Virus record (IMG/VR): IMGVR_UViG_3300032272_000010
Location: 5,733-69,732 of that record
Length of the DNA: 64,000 bases
Reading direction: 5' to 3' (one strand)
Source of the DNA: a virus
Lineage: Duplodnaviria > Caudoviricetes
Positions 1-64,000 of the stretch are shown in pieces. Both the position numbers and the translations under genes were made by a program. Each line of letters opens with the position of its first letter. The stretch's first letter is position 1. Below the pieces are notes generated by a model. The model saw nothing but the letters and a program-made list of their open reading frames with translations, was not told the DNA's origin and made no database searches.

Positions 1-193
1 CTGCAGGTGTCGTTGCAGCTGCAACGCTTCCAACGACACGGACAGCTCTGAAGATGTTCCAGCCTGCAACAGCAGCAGTGGTTGCAATGCGAACCTTACG
101 AGTCCCTTCCATATCAAGCTTGGTAGGTACAAAAGCTGCAAGGCGTTCTTCAATAAATTGTGCACGTAGTTCTTCTTGAGTTGAAATTTTCAT
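1..193 (-). CDS. Hypothetical protein, runs off the left window edge (MKISTQEELRAQFIEERL...)
   Basis: Hand-translated; ATG at 193, open to position 1; not in the ORF track. Confidence 0.6.
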   Translation of the reverse strand, partial: MKISTQEELRAQFIEERLAAFVPTKLDMEGTRKVRIATTAAVAGWNIFRAVRVVGSVAAATTPA

Positions 194-261
194 GTTTAGA
201 TTCTCTATATTAAGTTAAGTTTGTCGAAGGCTCTGATGTCCTTCATATAAGATACCCTTAT

Positions 262-705
262 TTACGCGTTTCTGTAGGCGGTCAAAGTCGCACTCGCACG
301 ATCCATATGAGTCCCTGAGTGTGCTCCGAAGGCCTTACGGACACGCCAAGAGACTGCTTTCTGGAAGGCAATGCGATCTTCTTCGTTACCCTCTAAGGGG
401 TATACCGTGGTGTCCCCAGCCTCCATTGCGAGCAGCTCAGAGAAGTCAAACTCAGACCAATCGTAACGTTTAGGGCTGCTTCGGCGGACTTCTCCTGGAG
501 CGCGTTGAGGCGTTCTTGGCACAAACACATATGTAGGCTCCTTAGCAACATCTAGTACTGAGGGAGAGGCAGTGCCTTCACTGTCAGGGTGGTAGTACAC
601 TGTTGAGCCATCACTCAAGACGAGCATAGCATGTCTAACGCCTGAACGCTCCAAGAAGTCTTCTAGTGAGATATCGATATTTACTCTGAGGTTGTTACTG
701 ATCAT
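262..705 (-). CDS. Hypothetical protein
   Basis: 147-aa ORF on the coding strand, tightly packed; no motif recognised. Confidence 0.6.
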   Translation of the reverse strand: MISNNLRVNIDISLEDFLERSGVRHAMLVLSDGSTVYYHPDSEGTASPSVLDVAKEPTYVFVPRTPQRAPGEVRRSSPKRYDWSEFDFSELLAMEAGDTTVYPLEGNEEDRIAFQKAVSWRVRKAFGAHSGTHMDRASATLTAYRNA

Positions 706-910
706 TTGGCATATCCTTGATTGAGGTGGTGAGTATGATTAATATTAGAAAGGCTAAGAAGCCTATAACAGGTTTCAAAGGCAGGTACGTGACCGCCAAA
801 GCCCCTAGGACGTACCCAAGGGTTACAAGTACTACGTAAATTTTCATGAAAGTCTCCTTATTGTGTTCTTTCATATAAGATACCGCTTTTTCCGCGTAAT
901 AAAGCCCCAT
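695..910 (-). CDS. Small two-TM membrane protein (true start probably downstream, at MKEHN or MKIYV)
   Basis: Two hydrophobic stretches; the annotated start overlaps a terminator hairpin. Confidence 0.55.
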   Translation of the reverse strand: MGLYYAEKAVSYMKEHNKETFMKIYVVLVTLGYVLGALAVTYLPLKPVIGFLAFLILIILTTSIKDMPNDQ

Positions 911-927
911 CCGTTAGGACAGGGCTT
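894..927 (-). terminator. Intrinsic terminator
   Basis: Minus strand AGCCCTGTCC-TAAC-GGATGGGGCT followed by TTATTACGC, right after the 934..1365 stop. Confidence 0.65.
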
Positions 928-933
928 CTAGCC

Positions 934-1365
934 TTACTCGGCCATACTTTTCAGCTCATCTTCAATGGCCTTTAGATCTTCAACAGCAACGTTCCAGTCA
1001 CCACTCTCATTACGCTCCTTGACATACTCAACAACCTTTTCCTTGGCGTATGCCTCGACAAAGGCGACTGTCTCAGCGGACAGCTGTTTACCCTGAACTT
1101 TTGTCAAGCCAGGTATAAGCACCATCTTCAGGAAGGTGTCGAACATGATCGCCTTCTCATTCCCAAAGCCGTGAGCTGGAATTAACCGCTCAAGACGCGT
1201 GGCGGCTGTCAACGACATCTCTACAATCAGAGGTCCATGTGTATCCAGCACATCCGCAGCTTCCGTGAAGAAGGCCTCGCTCTTATCGAAGGCTTCTCTA
1301 AAAAAGTCACGTGCATCTCTAACAGCCCCTGTCAATGTTGCTGCAATCTTCTTAATAACACTCAT
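934..1365 (-). CDS. Hypothetical protein at the end of the lysis cassette
   Basis: 143-aa ORF, helical and charged. Confidence 0.6.
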   Translation of the reverse strand: MSVIKKIAATLTGAVRDARDFFREAFDKSEAFFTEAADVLDTHGPLIVEMSLTAATRLERLIPAHGFGNEKAIMFDTFLKMVLIPGLTKVQGKQLSAETVAFVEAYAKEKVVEYVKERNESGDWNVAVEDLKAIEDELKSMAE

Positions 1366-1368
1366 ATT

Positions 1369-1539
1369 TTAAATCTCTTTTTCAATTTCACATTTAATGC
1401 CAGCAACAGTACACCAACCTTTGCCAGCGCACACTTCTAGCGGTTTCTCCTCATCTTCATCTGCAACCATGATGAACCCACAGGAGGTATGGGCACAGCC
1501 TTGCAAGCTAAGTATCAGTATCAGAGAAGCCAGCCTCAT
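1369..1539 (-). CDS. Small lipoprotein, o-spanin-like candidate (56 aa, missing from the ORF track)
   Basis: MRLASLILILSLQG/CAHTSC...: hydrophobic signal, lipobox LQGC, GAGGA RBS upstream, four further Cys; overlaps the 3' end of 1508..1852. Confidence 0.65.
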   Translation of the reverse strand: MRLASLILILSLQGCAHTSCGFIMVADEDEEKPLEVCAGKGWCTVAGIKCEIEKEI

Positions 1540-1852
1540 GGCAAGTCCTCAAACTGTTGTATTCCCATCGCACTCCCAGACCGCCAACAACCACACTTGC
1601 TAGGAGGCCAATAGTCCCAGCATCCAATGGCAAATCCAAACCCGCAGCAGCCGCTAAGCTCACAACGACAGCCAGAAGAGCTGCGACTCGCTTAGTGAGA
1701 CGTTCTTCTCGAAGCACACGCTCCCTGTCGGCTGGCTCTAGTGACTTCCCTCGCTTCAACACGGAGTCTTTAGGGAGCCGCTTCGCAATAGCCTTGTTCA
1801 TCTTTTTAAAACCTAAAAAGGTTTTTACAGTATTAAACACGGTAACCTCCAT
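1508..1852 (-). CDS. Two-TM membrane protein, holin-like
   Basis: Basic N-terminus then two hydrophobic helices; lies in the lysis cassette. Confidence 0.5.
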   Translation of the reverse strand: MEVTVFNTVKTFLGFKKMNKAIAKRLPKDSVLKRGKSLEPADRERVLREERLTKRVAALLAVVVSLAAAAGLDLPLDAGTIGLLASVVVGGLGVRWEYNSLRTCHEAGFSDTDT

Positions 1853-2450
1853 AACTTTTGATTAGACAACGAGCAATACTCGCTGCTTTTAGTTCCAACT
1901 TGGTCTTCTCAATAGATGAAAAGCCCTCTTCATTCATTGTGGCGAAAGATATATAGTACAGGCAATTATCCTTCATCGTCAAGTAAAATATCACAGACTC
2001 TGTAACACCTTCCATAGCATAATAGTCTTTCAAGTGACTGTCCTGAAGGTTGCCCACAATAAGGTCTGAACGACCGTCACGAATGGTATCATTCAGCATG
2101 CTTATGTAGTGAGCATCCACAGAGAGCTCCTTGTAATCCGTTTGCGCTAGAACACCCTCTCCATACACAGAGTGTATTGCCGTGGTGTAGAAAGGTGAAC
2201 CGAGCCTTGGAACACCTCCAGAGTTGTGGCCTGCAAATAGGATTACACGTGAACAGGTTGTCGTCGCTACTACGTCCTGCATCATCACGTACGCTTTAGA
2301 TATCAACGAGAGTTCTTTATCGAGGCTCACCTTCTGCGTCAGACGCATGTAGATCTTTTCGACAAATTTCAATGCTGCTATAAATGTCCCTGAAGTTGCT
2401 AGTGCTACTAAGATTGTCACCATGAATTCTGGCTTCAAAATATCTAACAT
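1833..2450 (-). CDS. Single N-terminal TM plus GAF-like soluble domain; holin candidate of T4 T-like architecture
   Basis: TM FMVTILVALATSGTFIAALKF, then an alpha/beta domain; directly downstream of the endolysin. Confidence 0.4.
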   Translation of the reverse strand: MLDILKPEFMVTILVALATSGTFIAALKFVEKIYMRLTQKVSLDKELSLISKAYVMMQDVVATTTCSRVILFAGHNSGGVPRLGSPFYTTAIHSVYGEGVLAQTDYKELSVDAHYISMLNDTIRDGRSDLIVGNLQDSHLKDYYAMEGVTESVIFYLTMKDNCLYYISFATMNEEGFSSIEKTKLELKAASIARCLIKSYGGYRV

Positions 2451-2459
2451 TTTTGTTCC

Positions 2460-2954
2460 TTATGCACCTCCGTATCTGTGTGCATTGTCAATGAATTGTT
2501 GAGGGGTTCCATGACCAGCACTTGTGTTATAGTAGCGCTTCCAATAGTTCGCAAGACCTCTCAGGTCGTCTGCTCTAGGTAGCGCCTCAGGGACACGTAA
2601 GTAGTGGACACGGCACATAGCTGCAGCGTAGTAGAGGTTTCCGGCGAGTTCAAGATAATTGTCGTCGTCGTAAAGCCCTTCTAGCTCAAACTGGCGTACA
2701 GCAGTTGCAATACCTGGTCTGTGTCTCAAGTAGTTCACCCAAATATCATCATGGGTGGCTTTCTCCATTTGAAACAAACCTAAGGCCATTGAACTGCCTC
2801 TGCCGATTCCTTCCATGCCTAACTGTCGCAGGTACTCTAAGTGCGATTCCTGGCATGCTGTGTATAAGACTAGTTTCTCTGAGGCTTCAGTCCAGCGCCC
2901 TAGCATTTCTAGTGTTGGTCGGATGACCGTAATTAATAAGTGTTGTGCGTCCAT
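2460..2954 (-). CDS. Endolysin, lysozyme/transglycosylase-like fold
   Basis: CQES (catalytic Glu), ALGLFQME, YAAAMCRVHY and YWKRYYNT motifs typical of phage lysozyme-like proteins. Confidence 0.75.
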   Translation of the reverse strand: MDAQHLLITVIRPTLEMLGRWTEASEKLVLYTACQESHLEYLRQLGMEGIGRGSSMALGLFQMEKATHDDIWVNYLRHRPGIATAVRQFELEGLYDDDNYLELAGNLYYAAAMCRVHYLRVPEALPRADDLRGLANYWKRYYNTSAGHGTPQQFIDNAHRYGGA

Positions 2955-2984
2955 AACGGCCTCAAGATTTATGACAGTTTAGAT

Positions 2985-3015
2985 GGGAGGGGTTTCCCCT
3001 AATACCCCCTCCCCC
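2985..3015. other. G-rich hairpin element, copy 1
   Basis: GGGAGGGG-N13-CCCCTCCC; the minus strand reads GGGGGAGGGGGTATTAGGGGAAACCCCTCCC. Confidence 0.55.
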
Positions 3016-3076
3016 TACGAGGGATTTCCACAACCCGACTGAGTCTCTTTAGGGTAATATAGGGGGGCGGCGGAGG

Positions 3077-3092
3077 TCATTAATTTAACGGG
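3077..3092 (-). promoter_or_regulatory. Putative phage RNAP promoter, copy upstream of the lysis cassette
   Basis: CCCGTTAAATTAATGA; matches the motif at 24463, 38227 and 51926 over its first 13 nt. Confidence 0.55.
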
Positions 3093-3334
3093 TCTAGTCA
3101 GGTGACAATAGTGCTCGCTTAACAGTCAGCTCAGCGGCAAATCTTTGACTTCAGCCCTTTCCCAATTTACGAGGACTCAATGGCTCTCGGTGGGGTTTTT
3201 CGCGATATCAAATAGTCAAACTCCAGAGCCCCACTGCGGGACGCAAAACTGCCCCATGGCTACTGGGTAGACCACCCCCTCGAATACCCACCACCAACGC
3301 CTCTGAGCAGGTGGTGTGGCGTTCCCGCGATTTT

Positions 3335-3850
3335 CTAGGCTAAGACTTTCACGACCTCAGCTGACTCAATCAGCATTTCCCTCTTGAATTCCAAGTACTC
3401 TTGCTCGGATTTTATTAAGAGAAGATCCTCTATATCAGCCAGCTTAGCGTCCTCCTGCATCCTGTGTACATTCAGCCACACAGAATCTTCCAGGAAGAAC
3501 ACCAGTCGCCTTATACCCTTCTTCGACCTAAACACATGAGGTGCTTTAACTTGCTCCATCTTACCGTCGTTTGTCCATATCACTAACTCCCCTTGAAGAA
3601 GGACGCATACATGGTCTGTTTTGTGAAGGGCACCTGCGGTGATCGTACGTGCTTTATAAGAACGCTCACGAGTGTACAGACCGCCATGGAGCTCTTCTTC
3701 GTAAGGACTTTCGTCAGTATACCTTCCAAACTTCTCAAGCACTGCCACCCTGTTGTCCAAAGGAGCATCACCTAAGAGGAAGGTCATCGAAGGCTTGTCA
3801 CTACGAATCTCGCTAAGCTTCTTCATCTCATAGCCCTTTGTAGAAAGCAT
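3335..3850 (-). CDS. Cupin-fold phage protein
   Basis: GGLYTRE...GALHKTDHVCVLLQGEL...APHVFRSKKG...DSVWLNVH cupin-like pattern. Confidence 0.6.
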   Translation of the reverse strand: MLSTKGYEMKKLSEIRSDKPSMTFLLGDAPLDNRVAVLEKFGRYTDESPYEEELHGGLYTRERSYKARTITAGALHKTDHVCVLLQGELVIWTNDGKMEQVKAPHVFRSKKGIRRLVFFLEDSVWLNVHRMQEDAKLADIEDLLLIKSEQEYLEFKREMLIESAEVVKVLA

Positions 3851-4094
3851 TACGGGCCGCTACAAATTGTGCAGCAAAGGCGGAAAAATTCGGTGCAGCC
3901 ATAGGCAGGTTTACACCATTGCTAAAAGCTATCACTGTGGCTGTTTCACCAAACTCAAAGGCGGCTCTGACCTGTAATAGCGCCAGAGCATCCTCAGCGT
4001 GCAAAGGGATATCCTTTCCCTGATACACGAAGCCTTTCGTCTTGCCTTGCTTCCTTTTAAGCTCGGATGACCCTACATTTTTAAGTTGCGTCAT
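3828..4094 (-). CDS. Tail fibre assembly/chaperone-like protein
   Basis: Position after the tail tip genes; FSNG...F..F...F...RNAF pattern resembles DUF4376-like proteins. Confidence 0.4.
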   Translation of the reverse strand: MTQLKNVGSSELKRKQGKTKGFVYQGKDIPLHAEDALALLQVRAAFEFGETATVIAFSNGVNLPMAAPNFSAFAAQFVAARNAFYKGL

Positions 4095-4476
4095 TTACTG
4101 TCACCTCTATTGTGGCAGGTTTATATGGGAAGTTTTCGAACGTCAAAGTGAAAGTGCCAGTGACATCTGATTCGAAATCAAGTGAGCCATCATCGACCGT
4201 GACTGCATTGCCGTCCTGCGAGACAAGGGTGCCTACAGGAATGTTGGCGATGGTTATTGCCTGATCTACGACAGTCGTCAATGACGTAGGTTGAAGATCG
4301 AAAGACGGCCGATCCTCGTACGCTGTGCCATTGTGGTAGTGAGTAGAGTCGCAGACTGGAGCAACTGAGACCTCTACCGTTTGCCCTGGGCTCGCTTGGA
4401 GACTAATATCTCCCTCTGAGCAGACCCCCGTGCGTAGTATTTCTCCTTTTACATCTCTAACAACGTACGACTTCAT
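4081..4476 (-). CDS. Tail tip-associated protein
   Basis: Beta-rich 131 aa; overlaps the stop codon of the tail tip gene. Confidence 0.45.
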   Translation of the reverse strand: MKSYVVRDVKGEILRTGVCSEGDISLQASPGQTVEVSVAPVCDSTHYHNGTAYEDRPSFDLQPTSLTTVVDQAITIANIPVGTLVSQDGNAVTVDDGSLDFESDVTGTFTLTFENFPYKPATIEVTVNDAT

Positions 4477-7400
4477 TTCTTCATCTCCGTAACAGTTAAG
4501 CTGCGTCTATCCGCGTACATGGTGGAAAAGCCTGACTCCCCGATAATTTCTATGGTGTACGTGGTAGAGCCACTGCTGGGGATATCGCCTATGGCGGCGG
4601 TAACAGCTACTTCTTCGCCCGAATGCACCCTCATACCTTGCCCCGTAGTTTCCCATAGAGTGGTGGTACCGCGACGTATACGCAGACCGAATAACTCAAA
4701 CGAGCCTGTGGGGTTACGTACGATGATACTGGCCACTACGTTCGCAGGTGCCCCAGTGCTAGTGTATGTAATAGTTTGGGCAACCACCCATGTTGTGGTG
4801 GTAGAGAACCCCACTGACCCTGAAGAATAGGCGGAACTTGGAATAGTTACGGCCTGGCTAGCGAGATATAAAGTATCTACCGCTAGGCTGCTCATGTAAG
4901 TGCTAATATTGGCGGCAGTTATCTTGTTGTTACTGCCAACAACATCCCCGTTGATATCCACCCAAGCGGAACCGCTCCAACGATACGTGTTGTAGTTGTC
5001 GTCAGCATCCAGCCACAGATCACCTGTAGCATTTGCCGTAGGGGCGCTGTTCTGAACAAAAGTAGACACCCGCCCATCGGCAGTAGCCTGAGCACCTGCA
5101 GCAGCTGAAATAGCAGCAGCCACGTCACTATCCTGTGACAGCACCCACGCCGAACCATTATAACGGTACGTCTTATCATCATCTGAGTCTATCCAGAAGT
5201 CGCCTGTGTTAGCCGACCCTGGCGCTGAAGCTTGGTAGTACGTCTCTATGATGTTAGACGGAATGTTGACAATCTTGGTCCAGTCAGCGTAGTCCTGTGA
5301 GTAGGCAATCCAAGAGGCTCCATCCCAACGGTATAGCTTGTTGCTGTCATCAGTGTCCATCCATAAATCACCGACACCCTCAGCTGTGGGCGCTGTGGCT
5401 TGTACAAAGGTTGTGGCCTTTCCATCAGCTACGCCTTCAGCTGTTGCAGCATCTAAGATAGCTTGCGTTGCATCAGCCTGGGCCGCTGTTATAGAGCTAT
5501 CTTGGATGTCTACCCAAGAGCTGCCATCATAACGGTACTGTTTGTTGCCTGCATCAGTGTCTATCCAGATATCTCCTGAAGACATTCCAGCTGAAGGTTC
5601 AGCTGTCTGATAGAAGGACTGTATCTTGCCGTCTGCGGTCGACTGTGCATTGCTTGCATCAGACAGAGCTGTGGCGATACGCCCATCATCTACGGCAACC
5701 CATGAAGAACCATTATAACGGTATAGCTTATTGCCATCGTCAGTGTCTATCCATATATCCCCTAAAGATCCTGTAGGTTGGCTCGCCTGAGCAAATGTGA
5801 GAACCTTGCTGTCAGCGGTCCCTTGGGCTGTCGCCGCGTCACTCAACGCTTGCTGAATGTCAGTATCCTGCACTAGTTCCCACACACTGCCGCTGTATCT
5901 GTAATACTTATCGTCATCAGTATCAATCCAGAAGTCACCTAGAGAAGGAGAACCTGGCGCTGCAGCTTGATAGTAGGTTGTAGTCAAGCCTGACGGTTTG
6001 TTGAGAACATTAGTATCCCAGTCAGCCCCAACAGTTGCATTGTCAGCCGGACGTGTACCACCACCATCAACGATAGCATCCCAGTCCATGCCAGAGCCAG
6101 AGGCCATAATGATGTTGTCCGCAGCATCTACCACTTGCAAACCCTTCATCTTGACAATACCTGTGTCAGAGTCGAACTGCAAATAACCTCCTGCATCTCC
6201 TAGGTGTAGACGAGTATAGACGTCTCCAGGTACGTTACTGGCTTCTAAGTAGAAACCATGATCTGTATCTGCCATGCTAGTCTTCAGAGGTGTCCTTATG
6301 ACACCCACACCACCGTTAGTACCAAGCGTCAAATTGCTCTGAACTTTTAAAGCATTAGTGAGCACTGTATCAGCCGCAAGAGCATCCGCTGAAAGAGTAC
6401 CGTTCACGACTAGGGAACCGTCGATGACCTCCACAACAAGCGAACTGAAGTTAGCACTAGAGACCGTCAGAGAGCTATTTGTAGCTGCACCTGTGTAAAC
6501 ACGTGTACCTGCCAACTCAGCTGAAGCATCTGCGACTGTTACTAAATCATTCGGCCTTATATAACCATCAGCACTCTCAGCTATTACTTGGGCTGCTACA
6601 CCCTGAGCAGCAGAGGTGTCGATAGTACCTGTGTAAGCAGTAGCATTGGCGGCAGTTATGTAGGCACTAGCATCTTCTTCAAAAGTGAATTTACCACTCC
6701 CTCTGACACCTGCTACACCGCTGAGTCCAGATGAGACTTTTGTGAGACTTATGTAGTAGTCACCTAATGTCAAGCCTGTCGTGTTGTCAATCACTTCTAC
6801 AGTTATGTAACCGGTTGAAGTACTGCCACTCATCAGAGCTGAGCCTGAAGATATGGTGATTTGACCACCTGCATCAATAATTGGCGTGACGTTGCTAGAG
6901 TTCACAACACCGTAGCGATAGCTGTCGGCACTGTACGGCACTGTGTCATCGTAAGTCAGTACGTCTGTACCTCTATACACTGTAAAGTCGTTAGAGAACT
7001 CAGAAGCGTCAGCCGCCCCAGTTTCATCTGCAAAGAAGGTATGGTTAGAGTTGCCTTCAGTTATTGTTACACCTGAAGTTCCATCAATGCCGTCAGAAGA
7101 GTACACAGCAGGCGCACTCCACACTAGAGTATTGACGTTGAGGCCGTACTGACCCTTGCCAATAGCACCTGCCTTGCTTATGTAAAGCAGACTACCACCT
7201 GTAGCCGGAGGGTCTACAAACCAGCCAGAAGGTGGTGACAAAGGCCCTTCAGGGAAGGTGTAAGAGCCTCCTGAAGGTGTGGAAGGCACACTGTCAGCTC
7301 TTGCAAAAACCACTAAGTCCTTGAAGCTGTTCTCAGGATTGTCTAGGACAAGAGGTGACCAGCTTGTCACTGCTACAGTTGTTTCTACACGAGTTCCCCT

Positions 7401-10082
7401 AATAAAGGCCTGGGACGAATAAACATCACCTGGGTTCTCAAGATCACCCGAGTTGGCAACAGCAGCGGCAGCAGTCAAGTAGTAACCTGCAGGCGGTGCC
7501 AGAGTCAGACCTAGGAAGTCCATCGAGCCACCCGTAGGCACTACACCCGCAATGTCTGTTACGCTACACTTATAGATCTTGACAGTCTCGCGATACTCCA
7601 CTAGAGGGTCTAGAAGCATATTAATCTGCAGTAGAGGCCAACTGGAGCCTGTCTGAGTGTTGTACTCGGGTGCTGAAAAGCCTTCCGATGACCTCGCAAC
7701 AACTGTTAATGTGTAAAGCCCTTCAGTCATTACAGGTATGTCGAAAGAAGTCCCTGCAGTCTGCCCTAGAACTATCCAAGGGTCTCCTGGCAGCACTGCG
7801 AAGAGAGGCTTCGCTAATGCTCTCACTTCATACATAACCGTGCCACGCCCTTCAGCAGCTGTCCACGTTAATGTTCCTGCTTTGAGAAGAGTAGCGTCAC
7901 CAGTTGCAAGAGGTATATACTGGAGATTGCTGGCTTGTGTGATGTTCTCGTCTAGGTAGTGGTTGTAACCCTCGACAATCTCATTATCAGGTGCATTCCA
8001 TGCAAAATGCCTGCAGTCAAAACGCTCGCCTTCTAACTCAAGGTTGTTATTGTCATTGATTTTAGTACCGCTCAGGAGCAGAAGTTCACCTGAAGTGTTT
8101 AGGACTGTGCTGTCGAGTTGCACAACATCACCTGGCTCTAGGTATAGAAACTCACGAGACAACGTAAAGGATGTCTGAATGGCTTCTCTGGAGCGTCGAA
8201 CAGTCTCTTCAGCAAAACTGAGAGCTTGATGGTAGTTTGTCACACCATCTTTAAAGTATTCAGACTCGAGAAGGAGACCGTTGTCTTCCTCTAGATATGT
8301 CTCATAAACCACGTCAGAAACATCCTCTGGATGCTTGCGAGGCCATCTAGCTACGTCTTCCTTGAAGTCCTTAGATTCGTTCAGGAACTTGACTGAGCAA
8401 TGGTTGAACCTATCTTTCAGGTCAGGCCATTTAACAGCAATATCTCCATCAAGGATTAGATCATCATCAGTGAGATAAGCAGCTACCAGGCCACGGCCAC
8501 CGCGTTCCCAAACAGAGCCGATAGTACCAACTGAAGGGGCCGTACCTGTGGTATTTGACATCGCTCGAAAAAGGTCTAGCTTACCTTCGTAGAAAGCCTG
8601 GACAACCTCACCGGTGAGATAACTGTCAGCATCTAGATACTCTACTGGATACATGAGGTTCAGCTTATATACACCATCTGACCATACAAGTTTAGCATTG
8701 GTCATTGTGTCTACTAGCTTCTTAACATTCTCACGCACGTCGTTCTTAGTGTCAACAATGAAGTTGGCCTCAAAGCGACTTATAGAGCGTACACCACCAT
8801 CACGACCTATACGTTCACGCCAGAAGTGGCCGTCTACGGGTAGCGTGGTTGAACCATTAACTAACATTAGCTTGCCACATATAGCTGCAGCCTTGCTGAA
8901 CGTCTCAAGATCCACTTCAGAGATACTCAAACCTAACCCGTACGTGCCATTCAGTAGGTAGTCCAGTAGAACCATCGCTGAGTTGTTAGAGTAACTTAGT
9001 GTGTTTTCTAGGGTGTAGACACCGCCTGCCTCAGTGATAGTATTACGAATCTTCATACCTTCAAGATAGAAGGCTACGTTAGGCACACCTGAGAACTGCG
9101 GCTCATCACGGTTCAGTTTAAAGACCATAGAAGCGTGAGCCATCTCAGGGTACAACGAAGTTGACTGGGAAGTATCATTAACTGTTAGTAAGGCATCTGA
9201 CTGACCTCCATCTTTGTAGAAGTGTATTCTAATAGAATCCTTATAACTGCTATCACGATAGTCTTTATCATCAACTTCCGCGAAGTAAGCACCTGAGATG
9301 CCTTCATAGCACACTGCCTGACCTACTATTAAGTATTCCCTGCGACTACCTGTAGCTGAAGCGCTGAGAGCGTCTGCCGACGGGTTTGTGACACCCCCTG
9401 TGACATAAGGGGTCTCTACCATTAACAAACCTGTTATGTTGTCGTAGGAAAGCACTTTGTAGCTGTAAGACACAGCGTTTCCTTCATAAAGAGCTAGCTG
9501 CAGAGTCCTGCCGATAACCCCTGAAGGGGCATCCATGGGATTATGAGTGAAGGCGACTGTCGCGTCTGGAAGAAAGTAAGCTGCTAATCCAGCATCAATT
9601 GTTACAGCGAGGTTAGCGGCGTTGTCCACCCTCGACAAAGTTCGTGCTGTGAAAGCCTCCTCGTGCGTCACAGTGTTACTGGAAGTCCACGCTTCGCCGA
9701 TAGGAGGCTCTGCGAGAAGCCCACTGCCCGTGTCAAACAGAGTAACCTTGACACCTGTTACGGGTTCTCCTAGACTGTAATTGTCTAGAGGGTATTCACC
9801 CCCGCTACTCAGAAAGGCTGTGGCGGCTCCTGGACTTGCATACTGGTAGTCGCTAGCAACTTTATGGAAGACGCGAGCGCCTGCTATCCTGCCCCTACCA
9901 TATACAACCTTGTAGCTGTCAATCTCCCCCTCTACTGCAATCTCAAAACCTTTCCGCTCGTCAGCCGCTTTCTTAGCGGCTTTAGCGGCTTTCCTACCTT
10001 CCGAATACTGATATATAGCCGAAGCTGCTGATAATACAAATGAAACTACTCCAAAACTCATAATTATACCTTCTTGCCCCAT
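4473..10082 (-). CDS. Tail tip attachment / central fibre protein (lambda J-like) with six internal repeats
   Basis: VVYGRGRIAG, FSGVPNV, YSNNSAMVLLDYLLNGTYGLG, WSDGVYKL motifs; FN3-like segment; position after Dit/hub genes. Confidence 0.8.
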   Translation of the reverse strand: MGQEGIIMSFGVVSFVLSAASAIYQYSEGRKAAKAAKKAADERKGFEIAVEGEIDSYKVVYGRGRIAGARVFHKVASDYQYASPGAATAFLSSGGEYPLDNYSLGEPVTGVKVTLFDTGSGLLAEPPIGEAWTSSNTVTHEEAFTARTLSRVDNAANLAVTIDAGLAAYFLPDATVAFTHNPMDAPSGVIGRTLQLALYEGNAVSYSYKVLSYDNITGLLMVETPYVTGGVTNPSADALSASATGSRREYLIVGQAVCYEGISGAYFAEVDDKDYRDSSYKDSIRIHFYKDGGQSDALLTVNDTSQSTSLYPEMAHASMVFKLNRDEPQFSGVPNVAFYLEGMKIRNTITEAGGVYTLENTLSYSNNSAMVLLDYLLNGTYGLGLSISEVDLETFSKAAAICGKLMLVNGSTTLPVDGHFWRERIGRDGGVRSISRFEANFIVDTKNDVRENVKKLVDTMTNAKLVWSDGVYKLNLMYPVEYLDADSYLTGEVVQAFYEGKLDLFRAMSNTTGTAPSVGTIGSVWERGGRGLVAAYLTDDDLILDGDIAVKWPDLKDRFNHCSVKFLNESKDFKEDVARWPRKHPEDVSDVVYETYLEEDNGLLLESEYFKDGVTNYHQALSFAEETVRRSREAIQTSFTLSREFLYLEPGDVVQLDSTVLNTSGELLLLSGTKINDNNNLELEGERFDCRHFAWNAPDNEIVEGYNHYLDENITQASNLQYIPLATGDATLLKAGTLTWTAAEGRGTVMYEVRALAKPLFAVLPGDPWIVLGQTAGTSFDIPVMTEGLYTLTVVARSSEGFSAPEYNTQTGSSWPLLQINMLLDPLVEYRETVKIYKCSVTDIAGVVPTGGSMDFLGLTLAPPAGYYLTAAAAVANSGDLENPGDVYSSQAFIRGTRVETTVAVTSWSPLVLDNPENSFKDLVVFARADSVPSTPSGGSYTFPEGPLSPPSGWFVDPPATGGSLLYISKAGAIGKGQYGLNVNTLVWSAPAVYSSDGIDGTSGVTITEGNSNHTFFADETGAADASEFSNDFTVYRGTDVLTYDDTVPYSADSYRYGVVNSSNVTPIIDAGGQITISSGSALMSGSTSTGYITVEVIDNTTGLTLGDYYISLTKVSSGLSGVAGVRGSGKFTFEEDASAYITAANATAYTGTIDTSAAQGVAAQVIAESADGYIRPNDLVTVADASAELAGTRVYTGAATNSSLTVSSANFSSLVVEVIDGSLVVNGTLSADALAADTVLTNALKVQSNLTLGTNGGVGVIRTPLKTSMADTDHGFYLEASNVPGDVYTRLHLGDAGGYLQFDSDTGIVKMKGLQVVDAADNIIMASGSGMDWDAIVDGGGTRPADNATVGADWDTNVLNKPSGLTTTYYQAAAPGSPSLGDFWIDTDDDKYYRYSGSVWELVQDTDIQQALSDAATAQGTADSKVLTFAQASQPTGSLGDIWIDTDDGNKLYRYNGSSWVAVDDGRIATALSDASNAQSTADGKIQSFYQTAEPSAGMSSGDIWIDTDAGNKQYRYDGSSWVDIQDSSITAAQADATQAILDAATAEGVADGKATTFVQATAPTAEGVGDLWMDTDDSNKLYRWDGASWIAYSQDYADWTKIVNIPSNIIETYYQASAPGSANTGDFWIDSDDDKTYRYNGSAWVLSQDSDVAAAISAAAGAQATADGRVSTFVQNSAPTANATGDLWLDADDNYNTYRWSGSAWVDINGDVVGSNNKITAANISTYMSSLAVDTLYLASQAVTIPSSAYSSGSVGFSTTTTWVVAQTITYTSTGAPANVVASIIVRNPTGSFELFGLRIRRGTTTLWETTGQGMRVHSGEEVAVTAAIGDIPSSGSTTYTIEIIGESGFSTMYADRRSLTVTEMKK
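4950..5985 (-). repeat. Six ~55-65 aa repeats (T.YQ..AP...GD.W.D.D..K.YRY.GS.W) in the tail tip protein
   Basis: Counted directly in the translation; mostly separated by A-rich helical linkers (DAATAQGTAD). Confidence 0.85.
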
Positions 10083-10675
10083 AAGAGTTTCAAACTCTCG
10101 GAGCCTTCGTAAACTTGATCAAAGGAGGTGTCGCCAGGGTACTTATCTTGCAAGTACGTCTTCGAGGTCAACAATGTCCTTGAGATGTCTAGAGAACCTA
10201 CCGGTGAAGAGCCCGACAAGTTAAGCACAACCTCTTCATCAAGTGTTATGCTGTAAGCTGCCTCGTCAAGTCTACCTTGGTACAGCGTCATAAACTCAGG
10301 ATAAACACCACCAGGGTCTGTCGCAAACTCAGTGACACCTGAAACATTCACTAGACCTCCTACTACTTTCAGAGGTGAGCCAGTGAAGTGTGAAGTGTTG
10401 CCGCCACCCTCAATAAAGGGCTTCAAGGCATACTGAGGATCTACGATTGTTATCCTATAGGCTTCCTTGTCGAGAATATCTGACAATCGGGGAGGGTCAA
10501 GTGAGCTCAGGCCATTATTGCTGTAATACACCTCACCATCGTAAGTGAAATCATAAGGTAGTGAAGTATACCTGAAGGCTGTACCTTCTTTGTTAGGGCC
10601 TAACTTAACCAGGAAGAACCCTGAGGTAACGTTTCTTGACATCAACTCTTGAAGAGTCGCTGAGAGCTTTCTCAT
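10064..10675 (-). CDS. Minor tail protein (hub/baseplate-like)
   Basis: Position between the distal tail gene and the J-like gene; FRYTS.PYDF.YDGEVY pattern. Confidence 0.55.
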   Translation of the reverse strand: MRKLSATLQELMSRNVTSGFFLVKLGPNKEGTAFRYTSLPYDFTYDGEVYYSNNGLSSLDPPRLSDILDKEAYRITIVDPQYALKPFIEGGGNTSHFTGSPLKVVGGLVNVSGVTEFATDPGGVYPEFMTLYQGRLDEAAYSITLDEEVVLNLSGSSPVGSLDISRTLLTSKTYLQDKYPGDTSFDQVYEGSESLKLLWGKKV

Positions 10676-11367
10676 AAGGCCTCCACGAATTTTACAGTAC
10701 CAGGGTCAGCAAGTATCCCATCTGAGTAACGCATCCCTATGACGGTATCTGCGTCATAGTAGGCAGACATAACAACATCCTCACCTAGCGACACCGCCTC
10801 AGTATCAGTCAAAGGGCCGACTAAGGGTGGGTGTATCTCTACCGACTGGTTAAGAGTCTCATCGGACATGCCGATAACCATGTAGACCTTAGGGCTGTTT
10901 GCGAATCTTATGAAGCCGCCTTCCACTAGACACGCACCGCTGTCGATTGCGAGGGCTATATTCACAGCCCCTGGTAGATGCACACCGTTGACTGCTGCTG
11001 AACCCTTTGAGACTACTAAACCTTTAGAGGGCACGCCTACCCCAAAGGCATCAGCTGCCTCTATAATGGGCTGAGGCATCCTTATGAAGACCAATGCACC
11101 GATGTCCTTTGTTATTAAATTGATGAAGAACTTGTGAGCAGCCCTGTTCATGAAGACGTCTGTTTCAATTTCCCACCGCTGTGCTGTGCCTACACTGTGG
11201 AGCCGACGTAGGGCTACCGTGTCTGAGGCTGAATTAGTTTTATGAGAGATCACTTGCAGAGGTGCTGCAAACACACATATCAAATCGTCCTCTGTGAAAG
11301 CTGAGGCAGCTGTTGCTATTTCTAATACACCGTACATGTACTTACTCCTTAAAGTGAGGAGGGCCAT
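10672..11367 (-). CDS. Distal tail protein (Dit-like)
   Basis: Immediately after the tape measure; AQRWEI motif and beta-rich inserted domain. Confidence 0.55.
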   Translation of the reverse strand: MALLTLRSKYMYGVLEIATAASAFTEDDLICVFAAPLQVISHKTNSASDTVALRRLHSVGTAQRWEIETDVFMNRAAHKFFINLITKDIGALVFIRMPQPIIEAADAFGVGVPSKGLVVSKGSAAVNGVHLPGAVNIALAIDSGACLVEGGFIRFANSPKVYMVIGMSDETLNQSVEIHPPLVGPLTDTEAVSLGEDVVMSAYYDADTVIGMRYSDGILADPGTVKFVEAL

Positions 11368-11381
11368 TACAGCCCTCCATA

Positions 11382-14300
11382 TTATCTACCTGCTTCGTGA
11401 TTGTTTCGGTTGACACCTTTTGCAATCTGAGGCAGCATCTTATAGATTTCGCTACGTGTTTGACGCGAAATATCGCCTGTTATGCTGATGTGGAAGGTCG
11501 AATCACCCCTTCCGCTAGCCATCGCTGGGCTGGGCTTGATAAGCGAGGTCGTAGAGCTGACTGAAGCACCGACCATACCACCAGTAGCATAACCATCTAT
11601 CCTGTTACTATTTATCGCAAACAGTAAATCTTTATGCTTAGCGGTTTGTGCTGCGTTGACAATAAACTCGCCTGTGGACAGCTTCGCATTGATGCTATCT
11701 GAGGTCCCAGTGCCTGGTCCTCTGAGAAGCCCTCCTGTAGCTGCATACGTACTGTAGTCCACGTAGCTAGACCCAGCTGAGGTGTCAGGAGCGCTGTTAC
11801 CCAGACCACCTAGCGCACCTACCACTGACTTGCCAATGCTCACAGCCAGCCCTAATAAGCTAGGCCCATCACCGCCGCCTGCTGTGAAGATACTATAAAG
11901 ACCTTTGAACAAGTTCGAGAAGGAGCCTGAGAGTATTGCCATTCCTGACTGGAAGATACCGCCTAACACCCCAAAGAAACCACCTTGCTTAGCTGAGTTT
12001 TCTCCCAACTTTGCAACAACAGTCGCTGAACCTTTCAAGCAAGGGTCTATACCTGTTTCACTACCGGGCACTGCACTACCGCCTTCAGAGCCACCTCTTA
12101 ACCATCCTGACACACTTCCCCAGAACTTTTGACCCAGGCCTTTTAGCTGACCTGTAAGCCAACCGTCCTCACCTGTTATAGGGTCTAAGAGCGCATCCAC
12201 AAAGGTGTCTAGCACCGAGGATGTAAATGCATCCACAACGCCTGTGATCAAGTCTTTAACATCACCTGAACCATCTAGAAGACTTCTAAACCCTTCATTT
12301 ACGCTGGAGCTCACTGAATCTGCAAATGTCTCAGCAGCAGCTCTCGCTTTCTCAGCAGGATCTCGACTAGCCGTCTCAATATGTTCAGCTATTTGTCGAA
12401 GTATTTCATTGTAGGTGAAGCGTGCGCTTCTCGCGAGAGGTCCGCCAGCTGCTTGCTCCACTGCTATTCGCGCATTGTCAGCCTTAGTGACGAGACTTTC
12501 TAAGTACGCGCTATTCACCTCGGTAAACAAGTCTGAAGTCTCCGACTCAAAGCCTATATCATGCAGCGACAGACGGCCCTGTAAGTTCTTGACAACAGGC
12601 GCTGGCCCTTTGCTAAGCTGTTTCTGAAGCACTTTTATCTGCTCTATGAAAGAGACTACAGGCGCTGCTGAGACACCATCAAGATCGGCGGTCTCCATCT
12701 TTGCAGCCCAATTAGTAGCTCTATTGAACATACTTATCAGCTCAGGCCTCGAGAGCTTATGGAGGTTCTTCTGGAGACTTTCCAGTGCAGGGTAAGCCTC
12801 GACTATCGAGCCCAATAATTCGCGATTAGACAACGAGTCCACATTCTGCGCACTTACCGAGGACTTTCTATTGGCCTCCACTTTAGAGCGCCTTGCCGAT
12901 AACGAAGTAAATGTCGATTCCACTTCAGCGAGATCTGCTACTAACTGGGAGATGTTCTTGACGTTGTTTTCGTCTTGAAGCGCAAGTCTGATACCCTCGG
13001 CCTCTTGACGTGCAGCGAGAAGACCTGCAACCACGCCATCATCCATGTACTGGTACAGGGCTTCATCAATACCTGCAGCACTGAGACTTTCCAATATCTT
13101 AGTAGGCGTCGAATGGAGGCCTTTCAAGGCAGCTTCCGACAAGGTTCTTTGGAATGCTGCCTGCCTCTTGAGTATCTTAGAGACCTCTGCAAAGTCTGCA
13201 TTCTTGCCTAGTGCAGCCATTTCATGCGAGATGCTACTAAGGCCCTTTGAGGCGGCCAGTAGCTTGGTCAATTCAGCCTCGTCGAACAGACTCGTATCTG
13301 AGATACCTATTTCAGACAGTGTAGAGGCGAGCGTCTCAGCTGTGTAGTTGACTTTTGTAGTGGCTAGCTTAGCCAGTCGCAAATCTTCTAGAGCGTCCTC
13401 GATAAATGATGGCTCATTTGTGTACATAGCTCCTGACAAGCGTGTCAATGCACCTGACACAGAGAGAATCTGCTTCTTGGCCTCTCCAAGCCCTACATTA
13501 CCCACCAGTGTGTCGAAAGAGAGCCCTACAGTGTCCGCGAGCTCTTTCAAAGGGTCTGCTGAGAAGTGAGAATTGACTGACTCCTCAACTATCTTGGCGG
13601 CTTTCTTGACGTAGTCGTCTAGGGCTTTTCGCTTGTTCTCTATCTCTGGAACAAGATCCAGCTCGGCCTGCCCCTTATTGGATAAGAAGCTGAGTATACC
13701 TGTGCTACCTGTAGTGGTCTTGAAAGATTCATTACCCTCTTCATTAAAAGACTTCTTGAAACCTTCCAGTTCTTCCAGGTCTTTCAGCAATTTGGCTTTG
13801 AAAGATTTAGAGAAACCTGCTGTGGTTGTTTCAGAGAACACTGGCAGAAGTTTAGCCATACGCTCATGGAATACCTTATTATAGGCACTTGCATCATTGT
13901 ACGCGAGGCTCTGCACAAACTCATTAAATTCACGACCTAGCAGCTTTCTATTCGCCAGATTGTTATTAGCCTCACCGGTAGTGCCGATATCTTCATCGGC
14001 AAGCTTCGAGGCTCTTTCACCGTAACCCTCTAGGACACCTAGGTCACCAGGCCTTAGCGCAAAATCTCGCGTATTCAAGGTCAAGTCTAGCTTACTCAAG
14101 TTAGCTTCAAGACCCGCGATACGTGAATCAAAAGCCTCTATCTGAGCTGCTCTCTTGGCAAAGGCAGAACCACCTGACATAGCATCCCGTATGACCTTCT
14201 CATAGCGATACACTTTCTCTAAAGCGTCTTCTATTTCGAAAGGATCTTGTGGCAACTGCCCCGGAGTGTTGACTAACTTATCGAAATCCTTTGCGTTGCG

Positions 14301-17300
14301 GTAGTAGCCTATCAAACCCCTGGACAACTCTTTCTGAAAGGTGGAACCGATATCAAGTTCCAACGACTCAAACTCAGATACAGCAGCTGTCAGTTTATCA
14401 AAACCGATGGGTTTAACATTGGCACCAAACACATGACGCCCTTCGCTTAGAGCATCTCGGGCTTTCTTACGTTCGCCTCTCGTCGCAGAGGGGTTCAATA
14501 GAGTCGTAAAGCGTCTCTCTGCAATCAAAGCATCTACAAAGCCCTGACCGATCTCTCCACCGATAGACGAACTTCTCTTGAACAGGTCATCCATTGAGGC
14601 CTTGAACTCACCCGTAGAAAAGGCTTGACGTGATCTAGCCGCATCAAGTGTTGACTCCATCCCTCTTTTCAGAGTCTCTATCTCTTTACGCAGGCTGGCC
14701 TCGACGCGTCCTGAGTTGGCCTTCTGATCAGCGGCTTCACCGATCCTATCCTCCAGTTGCTCAAGCCGCCGCTTGATCTTGTTAGTGACTCTCTTGCCAG
14801 CCCTGTCCATATCTATCTCAGGGATGTACCAAGTTATCTTGAACTCTTGTTTAGCAAACTCTGCCAGCTCTTTAGAGAGGCCTGTACTCTCGTCAGTCTG
14901 AAGCTCTTTCTTCCAAAAGAATATAAGCTTCTTAGCAGCTTCTAACTGCTTCTTGACGCTTTCTAAGAACGTACCTTTCTCACCAAACAGGAAAGTGTAC
15001 AGAAGGCCTGCGCCTACAGTGACCACTCCGACTAGCGCCGCAATAAGTAGAGCTGGGACGCTAACGACAGCTGAAAGAGCGATACCAACAGCTGCGGCAA
15101 CTCGTACAGCAATCTTCCTGACAACACCTAAGAGGCTTGCAAGGAATGCCTTTCCAAAGGAAGACGCTGCAACAACACCTGCGATAGTGCCGAAGGCAGC
15201 ACCAAACTCGCCACCTAACTGGGAACCGAGAGTTCCCCCAATAGCTGCGCCGAGAAGCCCTGGTAATAAGCTTCTCAAAGGTGACATAGCGAGTAAGACT
15301 GTTCGAGACACACCTACTGCGTAACTACCAAAAGCAGCTAAAAGACTGCCTGCATGACCGGCCACCTTGAAGGCAGTGTCTTTCGAGATAAACAGGAGAG
15401 CTAGCCAGCCTACCGTGATGGTTTCTAGAACTGTGCCAACAGGATTACTATTGAAGTTCTTTTCAAACGAACTGAAGAAGCTATCTAGGACACCTACTTC
15501 ACCTAACTGATCGGCAGTGTCTTCACCTGCTCTCACGATACTACTAAACAAGAATAGCACCGCACCAAGCACAGCGAACTTACCATACTTAGAGAACAAG
15601 AACTTCTTGAGAACGCCTTGTATACCACCCTTCTGGTCTAACTTATATTGAAAGGCAAAGGATGCAGCGAGTATATCTCCATACAGCTTTGTGACAGCCG
15701 TTGAAATAGCTGCAAATTTAGTTGAGAAGAAGTCGCCGCTAAAAGCTCTCTGGAAGCCTGCCGCAGATTTAGCGAAGCCGACCTCCATACTAGTGCTAGC
15801 ACCAATAGCCAGATTCCTGACGTATTTGTAGAACTTAGCAAAACTCTTGACGCCTGTATCGATCGCGTGATCAAGCTGTTGGTTCATGTCAGTAGAGAAG
15901 GCTTTTACAAGATCTCCCAGGCCTTTAAACAAACTCGCTTTAGAGAAGCCCTCAAGGCTGAAAATCTTATCAAAGGTCTTTGAGCTTGCGATACCAGGTG
16001 CAAGCTTTGCGAACAAGCTTACGAAAACGGAGCCTACCTTCTTTATCCCACTAATTATACGTGGAATGCCCCCAGCGCCAAACAGCGCAAAGTACATCAA
16101 ACCGCCCTTTACAGCGAACTCAAAGAAAGAACCCTTCTCTAGTACTCCATCAAACACACCTAGATATGCAAGAACGGAACCTAACGCAGCGATGATCTGG
16201 AGGGTGGCACCTTTGCCGAATAGCACTGAACCTATCACGCCTTTCTTGCCAAACGAAGAGGCTACCTTTCCTGCAAGGGTCTGTATCTCCTCAATGTATC
16301 CAGGAAACACCCCTAGGTGTTTCAACAGGTTGAGCACAGAAGGCCCAAAGAAGTAAGCGCCCAACAGCCCTAGAGCGCCTGACGTACCAGTAGCGTCACC
16401 TATAGCGAATATCCCTGCTATGGCTGTACCTATTACAGGAATGCTCTCTAAGAAGGAGCGTGTGAAGCTAGAAGCAGCAGCTGCAAACCCCTTAGCAAGA
16501 TCGGGTAGGCTTCTAAGGATAGCACCTGCTAAAAGGCCTAGGGCTTCACCGATTATTGAACCTAGACTTCCTTCAATTTCCTTACCTGTGAGTCTTTCAA
16601 TAAACTGTGATGCTACCCCTAAAAGAGTGTGCAAGAGCACTTTGCCAAAGGCTTGTGGTATAGACTTAGCTTGGAACAGTTTTGTGAACTGCCCTACATT
16701 AGCCACGACAGTTGCAGCTAGCAACGTTTTAAGTGTTACACTAGCCTTTACAAAAGCTTCTGAAACAACATCACCAAGCTCCGTGGCATCTATCAAGTTG
16801 GAGATACTAAACTTTGAACTCTCAAAAGGGTTCTGTAAAGTGAAGGCTGAGCCATTCAGAGCGCCAGCACCTTGTTCATACAGACTTTTGAAAACTTGTT
16901 CAGCACCTCTCCTGAACTTGAGCAGACCTGCTTTCGACTTGGCCCACAACGTACTGGAGCCGTTGACCACACTGTCTACGAGGTCTGTCCACCAAGAATT
17001 CCCTATCACTTTGTCGTAAAGCCAGAAGAAAGCTTTCTCAGCGCCTTCAGCGAACTTCTGAATACCTTTCAAAGCAACTGTCAGACTATCCACCAACAGT
17101 GCTGTAGCAAACGCACCTGAGAGTATCACAAGATTTTGAGCGATACTCAACAGCACAGGCGTTATTGTGGCACCTGCCAAAACCGCTAGACTGAGCTGTG
17201 CAACGAAATTAGAGATGACATAACCTATCGCTACGAACGAGACATACACGGAGGAAGCCACAAGTGAGAGGGTTGCAAAGGCAACAACTACAACGCCAAG

Positions 17301-19259
17301 AGTAGGGTGTATGTCTGTCAGCACATCCAACAGTGCGATGAATGTTGAACTGACTAGAGTCTTGAAGGTCGCGAAAATAGCTACAGTGTCAACTAGGAGT
17401 TTCTTGCTGAAATCAATAACACCGTTTATAAGGTCAGGCCACCATGAGTTGCCTACCACTTTGTCATATAGCCAGAAGAAGGAGCGCTCAATCTTTGTGA
17501 CAAAGGTAGAAATAAAGTCAGAGATCTGTTCCAAGGCTGATTTCTTGCCTGTGAAAGCGCCTATAACTTTTTCAAACAAACTCACTTTAAAAGGTTTAGA
17601 AAGAGCTGTACCGATAACTGCCACGGCACCTTCGACAGCAAAAGCTGTTGTCCATAAAGGGTCTAAGAAGACTTTCAATTGCCCTAATGCATCTCGCACT
17701 ATCTCTGCGAAGATGCCAAGAGCGCTACTAGCCATATTAAAGGCCAAGGGCAATGTCATGAAGGCGTCGCGCATTGCACTGAATACCTGAAACAGTCCAG
17801 GTGCAAGTGTGTCAAGCAGCAACCCACCGGCTTCGTAGAACTTTCTAGACGTTCCTGAGATACCTCTCAAGAGTTCGATCAAACTTTCGCCGAGTGTAAA
17901 CAGTTGACCTGGCACGAAACCTATAAGGCCGTCACCGATTAATCCGAAGTACCTAGCGCTCTTCTGAGCGAAGGTGTACAATACCACATCGGTGGATATC
18001 AGGAAGCTGGCAATAGAACCGCTGTTAGCTACTACGGCTTTTGCTAGATCTCTGAGACCTGCAGCATACTGCCGTAAGTTCTTAGTACTGAAAACTTTCT
18101 GGATGGTCTGGACGTCAAAGCCAGAAGCTGCCCAATACCTCGGTGAGAGCCTCTTTAAGTTTCTTACAGCTATCTCAACATCACTCTCTATAGCGATCAC
18201 GTCTATGAATTTGAAACGCCGCCATCTGCTGTACCAACCACCGAAGAAGTCATCAAGACTTCTTATAGCGCCTCTAAGGTCTCCTTTAAGAGTCCTTGTA
18301 AGGTAGCCACGAGGGATTACTGCTAAGAACTGTTTACCAAGCGTTAGCAAGATAGAGCCTAGAGGCTTGAGGATCCCTATAAATGTCTGGTTAAAACGCT
18401 GCAGACTGATATTCATGTCTATACCGAAGTCGAAAGCAGACTCGGAAGCTTCACGCATTTTATCAGCAATCTTCGCCACGCCTCTTGACAGGGCGACACT
18501 TAAGTTCAAGCCTTTGTCAAAAGAGAACAGCATGAGCTTGGTGCTGTCGAGAAGTACGGCATTGTTCTGACGCAAGGTAGGAACTACATTGGCAAACTCT
18601 TCACCAATCTTACCAGCTTGTGAGCGAAGAGCATTGAAGACTGTGAGAGTCGTCAGCTTGCCTTCTTCAGCCAGATCTTTCAAAGAACCGTAAGCCACAC
18701 CCATACCATCGGATATAGCTCTTGCTACTCTAGGCAGCTGCTCTAAAACTGCCAGCAATTCTTGACCACGTAGCTGACCACTAGAGAGGCCTTGACCCAT
18801 CTGCACAATAGCTGAGTTGGCAGACTCCGAAGCCGCTCCTGACAAGGTTATAGACTTCTGAATGGCCTCAGTTACCTTGAGTATTTTTCTTTGGGCAATA
18901 TTCTGCCCATATAGAGAGCGACCTAGCACCCCATAAGTGTTTATCACGCCTGTTAGCGCGGTTTTGGTACGTATTGATATTGCGAGGGACTCTTTCTGAA
19001 CTTCATTCAGTTCACGTGTTCGTCCGGTTACAACGGCAATCTTGTTTTCCATCTCAGCGAAATCCGAAGATATCTTTGAAACTGCTGTGAAGATACCCGC
19101 TGTTGCTGCAAAACCTGCGAAGGCTTTGACCAGACCGTTAACTGTTTTAGCGGCATTAGAAGTCGTCCTCTCGATATTTTTAACAGAATCATCTATTCTG
19201 CCTAAATCGCGTTCGGCCTTCGAGGTTTTAGCAGTTACGTCAATTACTACGCCTGTCAT
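11382..19259 (-). CDS. Tape measure protein, 2625 aa
   Basis: N-terminal tape-measure domain (AIVQMGQGLSSGQLRGQELLAVLEQLP), Ala/Gly/Leu-rich hydrophobic middle, C-terminal ATGG motifs; follows the tail chaperones. Confidence 0.9.
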   Translation of the reverse strand: MTGVVIDVTAKTSKAERDLGRIDDSVKNIERTTSNAAKTVNGLVKAFAGFAATAGIFTAVSKISSDFAEMENKIAVVTGRTRELNEVQKESLAISIRTKTALTGVINTYGVLGRSLYGQNIAQRKILKVTEAIQKSITLSGAASESANSAIVQMGQGLSSGQLRGQELLAVLEQLPRVARAISDGMGVAYGSLKDLAEEGKLTTLTVFNALRSQAGKIGEEFANVVPTLRQNNAVLLDSTKLMLFSFDKGLNLSVALSRGVAKIADKMREASESAFDFGIDMNISLQRFNQTFIGILKPLGSILLTLGKQFLAVIPRGYLTRTLKGDLRGAIRSLDDFFGGWYSRWRRFKFIDVIAIESDVEIAVRNLKRLSPRYWAASGFDVQTIQKVFSTKNLRQYAAGLRDLAKAVVANSGSIASFLISTDVVLYTFAQKSARYFGLIGDGLIGFVPGQLFTLGESLIELLRGISGTSRKFYEAGGLLLDTLAPGLFQVFSAMRDAFMTLPLAFNMASSALGIFAEIVRDALGQLKVFLDPLWTTAFAVEGAVAVIGTALSKPFKVSLFEKVIGAFTGKKSALEQISDFISTFVTKIERSFFWLYDKVVGNSWWPDLINGVIDFSKKLLVDTVAIFATFKTLVSSTFIALLDVLTDIHPTLGVVVVAFATLSLVASSVYVSFVAIGYVISNFVAQLSLAVLAGATITPVLLSIAQNLVILSGAFATALLVDSLTVALKGIQKFAEGAEKAFFWLYDKVIGNSWWTDLVDSVVNGSSTLWAKSKAGLLKFRRGAEQVFKSLYEQGAGALNGSAFTLQNPFESSKFSISNLIDATELGDVVSEAFVKASVTLKTLLAATVVANVGQFTKLFQAKSIPQAFGKVLLHTLLGVASQFIERLTGKEIEGSLGSIIGEALGLLAGAILRSLPDLAKGFAAAASSFTRSFLESIPVIGTAIAGIFAIGDATGTSGALGLLGAYFFGPSVLNLLKHLGVFPGYIEEIQTLAGKVASSFGKKGVIGSVLFGKGATLQIIAALGSVLAYLGVFDGVLEKGSFFEFAVKGGLMYFALFGAGGIPRIISGIKKVGSVFVSLFAKLAPGIASSKTFDKIFSLEGFSKASLFKGLGDLVKAFSTDMNQQLDHAIDTGVKSFAKFYKYVRNLAIGASTSMEVGFAKSAAGFQRAFSGDFFSTKFAAISTAVTKLYGDILAASFAFQYKLDQKGGIQGVLKKFLFSKYGKFAVLGAVLFLFSSIVRAGEDTADQLGEVGVLDSFFSSFEKNFNSNPVGTVLETITVGWLALLFISKDTAFKVAGHAGSLLAAFGSYAVGVSRTVLLAMSPLRSLLPGLLGAAIGGTLGSQLGGEFGAAFGTIAGVVAASSFGKAFLASLLGVVRKIAVRVAAAVGIALSAVVSVPALLIAALVGVVTVGAGLLYTFLFGEKGTFLESVKKQLEAAKKLIFFWKKELQTDESTGLSKELAEFAKQEFKITWYIPEIDMDRAGKRVTNKIKRRLEQLEDRIGEAADQKANSGRVEASLRKEIETLKRGMESTLDAARSRQAFSTGEFKASMDDLFKRSSSIGGEIGQGFVDALIAERRFTTLLNPSATRGERKKARDALSEGRHVFGANVKPIGFDKLTAAVSEFESLELDIGSTFQKELSRGLIGYYRNAKDFDKLVNTPGQLPQDPFEIEDALEKVYRYEKVIRDAMSGGSAFAKRAAQIEAFDSRIAGLEANLSKLDLTLNTRDFALRPGDLGVLEGYGERASKLADEDIGTTGEANNNLANRKLLGREFNEFVQSLAYNDASAYNKVFHERMAKLLPVFSETTTAGFSKSFKAKLLKDLEELEGFKKSFNEEGNESFKTTTGSTGILSFLSNKGQAELDLVPEIENKRKALDDYVKKAAKIVEESVNSHFSADPLKELADTVGLSFDTLVGNVGLGEAKKQILSVSGALTRLSGAMYTNEPSFIEDALEDLRLAKLATTKVNYTAETLASTLSEIGISDTSLFDEAELTKLLAASKGLSSISHEMAALGKNADFAEVSKILKRQAAFQRTLSEAALKGLHSTPTKILESLSAAGIDEALYQYMDDGVVAGLLAARQEAEGIRLALQDENNVKNISQLVADLAEVESTFTSLSARRSKVEANRKSSVSAQNVDSLSNRELLGSIVEAYPALESLQKNLHKLSRPELISMFNRATNWAAKMETADLDGVSAAPVVSFIEQIKVLQKQLSKGPAPVVKNLQGRLSLHDIGFESETSDLFTEVNSAYLESLVTKADNARIAVEQAAGGPLARSARFTYNEILRQIAEHIETASRDPAEKARAAAETFADSVSSSVNEGFRSLLDGSGDVKDLITGVVDAFTSSVLDTFVDALLDPITGEDGWLTGQLKGLGQKFWGSVSGWLRGGSEGGSAVPGSETGIDPCLKGSATVVAKLGENSAKQGGFFGVLGGIFQSGMAILSGSFSNLFKGLYSIFTAGGGDGPSLLGLAVSIGKSVVGALGGLGNSAPDTSAGSSYVDYSTYAATGGLLRGPGTGTSDSINAKLSTGEFIVNAAQTAKHKDLLFAINSNRIDGYATGGMVGASVSSTTSLIKPSPAMASGRGDSTFHISITGDISRQTRSEIYKMLPQIAKGVNRNNHEAGR

Positions 19260-19271
19260 AAGACCTCCTAT

Positions 19272-19309
19272 TAAAATGCCCCACAGAAGGAATAAACCTT
19301 TTATGGGGC
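19272..19309 (-). terminator. Terminator-like hairpin before the tape measure gene
   Basis: GCCCCATAAAAGG-TTTATT-CCTTCTGTGGGGC followed by ATTTT. Confidence 0.5.
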
Positions 19310-19316
19310 GGGTGTT

Positions 19317-19628
19317 TTAAATTTTCTTTGGAACCACAATGATTCCGTCAGGCTCAACGCCTGCAATACCGAGCAGAGTCCTTTCTACGAACTTCTTCTC
19401 AGCTTGAGGTGAGCTTCCGTCGTTCAAAGCCTCAATATGTTCAACAGCATTCTCTAAAGACGTGCCATTGATCTTCCATCCATCACGAGCTTCACCTGTA
19501 TCCACTGGAGTAGCTAGCTTCAACTTAGCAAGTGCTTCATGGCGCTTTAAAAGAGTCTTTGCCTCAGCTTCTTTACGAAGGTCAGCCTTCAACTCTTTCA
19601 TCGCCAATTTGCGATACTTAACCTTCAC
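19317..19628 (-). CDS. HK97 gp10-like tail completion protein
   Basis: ATPVDTGEARDGW motif. Confidence 0.65.
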   Translation of the reverse strand: MKVKYRKLAMKELKADLRKEAEAKTLLKRHEALAKLKLATPVDTGEARDGWKINGTSLENAVEHIEALNDGSSPQAEKKFVERTLLGIAGVEPDGIIVVPKKI

Positions 19629-19969
19629 GAGAAATCGACATCGTCGCCTCCTTTGGCACCAAGCATCTTGCTGAACATCGTAGATTGCTTCAAGTTAGCT
19701 ACGTCTATCTGTCCAGGCTTCATTTTAGGGATGTTCTCTTGCATCATCCTTAGTGAAGGAAAGATTTCCTCTCCCTTAGCCTCACTGCCGAATGTTCTCA
19801 TGAGCTTATGAGTGCGGTCATCCTCACGCCAGCCTAGAGGCCGTTCACGAAAATACCGCATCCACATCTTAAACTCATCAAAAGGCATCTCATCCCGCAT
19901 CTTGTATACGGGCATCCTTAAGTTTAGAGCTAGCTCAAAAGTGAGTAGCTCCTCTTCAGTTAGTTTCCC
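19625..19969 (-). CDS. Tail assembly chaperone, C-terminal (GT-like) part reached by -1 frameshift
   Basis: The -1 frame from GGGAAAC reads GKLTEEELLTFELALNLR straight into MPVYKM (19625..19915). Confidence 0.75.
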   Translation of the reverse strand, partial: GKLTEEELLTFELALNLRMPVYKMRDEMPFDEFKMWMRYFRERPLGWREDDRTHKLMRTFGSEAKGEEIFPSLRMMQENIPKMKPGQIDVANLKQSTMFSKMLGAKGGDDVDFS

Positions 19970-20346
19970 TCAACTGCGGCTCCAGCTGAGAGACCTGAGA
20001 ACTCCATGATTGCATTTGAGAGACTAGTCACTTCTTCCATAGGGAAGCTCTCGAAGTCTTCGTTAGAAAGCTCAGAAGCACCTTCTGCACCTAAGTTGAT
20101 AACTAGACGAAGTACAGCGAAGGCATCTTCGGTGTTCTCATTCTCTTCAGCATTAGTGCCATCAAGGCCAGAACGCTTAGCGGCAGCCTGGATTTCTTGG
20201 GCCTGTTTAATAGACAGCTTGAAGATAGTTACATCTTCACCCATAAATTTGGTTGTCTTTTGGATTTTCTTGTTTACCAGTTTTTCAAAACCTGACATCG
20301 TGCTATTCTCCTTTGAAGAGATGTTGATTGGCGGATTGGAACTCAT
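19960..20346 (-). CDS. Tail assembly chaperone (G-like); probable start at MSGFEK
   Basis: Position between tail tube and tape measure; ends GAG GGA AAC TAA. Confidence 0.75.
   Translation of the reverse strand: MSSNPPINISSKENSTMSGFEKLVNKKIQKTTKFMGEDVTIFKLSIKQAQEIQAAAKRSGLDGTNAEENENTEDAFAVLRLVINLGAEGASELSNEDFESFPMEEVTSLSNAIMEFSGLSAGAAVEGN
19963..19969 (-). other. -1 ribosomal slippery heptamer G GGA AAC
   Basis: In-frame X XXY YYZ immediately before the stop codon, as in lambda G-T. Confidence 0.8.
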
Positions 20347-20542
20347 CTAGATTCTTCCTCATTGTATGTAGAACTTGTAATGCATCAAATACTTCTTTAG
20401 CCTTCTCAGGCTGATCTTTGAATTCTACAGTTCGATCGAATGTTTTTCGGATGCTGATATCGATAGCCTTTCGCATGTGCTTGGCAGTAGTTCTAAGAAC
20501 ATAGCCAATACTAAAAGGGTATTTAGTGGGTGATTCAGACAT
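20303..20542 (-). CDS. Hypothetical protein between tail tube and chaperone
   Basis: 79-aa ORF with AAGGA RBS. Confidence 0.6.
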   Translation of the reverse strand: MSESPTKYPFSIGYVLRTTAKHMRKAIDISIRKTFDRTVEFKDQPEKAKEVFDALQVLHTMRKNLDEFQSANQHLFKGE

Positions 20543-20558
20543 GGTTTAATGATCCTTA

Positions 20559-20586
20559 TAAATGAAGGGGACACATGAGCGCCCCC
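20559..20586 (-). terminator. Terminator-like hairpin after the tail tube gene
   Basis: GGGGGCGC-TCAT-GTGTCCCC followed by TTCATTT. Confidence 0.45.
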
Positions 20587-20594
20587 TATTTTGA

Positions 20595-21179
20595 CTATAC
20601 GGTGTACGGTCCGAAGAACGAAGACTGCATTGTCAGAGTGATGGTTGCTTGGTTAGCATCTGTCAAGTTTGGTGAAACCTGAATTGCTTCGAGCTTACCG
20701 ATCCAGTAGTAGTAGCTGTTCTGTACAGAACCCATTCCACCGGCAGTAGCCAAGTAGGAAGCAGGCTCAGAGTTCAAAAGAGCAAAGCGCATGATGTACT
20801 GCACGCCATCACCCACAGCGTCACCAAGAAGAGAACCGTCAGCCCATTCAGCAGCAACGTAGTTCAACGTTAGCTCCATAGAAGGTGCATCAGCCTGTCC
20901 CTGAATCTGTTGGGATGTCTTACTACCGTACACAGGTACGTTAACGATATTCGGAGGTGTACCCATTGAAGGAAACTCTCGAACGTCTTTTACACGCACA
21001 AATGTCTTTGTAGTGTCATCTTTTGTACCGCCAATAGAGGCGATTTCAGCAGCAAAGTAGTCATCAAACTCAGTGGCTGTGTCTAGCGCAGCAATAGCTG
21101 CACTGCTCGGGTCGGTGATAGGCATTGCAATCGATAGATCGGAAAACAGGCCAGCACCAATTGAAGAGATATGTGTCAT
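20595..21179 (-). CDS. Major tail (tube) protein
   Basis: VKDVREFPSMGTPPNIVNVPVYG...GQADAPSMELTLNY tail-tube pattern; position. Confidence 0.75.
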   Translation of the reverse strand: MTHISSIGAGLFSDLSIAMPITDPSSAAIAALDTATEFDDYFAAEIASIGGTKDDTTKTFVRVKDVREFPSMGTPPNIVNVPVYGSKTSQQIQGQADAPSMELTLNYVAAEWADGSLLGDAVGDGVQYIMRFALLNSEPASYLATAGGMGSVQNSYYYWIGKLEAIQVSPNLTDANQATITLTMQSSFFGPYTV

Positions 21180-21181
21180 TT

Positions 21182-21586
21182 CTAACTCCTAACAAAATGT
21201 TTAAAGGTAATTGAGTAGACAGATTTGTACAAGTCGGGGTTCTCTTTATCAATTCCGCTAGTGGCGAAACTACTGCCAAGAAACTGTGAGGTTCCTTCAC
21301 CGGATGTCAAAGAGTTCCCTACTAGGAAACCGTCTAAAAAGTCAGCTATCAAGGCTGCACGAAGAGGCCCTTGGCCCCTAGGCGTGTATATATCTGCACT
21401 TAGTATTCCACTTCCCGAGCCAATGTTGATACCACCTCCTGAAGGTATCACTGATACGTGAACGTATTCAGCAATGTCAGCAGGACGAGGCACATTGTCC
21501 GGTATTGTAGCGATATTTAAGTCTGCCCAAGCGGTCATTGCAAAGACTGAAAAGACGTCTGAAACGATGTCAGCATACTTAGTCAT
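21182..21586 (-). CDS. Tail terminator-like protein
   Basis: Position before the tail tube; G.L...IYTP.G.G...A..IAD.L pattern. Confidence 0.6.
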   Translation of the reverse strand: MTKYADIVSDVFSVFAMTAWADLNIATIPDNVPRPADIAEYVHVSVIPSGGGINIGSGSGILSADIYTPRGQGPLRAALIADFLDGFLVGNSLTSGEGTSQFLGSSFATSGIDKENPDLYKSVYSITFKHFVRS

Positions 21587-21933
21587 AATGCAACCCCCTT
21601 GAAGGCTTTGATGAGTGTCACGAAAGAGTTGACCCCGTACTCCACGGAGAAAGTGTATGAATTGCCCTGGTACTCAAGTATGTCATACACTGACAGGTCA
21701 CCAACCTCTTTACGTTTAATCAACAGCGACTTTTCGTTGACCTTAGTCTTCTTGCCGCTCTCAATTTCAATCACCTCAATAACAAGAGGGACTTCCGTCG
21801 CCAGATCAGGTACACTACTCCCAAAGTCGAAGCCCGAGGACTGCTTCTTCTTTAATGTACCTTCCGTGACGAGGTCGCCCAATGCTTTGAAAGCCGTTTC
21901 CAAGCCCTTATCAATAGTAGCTGTTAGTCCCAC
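21583..21933 (-). CDS. Head closure / head-tail joining protein
   Basis: Position and size (116 aa). Confidence 0.5.
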   Translation of the reverse strand: MGLTATIDKGLETAFKALGDLVTEGTLKKKQSSGFDFGSSVPDLATEVPLVIEVIEIESGKKTKVNEKSLLIKRKEVGDLSVYDILEYQGNSYTFSVEYGVNSFVTLIKAFKGVAL

Positions 21934-22412
21934 TAGTTAACCCTCCACCATAGTGCAGCACCACCATTCTTTCGAAAAGGGGCTACTAACCGGTAGACAG
22001 TAGGTGGGGTGGAGCTTACTTTGCTCAGGCCTTTGAGCTCAATAGGACCTACTTTAATATCATCGATGGAAGAGCCTTCGTCTAACACATCTGTGTTCAC
22101 AAGAAAGTGGTAGGCCATTTCGACCACCGCCTCCTTGACACGACTCGGGATTTCATCTTCAACAAACTGAATAAATTGACCATGTAGCGGATCGAAATAC
22201 TGACCACTACGAGGAAATGCTAAAGTCTGAGAGACACTGACAGTTATACCTTCCCAACTCATTGCGTTGAGCGTACGGGAGGCCGTCACTAAGGATTGCT
22301 CCTTATCAGCGTCAGAGGCATCGACCCATGCTTGGGAGTTTGCCCTGTCTGCCATATAGCCGTCAGCGTCTGCGAGACTAACATAACTGTTAACCCCTTC
22401 TTCTAAAGCCAT
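21933..22412 (-). CDS. Head-tail adaptor (DnaT-like family)
   Basis: NSYVSLADADGY...KEQSLVTASR.LN..W.G...Q.LAFPR pattern; follows the capsid gene. Confidence 0.7.
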   Translation of the reverse strand: MALEEGVNSYVSLADADGYMADRANSQAWVDASDADKEQSLVTASRTLNAMSWEGITVSVSQTLAFPRSGQYFDPLHGQFIQFVEDEIPSRVKEAVVEMAYHFLVNTDVLDEGSSIDDIKVGPIELKGLSKVSSTPPTVYRLVAPFRKNGGAALWWRVN

Positions 22413-22427
22413 CAGCGTCTCTCCTAT

Positions 22428-23615
22428 TTAGCTATGGAATACAGGCAAAATGCCTAGTGATAATGCTGAGGCACTCTTACGACCCCAAGAACCTGTAGTT
22501 GAAGCTAGCGTGCCTGAACCAACACTAGTTAGCAACTTAGGAGTTGAACCTTCAACAGCATACTGATATTCAGCATCAGAAGGGAAAGCTTCTTGTCCAC
22601 CCATCCAGTCGTAACCAGCAGGTGCAAGTACGTAGCCCCAACGATACCAAACAGCTGTAGTACCACCACCTTTATAGGCAGAAGCATCGCGCTCGATTTC
22701 TACATCATCAGGAACAGAAAGGTTCTCCATTGCTAGAGCGCCTGGCTGCACTAAGAAAGTAGTCTTAGTACCGACAATATCCACGCCCACGCCTGTATTC
22801 AGTTTTGTCAACTGAGCAGAGGTGAAGCCTTGAGAAGCACGCGTCTGGATTAGACGGAACTTGCCTTGGAACATGGTGTCGAATGAGATGTTACCATCAA
22901 CAACCTTGGTGTCGTCCACTAAGTTAGCAGCACGGAATGAAGCCATAACTTCAGGCGAAGTGATGCAATAAACGTACTCAGGCTCGTAGTCTTTATAAGC
23001 CATTCCAAGAGCTTGTAACAAGCCGCTTGCACGTTGTGCACCAATATTAGCAGCAGCAGCATCAGTAATGATTTTGCTAGCGCCTAGATCGACATAGAAG
23101 CCATACTTACCGTCAGTAGGGTCATTGTCAAAACTCTGACCACCAAGACCAGTCGCGCCACTTGCAGCAGCACAGCCAGCTAAGGCTTCAGAGATAGCTA
23201 CACCTTTCAATACAGAAAGAATAGCGTTGTGTTCGTCATTTGCTTGAGTTTCACCAAAGTCTTGACCGATCTTCTGCAGACCGTCTTCTTGGGTTACTAC
23301 TTGTTGCATGTTCACTTTCTCAGCACCGTGAGTACGTACAGTTTTAATGTAACGCAAGTAGTCGCGAGAAGTGGAACTTTTTGTACCAGCAGCGGAATCA
23401 GTAAGTGATGCCACGTTGATAGTCGGGTTTAAAGGTTTGCGCCAGCGAATCTGGCCAACAAATGTTTCAGTGCTTGGGTCGATCTGGTCGTTTCCACCTA
23501 CAATAGCAGTACCAGATAACTTACGTGCAGTTGTGTAAGCCTCATCTGAGTAAGCACCAATGGCCTCTTGCAAGACGTAGTTAGAAGCGCCTGCTAGGTT
23601 TGATTGAACTGTCAT
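22428..23615 (-). CDS. Major capsid protein
   Basis: 395 aa, strong codon bias, between scaffold and adaptor. Confidence 0.8.
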   Translation of the reverse strand: MTVQSNLAGASNYVLQEAIGAYSDEAYTTARKLSGTAIVGGNDQIDPSTETFVGQIRWRKPLNPTINVASLTDSAAGTKSSTSRDYLRYIKTVRTHGAEKVNMQQVVTQEDGLQKIGQDFGETQANDEHNAILSVLKGVAISEALAGCAAASGATGLGGQSFDNDPTDGKYGFYVDLGASKIITDAAAANIGAQRASGLLQALGMAYKDYEPEYVYCITSPEVMASFRAANLVDDTKVVDGNISFDTMFQGKFRLIQTRASQGFTSAQLTKLNTGVGVDIVGTKTTFLVQPGALAMENLSVPDDVEIERDASAYKGGGTTAVWYRWGYVLAPAGYDWMGGQEAFPSDAEYQYAVEGSTPKLLTSVGSGTLASTTGSWGRKSASALSLGILPVFHS

Positions 23616-23625
23616 GTCTTAATCC

Positions 23626-24330
23626 TTAACGATTTTTAGGTCGGCTCCGGACAAGTTTACCTTCTTCGGCCATCTTAATGACTTCCGACTGTGACTTATC
23701 ACTGAGTTTCCCTTTGGGTTCGGGTTCTCCGCCAGTAGGTGGTTTTAAGTCCGGCCCACTTGACGATTTTGGTTTTAGCAAGAACTTATTGTCTTCCTGC
23801 TCGAAATATGTCTTGACAACAGTGCTCAAAGAGTCACCTGCCTTACTCCGCCATACACCTTGGTCATCCTTAACTAGGCTGTCTGCAATTTCACGCTTGG
23901 CTAAACCTTTAGCCTTAGCATTGCGAAAAGTCATTACACCTAATTCATTGGCGATCTGACCGTCTCTAGACAACTTAGTGTTCTCAGACGCTAATGCTTC
24001 TAGCTCTGCTCTCAAAGTAGTGTTCTGTAATTCCAGAGCTTCCTTTTCCTTACCCTCTGCCTTTAGCGAATCAATCTCGTTCTGTGTCATGGTGGCTTTT
24101 AGCTCTGCGACCGTGGTCAACAAAGTATCGCGCTCAGCATATGCACCGTCGAGTTTAGTCTTGATGTCTTTAAGCTCTTCTGCAACAGCCGTTTGTACCG
24201 CAGCCTTTAACTCAGGAGTGCTGAGGTCTACTGTGGGTGGTGTTGCTGGTGGGGTTACAGGAGGTGTCACCGGTGGGGTTACAGGAGGTGTCACGGGGGG
24301 AGTTACAGGTGGTGTTACTGGATCTGGCAT
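23626..24330 (-). CDS. Capsid scaffolding protein with N-terminal (PVTP)6-PATP repeat
   Basis: Coiled-coil, charged sequence directly upstream of the capsid gene. Confidence 0.75.
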   Translation of the reverse strand: MPDPVTPPVTPPVTPPVTPPVTPPVTPPATPPTVDLSTPELKAAVQTAVAEELKDIKTKLDGAYAERDTLLTTVAELKATMTQNEIDSLKAEGKEKEALELQNTTLRAELEALASENTKLSRDGQIANELGVMTFRNAKAKGLAKREIADSLVKDDQGVWRSKAGDSLSTVVKTYFEQEDNKFLLKPKSSSGPDLKPPTGGEPEPKGKLSDKSQSEVIKMAEEGKLVRSRPKNR

Positions 24331-24462
24331 CTTTATTTACCTTAAGTACGACTTATTGAAGGATCAAGTACAACTCAACCCTAGATTAATAGAAAGAGGA
24401 TTTAGAGACCTCCGTAGAAGTCTCAATGTTTCAAAAACTAGCTAAAATTTTAAAAACGTCCT

Positions 24463-24478
24463 GGGTTAATTCAACGGG
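24463..24478 (-). promoter_or_regulatory. Putative phage RNAP promoter upstream of scaffold/capsid
   Basis: CCCGTTGAATTAACCC, identical to the copy at 51926..51941. Confidence 0.65.
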
Positions 24479-24484
24479 CTAGAG

Positions 24485-27400
24485 CTAGCCAACACCGTAC
24501 CAACCGAGGTCTGAACTGAAGTCACTTTTGAGCTCTTTCAGTATCTCCTCAGCTCCTAGCACATCTGTGTCTTTAAGCAGACGCCCTCCTACTCTAGAGC
24601 GGCCAACAACAGGTATTAGCCCGATGTCAATCGCTTCATTCAAGTATTGGTCGTAGAGATGTCTAGGAAGACCTCTTGCAAGCATCTCATCTAGGGTCTG
24701 CTTAATAACATTACGATCTACCAAGTTAGAATAGATCTGACGAAGTGCCTGACGAGCATTCAACATTTCTGCTGCATTAGCGAAGAAAGCATCGTGAATT
24801 GTTGATGTTTGGACATCTGCTGACTTACCCCATAAATGGAAACGCTTAACGATGACGGCATCATTTGAGTGGTTGCCGTTTACACCGTAGGCTGTCCTAG
24901 CTTTGGTGGCATCGGCTACATCATTGATATTACCTGAGTCATTTATAAACTGCTCCCACCAAGTGGCCTGAGACTTCTGAGGTATTTGCAAGATATTATT
25001 CACACGGTTGCCATTCTTGTCTATATATGACAATTTCTCTTCAAAGCTCTGTGTGAAGTTCTGCTCAATTACCTTTCCGTCAAAGTTCACCCAGGGCACA
25101 TTAGTCCAGCGCTTAGGCAGCTTATTGGCAGTCATAAATTCGATCCCATCAGACAAGGTCTGTCCTAACAACTTATAACGCAAGAACTTCACACCAGTCC
25201 TTCGAGCTTCAGGCGGTCGAGCACCTAAGAGCATGTCATAAAGGCTGCTATCCTTTCCGTAGGGGCTGTAACGCTTCATGAACTCTTCAGTTATCAATGT
25301 GCCTTTCTCTATACCAAATAGGCTAGCTACACTGTCAGGGATCTTTTGACCTTTACCTGCCTCACCATAGAAGGATAACTTAAAGATGCTCTTCCAACCG
25401 AATGCACTATCAGATGGTTTAGCATTCTTCAAGAAGTCTTCAGCCAACCTTCCAAAATACTTAGTAAAGTCTTTAAGAATAGGTACTTGTATGCTCAAAT
25501 GCTCGCTCATTATCTTGGCTATCTGACGGAAGTCATCAGGGGTTATCACACGGTTGTAACTCTTGGACATGCGCTCTAGCAAACCTTTTGTCTCAGGTGT
25601 GAGAAACCATAAGTCTTCCATCATGTCAAGGCCTGGACTAGTGCCTTTGTTAAAGGTGTCCCTGACGTCTTTTCTGAGGGCTCTTAGAAGCGCTTCACCT
25701 TCCTTGTCAAAACGAGCTATCTTAGCTGCTTGGGCTGAAATCTCATTTAAGACCTCATCACGCTCAGCTGCTCTGACAACCAGTGTACCTTCTTCTCGAC
25801 CAAGTATTTTACCCAGCTTGGCTTCGACATTCAGGATACCGGTACGCTCACCCGCACCATAGAAGGACACCATGTTCTGCGCCTTACTAGCCTTTCGAAG
25901 ATCACGCTCTGTCAATCCAAGTTTCTCATTAAGTTGTCTAAAACGAGGGTCATTGAAGGTCTCCCTTGCAACCTCATCGTAGAGTCGCCTCTTCTGGGTA
26001 GTTGGCACAACATTGCTAAGCTCAGCTAGTTGCTTGTTCTTAGTCGTCAGAGCGATAATCTGAGCACCAGAAGAAGATGCATCCTGCTCCAATGCCAGTG
26101 ATATCTTGTAATTAGAGAGGGTCTCTAAAGATCGCTTAGTGTACAGGCCTTCTAAATGGTCATCTATCTTGGTCAACTCAATAGCAAATCTAAAGAACTT
26201 TCCTAGTTCCTCGGGGTCTACCTGAGCTACGATAGGTGACTCCAGTATAGCACGAATGTCACTAGGCTTCCCACGACGCATTTTACGACCTATCGCAATT
26301 AGTTCGGGACGCCACTTGTTAGCAATCTTCTGCCTTCCTGTGATGGTGAGTGAGTCAAACCGACCTTCAAAGAAGTCAGTCAAGCCACCTAAGAAAGCAC
26401 CTACTTGATCCTGCAAATTTAAGAACTCAGCAGCACTGAAATTCTGTGACTTAGCAGTATTCAAGAAGGGTCTGAAGGTCTCACCTGACTGTGGTCCTAT
26501 TAAGCCTCTGTCATAGACTCTAGCACGGTGATCGATGAAAGGCTGATTAGAGAACGCAGCATCTTTCTTCCTGAGCCACTCCATAGCTTTAAAACGCTCG
26601 TAGGCATCGCCCCTGGAGGTGAGATACTTACGGTAACCGTTCAAATCATCGTAGAAAGAAGCCCTACCTCGGTCATCCTTAAAGTGCATTAGCTTGTCCA
26701 CGAAGTCGTAGAAGTCTTCATCAACCTTGTACTCGGCCTTAGAAGCCCAGTTGAGTGCGTCCACAAGATCACGATCTACGAGGTCTTCAGGGAAGTCACT
26801 GAAAGCACTAGTTGAGGTTATAGGTATACGAGTATCATAGTCGCCCTTCAAGCCGTCATTCACAAAGTATGTCTTGTATCCTGTCTTGAACTTCAGACGA
26901 TTCCCAGGCGTTGTTACACCGACTCTCAGACCTACCTCTACAGCTCTCGTGAGCTTAGCATAACGCTGAACCCTTGGGTCTGTCACTCTGATGTTCCATG
27001 AAGTAGTATCGTAGTAAGCACCAAAATATTGATTGCTCATACGACTCTTCATTCGACGTTTCTGAGTCCCGAAGGTCTCTACTTTAAAGAACTTCTCAAC
27101 ATTTTCAGCTTCAAGGACTCGCATCCCTGCTTTGTACCAAGAGAGGCGATCCCCATTATAGTTGGCCATCTCATGAAGGTCTCTTCCGAGGGCAACAGCA
27201 AACTGATCCCTATCAGGCATGTCAGCCATGGAGAGTCTGTGAGCGAACCTCAAGTAGAACTGTTCAAGGTCTTGATTAGTCATCCTTGAATGTAGCTTAA
27301 GAGGTATACGGTAATCGAACACGTTACGCAACTCTCTAGCAATCTTAGGAGCTGTCTTGTCCTCCCAAGTGTTCTTGGCTTTGATGTTGCTTATGAAATT

Positions 27401-29089
27401 GTCGTGCAACTCCTGCAACTGTACAGCGCCTAACACAGGATCTAGATAATTATCTTGTGACAGACGCTTCAGGAGGCCGCTATCAGCTCTCAAAGCAGTC
27501 TCAAGAGAATCAGAGATGTTCATCACATCAAACTTCATCTGGCTCACTGAAACAGCCTTAAAGTTCTGCCACACCTCACCGTTCTTGCGGTAACGCGTGA
27601 AGAGTATACGGAGGTTGTCAACAACGACGGCACGCTCATTGATACTCATAGTGTCTTCGAGCTTCTTATCTAGTGCGTGTATAACGCCTTTATCAGCTGC
27701 ACTGAGTGACTCAGAGGCTTCTACACGTTTGAGCGCATTAGTGTGCACAAGAGGCATAGGCTGATATCTGCGAGGGTCATCGTAGCGCCCTGTCACAGGG
27801 TTGAAGACCATCTTGTCATCAGTTGGCGGTCTGTTCAGTACAGCAGCCTTCGTGCGCCTCTTATTGCCTACTAATACGCCTCTATAGTTTGTCAAGCTCA
27901 GTAAACCGTCGAGTTCAGTGGATTGTAGCTTATAGTAGGTAGCGAGATTGTTCAACAACATCTGATCGTCATAAAGATCTTCAGGTCTTGAGATACCCAG
28001 TCTTAGAGCATCTAGCTTGTTCTTAGCAGTAGCAAACCGGACTGTTCCACCGACGGGAACATACTCAGATGATGTCAGCTTACGCAAAGTACGTAATCCT
28101 ACAGACTTACCTTCAGGATTAGTGAACTTATCAACAGTAAGTTGCTTCGTTCTGAACAATTCCAAGCGTTCTTGAGAGCCTAGATGCCGCAGTTGAACTG
28201 CTGATGTCTGTCGTCGCAGCCACACATCATAAGGGACACGTAATGGCGTCAAGCCATCGTAGTATCCTCGCTGCTTCTTGGTCAAGCCTTTTAAGTTACG
28301 CTGACGTACTTGGGCAACACCCTCTAGTTTCTGCAGTGAGTCCCATGACTTGAACACTGGTGTGGTTATCGATCTACACCTATAGTGGGCTGGAGGTAGA
28401 TACTGAGTGTCACCTATCTCATAAATTGAGCCATCGCGGTGACTGCAAATTGGAGTCGTAGCGCTGTCGAGAACGGCCACGTACTGCCACCCTTCGAGCG
28501 CTTTTTCGTTGGCCTGATAGACGGCATGGTCGGCTTGCGCGTACACAGAGGTGAGAGCTGTAGTGGTCAGAGCCCTTGACTGATTTCGGGTTATCTTATG
28601 GATATTTCCCTTACGGATGTTCTTGGCAATCTCAGGCATTGAAAGACCTTCAGAGATTCCCTTCCTGATCAGCTGGTCTACCTTCTTACGCTCCCCTAAG
28701 GTCAACCCTTTCCAGCCAGCTTCTAAAGTCTTGTTACCTAGTAACTTATTACTGAGCACCATGTCTTCCGATATACGTCGTGACTTTGTCTTCCAAACAC
28801 GCCCCATTACAGCTTCAATGTTCTGATACGCAAAGGAAGCTTGGTCACTGGCAAATGAACGCAAACTATTACGGCTTGCACGATAAGCTTCTTGCGAAAC
28901 TTTTAAGAATTCTTTGTCAAGTTGCGTTTTTAAGCTGGCCCGAGACGAATCCCTGACCAGCTTGTCCAACCGTTCTTTATGATTACCGAACACATCATCT
29001 ACTTGACCATGTAATCGGCGCTCATACAACCTGACAACTGCTGCTCTATCTACAATCTTATCATGTAGAACAGTATTAGCGTTGTCCAT
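24485..29089 (-). CDS. MuF (SPP1 gp7-like) head morphogenesis domain fused to a T7-type single-subunit DNA-directed RNA polymerase
   Basis: MuF: WQYVAVLDSATTPIC..RDG...PPAHYRCRS (aa ~200-240). RNAP: DHRARVY (~853), motif A EQDASSSGAQ (~1003), motif B KASKAQNMVSFYG (~1066-1078), NGNHSNDA, motif C IHDAF (~1433). Confidence 0.9.
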   Translation of the reverse strand: MDNANTVLHDKIVDRAAVVRLYERRLHGQVDDVFGNHKERLDKLVRDSSRASLKTQLDKEFLKVSQEAYRASRNSLRSFASDQASFAYQNIEAVMGRVWKTKSRRISEDMVLSNKLLGNKTLEAGWKGLTLGERKKVDQLIRKGISEGLSMPEIAKNIRKGNIHKITRNQSRALTTTALTSVYAQADHAVYQANEKALEGWQYVAVLDSATTPICSHRDGSIYEIGDTQYLPPAHYRCRSITTPVFKSWDSLQKLEGVAQVRQRNLKGLTKKQRGYYDGLTPLRVPYDVWLRRQTSAVQLRHLGSQERLELFRTKQLTVDKFTNPEGKSVGLRTLRKLTSSEYVPVGGTVRFATAKNKLDALRLGISRPEDLYDDQMLLNNLATYYKLQSTELDGLLSLTNYRGVLVGNKRRTKAAVLNRPPTDDKMVFNPVTGRYDDPRRYQPMPLVHTNALKRVEASESLSAADKGVIHALDKKLEDTMSINERAVVVDNLRILFTRYRKNGEVWQNFKAVSVSQMKFDVMNISDSLETALRADSGLLKRLSQDNYLDPVLGAVQLQELHDNFISNIKAKNTWEDKTAPKIARELRNVFDYRIPLKLHSRMTNQDLEQFYLRFAHRLSMADMPDRDQFAVALGRDLHEMANYNGDRLSWYKAGMRVLEAENVEKFFKVETFGTQKRRMKSRMSNQYFGAYYDTTSWNIRVTDPRVQRYAKLTRAVEVGLRVGVTTPGNRLKFKTGYKTYFVNDGLKGDYDTRIPITSTSAFSDFPEDLVDRDLVDALNWASKAEYKVDEDFYDFVDKLMHFKDDRGRASFYDDLNGYRKYLTSRGDAYERFKAMEWLRKKDAAFSNQPFIDHRARVYDRGLIGPQSGETFRPFLNTAKSQNFSAAEFLNLQDQVGAFLGGLTDFFEGRFDSLTITGRQKIANKWRPELIAIGRKMRRGKPSDIRAILESPIVAQVDPEELGKFFRFAIELTKIDDHLEGLYTKRSLETLSNYKISLALEQDASSSGAQIIALTTKNKQLAELSNVVPTTQKRRLYDEVARETFNDPRFRQLNEKLGLTERDLRKASKAQNMVSFYGAGERTGILNVEAKLGKILGREEGTLVVRAAERDEVLNEISAQAAKIARFDKEGEALLRALRKDVRDTFNKGTSPGLDMMEDLWFLTPETKGLLERMSKSYNRVITPDDFRQIAKIMSEHLSIQVPILKDFTKYFGRLAEDFLKNAKPSDSAFGWKSIFKLSFYGEAGKGQKIPDSVASLFGIEKGTLITEEFMKRYSPYGKDSSLYDMLLGARPPEARRTGVKFLRYKLLGQTLSDGIEFMTANKLPKRWTNVPWVNFDGKVIEQNFTQSFEEKLSYIDKNGNRVNNILQIPQKSQATWWEQFINDSGNINDVADATKARTAYGVNGNHSNDAVIVKRFHLWGKSADVQTSTIHDAFFANAAEMLNARQALRQIYSNLVDRNVIKQTLDEMLARGLPRHLYDQYLNEAIDIGLIPVVGRSRVGGRLLKDTDVLGAEEILKELKSDFSSDLGWYGVG

Positions 29090-29093
29090 CTAA

Positions 29094-30560
29094 TTACTCC
29101 TGTTGAGATTCATCGTCAAGGCTGACATCATCGTCAACCTCTTCGTTGAAAGAGTCCTCAGTTATTTCTTTTAAAGCATCATCGTCGTCGTACTCTGGCG
29201 GCACAAGGTCATTAGCCTTAAGAAGTGCCAGCCATACGCTTCGAGGTAGTAGCTTATTCTCGTACCATTCTGTAGCAAGACGTATCCACTCTGAACCTAG
29301 AGGCACAGGGTTAAAGTCTTCAGAAAGGTCAAACTTGATGTCGTCCAGATTGATAGTTATACCGTACTTCCAGTACAACATCACACCTAACACTTGTCGC
29401 ATCACTAGACTTATCTTGGTATTGAGAGTTCCTAGCTGAGCTGTCTGAGCCGCATTACGTATCTCTAAAGCAATCCCACTTTGGGCTGTCTCAGGTGATA
29501 ACATGCGGATACCTAACTTAGCCATCTCGATCATGGCATTAGCAATAGCTGTCTCCATGTCTTTCAAAGCATCTGTAGGTGTCTCCATGACGCCAATAGT
29601 ATCGCCCTTAGCGAGCTTAAGCCAAGAGCCTAATCCACTGCCTACAACCTTCTGAAAGTCGTCTTCAGACATATCGGAGGCAATGTAAGGCGTGTACGTT
29701 GATGCACCATATAGGAGGTGATTTCTCCGGCTCATCTTATTGTAGAGAGAGACTTCCTTATCGACCAACGGTGTCAACAGCGGAGCACACACATCAATAC
29801 TACCGTTAAGTGGCCACGCTGGGATGAATTTAAGTCGCTTCCCTTGCATGGTGATGTCGACGTGGGTGTCCTTGAGATTCCAGTCTTTGCCATCTGAAAT
29901 GAACTCACGTATCTGGTAGGCACCAGTACTATCTAATTCATGCACGTAAACGATAGGGACGACCTTAGGGTGAAAAGGACTGTCGGGATCAGGAGTCTCC
30001 ATAGACTTCTTAACGATCACCTGTGAGAGTACCGTCTGACCGTCTTCATCCTTCACACGCCAGTTGATCACCTCCTCAGCTGTCCATAACTCTGGGAACG
30101 GAAAGATGTTATCTGGAGTATCTTCTTCGATGTTGTGAGAAGGGTGACTTAACCAGACCCAAGCTCTCGACGTCCTGAGTTCCTCCCATAAAGCCTCATC
30201 AAGAAACGATACAAGCGGCGCACCGTCCTTTCCAAAGCTGTTCCTGAGCCAGTCAGCAGCCTCCGAGGGGTACGCTTCTGGTACATCTAGAGTAGGGGGC
30301 TTCCTAAGAAGACCACCCACTAGCATCCTTGAGAACTGAGCAACAATAGCAGGGAGTTCTGCCTCGGACTTGTAGAAGTCGTACTGCTGCTGCGTCATAA
30401 CAGGTGAGAAAGGTAGCAAGATGTTGCTGAAGGATGTTGAATCAAGAGTCTTGTCTAAGATTTTGACAGCGCGTTCACCTTCACACATTGCTTTGTTCTT
30501 CTCCCATATAGGAGCATAATGTAGATATTCATCACAGGGTGTTGCAACTGTCTTATTCAT
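29094..30560 (-). CDS. Portal protein (DUF4055-like)
   Basis: 488 aa, between the terminase region and MuF; LKRIPAWPL-like FIPAWPL, YNKMSRRNHLLY and SGIALEIR patterns. Confidence 0.8.
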   Translation of the reverse strand: MNKTVATPCDEYLHYAPIWEKNKAMCEGERAVKILDKTLDSTSFSNILLPFSPVMTQQQYDFYKSEAELPAIVAQFSRMLVGGLLRKPPTLDVPEAYPSEAADWLRNSFGKDGAPLVSFLDEALWEELRTSRAWVWLSHPSHNIEEDTPDNIFPFPELWTAEEVINWRVKDEDGQTVLSQVIVKKSMETPDPDSPFHPKVVPIVYVHELDSTGAYQIREFISDGKDWNLKDTHVDITMQGKRLKFIPAWPLNGSIDVCAPLLTPLVDKEVSLYNKMSRRNHLLYGASTYTPYIASDMSEDDFQKVVGSGLGSWLKLAKGDTIGVMETPTDALKDMETAIANAMIEMAKLGIRMLSPETAQSGIALEIRNAAQTAQLGTLNTKISLVMRQVLGVMLYWKYGITINLDDIKFDLSEDFNPVPLGSEWIRLATEWYENKLLPRSVWLALLKANDLVPPEYDDDDALKEITEDSFNEEVDDDVSLDDESQQE

Positions 30561-30561
30561 A

Positions 30562-30900
30562 CTAGGCCCTCAAGCGCTTGTTGAAGTCCGAAAGACGGCC
30601 CACAAAAGTCTCACCAGAGTTGCCACAAGTTGCTTCCACACCGCCGCCTTTGCGTTGAGTCAGAGTCCAGTTGGCAGGAGTGCTGACTACAAAAGGTGTG
30701 ATCTCTTCAAGAGCTTCATAAGCCTCTACATCGAACGCCTCAAACTCTTCGGTTACTTCCTCCTCAGTCTCTTCGGGAGGCAAGTCAAGGCCGTCTATAG
30801 GCGTTACTGTGTCGAGCTCTTCGGTAGGAGTTTCTATGTCAAGCTCTTCGATAGGAGCTTCTGGTTCTTCGGCTGCAGGGTTGATACTGATAGATGTCAT
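30562..30900 (-). CDS. Acidic protein with a C-terminal PANW...GETF.G...FN.RL module
   Basis: Module shared with the N-terminus of 35463..35840. Confidence 0.6.
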   Translation of the reverse strand: MTSISINPAAEEPEAPIEELDIETPTEELDTVTPIDGLDLPPEETEEEVTEEFEAFDVEAYEALEEITPFVVSTPANWTLTQRKGGGVEATCGNSGETFVGRLSDFNKRLRA

Positions 30901-31067
30901 TAGGTAACCTTCTTAAGTTTCGTTTCAAATTCATTCGCTAAGAGACCGTGAGCTCTCAATAAGCGTGCGTGTCTACTGGCCGAGGCTTCGTAGACTTTCT
31001 TCATAACTGTGTAATACCATTTCTTCAAAATGCAATCCTCAAGGGTGATAAGCGTCACGATAGACAT
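30900..31067 (-). CDS. Small hypothetical protein (55 aa, missing from the ORF track)
   Basis: MSIVTLITLEDCILKKWYY...; fills the gap and its stop forms a TAATG overlap with the next gene. Confidence 0.4.
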   Translation of the reverse strand: MSIVTLITLEDCILKKWYYTVMKKVYEASASRHARLLRAHGLLANEFETKLKKVT

Positions 31068-31617
31068 GCCACTCTAGCTCGTGAGTGAGAAATTGATTAC
31101 CTCGGTTTTTATCAGTCATAGGTAGTGCGACAAGGTATTCTGTCTCACTGATCTTTACTGTACAGGCTACGGATGTGTGATGACCACACACATCGGCTAC
31201 TTGGAAATCACTGTTGTAATACTCAATATGTTCAATGACATCTTCTGGTTTCCTCAGTCGAGTACCTACAGGAGTATGGTTATTGAAATTACTAATGAGC
31301 GTGTTTTGAATATGATTTGCGAACGTATCCGGCAAGTACTCGTTGACGTTGTTGAAGAACGCTGACCTGCATTTGCCGTGGTTGGTGGCCTCTCCTGCCA
31401 TGTTATAAAAGCAGTGCTCTAAAGTCGGGTTGAAACCAAACAAAGAGTCCTCCTTGTGTAACTGTTTCAGCTTAGCATCTTGAGCATCAGTGATTGTCCC
31501 GTTGCCAGTCATAATCAAATAGCTTGGCTTAGCGAAGACTTCCGTCTGTGTAGCAAAAGGAGCAGCGTTTACTGTGAAAGCCAAAGCCACTAATAAGAAT
31601 GTAGCTATGTACCTCAT
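31039..31617 (-). CDS. Exported protein with signal peptide
   Basis: MRYIATFLLVALAFTVNA Sec-type signal with AxA site; several Cys; C-terminal THELEWH. Confidence 0.6.
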   Translation of the reverse strand: MRYIATFLLVALAFTVNAAPFATQTEVFAKPSYLIMTGNGTITDAQDAKLKQLHKEDSLFGFNPTLEHCFYNMAGEATNHGKCRSAFFNNVNEYLPDTFANHIQNTLISNFNNHTPVGTRLRKPEDVIEHIEYYNSDFQVADVCGHHTSVACTVKISETEYLVALPMTDKNRGNQFLTHELEWHVYRDAYHP

Positions 31618-32123
31618 GTGAATCTCCTGTCTTTTTGGCCACTAATCTTGTGGATTTGTGCAAGCTCTGTGGCAGCTACTTGCACTGGGTTTTCAGGGTC
31701 AGTGTTATCCCAAACATCAGGCATGAACGCTATGAGTAATGGTTGAACTGGGTGACGGGGAGTCCCTGTTGTATTACCTGTTAAGTCACCCTCTTCGTCT
31801 ATTTCCCATTCAGTGCCTACTTGTCTACCATCAAGATACCAAGCGCCACCTATTACAGCTTCACCTGCGAACTCGCCTGCTAGTAGCTGATCGGTTAAAT
31901 CTAAGCCTGCTTCGTCGGTGTAGTAACTAAATGCTTTGTAAGTGACCCCAGTATCTAGACTGAGGTAGTCTTTACACATCTCAGTGAATAAACCGCCACT
32001 ACCGTCTGATTTAGTAATCGTGTCGGCAACAGTGTTCAGTTCAGGCCGTAATTCAGGGTCAGCTTGTACTGCTGCAAGCACAGCTCTGGCAGTGTCAGAA
32101 AGGGCTATAACTACGTTAATCAT
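31614..32123 (-). CDS. Hypothetical protein (accessory cassette)
   Basis: 169-aa ORF, 4-nt overlaps with its neighbours. Confidence 0.6.
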   Translation of the reverse strand: MINVVIALSDTARAVLAAVQADPELRPELNTVADTITKSDGSGGLFTEMCKDYLSLDTGVTYKAFSYYTDEAGLDLTDQLLAGEFAGEAVIGGAWYLDGRQVGTEWEIDEEGDLTGNTTGTPRHPVQPLLIAFMPDVWDNTDPENPVQVAATELAQIHKISGQKDRRFT

Positions 32124-32377
32124 TCGCTAGTCCTCTCATCCGTAAGTCCCAGAGAAGCCATAAATTGATCTCTGTTTAGTGTTACGCCCATTAGCTCTGA
32201 GACCTTCTCCTGTAGCATCTGTACGTGGGTATCGTGGATCAGCGTAATAGGCTCGTCAATAGAAGCTCGATAGCTTGTTACTTGGCCTACTTCTTGCTCA
32301 ACATCAGGGGCTATATGATTGCCCCGTATTTGATATATTTTTACTGTCATGCTGCACCTCCATCGGTGATTGTCCAT
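32120..32377 (-). CDS. Hypothetical protein (probable start MTVKIYQ)
   Basis: ORF with GGAGG upstream of the internal ATG. Confidence 0.55.
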   Translation of the reverse strand: MDNHRWRCSMTVKIYQIRGNHIAPDVEQEVGQVTSYRASIDEPITLIHDTHVQMLQEKVSELMGVTLNRDQFMASLGLTDERTSE

Positions 32378-35300
32378 CCATGATCTGTAATAAGTGCGGC
32401 TCTTGCTACCCCACCTGCCGTGTTATATGTAGACAGGCCACCCTCAAACGTCACTGAGCCGTTCTGATTAGCGGCTTCCATACGAACCAACATCGCGGAA
32501 TAGTCTGCTGTATTGATCGTGTTGCCGTTGAATATCTGAACGCCGTTTGTCAGTGCAGGGAATGACAACGAAGAACCAATTGAAGTGATACCCGCTAACT
32601 TAAACATTTGAACGCCGTATGTCAGCGATGCAAGCGTTAATGACTCCGGCAGCGCGCCGAGATTACAGTATGAAAACATTGCCCCCGCGCTTGTAAGGCT
32701 ACCTAGAGTAATCCCTTCGGGTATTCCATCCAAAGCCGTTAAGATGAACATGTTAGAAGCTGAAGTCAAAGTGCTATTGAAGAATCCAAAATGATCTGGA
32801 TGCACAAGTAACTTAGTCAGGTTCGTACAGCCTCTAAAGGCGTTCTGTTGATTGATGTCATAAGAACAATCTCCCCAGCTCAGAATTCGCAGCAACTTCA
32901 GCTTATCACCAACATTATTGAAATGGATAGCTGGGAAAACGCCGGATATTTGAACCTCGTAAACACCTGCCGTTGTATAAACGTGCACCAAATCAGCATC
33001 GTTGTAAGTAGTAACGGTTGAGGTTGAACCGTCACCCCAATCGACCACAGCGTTATAAGTGCCGACGTTTCTCGCGGGAATCGTCAGAGTTTCACCATTG
33101 CTGGCAATGTTAAATTCCAACACCATAGAGTCGCCATAGTAGGGAACCATGAGCTCCTCGATCTTAGTCTTACCAGTAGCGTAATCAGGGATAGTCCAGC
33201 GCTGGATATTTGAAAAGTAATGGGTGTGTGGGTTACTGTAAGCGAGGAAAAGGTTAGCCCATGCCCCGTACGTGCCCCTATAAACCTCATTGTATCCAGT
33301 TATCGTCGAAACCACTCCATCTACGTAAACAGTCTTCAAGGCATCGGTTGCGTCGTAGGTTACTCCATGCGCGTATACAACATTTCTACTCCACGCGCCT
33401 GTAAATCCTAGAATTCTTTCACCATCATACGTACCTAGCTGATACCCTGAATCAGGCTTAGCGAAGGCTAAATTTGCGGCGGTGACATTGCTGGCAGTTA
33501 ACCAAGAGTAATAACTAGCGGTTGGAATCTCACTGCCACTGATAGATGATTCTAGGTTGTAGAAATAAGCGCCATTGTCTTGATCGTGGTTTGCCAAATC
33601 CCAACGGTAATCCGTGCGGTTAATACTCGCTGCTGCTGAGTCGGTGAAGATCGGAGGCAAGCCTCTGACATCAGTGATTGTTTTGTTGAGATGAACTTCA
33701 CGCTGACCGAGAATTATCGAACCGGTAGGTGAGGAGCTCTCGGTTGCAAAATCGTCTGACATTGCAGGTGCTATGTAGTGTCTCAAAGATGTAAGATTGG
33801 TGTTTGTCATTTCTTGGACAACAACCCACCACAAGCCATCATCAACAATTTCTACATTCTCCGACCCCTCATACTTGTTGAATGCCCCTGTTTTAGTATT
33901 CAACAGTACCTTGTTCCACGCACCTCCAACATATAGCGTGTTAAATGCAGGAAAACGTGTCTCATTTTCGTCTTTCTTAACCCACGTTTTGAATGTGTGT
34001 ACCGACGTATCAGCCACAGTGGCTACCTCAGGGCGAATTACGGAAGGATAATCTGTTTGCGCGTCCGACAGTAGAATCGCTGTATTAGGTTCGCCGGTTA
34101 GCCCCACCTGATCTAACGTGAGAGTGGGCGTACCGTTCATCGGGTGGATAATGTCAGTGTTGCTATACACCCACGAGTTTGTAGCATCAGGCGTGTATTG
34201 CAACTGAGGCATACCAGTGGCTAATAGATTGTCTGCCCATGCTGAACCATTCCAATATTCAGGGTAATATTTCCAAGGGCCTTGTTCTACGAACTGATAC
34301 TGCCCTTCTGTGACTACATTACTAGCGACTGTGTTTCTGTTTTGATAGCAGAAGGTTTTGGTTCTGGGGATTTCTTTAATTGATACATTGTCAATAAAGA
34401 AGTAATCCCCTGGGGTATGGGCAGAATTCATCCTAATACGTATTTGTCTAGCTACATGCTGTGCGCCTAACAACTTTACAGAACAATGTCGTGCCTCACT
34501 GGTCCCACTAAATAACAGAGGAGGTGAAGCATTCTGACCTTCAACATTCAACTCTACAGTGCCTGTGTAAGTCCCTGGAGTGAAATCAAAGGAAAGCTCA
34601 TAATTCCTTCCGACGACAAGATCATAAGCGTTAGCTGCCTCAATATTTGCGTATTGTGAACCATCACCTATGAATTTGCCCTTATCGTTTTCACGAACAA
34701 GACTCGCACCACCTACTGCCGAATATCCAGACGCATCAACAGAGAAATCCGAGTTCGATACAAATTGCAGACCGTCACTCGGTGATGCAGACGTTGAAAC
34801 ATACTCGCTGGGTGTTGTTGTATCTGAACGGCCTGTGGCGTTTTCTAGCTGCACGTCGGTCAAATGAATAGAGCCAGCATCTAAGATGCTAAAACGGATA
34901 GCGCCTGAACTATAGACGGTGCCTGCGACGCAGTAGCGTTTATACTCGCTAGTCAGCGTAATGTCCGTGTTGCCTAGTATTGGGTATGCGGTCTGGCTTC
35001 GGATACGGTCGGATGTGCCTGCTTTCGCCCGGAATGACAGTATGATAGGTGTTCCTGCCGCATACACATCAGCCGGGACACTAAACCAGCCTCCATCTGA
35101 CGGGGCGTTTATCTCCGTCTGACTGATTACATTTGTAGTAATCATCGACCACTGATTAGCGTCCGAAGAGTCGGTTATGCCGTTCTCAACTACTCGACCT
35201 TTAGCCCACACGGGTTCATTAGCTGCAAACGCATGGCAAATGCCTTGATAATCGGCAGCGTATATAACTGCGGCATGGGTCGAGGTGGGCGTACCCACAC

Positions 35301-35478
35301 CAGTCACCTGTAGCTGCATTACCCCTTCTGCATCTGGGGCTGCGGCTAGCCACTCTAGGAATGCTGAAGGTGTCGAGGGGTCACCACCTTGGGAGAGACC
35401 ACCTAGAGTGAAACCCAGCGAAGTCCCAAAACTTAATCTTGACCAAGTCATCATGTGACCTCCTAGTAAATGCTCCAA
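32347..35478 (-). CDS. 1043-aa multidomain adhesin-like protein: CBM/galactose-binding-like beta domains, LamG-like, PKD-like, C-terminal BspA/DUF285-type LRR
   Basis: NSDFS...YELSFD...FFIDNVSIKE (CBM-like); VVDWGDGS...HVY..AGVYEVQISG (PKD-like); repeated L....MF....L units. Confidence 0.6.
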   Translation of the reverse strand: MEHLLGGHMMTWSRLSFGTSLGFTLGGLSQGGDPSTPSAFLEWLAAAPDAEGVMQLQVTGVGTPTSTHAAVIYAADYQGICHAFAANEPVWAKGRVVENGITDSSDANQWSMITTNVISQTEINAPSDGGWFSVPADVYAAGTPIILSFRAKAGTSDRIRSQTAYPILGNTDITLTSEYKRYCVAGTVYSSGAIRFSILDAGSIHLTDVQLENATGRSDTTTPSEYVSTSASPSDGLQFVSNSDFSVDASGYSAVGGASLVRENDKGKFIGDGSQYANIEAANAYDLVVGRNYELSFDFTPGTYTGTVELNVEGQNASPPLLFSGTSEARHCSVKLLGAQHVARQIRIRMNSAHTPGDYFFIDNVSIKEIPRTKTFCYQNRNTVASNVVTEGQYQFVEQGPWKYYPEYWNGSAWADNLLATGMPQLQYTPDATNSWVYSNTDIIHPMNGTPTLTLDQVGLTGEPNTAILLSDAQTDYPSVIRPEVATVADTSVHTFKTWVKKDENETRFPAFNTLYVGGAWNKVLLNTKTGAFNKYEGSENVEIVDDGLWWVVVQEMTNTNLTSLRHYIAPAMSDDFATESSSPTGSIILGQREVHLNKTITDVRGLPPIFTDSAAASINRTDYRWDLANHDQDNGAYFYNLESSISGSEIPTASYYSWLTASNVTAANLAFAKPDSGYQLGTYDGERILGFTGAWSRNVVYAHGVTYDATDALKTVYVDGVVSTITGYNEVYRGTYGAWANLFLAYSNPHTHYFSNIQRWTIPDYATGKTKIEELMVPYYGDSMVLEFNIASNGETLTIPARNVGTYNAVVDWGDGSTSTVTTYNDADLVHVYTTAGVYEVQISGVFPAIHFNNVGDKLKLLRILSWGDCSYDINQQNAFRGCTNLTKLLVHPDHFGFFNSTLTSASNMFILTALDGIPEGITLGSLTSAGAMFSYCNLGALPESLTLASLTYGVQMFKLAGITSIGSSLSFPALTNGVQIFNGNTINTADYSAMLVRMEAANQNGSVTFEGGLSTYNTAGGVARAALITDHGWTITDGGAA

Positions 35479-35840
35479 GTGTCAGCTGTCAAGCCTGTGA
35501 ACTTGACCTTAGAAACGTTAACACCGATTGTCACCAATTTAACCGCAGCGCTATCGACTTCATAAGACGGCTCCATAAAATTAGTGCCATCATAGCTGAC
35601 TTCGATCTTGGCAGTGGCATCTGCACTATTCAGCACAGCACTGTAAGGGGGTAACATAAATGCTACACCGATAATGCTAGAAGTGCCACCTAATGCAGTA
35701 GCTTCGTCTGTCAAGCGGCTATTAAAAGCCTCACGAGTTCCTGAGAAGACCTCTCCAGTGACTCGGTTTACAGCGCCAATATCATCGCCATCGATAGTGA
35801 TCTCCCAGTTGGAAGGGTTTCTTGTTTCTTTGAAGCTCAT
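35463..35840 (-). CDS. Hypothetical protein with an N-terminal PSNW...GEVFSG...FN.RL module
   Basis: Module shared with 30562..30900. Confidence 0.6.
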   Translation of the reverse strand: MSFKETRNPSNWEITIDGDDIGAVNRVTGEVFSGTREAFNSRLTDEATALGGTSSIIGVAFMLPPYSAVLNSADATAKIEVSYDGTNFMEPSYEVDSAAVKLVTIGVNVSKVKFTGLTADTWSIY

Positions 35841-35852
35841 TGTGTTGTCCTT

Positions 35853-37199
35853 TTAAAAGTTAGGGCTCTGTGCTACGCCAGGCCTGTTGTTGATAGGGAA
35901 CTCATATTCCATTCCGTACCTTATACCGTCAGAGAAATGCTCTACACCTTCCTTCTTATCGATAGTTGCAGAGTCACTGTTGTTGTTCACCCATATGGTG
36001 CGTTCTAATGACTTGATAGTGCCCTTACATTCAGGCCTCACAAAGAGATTCGTTTTGCCAGTAGCAGTGCCTAACATACGATTCACACAAGCAACACTGT
36101 CAACAATCCCAGGGGATTTACCTCTAGTTAACACTTGAATGTTATACTTCTTGAGTATTGTAAAGTCAGTTTGACCGACTGGTGCACTGGTCTTCCTACT
36201 GTTACCGGTGGGGTCAGGGTAAGCGATAATCCTACGATCTGGGCCGTACTTATAACGGATAGCCTTGGCCAGTTCTTCGGTGTCAGGATGTCCCTGAAAT
36301 TCACTAATAAATTGAGCTTGACCGCCTCTTTTAGCCCAGAAAGATGTTGCTTGAATGCCAACGTTAAAGTCGATATTGCAACGCACAGTCTCGGTCTTCG
36401 TAAAGTTCGGTATATCGTCTCTCACATGTTTCGTTCTATCGAACATATAGAAGACTGATGCACCAGACTCTTTAAAGGCCGCCATGTATTCCGACGCGAA
36501 TGTTATAGGGTCACGATTCTCTTTAATCCTTTCGATCTCGTTGGGATCAATATAGGGCGATGCTCTGTAGTCAAAGCGCCACGATCTCCAGGTCTTATCG
36601 TGTTCACGCATGTTAAACATGTCGTATAAATAATTGTAGCCCTTAGGGGTGCTGATTGTCAGAGCACGGCCAGCTGAAGGAGCACCATGAAAAGCTGCAC
36701 GTTCGGGAGACCACCGAGTATTGATACATGGTTCTATAATGTCCTCCCAAGCCTTCTTAAAGCCCATCCCTTTGTTCCAGGAGGACACTTCATCATTCAC
36801 AACAAAATAAGCCCCTTTACCACGCATTCTTTCAACAGCTTCATAAGACATTAAACGAAGCATCACATTGTTTGGAAAGGTGAATACTCCTTTGTCCTTA
36901 GAGCCTTTTATAGCGTAGTTTATGAGGCCAAGTTCATGAGCTAACAAAGGGTAATAGATGTCAGTCACTTGGTCATAAGTAGGGGCAATAATAAATACAT
37001 TCTTGTTAGGTACTTTAGCAGACATCTGCATTAATTCAACTGTCGCTGTACTTGCAGTAACAGCACCTAAATAGCTTTTACCAAAACCTCGAGCACATAC
37101 AGCTGTCCCGAAGCGGCACAATTTGTCTAAAAACAAAGCATCAAAGATGTCTGATTGAGAAGACGTTAGATTGATGTTATTAGTCATCCTCGGAGACAC
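35853..37199 (-). CDS. terL: Terminase large subunit
   Basis: Walker A CARGFGKS, Walker B FVVNDE, coupling motif ISTPKG, nuclease acidic residues (IDFNV, EHFSDGIRY). Confidence 0.92.
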   Translation of the reverse strand: MSPRMTNNINLTSSQSDIFDALFLDKLCRFGTAVCARGFGKSYLGAVTASTATVELMQMSAKVPNKNVFIIAPTYDQVTDIYYPLLAHELGLINYAIKGSKDKGVFTFPNNVMLRLMSYEAVERMRGKGAYFVVNDEVSSWNKGMGFKKAWEDIIEPCINTRWSPERAAFHGAPSAGRALTISTPKGYNYLYDMFNMREHDKTWRSWRFDYRASPYIDPNEIERIKENRDPITFASEYMAAFKESGASVFYMFDRTKHVRDDIPNFTKTETVRCNIDFNVGIQATSFWAKRGGQAQFISEFQGHPDTEELAKAIRYKYGPDRRIIAYPDPTGNSRKTSAPVGQTDFTILKKYNIQVLTRGKSPGIVDSVACVNRMLGTATGKTNLFVRPECKGTIKSLERTIWVNNNSDSATIDKKEGVEHFSDGIRYGMEYEFPINNRPGVAQSPNF

Positions 37200-37581
37200 C
37201 TATCCTCACAGACCTTCCTGAGGTGCTGTTGATTGACATCATAGGTATTCCTATTGTCTCTATAGCTGTTCCTTCATCAACCCTTGTATACTTGTAACGA
37301 AGTAGATCAGAGGCTACTTGACGTAACTGTGCAAGGATTGATACATGAGCTACAGAAGAGTATCTCACAGTCCTTAATTTCTTCCCCATAGGATTCAGTT
37401 CAACAACTGAGCTGAAGTTCCTTATATTACACCAATATTTATCTTCTTCTTCGAGTCTCTTATAGACAGCCACAAGCGATATTATAGGGTCGAAATTTGA
37501 TTGTTCTAATTGTTGCAGTGCAGAGGGACTCAGTATTGGACTCTCTACTACACCTTCAATTGCCTCAGAAGTCTCCTTCAT
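37180..37581 (-). CDS. Terminase small subunit candidate
   Basis: 133 aa, overlaps the start of terL. Confidence 0.5.
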   Translation of the reverse strand: MKETSEAIEGVVESPILSPSALQQLEQSNFDPIISLVAVYKRLEEEDKYWCNIRNFSSVVELNPMGKKLRTVRYSSVAHVSILAQLRQVASDLLRYKYTRVDEGTAIETIGIPMMSINSTSGRSVRIGVSEDD

Positions 37582-37679
37582 AAGAACTCCTGTTAAGTAA
37601 TTTATTGGATCCTTAGATTAATTTATAAAGTCTCTTTGAGAAGCTCATCAGAAAACCCTTCGAAGAGATGTTATCCGTG

Positions 37680-37708
37680 AGGGAGGGGGTATGGGTAAAA
37701 CCCTCCCT
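37680..37708. other. G-rich hairpin element, copy 2 (inverted relative to copy 1)
   Basis: AGGGAGGG-N13-CCCTCCCT; the plus strand reads GGGAGGGGGTATGGGTAAAACCCTCCC. Confidence 0.55.
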
Positions 37709-37760
37709 ACAATAAAACTACACCTGAAGTTCTATTTCACTATATTTAGAGGTCGATTTA

Positions 37761-37852
37761 AATGATATTATAATGACACTTTGAATGATATTATAATGAC
37801 ACTTTGAATGATATTATAATGACACTTTAAATGATATTATAATGACACTTTA
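37761..37852. repeat. Four tandem 23-bp AT-rich direct repeats AATGATATTATAATGACACTTT(G/A)
   Basis: Units start at 37761, 37784, 37807 and 37830; no spacers. Confidence 0.95.
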
Positions 37853-37962
37853 ATTGACCCTACGATGTTTTTATTCTTTCCCTAAACGGGAATTCAAGGT
37901 TCGCTCATACTTTTTCATCCGGTTTTTGATTCGTCATTTAGCGTCAGTCTCATAAGTTCATC

Positions 37963-38105
37963 TCGCTTACGCTCGATTCACTTTTTCGACCTCCTTAAAT
38001 TCCTCATACAAATACCTCCTTTCAAAAGGCGCTGACATTCGTTCGCTAACGCTCATAAAAATATTTAGATCTCGCTGACGCTCGTTTTACCATTCGCTGA
38101 CGCTC
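37963..38105. repeat. Four dispersed TCGCT(T/A/G)ACGCTC motifs
   Basis: Copies at 37963, 38043, 38072 and 38094. Confidence 0.85.
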
Positions 38106-38226
38106 ATGTTTATTGATCAAACTACCCCCTAATCCCCCTTCTTTACTTACATAAGAGTGACCTTGGGAATGTGATAAGAATGTGAGTAATGAGAGAGTCA
38201 GTGGGAGGGTCTTACCAGAAGCGTAT

Positions 38227-38242
38227 GGGTTAATTTAACGGG
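38227..38242 (-). promoter_or_regulatory. Putative phage RNAP promoter upstream of the repeat region and terS/terL
   Basis: CCCGTTAAATTAACCC. Confidence 0.6.
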
Positions 38243-38293
38243 TTATTTTGATGATGGTAGGATGTTCACTTAGAGTAGTTGGAGGATAGGTCG

Positions 38294-38355
<62 letters not shown>

Positions 38356-38369
38356 CAGTTGAGGTTTGT

Positions 38370-38762
38370 TTACATTGTACCTAACATTACCCAGGGTTGG
38401 AAAGCTGGGAGGTCTTCTCCGACTAACTCTTCGAGTCTCAGCAGTACATCTTCACGAGCCATCATCGAGCAGGCATCATGTAATTCTTGCAATATGCTTA
38501 AAGCTCTCTGGTGAAGCTCTATAAATTCACGTTGGGGTTCTCTGCGTAAGGCCTCCTGAAAAGACGTAGACTCTAAACCTCCTGCAAGACCCATGCAGTC
38601 ACCGTGCTCTTCAAGGAGGAATCCGATGGCACAGTGGTTGCCTTCTGTGTCCTCATAAACGCATGTCTCGAAGCAATTTGTGGCTTGCTTGCCTTGCTTT
38701 ATAAGCGCCTCTGCTATTTCGTTTAAAACTTCTACTAGTGTCTTGCCTTTAGTTGATATCAT
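38370..38762 (-). CDS. Paralog family A (MIxTxGKT...C.Y...HCAxGxLL...HD), copy 1
   Basis: Shares these motifs with 42374..42781 and 49517..49921. Confidence 0.75.
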   Translation of the reverse strand: MISTKGKTLVEVLNEIAEALIKQGKQATNCFETCVYEDTEGNHCAIGFLLEEHGDCMGLAGGLESTSFQEALRREPQREFIELHQRALSILQELHDACSMMAREDVLLRLEELVGEDLPAFQPWVMLGTM

Positions 38763-39156
38763 TCGGTTCCTTTTGAAAATAGGTTGGGGTAGTGCAAGGT
38801 GAAATCCACTTGCCTGCCACTAGAGTCGAACAAGGTGGTCGTGGCCCAACATCTACACCAGTCCTGAGAAGATATGCCACTCGTGGTCCTGACATGTAAG
38901 GGTCGACGTCCTTTCTGTCGATAATAAAGTAGTCAAACGAACAGCCCCCAGGTGAGTACTCTCTATAGATCTTTAAGACATTAGAGTGAGTCTTATAACC
39001 AAACTCTGCGTCATCATTTATGTAACGCTTGTGAAAGGTTATAGAACCACTCTGTATAGCCTCGACAAGATACTCTTCAGCAGCCTTATAATGCCCTTCC
39101 TGCACTAACTCAGTTACAACTCTCTCAGCCTTATTTCTAAACAGAAATCCAAACAT
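38749..39156 (-). CDS. Hypothetical protein
   Basis: 135-aa ORF in a tight operon. Confidence 0.6.
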   Translation of the reverse strand: MFGFLFRNKAERVVTELVQEGHYKAAEEYLVEAIQSGSITFHKRYINDDAEFGYKTHSNVLKIYREYSPGGCSFDYFIIDRKDVDPYMSGPRVAYLLRTGVDVGPRPPCSTLVAGKWISPCTTPTYFQKEPNDIN

Positions 39157-39530
39157 TACGACGCTCCTGCTTCTAGGTCTTCCAGATAGTTAGTGTCTAG
39201 TGGTATCTCAAAGTAGTCAAACCAAAACTGCTTCTTAAGCTGCCGCATAGCTAGGCTATTCATATCCACTCCATGGATTCGTGAGAGGTTTACTCCAAGA
39301 CAGTGTGTGAAACTTGGTAAGAATATTGAAGGCTCACGTGCCTTCTCATAGTCCTCTCGCATTGCCTTTTCGATGAGGCGGATGGTGCTGCTCTTGTCCT
39401 GTCGTGAGACCCGGCTTGGGTATAAGCGGTTAATAGCATTGCACATGAACTGATGACCCTTAGCGTCTTCATGTGTGTTGAGTTGATAATTGGCAGATAT
39501 CGCAGTGAGTATGACATCTTTAGCTTTCAT
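39156..39530 (-). CDS. Paralog family B (DVILxAI...FMC...LKKxFWxxYFxxPLxTxY), copy 1
   Basis: Start trimmed to MKAKDV; closely similar to 39520..39867. Confidence 0.75.
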   Translation of the reverse strand: MKAKDVILTAISANYQLNTHEDAKGHQFMCNAINRLYPSRVSRQDKSSTIRLIEKAMREDYEKAREPSIFLPSFTHCLGVNLSRIHGVDMNSLAMRQLKKQFWFDYFEIPLDTNYLEDLEAGAS

Positions 39531-39867
39531 TGTATTTAGTCTCCAAGGGTATCTTGAAATAGTCAAACCAGAATTGCTTCTTAAGTTGTCGCATGGTTAG
39601 ACCGTTCGTGTCCACTCCATGGATTCGTGCAAGGTTTATTACAAGATATTGTGTAAAAATGCCTAGATCTTTTGTCGATCTTTCATAGTCTTTGCGCATT
39701 GCTTTTGCAACAAGTCGGATAGCTCTGTCCTTGTCTCTTTTTGAAACCTGACTTGGTGCCAACTTACTAATAGCCTTGCACATGAACTTGTCACCTCCAG
39801 CGTCTTCATGCGTGTTCAGCTCATAGGTTCCTGCTATAGCGGTAAGAATTACATCTCTAGTTTTCAT
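39520..39867 (-). CDS. Paralog family B, copy 2
   Basis: MKTRDVILTAI...FMCKAI...MRQLKKQFWFDYFKIPLETKY. Confidence 0.75.
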   Translation of the reverse strand: MKTRDVILTAIAGTYELNTHEDAGGDKFMCKAISKLAPSQVSKRDKDRAIRLVAKAMRKDYERSTKDLGIFTQYLVINLARIHGVDTNGLTMRQLKKQFWFDYFKIPLETKYNES

Positions 39868-39887
39868 AAGACTCCTTGTGTATGCTG

Positions 39888-40055
39888 TTAAGATGTAGCT
39901 GCAAAGAATGCAGCACGCATGGCTGCGTCATAGTCATCCTCATCTTGAGGCAGCTGGCAGTGTAAGGGGTTTTGCATCTGCCCATGAAGCCATTGCTTCT
40001 CAGCTTCATCCAAGGTCAGAATAGTTATTTTGGTCACTTCTTCAGAACTTTCCAT
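39888..40055 (-). CDS. Small hypothetical protein (55 aa, missing from the ORF track)
   Basis: MESSEEVTKITILTLDEAEKQWL...; AGGAG RBS. Confidence 0.55.
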   Translation of the reverse strand: MESSEEVTKITILTLDEAEKQWLHGQMQNPLHCQLPQDEDDYDAAMRAAFFAATS

Positions 40056-40064
40056 AATATTCTC

Positions 40065-40391
40065 CTAGTATCGGTGGGCACATTCGTATGTAATGGGTTC
40101 ACCCTTTGTGATGGTTATTTTGAGAACTTCTAGAGTACTGTCATCAGCATGTGCAATACAGTCGCACAGCCTCGATCGACCTCCCCCTTCTGAACCATCC
40201 TCGTAAATGTTTAAATATTTGACGCTGGACTCAGGCTTAACTCGATAGTTATAGTGTAGTATCCAGCGCGGGTGCTCGGTATCTACCCAGCCCGTCTGTG
40301 CGTCAGCTGTCGTAGTTTGAATCTGCTCTCCATTCTTGAAAGCTTTAATCTCCTTCCAGTGCTTTTTAAGTTCTTCTCTAGCGATGTTCAT
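40065..40391 (-). CDS. Paralog family C (RExLKKxW...W..T..P.W...YRxKP), copy 1
   Basis: Tandem with the next two ORFs. Confidence 0.75.
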   Translation of the reverse strand: MNIAREELKKHWKEIKAFKNGEQIQTTTADAQTGWVDTEHPRWILHYNYRVKPESSVKYLNIYEDGSEGGGRSRLCDCIAHADDSTLEVLKITITKGEPITYECAHRY

Positions 40392-40392
40392 C

Positions 40393-40737
40393 TCAACTCT
40401 CCTCTGTACACTTCAAATAATTATGGACACATTCATATTTAATGGGGACACCTTCTGCAATAGCCAGCTTCAGAATCTCCAGAGCACCGTTGCCAGCGTT
40501 GTTCTTACACAGAGCAAGAGAGGTGTAAGAAGACCCACACAAACCTTCTTTATAGATAGTGGTGTACCGGATCGTGGTTTCAGACCTAACACGGTATATC
40601 GTTTTTACGCTCCAAGATGGGTTTTCTGTGACTTTCCAGATGCCTAAGTGCCCGTCGAACCACTCAATAACAGACCCACTCTTAAAGGCTTCGACCTCCT
40701 TCCAGTATTTCTTTAACTGTTCTCTTGTTAAACTCAC
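40393..40737 (-). CDS. Paralog family C, copy 2
   Basis: MSLTREQLKKYW...ENPSW...YRVR...YECVH. Confidence 0.75.
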   Translation of the reverse strand: MSLTREQLKKYWKEVEAFKSGSVIEWFDGHLGIWKVTENPSWSVKTIYRVRSETTIRYTTIYKEGLCGSSYTSLALCKNNAGNGALEILKLAIAEGVPIKYECVHNYLKCTEES

Positions 40738-41081
40738 CTTAACTCTCCTCTGTATGCTCCTGAGTATCTGTGTACACAGCTGTAGACCAAGGGACCCCTC
40801 TTGTCACTCTCAATCTTTACGACCTCTCTAACACCGCTAGCAGCTGCCTCCCGAGCTGATGAGAGCTCTGAGTATGCTACAGAGACAGCCCCGTCGTTAT
40901 ACATGTTATAATACCTCACTGTAGTTGAAGGCTTTATGCGGTACTCTCCATCGACATGCCACCGAGGGGTAGCAACCGTGTACCACCCCTCGACTGTGTC
41001 AAGTTTTTGAACTGTACCTCCTTCTTTAAATGCTTCGATTACCTCCCAGTGTTTCTTCAGTTGTTCCCTTGTGAGACTCAT
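40734..41081 (-). CDS. Paralog family C, copy 3
   Basis: MSLTREQLKKHW...TPRW...YRIKP...YSCVHRY. Confidence 0.75.
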   Translation of the reverse strand: MSLTREQLKKHWEVIEAFKEGGTVQKLDTVEGWYTVATPRWHVDGEYRIKPSTTVRYYNMYNDGAVSVAYSELSSAREAAASGVREVVKIESDKRGPLVYSCVHRYSGAYRGELR

Positions 41082-41431
41082 ACTTCATCTCCTTTATATT
41101 TAGTATCCAGAGGAACCCCAAAGTGTTCAAACCAGAATTGCTTCTTTAGTTCTCTCATCTCTACAGCGGAGGGCCGCTCTCCATCATTCTCTGAGGCGTA
41201 AGCGTTTATAAGGTGGGACGTCAGCGCTATGTATGGAGCCGGCTCGAAGATGCCTAGCATAGCCAGTTCTATGGCTTTGACTGTAGCCTCTTTCTCAAAA
41301 TCACTGAGGGACTCCATAAGGTGATTGACACAAGTACACATGTACTGGTTGCTTGAGCCTCCCTCGGCCCTAGTCAAGGTGTATACCCCTGTTTGTATCG
41401 CTAGAAGGATTACTTCATTGGGTGTTCGCAT
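41078..41431 (-). CDS. Paralog family B, copy 3
   Basis: EVILLAI...YMC...MRELKKQFWFEHFGVPLDTKY. Confidence 0.75.
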   Translation of the reverse strand: MRTPNEVILLAIQTGVYTLTRAEGGSSNQYMCTCVNHLMESLSDFEKEATVKAIELAMLGIFEPAPYIALTSHLINAYASENDGERPSAVEMRELKKQFWFEHFGVPLDTKYKGDEV

Positions 41432-41440
41432 ATACGTACC

Positions 41441-41962
41441 TCACTTAGCTGTAAAGGAGTTTTTCGAATTGAGCCTGAAAGGGCTTACTATCAATTCCGG
41501 TTCAGAGTAGACAGGTCGCACTCCACCCTTGCCATCACTACAAAGTACATAAGTAGCAGCTAGACCTTCAGGCATAAATAGACCATTAGGCTCTGGCTGA
41601 GGCAACGTCCCGTAACCATAACTACTATCTTTGACGACCTTCTCAGGGTTTGAGTACTGTATAGAAGCGGAGAGGCCATAGCCAATGCTTTCACATAGAA
41701 AGTGTAGACCGCCTTGCATGTCCATGAAGTAGCTGTACGTAGTGACCTCTTGATCTTTCAACTCGTATATAAGCTTGGCGAATCGCTTCTCTGTCCAGTT
41801 GACAATGTTCGGCATACCGACACTTTGATTAGCAGCTTTCTGCATTTCCGCTGTTTGGGCTGACTGTAGTTTGTCAGCTGAAGGTACACGGGCTTCACAA
41901 GCCATTAAGGTACAGGTCATAAGTACTATAAATGCAATCTTTTTCATAATGTCTCTATCCAT
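41441..41962 (-). CDS. Phage lipoprotein
   Basis: KK plus hydrophobic core plus lipobox LMAC; SIGYG, LPQPEPNGLF and P.Y.EP..IVSPF motifs. Confidence 0.7.
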   Translation of the reverse strand: MDRDIMKKIAFIVLMTCTLMACEARVPSADKLQSAQTAEMQKAANQSVGMPNIVNWTEKRFAKLIYELKDQEVTTYSYFMDMQGGLHFLCESIGYGLSASIQYSNPEKVVKDSSYGYGTLPQPEPNGLFMPEGLAATYVLCSDGKGGVRPVYSEPELIVSPFRLNSKNSFTAK

Positions 41963-42252
41963 TTTCGTAAATCTTCAGGTAACTGCGTTTTGTCAAGGGT
42001 TGCAGTTTGGGTCAGGACCATCAGCTTGATGGCGTTCTTGTGGTTGTCGCTTTCAGACAACTGATACTGCATCCTCAGGCGGTTCAAGTTCTCTATCGAA
42101 CCGTGTATAAAGGGTTTGCTACTTTCAAAGATCTCTCGATCAGCGCTTGCGTAACGTTTACCAAAGTGCTCCTTTATATTAGGGCCGAAGTATATAAGGC
42201 TTGACAGTACGAGAACTACTATCAGCGTCAAAGCTATTTCTTTAAATGTCAT
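41944..42252 (-). CDS. N-terminally membrane-anchored protein, partner of the lipoprotein
   Basis: Single N-terminal TM then a helical domain; overlaps the lipoprotein start. Confidence 0.6.
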   Translation of the reverse strand: MTFKEIALTLIVVLVLSSLIYFGPNIKEHFGKRYASADREIFESSKPFIHGSIENLNRLRMQYQLSESDNHKNAIKLMVLTQTATLDKTQLPEDLRKWIETL

Positions 42253-42373
42253 TGAGGTTCCTTTTGTTTGTCTAGTTTGGGTTGGGAGCTTCTAACTTCT
42301 TGTGTCTCTTTCAAGCGTTTTGTACAGCTTTTGCCAGACTTTCGCGGATACTCACGATAGCTGTACTTCTTTG

Positions 42374-42781
42374 TTATGATGTCAAGTTTCCTTTGTTGTC
42401 AGCCTCAAACCAAGGCTTCCAGGCTTCAATATCAACGTTGTGATCACGCTTCATGATCCTCTCTTGGCGGTTGTAAGTGTCCAAGCCACCTCTAAACTCT
42501 ATGTCGTGGATCACCTCTAAGAGGCTTAGAGCCCCTAAATTCTCTCTGAGGAACTGTTCATTTGGACCCAGTACTGAGTACTCTTCTAGCAATCTGAAAA
42601 TATTGCCTTCAGCTTTCATTGCTTCTGAATCTTCAGGGAGAAGCCAACCAATTGCACAGTGTGTCTCCCCTAGCCCGTAACAGCAAATGCCTCCCTCGCT
42701 ACAAGGCGAACCCTGCTCAATCAATTTCTTAGCAATCTCGTCTGAGACCTCTTGTAATGTTTTACCTTTTGTGTTTATCAT
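42374..42781 (-). CDS. Paralog family A, copy 2
   Basis: MINTKGKTLQEV...CCY...HCAIGWLLPE...IHD. Confidence 0.75.
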   Translation of the reverse strand: MINTKGKTLQEVSDEIAKKLIEQGSPCSEGGICCYGLGETHCAIGWLLPEDSEAMKAEGNIFRLLEEYSVLGPNEQFLRENLGALSLLEVIHDIEFRGGLDTYNRQERIMKRDHNVDIEAWKPWFEADNKGNLTS

Positions 42782-43173
42782 AGGTCACCTTTTGTTTCGT
42801 GATAGGATACTCTGAGTACGCTGATAGGGCAATCGGCAGTGTGTTCTACAGACCCACATAACTGGCAGTGTGGGTCTTCCTTGGGGCACAGTGTACCTAA
42901 ACCTCTAGCAAGCTCCATACCAGCGCGTGTGCGCTCTTCTTTAGCGACTAAAAGTCCCTGAGAGAACGTGGGATCTTCCCCTATCGCCTCGCAAAACATG
43001 CCGTAAACTGCAACAATGTCATGGACTTCTCTACGAAGCTCTTGAAAGTTGTTGTAATTCTTTTTAGGGCCTTTGTCTTTAAGCCCAAATCGACTTATCT
43101 TACCTACTGCTTGCGATACTTCACCGACCTCCTCTCCTATACATGCCAAGAGGTGTTCTGGAACTGTGTTCAT
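42778..43173 (-). CDS. MazG-like all-alpha NTP pyrophosphohydrolase with C-terminal Cys/His cluster
   Basis: EEVGEVSQAVGK.SRFG...EVHD; C-terminal HCQLC...HTADC. Confidence 0.6.
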   Translation of the reverse strand: MNTVPEHLLACIGEEVGEVSQAVGKISRFGLKDKGPKKNYNNFQELRREVHDIVAVYGMFCEAIGEDPTFSQGLLVAKEERTRAGMELARGLGTLCPKEDPHCQLCGSVEHTADCPISVLRVSYHETKGDL

Positions 43174-43445
43174 ACGTCTATCTCCAGTTGTGGACTATCT
43201 AGCCCAGGTATGTCAAACAACTCGCCATCTTCGAAGTGTCGCCTAGCTTTGTTAGAGTAGTACATTACTTCACCACACTGGGTGCATCTATACCTGTGCG
43301 TGTCAACGTCCTCTGTCGTGGGGGTGGAGCCTGACTCCCATATAGAAGGCCCCTCATCGAAGCCATCCAGTGCCCATTCAACAGGATCGTGAAAAGGATT
43401 ATCTACCCATTCACCTGACTGCTCACTGTGCGTACACTTGCTCAT
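43170..43445 (-). CDS. Small Zn-binding hypothetical protein
   Basis: CxH...RCTQCGE. Confidence 0.5.
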   Translation of the reverse strand: MSKCTHSEQSGEWVDNPFHDPVEWALDGFDEGPSIWESGSTPTTEDVDTHRYRCTQCGEVMYYSNKARRHFEDGELFDIPGLDSPQLEIDV

Positions 43446-44014
43446 GAGTACAACTCGAGGACACTGGAAGTGTCTTCCAAAGAGTCCATGTGGTTAGCCA
43501 CTAATTGATGTACTTCTGAGTCACGTCCTGACATAGTCAATAGCGCCAGTGAGGCTGGGCAGAAGTATTGGATATTGTTAGTGATAGCATAGGTTACTGT
43601 CACACCTACAAGCAGGTCTGCAAGCGACTCTAGAGATCCTGCTTTACGGCGCACGTAGACCAGTTCAAGGAAGATGTCGCTTATCTGCTTTCGCTGCTCT
43701 TCAGTTGCTTCAGACTTCTCTAGCGACTCCTCGACTTTGTCGTAGAGGGCTTCGAATTGGCACTGGTGGCTCGGGTAGAGACCATAGGCATCACTGCGTA
43801 CAAGGTAATCACCAACACTAACTTCGCGATGTCCTGCTAATGATCCGCAGTAGAGCTCTCCACTGACCTTGGAACGCCATACGCTGCCTTCCACTCCTCT
43901 AGCACCCTTCCAGGCCTCACGTAACCATTCTGGCCAAATAGCCTCACATGCGATGCCCTCCTCAGTCATATGGAAGGCCTCAACAACAACTCTTTTGTTC
44001 GTAAATTTACTCAT
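43442..44014 (-). CDS. Hypothetical phage protein (N-terminal KF..K.VVVEA..., V.VGDYLV family)
   Basis: Recognisable common phage N-terminal domain; function unknown. Confidence 0.5.
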   Translation of the reverse strand: MSKFTNKRVVVEAFHMTEEGIACEAIWPEWLREAWKGARGVEGSVWRSKVSGELYCGSLAGHREVSVGDYLVRSDAYGLYPSHQCQFEALYDKVEESLEKSEATEEQRKQISDIFLELVYVRRKAGSLESLADLLVGVTVTYAITNNIQYFCPASLALLTMSGRDSEVHQLVANHMDSLEDTSSVLELYS

Positions 44015-44034
44015 ACATGTTCCTATAGTTTAAT

Positions 44035-44655
44035 TCAAGATACGCTTTCATTAAAATCGATTGCCATCTGTTTAGCATCTCCTAAAGTCTTCGCAGTCCA
44101 CTCACCACGTCCAAATGACTCGGGGTAGGGTGTGAATATACCGCTCAGTGTGTTACGCAGCTTCTTGTTCGGCAACTTGTCAGAGTACCGCCACTCTATA
44201 TAGACACCCTTCTCGAATTTCCCAGAAGGCACTGAGACCTGTTCGGCTTCCCCTGGTGCTGTAGGCTGACTATCCATAATCTCTTGGGGCGTGTGTACGC
44301 CTCTGACAATCTCGCGGTGTTCCTCATCCCAGAACTCTAGCAAGCTTTCTAGAAAATCTTCCTTGTTTTCTGGCAGGTAGTGGCAGTCACCTCTTTGACA
44401 GGTTGCGCCTACACAGAAACCCTTGATTGCCCTGTGGCTCCAACCGTACCACTTGTTGTCCTTGAGACTGAACCCTACGCCGTGGGTAAGCTCTTCTGTG
44501 ATTTCTCGGTTGGCTAAGAATTCTACGTTTTCTTCCATTCCTACCCGCGTTATGTAGCTCCCGTCGAATTTACTGTAATACACCTTTCCGTTGTCGTCGG
44601 GTATTTCGCTGTCGCTTATATAAGCGACCTTTCCAAGCCATTCTGATACGTCCAT
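44035..44655 (-). CDS. Hypothetical phage protein
   Basis: 206 aa with WYGWSHRAI.GF motif. Confidence 0.6.
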   Translation of the reverse strand: MDVSEWLGKVAYISDSEIPDDNGKVYYSKFDGSYITRVGMEENVEFLANREITEELTHGVGFSLKDNKWYGWSHRAIKGFCVGATCQRGDCHYLPENKEDFLESLLEFWDEEHREIVRGVHTPQEIMDSQPTAPGEAEQVSVPSGKFEKGVYIEWRYSDKLPNKKLRNTLSGIFTPYPESFGRGEWTAKTLGDAKQMAIDFNESVS

Positions 44656-44659
44656 CGTC

Positions 44660-45019
44660 TTATCCTCCCGTTATTTGTACATGTGGCCAGCCCAGAGGCA
44701 GTTCACAGTTAGCTGGTGCTCCTGCAAACAAGGGCGCTATTTCTGACTCTCTGAAACCCGCCAGTCCACAACCTACCTTAGTTACTTGGAAAGTTTCATG
44801 AGGATTCAGCTTAGCGTGCTCTATAAAGGTATCAACGCTTATCTTGATATCAATCAGCCTACGTGGCCTCAGAGCTCTGTCCTTTGTCGGAAGCGCATAT
44901 GCGTCACCTGTCCTGCCCTCACCACACCCATACACAGCCCCTTTATGAAGCTTAGCAAAAAGTGCTGCACTTTTGCCGTGACGCCCTGCAAGATTGCTGC
45001 CAAATACAAATACCTTCAT
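44660..45019 (-). CDS. Macrodomain-like protein (A1S_2505-type)
   Basis: VFVFGSNLAGRHG..AA...YALPTK...F.VT.VGCGLAG motifs. Confidence 0.65.
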   Translation of the reverse strand: MKVFVFGSNLAGRHGKSAALFAKLHKGAVYGCGEGRTGDAYALPTKDRALRPRRLIDIKISVDTFIEHAKLNPHETFQVTKVGCGLAGFRESEIAPLFAGAPANCELPLGWPHVQITGG

Positions 45020-45450
45020 AAAAGATCCTCCTGAAACTCTGCTATCAACTTCTTATACTTAGCCAGCGTAGCAGGTCTTGCTGATTTTAAGAAGGCTATC
45101 GCTAGCTCTTCATGCAGGTCAGTCCGCGCAATGAGCCTTTCTATGACTGTACCGCAGGTTACTACGGGGGCAGACCAAGAGCTCCCCCAAATGGACTCTC
45201 GTAGAGCTATCGCTTCCACGCCGCGTACGGCTATCCAGCCCATGTTCATAGTTCGCGTCAGTATCATAACCTCTAAAGCATCTATGTTTTCCTCAGTTGT
45301 GAGTTCAGACAAATACGGCTGCAGTGCCGTAAACAAGCGGGGGACATTCCTGTCACCGTGGTTCTTGTTTGTTTTAAAAGACTTCACTGCAGCCCTCATA
45401 TTCACACCTACGGAAGGTGCCGTTTCTGTTTTAACCGTCATGCTCTTCAA
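45016..45450 (-). CDS. Hypothetical protein
   Basis: ORF on the coding strand; probable start MTVKTE. Confidence 0.55.
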   Translation of the reverse strand: MKSMTVKTETAPSVGVNMRAAVKSFKTNKNHGDRNVPRLFTALQPYLSELTTEENIDALEVMILTRTMNMGWIAVRGVEAIALRESIWGSSWSAPVVTCGTVIERLIARTDLHEELAIAFLKSARPATLAKYKKLIAEFQEDLL

Positions 45451-45718
45451 GCGACCACCTTAAATAAGTGAAAAACTAGTACTTGAGACGTCGACACTTG
45501 AAACGTGCCTATATACTTCTTGTCTTCTGGAGCAAGTACTAACACCCCAGTGCCGATAATTGAAAATGTCCTCATCTCTTTTTGACGGGATGGGTCAACA
45601 AGCGCCCATAGGCAGGGACATCTTCCTGAAGCTGCACTGTAAGAATCTCAGCCCCAGCAGGCATCGCTAGTCCAAAAAGACCAGGGGTGTCAAGCTCATA
45701 CTTCCAGATAGTCTTCAT
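45447..45718 (-). pseudogene. Frameshifted conserved phage protein (MKTIWKY...P.LWALVDP...GTG...YIGTFQ...VFHLF)
   Basis: The N-terminal frame ends early; the C-terminal half is in another frame and is restored by one extra C in the C run at 45615-45617. Confidence 0.7.
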
Positions 45719-45858
45719 CAGGAACCTCCTAAGCTTATAGACACGTTGTTGAAAAGCCATATCAGGCCTTCGACGAGCGCCCAGCCGACAGCGGCACTAA
45801 CAACCACCGTAACCATCATGACGCCTAGGAATAGCCTCTCAAGGTTTTTATCAAACAT
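45718..45858 (-). CDS. Small single-TM protein (46 aa, missing from the ORF track)
   Basis: MFDKNLERLFLGVMMVTVVVSAAVGWALVEGLIWLF...; its stop overlaps the next ATG. Confidence 0.5.
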   Translation of the reverse strand: MFDKNLERLFLGVMMVTVVVSAAVGWALVEGLIWLFNNVSISLGGS

Positions 45859-45924
45859 GTCGAATGCCCTCTTTGTTTACAACTTGCATACTTTTTCAAA
45901 CCTCTTCTATTTGGATTGCGCATC

Positions 45925-46047
45925 TCAGCAGCCGCTCAGCAACCACAAGAAAGCCGCTACTAGCGCTAAACTGACCACTCCGGCAACAACTGACCAGCTG
46001 AATATAAGTGCGACCAGTACTATCTTTTCGAAAACTTTTTCAAGCAT
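45925..46047 (-). CDS. Small hydrophobic protein (40 aa, missing from the ORF track)
   Basis: MLEKVFEKIVLVALIFSWSVVAGVVSLALVAAFLWLLSGC; AAGGAG RBS. Confidence 0.5.
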   Translation of the reverse strand: MLEKVFEKIVLVALIFSWSVVAGVVSLALVAAFLWLLSGC

Positions 46048-46228
46048 CCCCAACTCCTTTGACTACATAGCCATCCTCGCATTCCGCGTTAAATCTGACC
46101 AGATCGAAGTGAATTGCATGTAAGCCTCCATGTGTCTCACAACCTTTCAAAGCCCCTTTAACCTCATTAGGGCCTACGCAGCAACCGCCCAGCATTAGAG
46201 CACTCGCCATGAGCTAGTTACAGCTTTT

Positions 46229-46585
46229 CTACTTGTCATTAGAGGTGTCTCCTGGATACACAGTGTCCGAAGGTATTCCGAAGTATTTGTGCCAGAAAGC
46301 CTTCTTGTGGGCCACAACTTCAACGGCTGTCAAAGATCTTCCGTGCAGCGCTCTAACAGCCATTGTAAGTGAAGTTGGAGGCCACTTTCGACTCACTCTT
46401 AAGTCTGTATAGTCTACCATGGCGTCTTCGATATCTTTGATAGCGCGATCGCTGACCTCTTTATTGCACGTATAGGCTGCCAGCATAACACACATGAAGA
46501 TCTTCCCTGAGGGCTGTTCACCATCCCACGGCGCAGGGTCATAACCATCAGCAATGGCTTTCTTGATTAATTTCCTAGTTTTCAT
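46229..46585 (-). CDS. Paralog family B, copy 4
   Basis: LIKKAI...IFMC...KKAFWHKYFGIPSDTVY. Confidence 0.7.
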   Translation of the reverse strand: MKTRKLIKKAIADGYDPAPWDGEQPSGKIFMCVMLAAYTCNKEVSDRAIKDIEDAMVDYTDLRVSRKWPPTSLTMAVRALHGRSLTAVEVVAHKKAFWHKYFGIPSDTVYPGDTSNDK

Positions 46586-46609
46586 AAAGTCTCCTTTGGT
46601 CGGTCTGCT

Positions 46610-46909
46610 TCACTCGCTATGGTACTCCCGCAGTATCGCGCTACATCTGCTATGCACAGCGCCTATACTTAGCCCAGTGGAGCGGCAATGGTGCAAGTGT
46701 ACAGGGTGCTTGAAAAAGTTGGGAGGAAACCGTAGAAGGTTGATATACTTACTTGAGGCAGCCTTAGCCGGAGCCCCTTTCAGAGCCTCGCCACAGTACC
46801 AACACAAACCCTCCTGCTTCTCTATGTAAAGCTCTCGAGCTGTTTCCATAGTCGTCCAGTTAGCTGTTTCGTAGTTGATCGGCAGCTTTATAGAGGCCGT
46901 TTTCATCAT
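46610..46909 (-). CDS. Endonuclease VII-like / HNH-type Zn nuclease
   Basis: CWYC...HLHHCRSTG...HSRC resembles the EndoVII CxxC...DHCH.TG...C pattern. Confidence 0.55.
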   Translation of the reverse strand: MMKTASIKLPINYETANWTTMETARELYIEKQEGLCWYCGEALKGAPAKAASSKYINLLRFPPNFFKHPVHLHHCRSTGLSIGAVHSRCSAILREYHSE

Positions 46910-47172
46910 AGATACTCCATCTCACTTAAAAAGAGTGTCTTAGCCACCTCACAAAGGGTCAAGCACTCACTCATCTTCATACCTGCTTGCATGAAACTCA
47001 CGCTGTATTGCCCATCGTCATCCAGGGCTAGTATCAGCAGCTTCTTGCCGTTCTTGAAGGCACCTCTCTCCCCAATCTCCTTAGAGGCAGCTTCTAGTAC
47101 CTGTGAAGGCGACTGAAAGCCTGCATCACCTGTAGCCTCCGAGAGACTTATAATCTTTCCATCATCGCTCAT
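46906..47172 (-). CDS. Hypothetical protein
   Basis: 88-aa ORF with 4-nt overlap. Confidence 0.55.
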   Translation of the reverse strand: MSDDGKIISLSEATGDAGFQSPSQVLEAASKEIGERGAFKNGKKLLILALDDDGQYSVSFMQAGMKMSECLTLCEVAKTLFLSEMEYL

Positions 47173-47199
47173 AAATAGACCTCAATGTTCTTGCAGTGT

Positions 47200-47604
47200 T
47201 TACCATTTCACCTCAAAAATCACAACGCCATCTACTATTGCGTCTTTACAGGCCTCCGAAATCAACCTACTAGCCTCTGTCATAGCGCCCTCCGAGGCCA
47301 GACGGTATCTTAAGAGCGCCCCCTGCTCAAAACTCTGGGCACGGCAGTGTTGTATAACCTCTCTCCATACAGCGCTACGTCCACCAGGTACATCGTCTGT
47401 AAGCTTATATAGTGTAAGCAGGTCTACAACTTTGAGTATTTTATACGGTGCTGACCCTTCGTGGTCAAACTGCGATATAAAGTGCTCCTTAAAATCAGCC
47501 ATTGTACAGTCTTCTGCATCTTGCTCGCGCTTCAACGCTTCAAAAAGCAGCTCATTGAGCTCTTCGGTATTCATAGTTAATCCTCTTTCATCTAATTCAC
47601 ACAT
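47200..47604 (-). CDS. Hypothetical protein
   Basis: ORF on the coding strand. Confidence 0.55.
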   Translation of the reverse strand: MCELDERGLTMNTEELNELLFEALKREQDAEDCTMADFKEHFISQFDHEGSAPYKILKVVDLLTLYKLTDDVPGGRSAVWREVIQHCRAQSFEQGALLRYRLASEGAMTEASRLISEACKDAIVDGVVIFEVKW

Positions 47605-47830
47605 CGTCTTTCCAACCCTCCGCTTTGTACCACTTAAGTAGCTCAGTGGGTTTATAAAAGCGAAGCCCTCTCTTTATGAACACAGGTACTGGTTTCTTCT
47701 TAGCCTCTCTAATATGTTTGGTGACGGTTCGGTAAGGTACGTTTAGAAATTCAGACAACTCTTTAATAGTTACCAAGGGTGATTTATGCTCACCCACCCT
47801 CTCCTGATCCTTCCTGATCTTGTTGTTCAT
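47597..47830 (-). CDS. Excisionase-like HTH DNA-binding protein
   Basis: LVTIKELSEFLNVPYRTV...RFY...ELLKW pattern. Confidence 0.55.
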   Translation of the reverse strand: MNNKIRKDQERVGEHKSPLVTIKELSEFLNVPYRTVTKHIREAKKKPVPVFIKRGLRFYKPTELLKWYKAEGWKDDV

Positions 47831-47837
47831 TAAGGCC

Positions 47838-48158
47838 TCACAGCATATCTATAAGCTTCATAAAGGCTACTTCAGTCGGCTTCAGATACTGCATGTAGGC
47901 TTTCATGCTGAAGTAGCCGAGACCTGCCAGGGCAGAACATAAAGATAAACCCGTAAAAAGGTTTATTGAACCTTTTCGATGGCAATGCCAAGCTGCTACA
48001 GTACACAAGAAGATAACTGCACTGACCAACATCGCGAGCCTCCAAAGTGCTTCTGACTCTGTGTTGGCAATAAGGGCATCCCATAGAAGCTGAGGGGGCA
48101 ACCCCAAGTCTTTAGAAACCGCTATTAAAATACCCTCTGCAAATTCTCTATCACTCAT
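47838..48158 (-). CDS. Two-TM membrane protein
   Basis: Two hydrophobic segments. Confidence 0.55.
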   Translation of the reverse strand: MSDREFAEGILIAVSKDLGLPPQLLWDALIANTESEALWRLAMLVSAVIFLCTVAAWHCHRKGSINLFTGLSLCSALAGLGYFSMKAYMQYLKPTEVAFMKLIDML

Positions 48159-48178
48159 CGTGAGCTCCTTTTAAAATG

Positions 48179-48358
48179 TCAATCAAGAAATACTATGGAG
48201 TTATCACAGACAGGGCAATCTACTACCGGTACCCATACACTCCCATCCCATTCAGTCTTGGTTCTATCCACGCTACCATCCGGCAACTCTATATTAGGCT
48301 TTTCAATCTTGTCTGCGTCTAGTATCACACCGCAGCTGTTGCAACTCATCAATTTCAT
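48179..48358 (-). CDS. Zn-ribbon protein (59 aa, missing from the ORF track)
   Basis: CNSC...CPVC; GGAG RBS. Confidence 0.6.
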   Translation of the reverse strand: MKLMSCNSCGVILDADKIEKPNIELPDGSVDRTKTEWDGSVWVPVVDCPVCDNSIVFLD

Positions 48359-48720
48359 TTACATCTCCAATATAGACTGTGCCTAGAGGCACTCCAAAAT
48401 ATTCATGCCAGAAGCTCTTCTTTAGCATACGCATAGCCGCCGAGTCAACGTCTACTCCTTTTTTGAACATGCAATATCCCTGCCAGACTAAGAAGATCTT
48501 CGCACTCAGGGTCGCCAAAAAGCTCTCGAAGAGCTTTTCGAATATCGCTAGATGCGCAACTAAGCGTCTCCTGACTTATCAATCCCTGCTCTTTCAACCT
48601 GAGCAACGCCATACACATTAAGGTGGATTGGGTGGGGTCATAGCCTGATAAAAGCGTTGGTTTCAGAGTGTAAGTCCTGGATATCGCGAACAGTATTGCA
48701 TCTTTAGTTTGCATAGCCAT
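48303..48720 (-). pseudogene. Paralog family B, copy 5, split by a frameshift in an A6 run
   Basis: N-terminal half KDAILFAI...LMC is in 48445..48735, C-terminal half MRMLKKSFWHEYFGVPLGTVY is in 48303..48518; joined by removing one A at 48459-48464. Confidence 0.7.
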
Positions 48721-48800
48721 CTTACACCACCCCAAAGAATTCTAAGACTTCTACGCGGCCTACAGGTTTGTTTTCAATCCAATAGGGGTTGACCTTTATA

Positions 48801-49145
48801 TTAATCAATCGGGATCTCCTTGAGACAACGGCCCTGAAAAACAATTCGCGGGTCGGGGCGGCCTCTGTTAAAGTTTATTAATATGTTCTCGACAGATGAA
48901 ACGTACTTTGGCGGGTGGAACCTCTCCTTAACCTCTGCGGCATCCATGTTGAAGGTGTTTCCAGCATCTGTGATGATTAAGTATAACAAATCTCCTGTGT
49001 GTCTGCTGTAGCCTATATCAAGTATGTGAGCGTTTCCCGTACGTCTACCGTCTTTAGTTGGCAGATCACAGCCAACCTCTAAAAGCTCAGTGGCTTCTGC
49101 AATAGCCCACTCTGGTATGTACAGCGGCGCAATATCATCACTCAT
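48801..49145 (-). CDS. Hypothetical phage protein
   Basis: LPTKDGRRTGNAHI motif; function unknown. Confidence 0.55.
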   Translation of the reverse strand: MSDDIAPLYIPEWAIAEATELLEVGCDLPTKDGRRTGNAHILDIGYSRHTGDLLYLIITDAGNTFNMDAAEVKERFHPPKYVSSVENILINFNRGRPDPRIVFQGRCLKEIPID

Positions 49146-49527
49146 TGCAATGTTCCTTTGTCACGTGAAAGTCTGAAGCAGCAGGAGGCACTTCACCGGC
49201 TTCTTTGAACAATGTCTGCCAGAAGTTTATCTTGAGGTTAGTCATCTCCTCAGAATCGCCTGCTACACCGTGCAGCTCTCTCAGGAAGTCCTCCAGAGTT
49301 ACCTCCTCGGGCACTACATTCTGTATGAGACATATGGCTTTATCATGGGCATTGATACCGATCTGGCCCCTCCTGGCCATTGAGTGCAGAGCATTGCACA
49401 TAAAAGCTGACCTATCTACGTTAGGGAGGCTAGCGCGACTTATTGAACACACAGTATATCTGGTTGCGATAGCTGCGCGCAGAGCATCATGACCTGTGTG
49501 TATTGTGTCAATGTTTTTAGGATTCAA
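49138..49527 (-). CDS. Paralog family B, copy 6 (divergent)
   Basis: DALRAAI...AFMCNAL...MTNLKINFW. Confidence 0.6.
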   Translation of the reverse strand: MNPKNIDTIHTGHDALRAAIATRYTVCSISRASLPNVDRSAFMCNALHSMARRGQIGINAHDKAICLIQNVVPEEVTLEDFLRELHGVAGDSEEMTNLKINFWQTLFKEAGEVPPAASDFHVTKEHCNE

Positions 49528-49921
49528 TTTGCAGTCTCCTCATTTCTACCCAATCTTTCAAAAGAGGTATCTCGCTTCCTAGCTGTTGTCTAAGCGCTTC
49601 CGCCTGAGCACTTAATCCCTCAGAATCATTAACATCGTGCAGACGTTGTAAAGTTCTCAGGACGTCTCTGTGCTTGTTCAGGAAGGCCTCATTAGGGCCT
49701 AACGACGCCCTCCTAGGGGCTTCCAGAAGCTGATTCACAGACCCTTGAAAAGTCATCAGGCTTCTCACATCAGGGAGCAACCAACCTACTGCACAGTGGC
49801 GCCCCTCTGAGCCATACAGACAATTGTTGTTATCATTCACACAGCGACCTCCCTGCTGTATCAACTTACCTAAAACCTCGTCCAACACCTCTACTACTGT
49901 CTTACCTTCTGTATTAATCAA
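49517..49921 (-). CDS. Paralog family A, copy 3
   Basis: MINTEGKTVVEV...CLY...HCAVGWLLPD...LQRLHD. Confidence 0.75.
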   Translation of the reverse strand: MINTEGKTVVEVLDEVLGKLIQQGGRCVNDNNNCLYGSEGRHCAVGWLLPDVRSLMTFQGSVNQLLEAPRRASLGPNEAFLNKHRDVLRTLQRLHDVNDSEGLSAQAEALRQQLGSEIPLLKDWVEMRRLQIES

Positions 49922-49940
49922 AATTATAACCTCAGTTAAT

Positions 49941-49967
49941 TAAAGTGCCCCCAGTTACGGGGGCTTT
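49941..49967 (-). terminator. Intrinsic terminator
   Basis: GCCCCC-GTAACT-GGGGGC followed by ACTTTA. Confidence 0.6.
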
Positions 49968-49971
49968 GTAT

Positions 49972-50580
49972 TTAGTGTTGAGTACCAATCTCAGGCACAT
50001 CGAGCTGCATGCGCGTGACCTTAGTCAGCATAGAAGTTCTTGTATTGACGACGTAGTTTATCTTCTCCTCGATAGGCACATCAATATCAATCACCGCATT
50101 GTGCCTCGTAGTGAAATCTTCACGTAACATGTTGCGAAGTCTTCCGAAAGTCTCCTGCAAGGCCACATCGAGGTTGCCGTATACGCGTAGACTTTCACTC
50201 TCCGCGATGGCCTCTTCTGAAGCCTTTGCAATATTCTCGATGAGCAACCCAGGCGGCAGCGCCCTGACTAATAAATAACCCTCACTTGCTGATGAGAAGT
50301 CCATAGCACCGGAATCACCCCCAACACCGCAGTACTTACCAATTGCGTCAAACTGTCTGTTCGCTTCGACAAACAAACCTGCCAACTCTTCAGAGAAGAG
50401 TTCAAAAATTGTGTCAACAATAGCGTCTGCCTTTTCGTCCAACTTAGCTGTTAGGGAGGCGATAGCGGCCATCTGTGCACTTGACAACTTGATTTTTTCT
50501 ACATCACTCATACTAATCTCCAAATTTCCACAAACCACCTTCTTGGTGGTACTTTTTAACCCAACCAGGGGTTGCAGCAT
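49972..50580 (-). CDS. Hypothetical protein
   Basis: ORF on the coding strand; probable start MSDVEK. Confidence 0.55.
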   Translation of the reverse strand: MLQPLVGLKSTTKKVVCGNLEISMSDVEKIKLSSAQMAAIASLTAKLDEKADAIVDTIFELFSEELAGLFVEANRQFDAIGKYCGVGGDSGAMDFSSASEGYLLVRALPPGLLIENIAKASEEAIAESESLRVYGNLDVALQETFGRLRNMLREDFTTRHNAVIDIDVPIEEKINYVVNTRTSMLTKVTRMQLDVPEIGTQH

Positions 50581-50655
50581 AGTACACCCCCTCTTCTACA
50601 TGGACTAGCAATCCCAGCTTTCTAGCAGCAGGTAGCCAAGCCTTGCTCATTGGTT

Positions 50656-51204
50656 CTAGCCTTTTCCTAGAGTTTCGAACCACTCAACAGTCCCTCCTTT
50701 ACGGTAGGTTATGAACAGGCCGCCGTCAGCTGCCCAGTCGTCTATGCACTCTTGAGGGTTCTCGATAATCTGACGACCTGTCCAGACTACGTTGAAGCTA
50801 GGCCAGGAGAGCTCTATTGCCATCACTCTTAGCCCTTCGAAAAGACTGTCGTCTGCTGGGTTGAAGCTAGTCATGGTGTACCCATGCCTGTCAATGTGGA
50901 CAACGTCGTCTGGACCGCTAGCTTTATGTCTAGCTTGAAGCACTGCGATTATGAGATTGTGCCAGTCGCCAGCAATCGTGGAGAAGTGTCGCAGGACACA
51001 CTGTAGCTCTGAGCGAACTCTCACAAGGTCCACAGGGGATATCTTAGACAGATTTCCAGCGATTCTTATTTCGTTAGACAGAGGGTCATAGACAATCTCT
51101 CCACCCAGCTTCCTGAAAAAGGTTCTATTAGCCAAGCCTTTCCCTAAAGCCGGTTTCAAAACTTCGTTACCATAACGGTCGTAGTACTTATCATGTTTAT
51201 TCAT
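50656..51204 (-). CDS. Hypothetical protein
   Basis: 182 aa, AAGGA RBS. Confidence 0.6.
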   Translation of the reverse strand: MNKHDKYYDRYGNEVLKPALGKGLANRTFFRKLGGEIVYDPLSNEIRIAGNLSKISPVDLVRVRSELQCVLRHFSTIAGDWHNLIIAVLQARHKASGPDDVVHIDRHGYTMTSFNPADDSLFEGLRVMAIELSWPSFNVVWTGRQIIENPQECIDDWAADGGLFITYRKGGTVEWFETLGKG

Positions 51205-51220
51205 ACAACTAGTTCCTTAT

Positions 51221-51254
51221 TTTGCGTAAAAATGCCCCCAGTTAAGGGGGCATT
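51221..51254 (-). terminator. Intrinsic terminator
   Basis: AATGCCCCC-TTAACT-GGGGGCATT followed by TTTACGCAAA. Confidence 0.75.
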
Positions 51255-51270
51255 CTGATACTACCAGGTA

Positions 51271-51864
51271 TTACTCAGCTGCAGCTTCAGCGGCTTCAGC
51301 GGCTTCAGCTTTTTCAGCGGCTTTCTTAGCGCGGTAGTCAGCTAGAGCTTTCTGAGCTTTCTCAGAAGGTTCACGCTTCACTTTACCAGCATCATATGCA
51401 GCAATCACAGCTTCTTCATTGTCGATAACCCATTTTGCAAGGTCTTCGTTGTTATCTGAGGCAGCTAGCAACGTGTTCTTAGCAGCTAAGGCTTTCTCTT
51501 CAGGAGTCAAACGACTAACAGTAGGGTAACGGAAAGTGCTAGGCAAATCAGCAGCAGCTTCGGCAAGGAACTTAAGGGCAACATCACCAGCTTCGAATAG
51601 CTCAACAACGCGTTCACATGCTTTAGCAAGCTTCTTCTTGTCAGCTTTCGTAACACGACGAATAGAACCGTGATCGAACGCAGAGGTTACAGAATCTTGG
51701 TTATCCATCAGCCAATTTGACAACTCTTCATTACCGCCTGTAACTGTCTCTAACGCTTCCAAGATCTTTGGACGACGTAAGAAATCCATGGCTTCTGCTT
51801 TTGTGTCAAAAGTTTGGCCGTTTACGGTGAAGGCTTGTTTGATTTCAGGCATTTGTTGTGTCAT
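51271..51864 (-). CDS. Highly expressed-looking helical protein, monocistronic between the putative promoter and a terminator
   Basis: Strong GCT/GCA/AAA codon bias like the capsid gene; GAGGA RBS. Confidence 0.7.
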   Translation of the reverse strand: MTQQMPEIKQAFTVNGQTFDTKAEAMDFLRRPKILEALETVTGGNEELSNWLMDNQDSVTSAFDHGSIRRVTKADKKKLAKACERVVELFEAGDVALKFLAEAAADLPSTFRYPTVSRLTPEEKALAAKNTLLAASDNNEDLAKWVIDNEEAVIAAYDAGKVKREPSEKAQKALADYRAKKAAEKAEAAEAAEAAAE

Positions 51865-51925
51865 TTAGGTACTTCCTCATTATAAAATTCATATGAATCT
51901 GTATTTAAGGGGATTCTCTCATACA

Positions 51926-51941
51926 GGGTTAATTCAACGGG
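51926..51941 (-). promoter_or_regulatory. Putative phage RNAP promoter heading the small-gene region
   Basis: CCCGTTGAATTAACCC. Confidence 0.65.
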
Positions 51942-52105
51942 CAACAGGGTACTCGTAGCGAGATAGCCTCACGGTCTGCCCAAACTCCCGCGAGACGCCA
52001 CGTATTGCACGCTTCCTGCGTTTTCGGCGATCCGGCCTTACGATGGTAAGGGGTGCGGTCGCGTGTCCACAGGGGCGCACAGGGGTTTGAAGAGCGCTTA
52101 CACGC

Positions 52106-52966
52106 TTACTCTTTAACTAGTCTTCCACATATCTCTATGCCCTCCTTTAAGCTTGTTGAGAAACCAGCAGCGTTTACGTGACCGCCACCCCCTAGGGACT
52201 TGCATATAGCACCTACATCTTCTCCGCCCACTCGTTGAGACCGCAGGGAGAAGACCCGTTGAGTAGGCGTATCTCTAAAACTAATACTAAAGGGCATGCC
52301 TTTGCACATCTCATTGCCTACCTCAGAGACAAAAGTAGTAGCATTTACTACAGGCACCTTGAAACCTAAGAAAGCAATCTCCCAGGCCTGTTCAGCAATT
52401 TTGGAAGCTTCGGAGAGGCGGCTCTTATTAAGCCAACTACCTGTCTCGGCAATATCGTCAAAAGAGTTCGGAGTTTTCAACCACTCGTCAAACTGTGTAA
52501 GATCAGCAAAAGTGTCACACTCTACAGCGATGGCAGCGTTGATGTCTCTAGAGTGAGGCAGTTTAAATCTCCAAAGGTCTCTGTCCTCGATATAAGCCAA
52601 TAACTTTGGCAGGAAGCGAATATTAGCGTTGAAGTACAGCCAAGTCAAGACTGCGCCTGAATGCTCAGTACTGGAGCCTTGCAAGTGCAAGTTGTCAGGT
52701 ATACTCACCCCTTCGAAAGATTTCAGAGAGTGTACATGGTGGTCTAACACAATGACTTCTTCGTTGCAAACTGCCAGAGCTACCATCTGGTCAGCTGGTA
52801 AACAAAAGTCTAAGAAGTAGATAACAGAGTCGACTACAGGTTCGAAGTCTTCACTGTAAGAAACAGCACAGAACTCGACGTCATCATTAGGATAGGCGTT
52901 TCTGAACACCCAAGCTGCTGCCAGACCGTCCATACAATGAGCGTGATAAAAAACTTTAGTTGTCAT
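52106..52966 (-). CDS. DHH/DHHA1 family phosphoesterase
   Basis: YHAHCMDG, FLDF, LDHH, IEDRDLW, GGGGHVNAAGF. Confidence 0.85.
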   Translation of the reverse strand: MTTKVFYHAHCMDGLAAAWVFRNAYPNDDVEFCAVSYSEDFEPVVDSVIYFLDFCLPADQMVALAVCNEEVIVLDHHVHSLKSFEGVSIPDNLHLQGSSTEHSGAVLTWLYFNANIRFLPKLLAYIEDRDLWRFKLPHSRDINAAIAVECDTFADLTQFDEWLKTPNSFDDIAETGSWLNKSRLSEASKIAEQAWEIAFLGFKVPVVNATTFVSEVGNEMCKGMPFSISFRDTPTQRVFSLRSQRVGGEDVGAICKSLGGGGHVNAAGFSTSLKEGIEICGRLVKE

Positions 52967-52969
52967 GTG

Positions 52970-53248
52970 TTAATCCTCTATGATGATATAATCAGCGATG
53001 CGTAACTTTGCGGACTGCGCTGCATTTAGCGAAATTGAAGTGTCTGTTGCCATCTTTACTAGACTATGAGGCTCCCGTCTAACACCGCAGCGCACGCACA
53101 CAGCTTGCTGGGCAGAGTAGTCTACAGCACGCCTGCCCACACCGCGTTTGCGCAGTGTTACATACCTGTTGACATACTTGTGACCTCTCTTGTCGCAGTA
53201 CCACTTCTTCAGTTTCAATGATAAAGCCTTCATCTTAGAACTCCTCAT
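52970..53248 (-). CDS. Small basic Cys/His protein
   Basis: C...GH...CVRCG. Confidence 0.5.
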   Translation of the reverse strand: MRSSKMKALSLKLKKWYCDKRGHKYVNRYVTLRKRGVGRRAVDYSAQQAVCVRCGVRREPHSLVKMATDTSISLNAAQSAKLRIADYIIIED

Positions 53249-54185
53249 TTGTGAATACGTTATCTATAAGATTAACTACATACAGCTCATCTATCTTAGT
53301 GCCCTCTGATTGAGCCCTTTTCAAACCTAGCACCAGATCGTTCATGTAGCTCTGATCAACACCTGTCAACTGCTCCTCCAATACAGCTAGATCTTCAAAG
53401 TCGACAGTCCTTATTTGATAAGAAATTTTCAACAGTTCCCCAGCACCAACTCGCCAACCACGTTTCAGAAACTTTCGAATCCTGAACAAGGAGGCTAGGG
53501 GATATAGACTTCCTTTGTAGACTAGTGTCTTGGCTAACAAGCTTTCGAGAGCCTCTGGCGGAAGGACTAGTCGTCTCTTACAATGTTCATAGTGACACAT
53601 CGCATGGACAAAGTCGTAGTTGCCGTGAAGCTCTTCGGGAGTCCCTGAGAATCTCAAAATGATCTGAAACTTATCACTAAGAGTCACTGCGTTGGCTGAA
53701 AAGAACAACGGGCGATACTTCTCTTTCGTGGGCCTCAAGCTGTCAGCTGCGGCAGGGATTGTCACTAGAGGTTCCTCCAAGATCTCCGGTTCCGAGCTAA
53801 AGCTTTCAGGCTCTTCACCGACCACCCCATCGCTCTTTATAAAGAATCCTACACGAGACTCAGTAATACCCTTGAGGTTAGTCCTGTCAACTAGACGGAC
53901 TACCGGTACACGACCGTCCTTATTTGTAGCTGTAAAGACTTTTGCGTAATGCTCAGCGACAGCTAAGGTCGTTTCCTGTGTCTTAAAGTAGACATCATAG
54001 TCATTTACAGGCTCGCCTAGCAGCATTGAAGCTATCGCCCCACCAGTCACTATTGTGTCGCGTTCCACCTTCTTGCGCAGTTCCTTCGGGAGCGTTGAAG
54101 ACCAAGCTCTAACGCGCTCTCCTAAGACCTTGCGGATAGTTGTTCGATTAAGCCCCACGTGGACCTCCTTTTGAGTTCTGTTCAA
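53235..54185 (-). CDS. Pol-beta superfamily nucleotidyltransferase
   Basis: VTGGAIAS...NDYDVYF (hG[GS]x9-13DhD), YDFVH, RIRKFLKRGW. Confidence 0.7.
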   Translation of the reverse strand: MNRTQKEVHVGLNRTTIRKVLGERVRAWSSTLPKELRKKVERDTIVTGGAIASMLLGEPVNDYDVYFKTQETTLAVAEHYAKVFTATNKDGRVPVVRLVDRTNLKGITESRVGFFIKSDGVVGEEPESFSSEPEILEEPLVTIPAAADSLRPTKEKYRPLFFSANAVTLSDKFQIILRFSGTPEELHGNYDFVHAMCHYEHCKRRLVLPPEALESLLAKTLVYKGSLYPLASLFRIRKFLKRGWRVGAGELLKISYQIRTVDFEDLAVLEEQLTGVDQSYMNDLVLGLKRAQSEGTKIDELYVVNLIDNVFTNEEF

Positions 54186-55500
54186 TTTCTAAGATGCGTT
54201 CAAGAGTGTCAGCCTCTTCCTTATCAGGACGTTCACCTTCGTAGCGAGGGTGGGTTAATGAATAGCCAGTATCCTTTTTACTCTGTGTAGTCTCCTGTGC
54301 CTTCACAGTGATTATTGAGCCTTCAAATGTGTCCCACTCAAGCATGATACGTGCCCTCTCGACATCCGAGAAACCGGCAACATCAGTACTAAGTAGACCA
54401 TCCTCTGAAACACAGATCAACGAGCCGAATGTTGCAGAGTTACGGCCAGTTCCAGGTGTGTAACCTATGACACGAAGGTCTAGCAGAATCTCTGCCTTCA
54501 GTTTCCACATGTCCAGCGCTGTGCCGTTCTTCCAGATATTATCAGGGCTCTTAAGTATTGCACCTTCGCCTCCACCAGCTCGAACCTCCCGATAGAAATC
54601 CCAGGCTTCCTCCTCTGAGTGTATTGTACGGGACTTCACAGGGTAGCCCCTGAAAGAACCCATATGAAGCCTAGACAATCTACACTTGTAAGGTTCACTG
54701 GCCAGCACACCCTCCACGGCGCTGTCGGCAACCATGTCCCAAGGACTGAAGTCCAGTGCCAAGTTTTTAGGGAGCGAACCTCCTTTTAATAGGCTGTTGA
54801 GGACACCATTTCCTTCACTGCGTCTCAGAGTAGCTGCTGGTGACTTTACTAGTAGCTCTCCGTGGTAATGGAAGCCCTCCTGGAAGTCCAGACCGAAGAG
54901 GAGATCACTAACAATATCAGGAAATACCTGGCTAGCACGCGTGCTGACAATTAAGCGATTACCACTGCGAGTAACGTTAGCAAACATCATGTCCAGCTTC
55001 TCTTGGACTATCATACCACCAGACCAGTCGACCGACTTCAAAGAGTCCGCTTTGAACAAAGACATGCGCATGTATTTAGCGACCTCGAGAAATCCAGGCG
55101 CTGCCAGATTAAGAGACTTGACACCGAACCCAGCTTTCAGGTTCTTGTTAAGGATGCGTACAAAGAGTTCAGCTGAACTTGGCGACAAGGTCTTTATGTG
55201 AGCGTGCACAGTCTCTTCTGCGAAGTTGCCAGTAAGCTCTCTACGTGCCAACTCACCAAGGATGTCGAACGTCCGATCACCAAAGGTGTTAAGCCCTGAA
55301 GTATCCGGAGACACTTTAAGTATCCCGAAGGTTGTTAAAGGGTCGTAGGCCAGACGAGCTACAGTGGCAAACAGGGGGACTTCCAAGAAGTCAGCGAGCA
55401 TGGCTGTCTTAGAATGTTTACCAGTCTCACCACCTATTATTTCAATAATGTTAAATACGTCATCACTATTCATGTGTCTGATTCTCTGTAGAAGTTTCAA
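54148..55500 (-). CDS. ATP-dependent DNA ligase (probable start MNSDD at 55473)
   Basis: Motif I QEKLD, YHGEL, PWD, EGAILK, WKLK, OB-fold HPRYEGERPDK. Confidence 0.85.
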   Translation of the reverse strand: MKLLQRIRHMNSDDVFNIIEIIGGETGKHSKTAMLADFLEVPLFATVARLAYDPLTTFGILKVSPDTSGLNTFGDRTFDILGELARRELTGNFAEETVHAHIKTLSPSSAELFVRILNKNLKAGFGVKSLNLAAPGFLEVAKYMRMSLFKADSLKSVDWSGGMIVQEKLDMMFANVTRSGNRLIVSTRASQVFPDIVSDLLFGLDFQEGFHYHGELLVKSPAATLRRSEGNGVLNSLLKGGSLPKNLALDFSPWDMVADSAVEGVLASEPYKCRLSRLHMGSFRGYPVKSRTIHSEEEAWDFYREVRAGGGEGAILKSPDNIWKNGTALDMWKLKAEILLDLRVIGYTPGTGRNSATFGSLICVSEDGLLSTDVAGFSDVERARIMLEWDTFEGSIITVKAQETTQSKKDTGYSLTHPRYEGERPDKEEADTLERILEIEQNSKGGPRGA

Positions 55501-55639
55501 AGAGGTCTTGGTAGGTGCCTTCGCTAAGACCCTCCCTCAACTTTGCCAAGGCCTGGGTCTTGCGATACTCTAAGGGCTTTCTAGTGTCCTCTAGGATGAG
55601 GATTGCTGCGGTTATTGCTACTTTAGGGTTTACCTTCAT
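55466..55639 (-). CDS. Small hypothetical protein (57 aa, missing from the ORF track)
   Basis: MKVNPKVAITAAILILEDTRKP...; AAGGA RBS. Confidence 0.5.
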   Translation of the reverse strand: MKVNPKVAITAAILILEDTRKPLEYRKTQALAKLREGLSEGTYQDLFETSTENQTHE

Positions 55640-55656
55640 TTAAGTTCCTTGTGAAA

Positions 55657-55691
55657 TTTGCGTTAAAAAGCCCCACGGAATTGTGGGGCTT
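55657..55691 (-). terminator. Intrinsic terminator after nrdJ
   Basis: AAGCCCCAC-AATTCC-GTGGGGCTT followed by TTTAACGCAAA. Confidence 0.8.
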
Positions 55692-55697
55692 CAGGTA

Positions 55698-58440
55698 CTA
55701 CCTTACAGGGCAGGCTCCAGAGGCGCATTCATCAGCACCTTCAAAGTCTGCTTGTTCAATGATCGAAGTGATCAATGTTGTCTTGCTTGTGAGATCGTTA
55801 AACTGTTCTTCAGTTATTGCCTCGTAAGGAGCTTGCAAGAAGCCATGATCCTTCGCTAGAAGAAAAGACAGAGACTTGAAAGTAGTCTTGTAATTCTCAC
55901 GTAGGTAAGCTTGGATTCCAGGAATCTCCTCTTCCTTGTAATAGACTGTACAGGATACGCTATTATCCGACCAATTACTCTGTAGCTCCTTGACATACTC
56001 AAGCTGGTCAATCGCTGTCAAATCCTCTTCCAGCACAGTATCTTCAGGATAGCTGTAAGGGAAAGTCACGATCACAGTTCCGAAGTTCTCAGTACCGTCT
56101 AGATTGAGTTGGTACTCAACAGGGTAACCGTGAGATTTGCAAACTTCCACTAAAGGGTTATCAGCAGCAATCGTGATACGTCTATACATGAAACGAGCGA
56201 TGCCTGGGTGCACCCCTGGAGTAACGCCAGGCAACAGCGATAAAGTGCCAGAGGGTTTTACAGTTGTAAGCTTTATAGAAGGGTTGAAATCGTTCATCTC
56301 AGAGTACTCTTTATCAAGATCTCTAAGGAACTCGTAAGCATCTGACAACCAAGACTTCTGCTCCTCACTGGCCTGTAAGTAACCTGTGACACCAATGCCC
56401 ATACGCATGTTACGGTGGACTACTTCTTGAGTCTCCTCCTGATGAGATGGCAGCAGTAACGAGTGCTTACACACACGATAAAGCAAGTAGATACAGTCAT
56501 GAAGTTCCTCCTCTGTTTCAATATTGGGTAAAAAGAGTTCTGCAAGACAGCAGCTCTCAAAGTTTTCTAAGGATTGTTCAGCACCATTGTTGTTACCGCA
56601 CATAATGCGGGGCACATCAGTTATGTGTGCCTCTACGTATCACTACGTAGATCAGACTGTCTCATCACCCTGTTAAGGGGTTCAACGTCCGAGCTTGTAC
56701 TGAAAGGATGGTAGTACAAAAGGATCAACAAGTAGCTCGAAGAACTCAGAGTGTTTGGTAGGCACGCTAAGGTCATAGCCAGACCCTTTCTTGACTGCAT
56801 TGATTTCCAAGTTGAAGACTGCCTTCAAACTCTTCTTAATCAACATCAAGTCACCATAACTTAAACTATTCAAATGCAATCGGTAAGTAGGCTTGGCCTT
56901 CTCCCAACGCTTGTCTACACTACGACTCCCATCGGCCATAAACATTATGGCCAACATCTCTTCATCCATCATAGTCAGCATGTGTGGGTCTACCACCTTA
57001 TGCTTCTGAATATAGATGCGATTGAAAATCTTAGTAAGTGTAGGGTGTGCTTTTGATTGCAGTCGAAGCTGTTGCTGCCGCTTGTAGCCGTCTTTCTGAT
57101 AGATAGCTGGTCTACTAAGATGGTGACCGATACCTGCACTCTCCAAGGCTGTGACAGCCATGTCAAGGTAGTCAGCATTAGCTTCAAGCATATTTATCAC
57201 AAGCGTAGCATTTTTATGTCGTCCATTCATCATCAGATGACCGTCAAACATAGATATAGCGTACAGCCGCTTCATTAAGTCTTTATTCAGTACATTACTC
57301 ACAGTCGTTACACCTTCCATATCGGATTGGCACGGGATTGTCTCTTAGAGATATCCCCCGTTTTTAGTTGAATTTTCAAAGAAGTTTACACTCCTAGGCC
57401 GCTAGCATTAACGGATTATAGCCCTGAACATTAGGGTCAGGGTACTGTGTCTCGCCTAGACGACCGACCTTTCTAGAAAGCTCTAGATTGATTAATCCGA
57501 AAGGCTCTCCACGCCCTCTATAACCTTCCCAGAACAGGTCATGCAAGTCATCGATGTCATTACACACCACTGAATTGTTGGACATGGAGCGCCACTTAGG
57601 CAACGTGCCTAGATCCCAGCGCTTGGACAGTAGATACTCTACATCGTCAGGGTCACCGATAGCTATCTGAGCTGAGCGTCTAACGTTGCCAGCAACAATG
57701 ATATACCCAATGATATTCATTATATCTAAAGCATCCACTGAGCGTATCTTGCGACCTTTACGTTTTACTAGCAATTGTGCTATCTGATCGACACCCCAGC
57801 ACAGCTCTTCAGCTCCCGAAGCTGTTCCGCCAAAACCCTTTATAGGCGTGCCCTTTGAACGAATAAGCTGCGTTGAGTACGTGAAGGTGCCCTTACTCTC
57901 TTTGTCACTCAAGAAAGCAGCTTTCAGAGTTTTTCCAAGGAATCGTACCCAACCTTCTCTAGAGTCCGGTATGATGAAGTCGGCACCTGCATCATCAGTA
58001 CGTGTAGGGGGCTTGAACCAAGTCCGAACTGCGGGCAGTTTGTCTACATGTTCACGTTGGATGTTATAACCGACACCAGAACCAAGAGCCAGCATATCCA
58101 TCGTCCAACAGAATGGCCTTATAGGGTCATCCACAACCACAAAGGCGCAATTTTGTAGAGAGGCCATTCCAAAGCGTTCAACTGTACTAGCACCTAACTG
58201 CCATAAGAAGCGGCCTGCAACAGAGCATTTAAGTGATAGCGAGAGTGTCCTGAAACGCTCCTCTTCTTCCTCTGAGAAGCCTACACCTAGCTGTTCGTCA
58301 CAGGCACGTATCACCCTATCAATTGTGTCTTCGAACTCTTCGGTGGGTGAATCCAAAGGCAGATCGTCGTCAAGCTTCCTTGAGTAGGTGCGCTTGTAAG
58401 TCAGGTAACCTACAGGGCTCCAGTTTGTTTCAATCGTCAT
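55698..58440 (-). CDS. nrdJ: Class II (AdoCbl-dependent, monomeric RTPR-type) ribonucleotide reductase; exons 58440-57411 and 56584-55698, spliced length 638 aa
   Basis: TYKRTY, LQNCAF, GNVRRSA, spliced GYNPCAEQSL, ESCCLAE, TVKPSGT, C-terminal CASGACPVR. Confidence 0.9.
56585..57410 (-). mobile_element. Group I self-splicing intron (826 nt)
   Basis: 5' exon ends in U, intron ends in G; P1 CCGU/UA-AUGC-UA/GCGG with U.G at the splice site; P7 GACUGU (57306-57301) pairs with ACAGUC (56660-56655); P9-type hairpins near the 3' end; removal restores TGT (Cys). Confidence 0.9.
56682..57320 (-). CDS. Intron-encoded LAGLIDADG homing endonuclease (two-motif type)
   Basis: LYAISMFDGHL and LAIMFMADGS motifs; lies between the two P7 strands. 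Confidence 0.8.
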   Translation of the reverse strand: MEGVTTVSNVLNKDLMKRLYAISMFDGHLMMNGRHKNATLVINMLEANADYLDMAVTALESAGIGHHLSRPAIYQKDGYKRQQQLRLQSKAHPTLTKIFNRIYIQKHKVVDPHMLTMMDEEMLAIMFMADGSRSVDKRWEKAKPTYRLHLNSLSYGDLMLIKKSLKAVFNLEINAVKKGSGYDLSVPTKHSEFFELLVDPFVLPSFQYKLGR

Positions 58441-58452
58441 TTACTTTCCTTA

Positions 58453-60174
58453 TTAAAAGTTAGTCAAACCAGGGGGTGTTCCCGTGATCCGTTGGGGTGT
58501 AAGAGGCGCTGAAGGCCCACCTACGCTTTTTGGTGCGGCATCTACCGCTACAAATTTCTCATCCAAAGATCTCAAACGACCCTCGTTGTATAGATACTCA
58601 CAACCATTCACCCGACCTGTCAAGCCAGTGTAACGGCATTTAAGCACTGATATTTCAACTTTGTTTCGAGCCTCGTCTGTTTCAGCTGTCAAATTTCTCG
58701 CAAACCCTATAATGTCATAGGAGACTTGCTTGATTGATCCAGAGCCTTTGATGTCATCTAGGCTGGGCATACGGCCTTCCTCGAAAGACTTCTTGTCAGT
58801 GGGAGCTTTCCGTAAGTGGGACACTAACCCAATCCACAGGTCGTGGCGCTTGACCAACTTGGCAAGGTCGTTCATAACCTTGTCAGTTGCCTCATTGCCA
58901 TATAGACCTTCCGCCCCCTCCGAGACAAGTATCGTGATGTGATCCACGATAATCTTCCTACAACCAGTCAAAGCCATATATTCTAGCTGCTCAATGATTG
59001 AGCTCTCACCTATTGAACCTTGGTGATCTAGAAGCGTTATCCTGTCATCCTTGAAGACTTTGTCAAAGCCTACCTTGATGTCTTCCAGAGAAATCTCGTC
59101 CTCAGCAGGGTTACGGCGTAAATGCATCCCTGCTAACTTTCTAGCTGTCTCTGCGGGTGACTCTTCTAGACTTACAATTCCGACTTTCTCATCGGACTCT
59201 GCCAGAACCTCAAGAATGATCTCACGCATCATCGTAGACTTGCCACAGCCTGTTCCTGAGACAAATAACGAGATCTCACCATTCCGCATCCCCTTCAATT
59301 TGTCATTGAGACCTCCTAGACAATCAGGGTAAGGCATAGAAGGTAGAGAGTTGTACTCTGAGAGCTGCTTCCAAACCTCTTCAGTGGATAGAATACCAGT
59401 AGGCATTCTAGATTCAGCATTCCAAATGGCACGGATTAGCGTTTCAAAATCGTCCTCTAGGAGCACCGCATTAGCATCCTTTCTGGGTAACTTTGTCACA
59501 CGAGCTTTGTCATAGCCCACGATCTTAATAGCCTCGTCTAGGGCATTCCGGCCAGCCTCATCCTCATCGAAACAGAGGATTACCTCTTCAAAGCTCCTGA
59601 TCCACTGACGCTCCTTGAGAAGCTCTGCAAGGCCTGAAGCTGACGGTAGAGAAACTACAGGGTATGTTTTATCATACTTCTGTATGTAAGCTTGTTGGAC
59701 AGCAAGTGCGTCAAACTCACCTTCCGTTATCACAAGACGTTTACCGTTACCGCTGAAACAACCTTTACCGAAAAGGCCACCAGCCTTTCCCACCCAAGTG
59801 AACTCTTTAGGCAGCTTACGACGCTTGTAACCGTCGCTGTAGGGGAAGTAGAAGGAGTCCTTGTTACCTCGGTCATCGAATCCGCACTTAACCTTGTAGA
59901 ACTGCATCACAGCCATTCCAAGACCTCTGGATTTATAACTAGCTGACTTGTACTCCTCAATGTCTGCTCTAGTTATTTTTGGCTGATACGCCCCTATCCT
60001 TATCTGGCTAGGCGATACGGGGGCTTCTACAAAAGCTTCAGAAGTGCCTTTAGGGAAGCGCGTATTGCAGGAGAAACAGAAGGACGAACCATCGTCTTTA
60101 TCCTTACGACGCCCATCGGATGAATCACAGCTAGGGTTGAGACAGGGAAACGTCCTACTATTGTCCAGAGCCAT
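58453..60174 (-). CDS. T7 gp4-like primase-helicase
   Basis: Zn finger C...C...CFSC, TOPRIM ITEGEFDA / FDED, Walker A GTGCGKST, IVDHI, VSHLRK, IKGSGSIKQ. Confidence 0.92.
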   Translation of the reverse strand: MALDNSRTFPCLNPSCDSSDGRRKDKDDGSSFCFSCNTRFPKGTSEAFVEAPVSPSQIRIGAYQPKITRADIEEYKSASYKSRGLGMAVMQFYKVKCGFDDRGNKDSFYFPYSDGYKRRKLPKEFTWVGKAGGLFGKGCFSGNGKRLVITEGEFDALAVQQAYIQKYDKTYPVVSLPSASGLAELLKERQWIRSFEEVILCFDEDEAGRNALDEAIKIVGYDKARVTKLPRKDANAVLLEDDFETLIRAIWNAESRMPTGILSTEEVWKQLSEYNSLPSMPYPDCLGGLNDKLKGMRNGEISLFVSGTGCGKSTMMREIILEVLAESDEKVGIVSLEESPAETARKLAGMHLRRNPAEDEISLEDIKVGFDKVFKDDRITLLDHQGSIGESSIIEQLEYMALTGCRKIIVDHITILVSEGAEGLYGNEATDKVMNDLAKLVKRHDLWIGLVSHLRKAPTDKKSFEEGRMPSLDDIKGSGSIKQVSYDIIGFARNLTAETDEARNKVEISVLKCRYTGLTGRVNGCEYLYNEGRLRSLDEKFVAVDAAPKSVGGPSAPLTPQRITGTPPGLTNF

Positions 60175-60403
60175 CTTTGGCCCTCTCTCCAGGTTTGCCC
60201 TTAGGTGTATTGGTGAGCGTAGTTAGCGCAATAGCAATTATAATGGCAAGTGTATAATCGGCTGATGTGAAGTCGAAACCCCCAGGCAGTAGTGCTAAAA
60301 TGTGAGCGCCTCCTGAAGATAGCGTCACTATCAATAAAGTGGCGGTTATAAATTTACCCATAACTGGATCCCTCATTGTCAAAAGGTTTAAAGGAGACCG
60401 CAA
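60158..60403 (-). CDS. Small two-TM membrane protein
   Basis: Two hydrophobic segments. Confidence 0.45.
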   Translation of the reverse strand: MRSPLNLLTMRDPVMGKFITATLLIVTLSSGGAHILALLPGGFDFTSADYTLAIIIAIALTTLTNTPKGKPGERAKDGSGQ

Positions 60404-60800
60404 GCTCTAAGCGATCTAAGTGGCGTTGGCTGATAGGCTCTTTCACATTCCAAGAAACCTTCTCAATCAATCTGTTGTACCACACCTGACTAGTGGGTGC
60501 TTGTACGTGACATAGCGACCATGTCTCAGCATACGACAGGGTGCCTTTAGTCTTATACTGTTCCAGACAAATGAACTCGAACTCAGAGAGGGGGCGCTCT
60601 GCAAAGTGCTCTTTCAGAAACTTCGACGAAGACTTATAGTGTCTCCAGCGCGATTCCTCCCCCTTATTAAGTCGCCCAGCACCTCTGAAACTCTTCTTGC
60701 CTAGATACAGTTTTTGCATATACACATCACGTATCACGTATATGAAACCCACGCCCTCCCCCATCTGTTCAGGAAACAGCCAGTGACCGTTATCAATCAT
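60354..60800 (-). CDS. GIY-YIG (Seg-like) endonuclease
   Basis: GFIYVI...KLYLGKK, Y.SSS, conserved E, terminal YN. Confidence 0.7.
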   Translation of the reverse strand: MIDNGHWLFPEQMGEGVGFIYVIRDVYMQKLYLGKKSFRGAGRLNKGEESRWRHYKSSSKFLKEHFAERPLSEFEFICLEQYKTKGTLSYAETWSLCHVQAPTSQVWYNRLIEKVSWNVKEPISQRHLDRLELAVSFKPFDNEGSSYG

Positions 60801-61012
60801 AAAGGCCTCCTTTCAATGTGGTTGTAGGCTGCTTCGACTATGGCCGCCTGCTCTTGGCCCGATCTATGCATCCACTTTTTACCAGGGTCTAATCTGTCAT
60901 TGAGATTTTCAGTACAGCCCTTGTCAAGAGCCTCTTTAGCTCTTTGCGATAGCATTGCTATCTTCAATGTATTGGCGCCGATAGGTGTTCTCCTAAGATA
61001 GTTCCTGAGCAA
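60797..61012 (-). CDS. Hypothetical protein
   Basis: 71-aa ORF overlapping its neighbours. Confidence 0.45.
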   Translation of the reverse strand: MLRNYLRRTPIGANTLKIAMLSQRAKEALDKGCTENLNDRLDPGKKWMHRSGQEQAAIVEAAYNHIERRPL

Positions 61013-61826
61013 GTGCCCAGTCAGTTAATGTGAAAAAATCATCTATGTTTTCTTGCAGGTGTATCAACTTACCATTGACAAGTAGATACTCTCTCCAGTC
61101 ATCGTCGTAAGCATTTATGTAAGCGGCTATGACGGCCTCCTGCATCTCCTCTTCATTAGCAGCAGCATCTATGGCCTTCTTTGCGCCTACGTCACCAACC
61201 CCTTTTACTCCTGGGATATTGTCCGTAGGGTCACCTTTTATAAGCTGCTGGTAATAGTGACGCTTTGCCTCCTCAACGCTCACAGCGAAATTCACCTGTG
61301 TTTTCGGGTTGTAGAACAGACCAGGAATACACTGAAGGTCTTTGTCAATGGTCACTATCACATACTCATGACCTTGTTGCTCGCACTCACCAGCCCATAT
61401 CCGGAGAAGGTCGTCAGCCTCGCGACCGTGAGCTGGGACAGACAGGTCATAGTAAACAGAGAGGTTTCTGAGGGTCTTCACAAAAGCGGGCTTAGGGGAA
61501 GACGGGTGAGGTGTTCGCTCTTTTCGGTGTCGTTTGTAGTCAAGGTAGATCACATCCCGGAAGTTGTCATCCCCTTTGACAGCCATCATGTAGCTTGTTG
61601 CGAATGTGGCCTCCACGATTGAGTCAATCTCCTGTTGGAAGCGCTTCCAAGAATCTGCTAGGTACTTTGCATCTTCCTCCTGCGTGTGCTCCAAGGCCAC
61701 CTTGTTGCCCTCGCTGTCAAGCTCTATAACGTTGATCCCGTTTTTAAGTTTGTTGAGCCAGCGAGGCTTACAAGCTAAGTAGCAGAGGACATCGCCATCA
61801 ATTAGTGCTATCTTTTGATTGCTCAT
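60993..61826 (-). CDS. 5'-3' exonuclease (T7 gp6 / FEN-like)
   Basis: LIDGD, NFR, YKRHR, EADD, DKDL, GDPTDNIPG. Confidence 0.9.
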   Translation of the reverse strand: MSNQKIALIDGDVLCYLACKPRWLNKLKNGINVIELDSEGNKVALEHTQEEDAKYLADSWKRFQQEIDSIVEATFATSYMMAVKGDDNFRDVIYLDYKRHRKERTPHPSSPKPAFVKTLRNLSVYYDLSVPAHGREADDLLRIWAGECEQQGHEYVIVTIDKDLQCIPGLFYNPKTQVNFAVSVEEAKRHYYQQLIKGDPTDNIPGVKGVGDVGAKKAIDAAANEEEMQEAVIAAYINAYDDDWREYLLVNGKLIHLQENIDDFFTLTDWALAQELS

Positions 61827-62259
61827 TCAATCCGGTTCCTTTTAAGTAGTCAGCGTGCTCCTCGTAAGCCATCGCCACATAGTCTGCGTAGACTGTCTGG
61901 TAGTCAATCAAAGAACCACGCAGCGCTGGCAAAGGAGACTCAGCTAATGCTTTGAGCAGTTTGTCAGACTCACCTTCAGGAATTACCCCTAGTACTTCGG
62001 AATCAGCCACTCTTCGCAAGACCCTGAGAAGTTTCTTAGACATATGTCTTTCTGGAACCACTATAGGTACGTCTAGGGCTTCAAGGATTCCGACCATCAT
62101 GTTCGCATCTCCCCACTCCGTCGACAGCAACCCTAAGTTGGTTGCATTATACTCACAGTACTGATGCCCTGGGGTGAATCGTAGACACTTAGAAGTGGCT
62201 TGTTGAACTTCCCCAAGCTCTTCCATGAAGGTTATTCCAATCAACTCAATGATATTCAT
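61798..62259 (-). CDS. MazG-like pyrophosphohydrolase, second copy
   Basis: EELGEVQQATSK.LRF...EWGD. Confidence 0.55.
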   Translation of the reverse strand: MNIIELIGITFMEELGEVQQATSKCLRFTPGHQYCEYNATNLGLLSTEWGDANMMVGILEALDVPIVVPERHMSKKLLRVLRRVADSEVLGVIPEGESDKLLKALAESPLPALRGSLIDYQTVYADYVAMAYEEHADYLKGTGLNEQSKDSTN

Positions 62260-62519
62260 CGATAAAAATCCCCTGCGAACGCTCTGAGGTCTTTTTCAGG
62301 CACCTCGTACTTTTTGGCGTACTGCCCCACCTTGAAGCCTACTTCATAGAGACGACGCTGTTTCCTGTCTCTAGGTATACTGTGCCTGAGACCTCTCTTG
62401 CGACCTGCGCTGAAGCCTGAATAGAACGCTGTGTCGCTTCTTTGGGATGTCTTGCTCATACTTATTCCTCTAGTTAGTTTAGTGAATCTCAAGCCAGTTG
62501 TTTCCTGTCTTACCGTCAC
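62256..62519 (-). CDS. Small basic hypothetical protein
   Basis: ORF between the polymerase and MazG-like genes. Confidence 0.45.
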   Translation of the reverse strand: MTVRQETTGLRFTKLTRGISMSKTSQRSDTAFYSGFSAGRKRGLRHSIPRDRKQRRLYEVGFKVGQYAKKYEVPEKDLRAFAGDFYR

Positions 62520-64000
62520 CGTCCATTATTTCAATACCGTAAAGTTTTGGGGCCTCCGCGAACCCATTTATACCTATCAATCGAGCTTCTTCCGCATACT
62601 CATCTGGGACCATAAAGTTGAACTCATCATGATACATGATTAGGGGTATATAAGGTATACCCCTAGCCTTTAGAGCACGCACCGTTAGCATCAATGCCGA
62701 AGCACAAGTTATCTTCTCCAATGACTGAAGTAAATATACTAGGAGCTTGTGGTACGAGTCCACGTACACCTTGTTGCCTACCACTGTTTCGATATACCCC
62801 TCGCCTGTACGCCTAGTAGCTGAGTACATCGCTCTGAGCTTCTTCAACAAGTCCTGAAATCCAGGAACAGCCTTGGTGAACCCTGTTTTAAGTAGCTTAC
62901 CTTGCTCATCGTCAACAGTGTTAAAGACGTAGCTCCACAGCTTGCCTCCGCTAGCACCAAACAGGAATGCGTAAAGGATACGCTTAGCTCTGCCTCGCTT
63001 TGCCTTGGTGACACGACCTGCCGTCGCATATTGTGAGCCGTCAGGTTTGCGGTAGTCTAAGTACGCTTTTATAGACAACCCTTTGTCCGCTAAGAAGCTT
63101 AAAAGTCGTTCAGGCAGCTTTACGTCACCTGAGTCCACGATGTAGCAGCCCCAATGAATTCCCATGGTTGCCAAAACACCATCCAACTTCTCAGCGTTGT
63201 ACATGTGAATGTCGCCATTCAACAATGTATCAATGTAAGAAGGGTCTCCTAGATAAAATGCCAGACCTCTCGCTTGGTTACCCTTAGAGTCACAACCTAC
63301 TAGTGTCCAGCCTGGCTTACCTCTAAAGAGCTTACGAAATTCCGGCCCCCATTCGGCATCAGAACTCGGGATGTTTGCGATGATCTTGTGACGGCTGCGC
63401 ATACTAGGCGTGCCTATCACAAAACTCTCACCGTGTAGGTTACCTTCAGTATCAACGTTTTCCAACCACGTCTTAAGGATAGAGTGCCTAGAACCTGCAA
63501 CCACAAACTTCTTATATAGTGCCGCGTCTTTGCCTAAGAACTCGATGCTGTCCTCGGTTATCTTAGGAGATGTCTGTATGCGTCGACCTTCCTCGAACTT
63601 ATAGTTCCACTCGGTGGGCTCCCAACCGTTCCTGTAGAGGAAGATCTTCACATCACCAACTGAGGACAGCTTTAGTTCAGGGAACTCAACACGACTATAA
63701 GGCCCTGCTATGGGCCTCGCAACCATGTTGTCGCCGTATTCCTCATTCAGCTCTTCTATCACCTCCTCTGGTAAACCTAACAACGGCTCTATGCCAAACC
63801 AATTAGCAGTATGGTGTGCATACGAGCCATCCTTGACCCACTTGGGTTCCTTGAAAGGGTACTCACCTTTGCACTTATCTACCGCTACACACTTGCGCCC
63901 CAACTTAGCAGAAAGAGCTAGTTCAGCTCTCTCCACTGCTTCACCAAGTTTGACATCAAGACTAACAGCAGCCTCCACGTCAAAGGGCCACCCTATGAGC
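62479..64000 (-). CDS. Family A DNA polymerase (T7 gp5-like), C-terminal part; frame open past the window edge
   Basis: GWPFD, motif A LVGCDSKGNQAR, motif B RAKRILYAFLFG (Tyr at the 762-equivalent position), motif C YHDE. Confidence 0.92.
   Translation of the reverse strand, partial: LIGWPFDVEAAVSLDVKLGEAVERAELALSAKLGRKCVAVDKCKGEYPFKEPKWVKDGSYAHHTANWFGIEPLLGLPEEVIEELNEEYGDNMVARPIAGPYSRVEFPELKLSSVGDVKIFLYRNGWEPTEWNYKFEEGRRIQTSPKITEDSIEFLGKDAALYKKFVVAGSRHSILKTWLENVDTEGNLHGESFVIGTPSMRSRHKIIANIPSSDAEWGPEFRKLFRGKPGWTLVGCDSKGNQARGLAFYLGDPSYIDTLLNGDIHMYNAEKLDGVLATMGIHWGCYIVDSGDVKLPERLLSFLADKGLSIKAYLDYRKPDGSQYATAGRVTKAKRGRAKRILYAFLFGASGGKLWSYVFNTVDDEQGKLLKTGFTKAVPGFQDLLKKLRAMYSATRRTGEGYIETVVGNKVYVDSYHKLLVYLLQSLEKITCASALMLTVRALKARGIPYIPLIMYHDEFNFMVPDEYAEEARLIGINGFAEAPKLYGIEIMDGDGKTGNNWLEIH

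Follow-up and report, generated by a model that had tools for sequence, protein, structure and literature searches.

To our knowledge, RNA polymerases (RNAPs) carried in the virion occur in few phage lineages only. N4 (Schitoviridae) packages gp50, a single-subunit RNAP of the T7 superfamily that is injected to transcribe the early genes, after which a T7-like enzyme, RNAPII, takes over. [quoted passage not shown] In the Thermus phage P23-45, the virion RNAP gp96 is fused to the tape measure protein and transcribes the pre-early genes, one of which encodes a second RNAP that is not in the virion (bioRxiv 10.1101/2022.12.01.518664). The MuF family of head proteins has cargoes of another kind: in SPP1, the portal targets a few copies of gp7 to the procapsid interior, gp7 aids the start of infection, and the same route has been reused for C-terminal toxin cargoes (PMC6316719; PMC5512222).

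The locus described here joins a MuF head protein to a T7-type RNAP. It lies in a 64,000-nt stretch (the window) of the 69.7-kb genome IMGVR_UViG_3300032272_000010, which comes from one metagenome assembly; all window coordinates given below refer to the minus strand. The original prediction of an uninterrupted 1534-aa reading frame directly after the portal gene was borne out by the ORF listing and its translation: the gene occupies 24485-29089 as a single stop-free ORF, stop codon included, and its ATG (29087-29089) is separated by a 4-nt spacer from the stop codon of the portal gene (29094-30560; phrog_145, E 1e-55; DUF4055). Next downstream come genes for a scaffold-like protein (23626-24330) and the major head protein (22428-23615), and the terminase large subunit is encoded at 35853-37199 (Terminase_6N, phrog_2). 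The assignment to a siphovirus also stands, given a 2625-aa tape measure protein (11382-19259) indicating a long non-contractile tail, a major tail protein and a J-like central fibre, with no sheath match among the scanned tail-region proteins. The portal-fusion gene order is shared with the cultured phage DSS3_VP1 and with EBPR siphovirus 1.

An AlphaFold (AF2) domain split, suggested with the prediction, divides the protein into a MuF module, a linker and a T7-type RNAP. The MuF/SPP1-gp7-like module (aa 1-340, 28070-29089) is modelled with a pLDDT of 86 and ends at a low-confidence hinge (aa 341-348). Its Pfam core, Phage_Mu_F (PF04233), spans aa 136-240 (28370-28684) with an E-value of 2e-13 and 51.3 bits against a gathering cut-off of 29.6, while aa 52-345 match PHROG 241 (head morphogenesis; E 3e-52). 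No other MuF domain is encoded in the genome. The motifs YVAVLD (203-208) and HYRCRS (235-240) fall exactly where they had been claimed, at around aa 200-240. With a Pfam score above the gathering threshold and a gene directly downstream of the portal, the protein belongs with MuF and SPP1 gp7, and by analogy it would be a low-copy, portal-bound capsid component. The module is followed by a conserved helical linker domain (aa 349-555, 27425-28045), assigned to no known fold, that precedes the part of the model aligned with T7 RNAP.

As in SPP1 gp7, Mu F and the MuF-toxins, the gene immediately follows that of the portal, and the MuF part is N-terminal, ahead of a C-terminal cargo. The cargoes of MuF-toxins, however, are small toxins or host-modifying enzymes of about 100-300 aa, found mostly in prophages, whereas here the genomes are of lytic type and about 70 kb long, and a polymerase of about 980 aa follows a linker domain of 200 aa. 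Neither Pfam nor PHROG detected a toxin family in the fusion protein, and its C-terminal polymerase sets it apart from MuF polymorphic toxins and polyvalent proteins; the two groups would share a delivery logic and differ in the class of cargo.

The polymerase module (aa 556-1534, 24485-27424) is identified by structure, profile and catalytic residues. Every catalytic motif of single-subunit RNAPs sits at the position first proposed: DHRARVY (aa 853-859, 26513-26533), D1003 of motif A (codon 26081-26083), R1065/K1066/K1069/Y1077/G1078 of motif B (25856-25897) and H1432-D1433 of motif C (D1433 codon 24791-24793). Pfam RNA_pol (PF00940) matches aa 1346-1472 above its curated cut-off (E 2e-9), and phrog_414 (RNA polymerase) covers aa 990-1084. 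The AF2 model of aa 400-1534 (pLDDT 85, pTM 0.82) matches T7 RNAP in Foldseek (E 4e-18) and aligns with it in VIA-align at Z 30.1 and an rmsd of 3.2 A over 529 aa; model residues 157-1135 (aa 556-1534) superpose on T7 residues ~30-883, up to both C-termini. The whole-chain fold is therefore of T7 type, including the N-terminal domain, the specificity-loop region and the C-terminal end, and the model has a long beta-hairpin ahead of motif C. A family profile searched against the PDB likewise retrieved T7 RNAP (E 4e-21), as well as mitochondrial RNAP and N4 RNAPII (6dt7, E 3.5e-7), and did not match the N4 mini-vRNAP core. On this sequence and model evidence, the fused RNAP is complete and apparently active.

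The fused module shares with T7 RNAP (gene 1) the whole-chain fold, the catalytic motifs and a conserved free C-terminus. Family members end in WYGVG, or WYGIGP in a distant clade, and these residues overlie the C-terminus of T7 RNAP in the superposition; the fusion is probably placed at the N-terminus of the polymerase because its C-terminus must stay free. In contrast, T7 RNAP is a free, non-virion protein (883 aa) whose early production depends on the host polymerase, about 180 extra residues separate motifs B and C in the fused module, and structural alignment gives only ~14-18% identity. Structural Z-scores of the fused core are 27-30 against T7 RNAP and 25-27 against mitochondrial RNAPs (25-30 for both groups) but 14-19 against N4 mini-vRNAP; the fused core is clearly nearer to the first two than to mini-vRNAP, and the gp50 core is far more diverged. 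The fusion also differs from gp50 in its size (1534 aa against ~3500 aa) and in its N-terminal part, which is MuF and not a gp50-type domain; gp50 lacks MuF and has its own N- and C-terminal ejection and encapsidation domains, and N4 is short-tailed. The phi14:2 gp66 protein is likewise unlike the fusion, having a two-barrel fold and no MuF in a short-tailed phage. P23-45 resembles our phage in combining a long tail with a virion polymerase (here a presumed one) fused to a structural protein, although its enzymes are two-barrel RNAPs unrelated to T7 and the carrier is a tape measure protein in the tail, not a portal head protein.

Because the window derives from one assembly, we considered whether an assembly chimera or a missed frameshift had joined two genes. 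A search for proteins with both MuF and RNA_pol, as the prediction had proposed, recovered hundreds of metagenomic fusion proteins, about 1540 aa long, from independent assemblies and many sources, and the fusion is also present in the cultured phages DSS3_VP1 (gp108, YP_010105321) and DSS3_PM1. These conservation data refute an artefact, which we regard as practically out of the question. There are 491 relatives; among the 120 listed, most have about 1520-1700 aa with both Pfam domains, and the single-protein architecture is kept in more than 100 listed homologues. Shorter entries with RNA_pol only (~880-1300 aa) are mostly on short contigs and are probably truncated. In a library at 50% identity, all full-length members (1400-2070 aa) have the RNAP at the C-terminus. 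In one apparent case of separate genes, EBPR siphovirus 1, the break is caused by a group I intron (Rfam E 2e-8) inside the RNAP domain, not at the MuF/RNAP junction. In-frame inserts also occur inside the RNAP domain of two relatives (G005 and G011), and homing elements in such a place are typical of conserved, needed sequence.

In an alignment of 24 diverse full-length homologues (21-58% identity), D208, T211, C215, P232, P233, H235, C238, R239 and S240 of MuF, G404 of the linker, and R857, D1003, K1066, K1069, Y1077, G1078 and D1433 of the RNAP are invariant; Pfam detects MuF in 24/24 and RNA_pol in 19/24. These patterns support the view that both halves of the fusion are conserved and under selection. 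A literature search found no published description of this MuF-RNAP design, and RNA polymerase is nowhere mentioned in the papers on DSS3_VP1.

The genome encodes a second RNAP just outside the window, a canonical T7-like enzyme of 763 aa (2369-4660 of the genome record; PF00940, 230 bits; match to T7 RNAP, E 4e-44) with 24% identity to the fused one. Both polymerases are present in all six genomes checked (the source genome, four IMG/VR relatives and DSS3_VP1). The picture of MuF-RNAP as the transcription system of the phage thus holds for its complete architecture but not as the sole system: with the canonical enzyme co-resident, the fused one shares the task with a second polymerase, probably in a relay. 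The two-polymerase layout is like that of N4, and we think it fairly probable that the fused enzyme travels in the capsid and acts as the early polymerase of an N4-like relay; its packaging and injection we infer from the MuF fusion only.

MuF could instead be an assembly factor and no more, with the fusion cut or cytoplasmic and the polymerase an unpackaged late-gene enzyme made along with the head proteins. The gene is presumably expressed together with late genes, and the F protein of phage Mu is often called a morphogenesis factor. However, no prohead protease gene was recognised with Pfam or PHROG, the only trace being a weak match inside the scaffold-like ORF, and a canonical RNAP is already there for late genes. 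Moreover, the covalent link is kept in 24/24 of the diverse full-length homologues and in every full-length library representative, which is hard to explain if the MuF and RNAP halves work apart. We consider this alternative improbable.

Two promoter-like motifs, both intergenic, on the sense strand and with 0 copies expected by chance, suggest how the work may be divided between the polymerases. The class A motif, CCCGTTRAATTAACCC, heads the replication, packaging, capsid and post-tail modules. One copy, CCCGTTGAATTAACCC (24463-24478), precedes the scaffold and capsid genes, 6 nt past the stop codon of the fusion; at least 12 close relatives have it in the same place, and a distant clade has a different conserved motif there. 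Another is intergenic at 51926-51941, a third, CCCGTTAAATTAACCC (38227-38242), shares with a T30 run the 788 nt of non-coding DNA that immediately precede the terminase genes, and a degenerate copy, CCCGTTAAATTAATGA (3077-3092), is found in the 380-nt gap that follows the tail genes. Class B (consensus AAAnnGCGgAAAAAnnnRGTATCTTATATGAAAGA) is found as GGTATCTTATATGAAAG (868-884) in the block of small genes leading to the canonical RNAP gene, with a second copy, GGTATCTTATATGAAGG, at 240-256. In 13/13 related loci holding a canonical RNAP gene, class B is 0.7-3.8 kb upstream of it on the same strand, and all seven near-complete records with class B also have the fusion. The early promoters of N4 are DNA hairpins, none of which is evident here. 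A simple scan found no enrichment of sigma-70-like sites; class A copies contain TTGAAT, which the same scan also scores as a -35-like hexamer. That the fused enzyme reads class B is a guess, and its reader could instead be the canonical RNAP or the polymerase of the host.

The class A motif and T30 run before the terminase genes also bear on another possible role, a late one at the portal. Here MuF would hold the polymerase at the procapsid vertex, where its transcribing or pausing on concatemeric DNA would be linked with packaging initiation or with the processing of concatemers. Zhang and Studier reportedly found that T7 RNAP contributes to T7 DNA maturation in this manner, and the fusion gene belongs to the late head operon, flanked by the portal and scaffold genes and near the terminase. 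Nevertheless, the canonical RNAP could do the same job without a fusion, there is no sequence sign of contact with the terminase, and the described MuF cargo fusions are interpreted as delivered proteins (PMC6316719; PMC5512222). This role seems unlikely to us.

Under the early-polymerase reading, the MuF module would dock on the portal during procapsid assembly and so bring the attached C-terminal RNAP into the capsid, a packaging-tag logic that fits the behaviour of SPP1 gp7. At infection, the fusion protein would exit with the DNA or just ahead of it, refold, and transcribe the first genes without the host polymerase, probably starting at the class B motifs that lead into the canonical RNAP gene. 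The 763-aa enzyme, once made, would then serve the class A motifs. Packaging, ejection, activity and the assignment of polymerases to motifs are all inferred. MuF ejection is not proven for every phage, and, once out of the capsid, a 173-kDa protein would have to traverse a very long tail, which is a difficulty.

The same packaging logic, together with the very long tail and the 70-kb genome, would also suit a delivered enzyme whose main task is T7-style transcription-driven genome entry or the making of the first replication primer, and T7-type and mitochondrial RNAPs are known for both jobs. Yet such a task is compatible with early transcription and would normally go along with it, and the class B motifs front genes, not an identifiable genome end or origin. 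As the main task, we give it little probability.

Each of the few phage lineages known for virion RNAPs has given new insight into the start of infection and the evolution of polymerases. If our reading is true, this would be the first delivered enzyme of almost standard T7 type, and the first polymerase on a MuF head-protein route so far known only for small toxins. It raises the physical question of how a 173-kDa protein exits through a tail of several hundred nanometres, and two new orthogonal polymerase-promoter pairs may result. The design is common in environmental viromes, with hundreds of contigs from many samples, and its cultivable carriers DSS3_VP1 and DSS3_PM1, which grow on Ruegeria pomeroyi, make it testable at once. 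More broadly, and tentatively, at slightly less than an even chance, a widespread clade of long-tailed phages that includes the cultured uracil-DNA roseophages (Naomviridae) may have evolved its own host-independent transcription, on a path separate from those of N4, P23-45, jumbo and crAss-like phages. In that picture, portal-docking MuF would bring a T7-type RNAP of near-canonical kind into the capsid; this enzyme would start at class B and turn on another T7-type RNAP, which would transcribe the remaining genome from class A, and the host polymerase would be dispensable at every stage.

The fusion gene occupies positions 24485-29089 of the window on the minus strand, and the ORF listing and translation agree with the original prediction that it is a single uninterrupted ORF of 1534 aa, without internal stop. 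Its start codon comes 4 nt past the portal stop codon (portal gene at 29094-30560; phrog_145, E 1e-55), and it is followed by a scaffold-like gene and then by the major head protein gene. The source IMG/VR record, 64 kb of which form the window, is 69,732 bp long with a CheckV completeness of 100%, and carries every gene on the minus strand. In the direction of transcription, the order is small genes, a canonical RNA polymerase (RNAP), SSB and a kinase, PolA and replication genes, many small genes, terminase, portal, fusion, capsid, and tail. The DNA polymerase A gene is cut at the record ends (window 62479-64000 and positions 1-475 of the full record), indicating that the assembly is circular or circularly permuted. 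The assignment to siphoviruses also held, as the 2625-aa tape measure protein (window 11382-19259), the major tail protein and a J-like fibre correspond to a long non-contractile tail. By the usual rule of 0.15 nm per tape measure residue, this tail is predicted to be about 390 nm long, a length that a capsid-borne protein would need to traverse.

Every motif position initially named was found to be correct in the 1534-aa protein. Phage_Mu_F is detected at aa 136-240 (Pfam) and PHROG 241, head morphogenesis, spans aa 52-345; this is the only MuF domain of the genome. Residues 1-450 and 400-1534 were modelled separately with AlphaFold2 (pLDDT 86 and 85). The N-terminal model is mostly helical, with a single low-confidence hinge at aa 341-348. 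It has no PDB match with E <= 0.001 in Foldseek, so the MuF assignment is based on Pfam and PHROG. The predicted complex of the portal with MuF aa 1-345 scored 0.00, in a run without controls, and carries no weight for or against docking.

The polymerase model (49 homologues, pTM 0.82) places aa 556-1534 on residues about 30-883 of T7 RNAP, which is the whole chain including the C-terminal end (Z 30.1, rmsd 3.2 Å over 529 residues), with lower scores for mitochondrial RNAPs (Z 25-27) and N4 mini-vRNAP (Z 14-19). A phmmer search of the PDB with the whole fusion protein as a single sequence gave nothing relevant, and a family profile was therefore needed; it matched T7 RNAP (E 4e-21), mitochondrial RNAPs, and N4 RNAPII (E 3.5e-7). 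The stretch ahead of the polymerase, aa 349-555, is a conserved helical domain to which no fold could be assigned. The distance between motifs B and C is 355 residues, compared with about 173 in T7, so the fingers region contains an insertion. The C-terminal residues are kept across 63 related loci, as WYGVG here and WYGIGP in a distant clade. In T7 RNAP the chain ends at the active site, so a partner has to be attached to the N-terminus if the enzyme is to keep working. By the features tested, the protein belongs to both the MuF family and the T7-type RNAP family.

We found 491 relatives of the fusion in a word-indexed search. Most of the 120 listed carry both MuF and RNA_pol and are about 1520-1700 aa long, often on 60-90-kb contigs; the shorter ones among these 120 contain RNA_pol alone and lie mostly on short contigs. 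An exhaustive search of 50%-identity representatives gave 138 clusters, and every full-length representative (1400-2070 aa) has the RNAP part at its C-terminus. Twenty-four diverse full-length members with 21-58% identity were aligned; Pfam detects MuF in all 24 and RNA_pol in 19. The invariant columns are D208, T211, C215, P232, P233, H235, C238, R239, and S240 in MuF, and the catalytic R857, D1003, K1066, K1069, Y1077, G1078, and D1433 in the polymerase. Retention of both modules across these members shows that selection acts on both halves and that their link is old. The homologue in EBPR siphovirus 1 (JF412302) looks split (gp47, HNH gp48, gp49), and the break is a group I intron inside the polymerase domain (Rfam E 2e-8; L001 9176-9402). 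In four other relatives (G005, G008, G010, G011) the gene is interrupted near aa 980-1113 and aa 1255-1309 by inserts that are in-frame (intein-like), intron-like or contain stops. These interruptions all fall inside the polymerase domain and none between MuF and polymerase. An assembly artefact, which would make the fusion a product of contig construction, is excluded.

The canonical T7-like RNAP (763 aa) is encoded on the minus strand at positions 2369-4660 of the full record G000 (L005:2369-4660), 1.1-3.4 kb outside the window on its low side. PF00940 matches it with 230 bits and T7 RNAP with E 4e-44, and over the motif A region it is only 24% identical to the fused polymerase. The 332-nt gap preceding its gene contains a strong hairpin and then a T12 run. 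Both polymerases are encoded in all four long IMG/VR relatives tested. The cultured roseophage DSS3_VP1, a Naomviridae siphovirus, has the same gene order, with a 1463-aa "head morphogenesis" gene after the portal and a separate "RNA polymerase", gp080; its fusion protein is gp108 (YP_010105321), and the papers on this phage mention no RNA polymerase and report no virion proteomics.

Two promoter-like motif families accompany these genes. Class A, CCCGTTRAATTAACCC, occurs four times in the window and once outside (0 expected by chance), always intergenic and on the sense strand: ahead of the SSB/PolA block, the middle block, the terminase, and the scaffold and capsid genes (6 nt past the fusion stop), and after the tail genes. 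The motif is at the same places in the related record G001. It lies directly 3' of the fusion gene in at least 12 close relatives, and a different conserved motif stands there in a distant clade; such a lineage-specific change is the behaviour expected of phage polymerase promoters. Class B, RGTATCTTATATGAARG with a conserved A-rich upstream part, occurs twice (0 expected by chance) in the block of small genes that lies 5' of the canonical RNAP gene. It was found in 101 IMG/VR stretches; among the 80 loci listed, 13 encode a canonical RNAP homologue as well (41-56% identity), and each of these 13 has the motif on the strand of the RNAP gene and 0.7-3.8 kb upstream of it. All seven near-complete records with class B carry the fusion as well. 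Sigma-70-like sites were not enriched (10 sites where 7.0 +/- 2.8 were expected, and 19 where 23.4 +/- 4.9 were). N4-type hairpins were rejected as a defining feature: class A has a partial palindrome and a short stem may form in some copies of class B, but neither is consistent across copies. Judged from sequence, both classes are candidate promoters and new leads.

Several other features of the genome were observed. A 788-nt non-coding region (window 37582-38369) that precedes the genes for both terminase subunits, small and large, has on the sense strand four tandem 23-bp repeats (about 37760-37851), a GC hairpin followed by a 30-T run (about 38292-38323), and a class A motif; it may be an origin or packaging site. 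Between the terminase and portal genes, a 1043-aa ORF (32347-35478) with no Pfam or PHROG match could encode another internal or ejection protein; its product is not similar to the 2575-aa virion protein that DSS3_VP1 has in the equivalent position. The B12-type ribonucleotide reductase gene (span 55698-58440) is in two pieces, 57394-58440 and 55698-56615, with a LAGLIDADG endonuclease ORF (56682-57320) between them. An intron carrying a homing endonuclease probably accounts for the interruption; the region has no Rfam group I intron match at the gathering threshold. The genome also encodes a nucleotide kinase-like protein and a DHH phosphoesterase. A tie between the fusion and uracil-DNA was considered and rejected: DSS3_VP1 and its fellow cultured relative DSS3_PM1 have dU-DNA, but G000, unlike them, has no dCMP-deaminase-family (PF00383) or YfbR-like (PF12917) gene. 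The sequencing runs listed for this sequence comprise one sediment-metagenome DNA run, maybe the contig's own source, and no RNA run.

Without gp7, the infectivity of SPP1 virions is only about 25%, and C-terminal toxins on gp7-like proteins are thought to travel by the same route (PMC6316719; PMC5512222). By analogy with gp7, the MuF module would load the attached polymerase into the capsid. A low-copy product fits the translational coupling to the portal gene and the presence of a promoter-like site only after the fusion gene, not before it. As the genome has two T7-type polymerases and two classes of motif, a relay like that of N4 or P23-45 is the simplest programme. The earliest transcripts, the canonical RNAP's among them, would come from the virion enzyme, and the canonical RNAP would then transcribe the remaining genes. 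We consider this relay, with the packaging, ejection, activity and motif assignment that we infer for it, more likely than not. In the less likely rival readings, the fused polymerase acts late, helping in packaging at the portal, or is limited to DNA entry or priming, or is a late polymerase that is not packaged.

In mode of action the fusion may resemble N4 gp50, from whose family it is separated by size, flanking domains, and polymerase lineage. The long-tailed phage P23-45 offers a parallel in gp96, a virion polymerase fused with a structural protein, but the polymerase fold is unrelated and the carrier protein different. Full-text literature searches, which left most subscription journals outside their coverage, found no description of a MuF-RNAP fusion, so a prior one is possible. 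Virion polymerases have precedents, as do MuF cargo fusions; the new part, as far as these searches reach, is their combination.

In DSS3_VP1 (NC_055826), ATAGG[GT]T[GA]CGTTAAAG, which shares the core CGTTAAA with class A, occurs at least 10 times (positions listed: 2338, 6585, 7413, 19242, 29401, 45931, 46398, 46556, 59201), and the class B-like GCATCTATAATGAA three times (35811, 36258, 67795). The phage also carries a direct terminal repeat, about 125 bp long. Under the relay, its early transcripts would start at GCATCTATAATGAA-type sites by the virion polymerase, and ATAGGGTGCGTTAAAG-type sites would be used by the canonical RNAP. With two candidate promoter families of its own and a terminal repeat, this cultured phage is a ready model for testing the relay.
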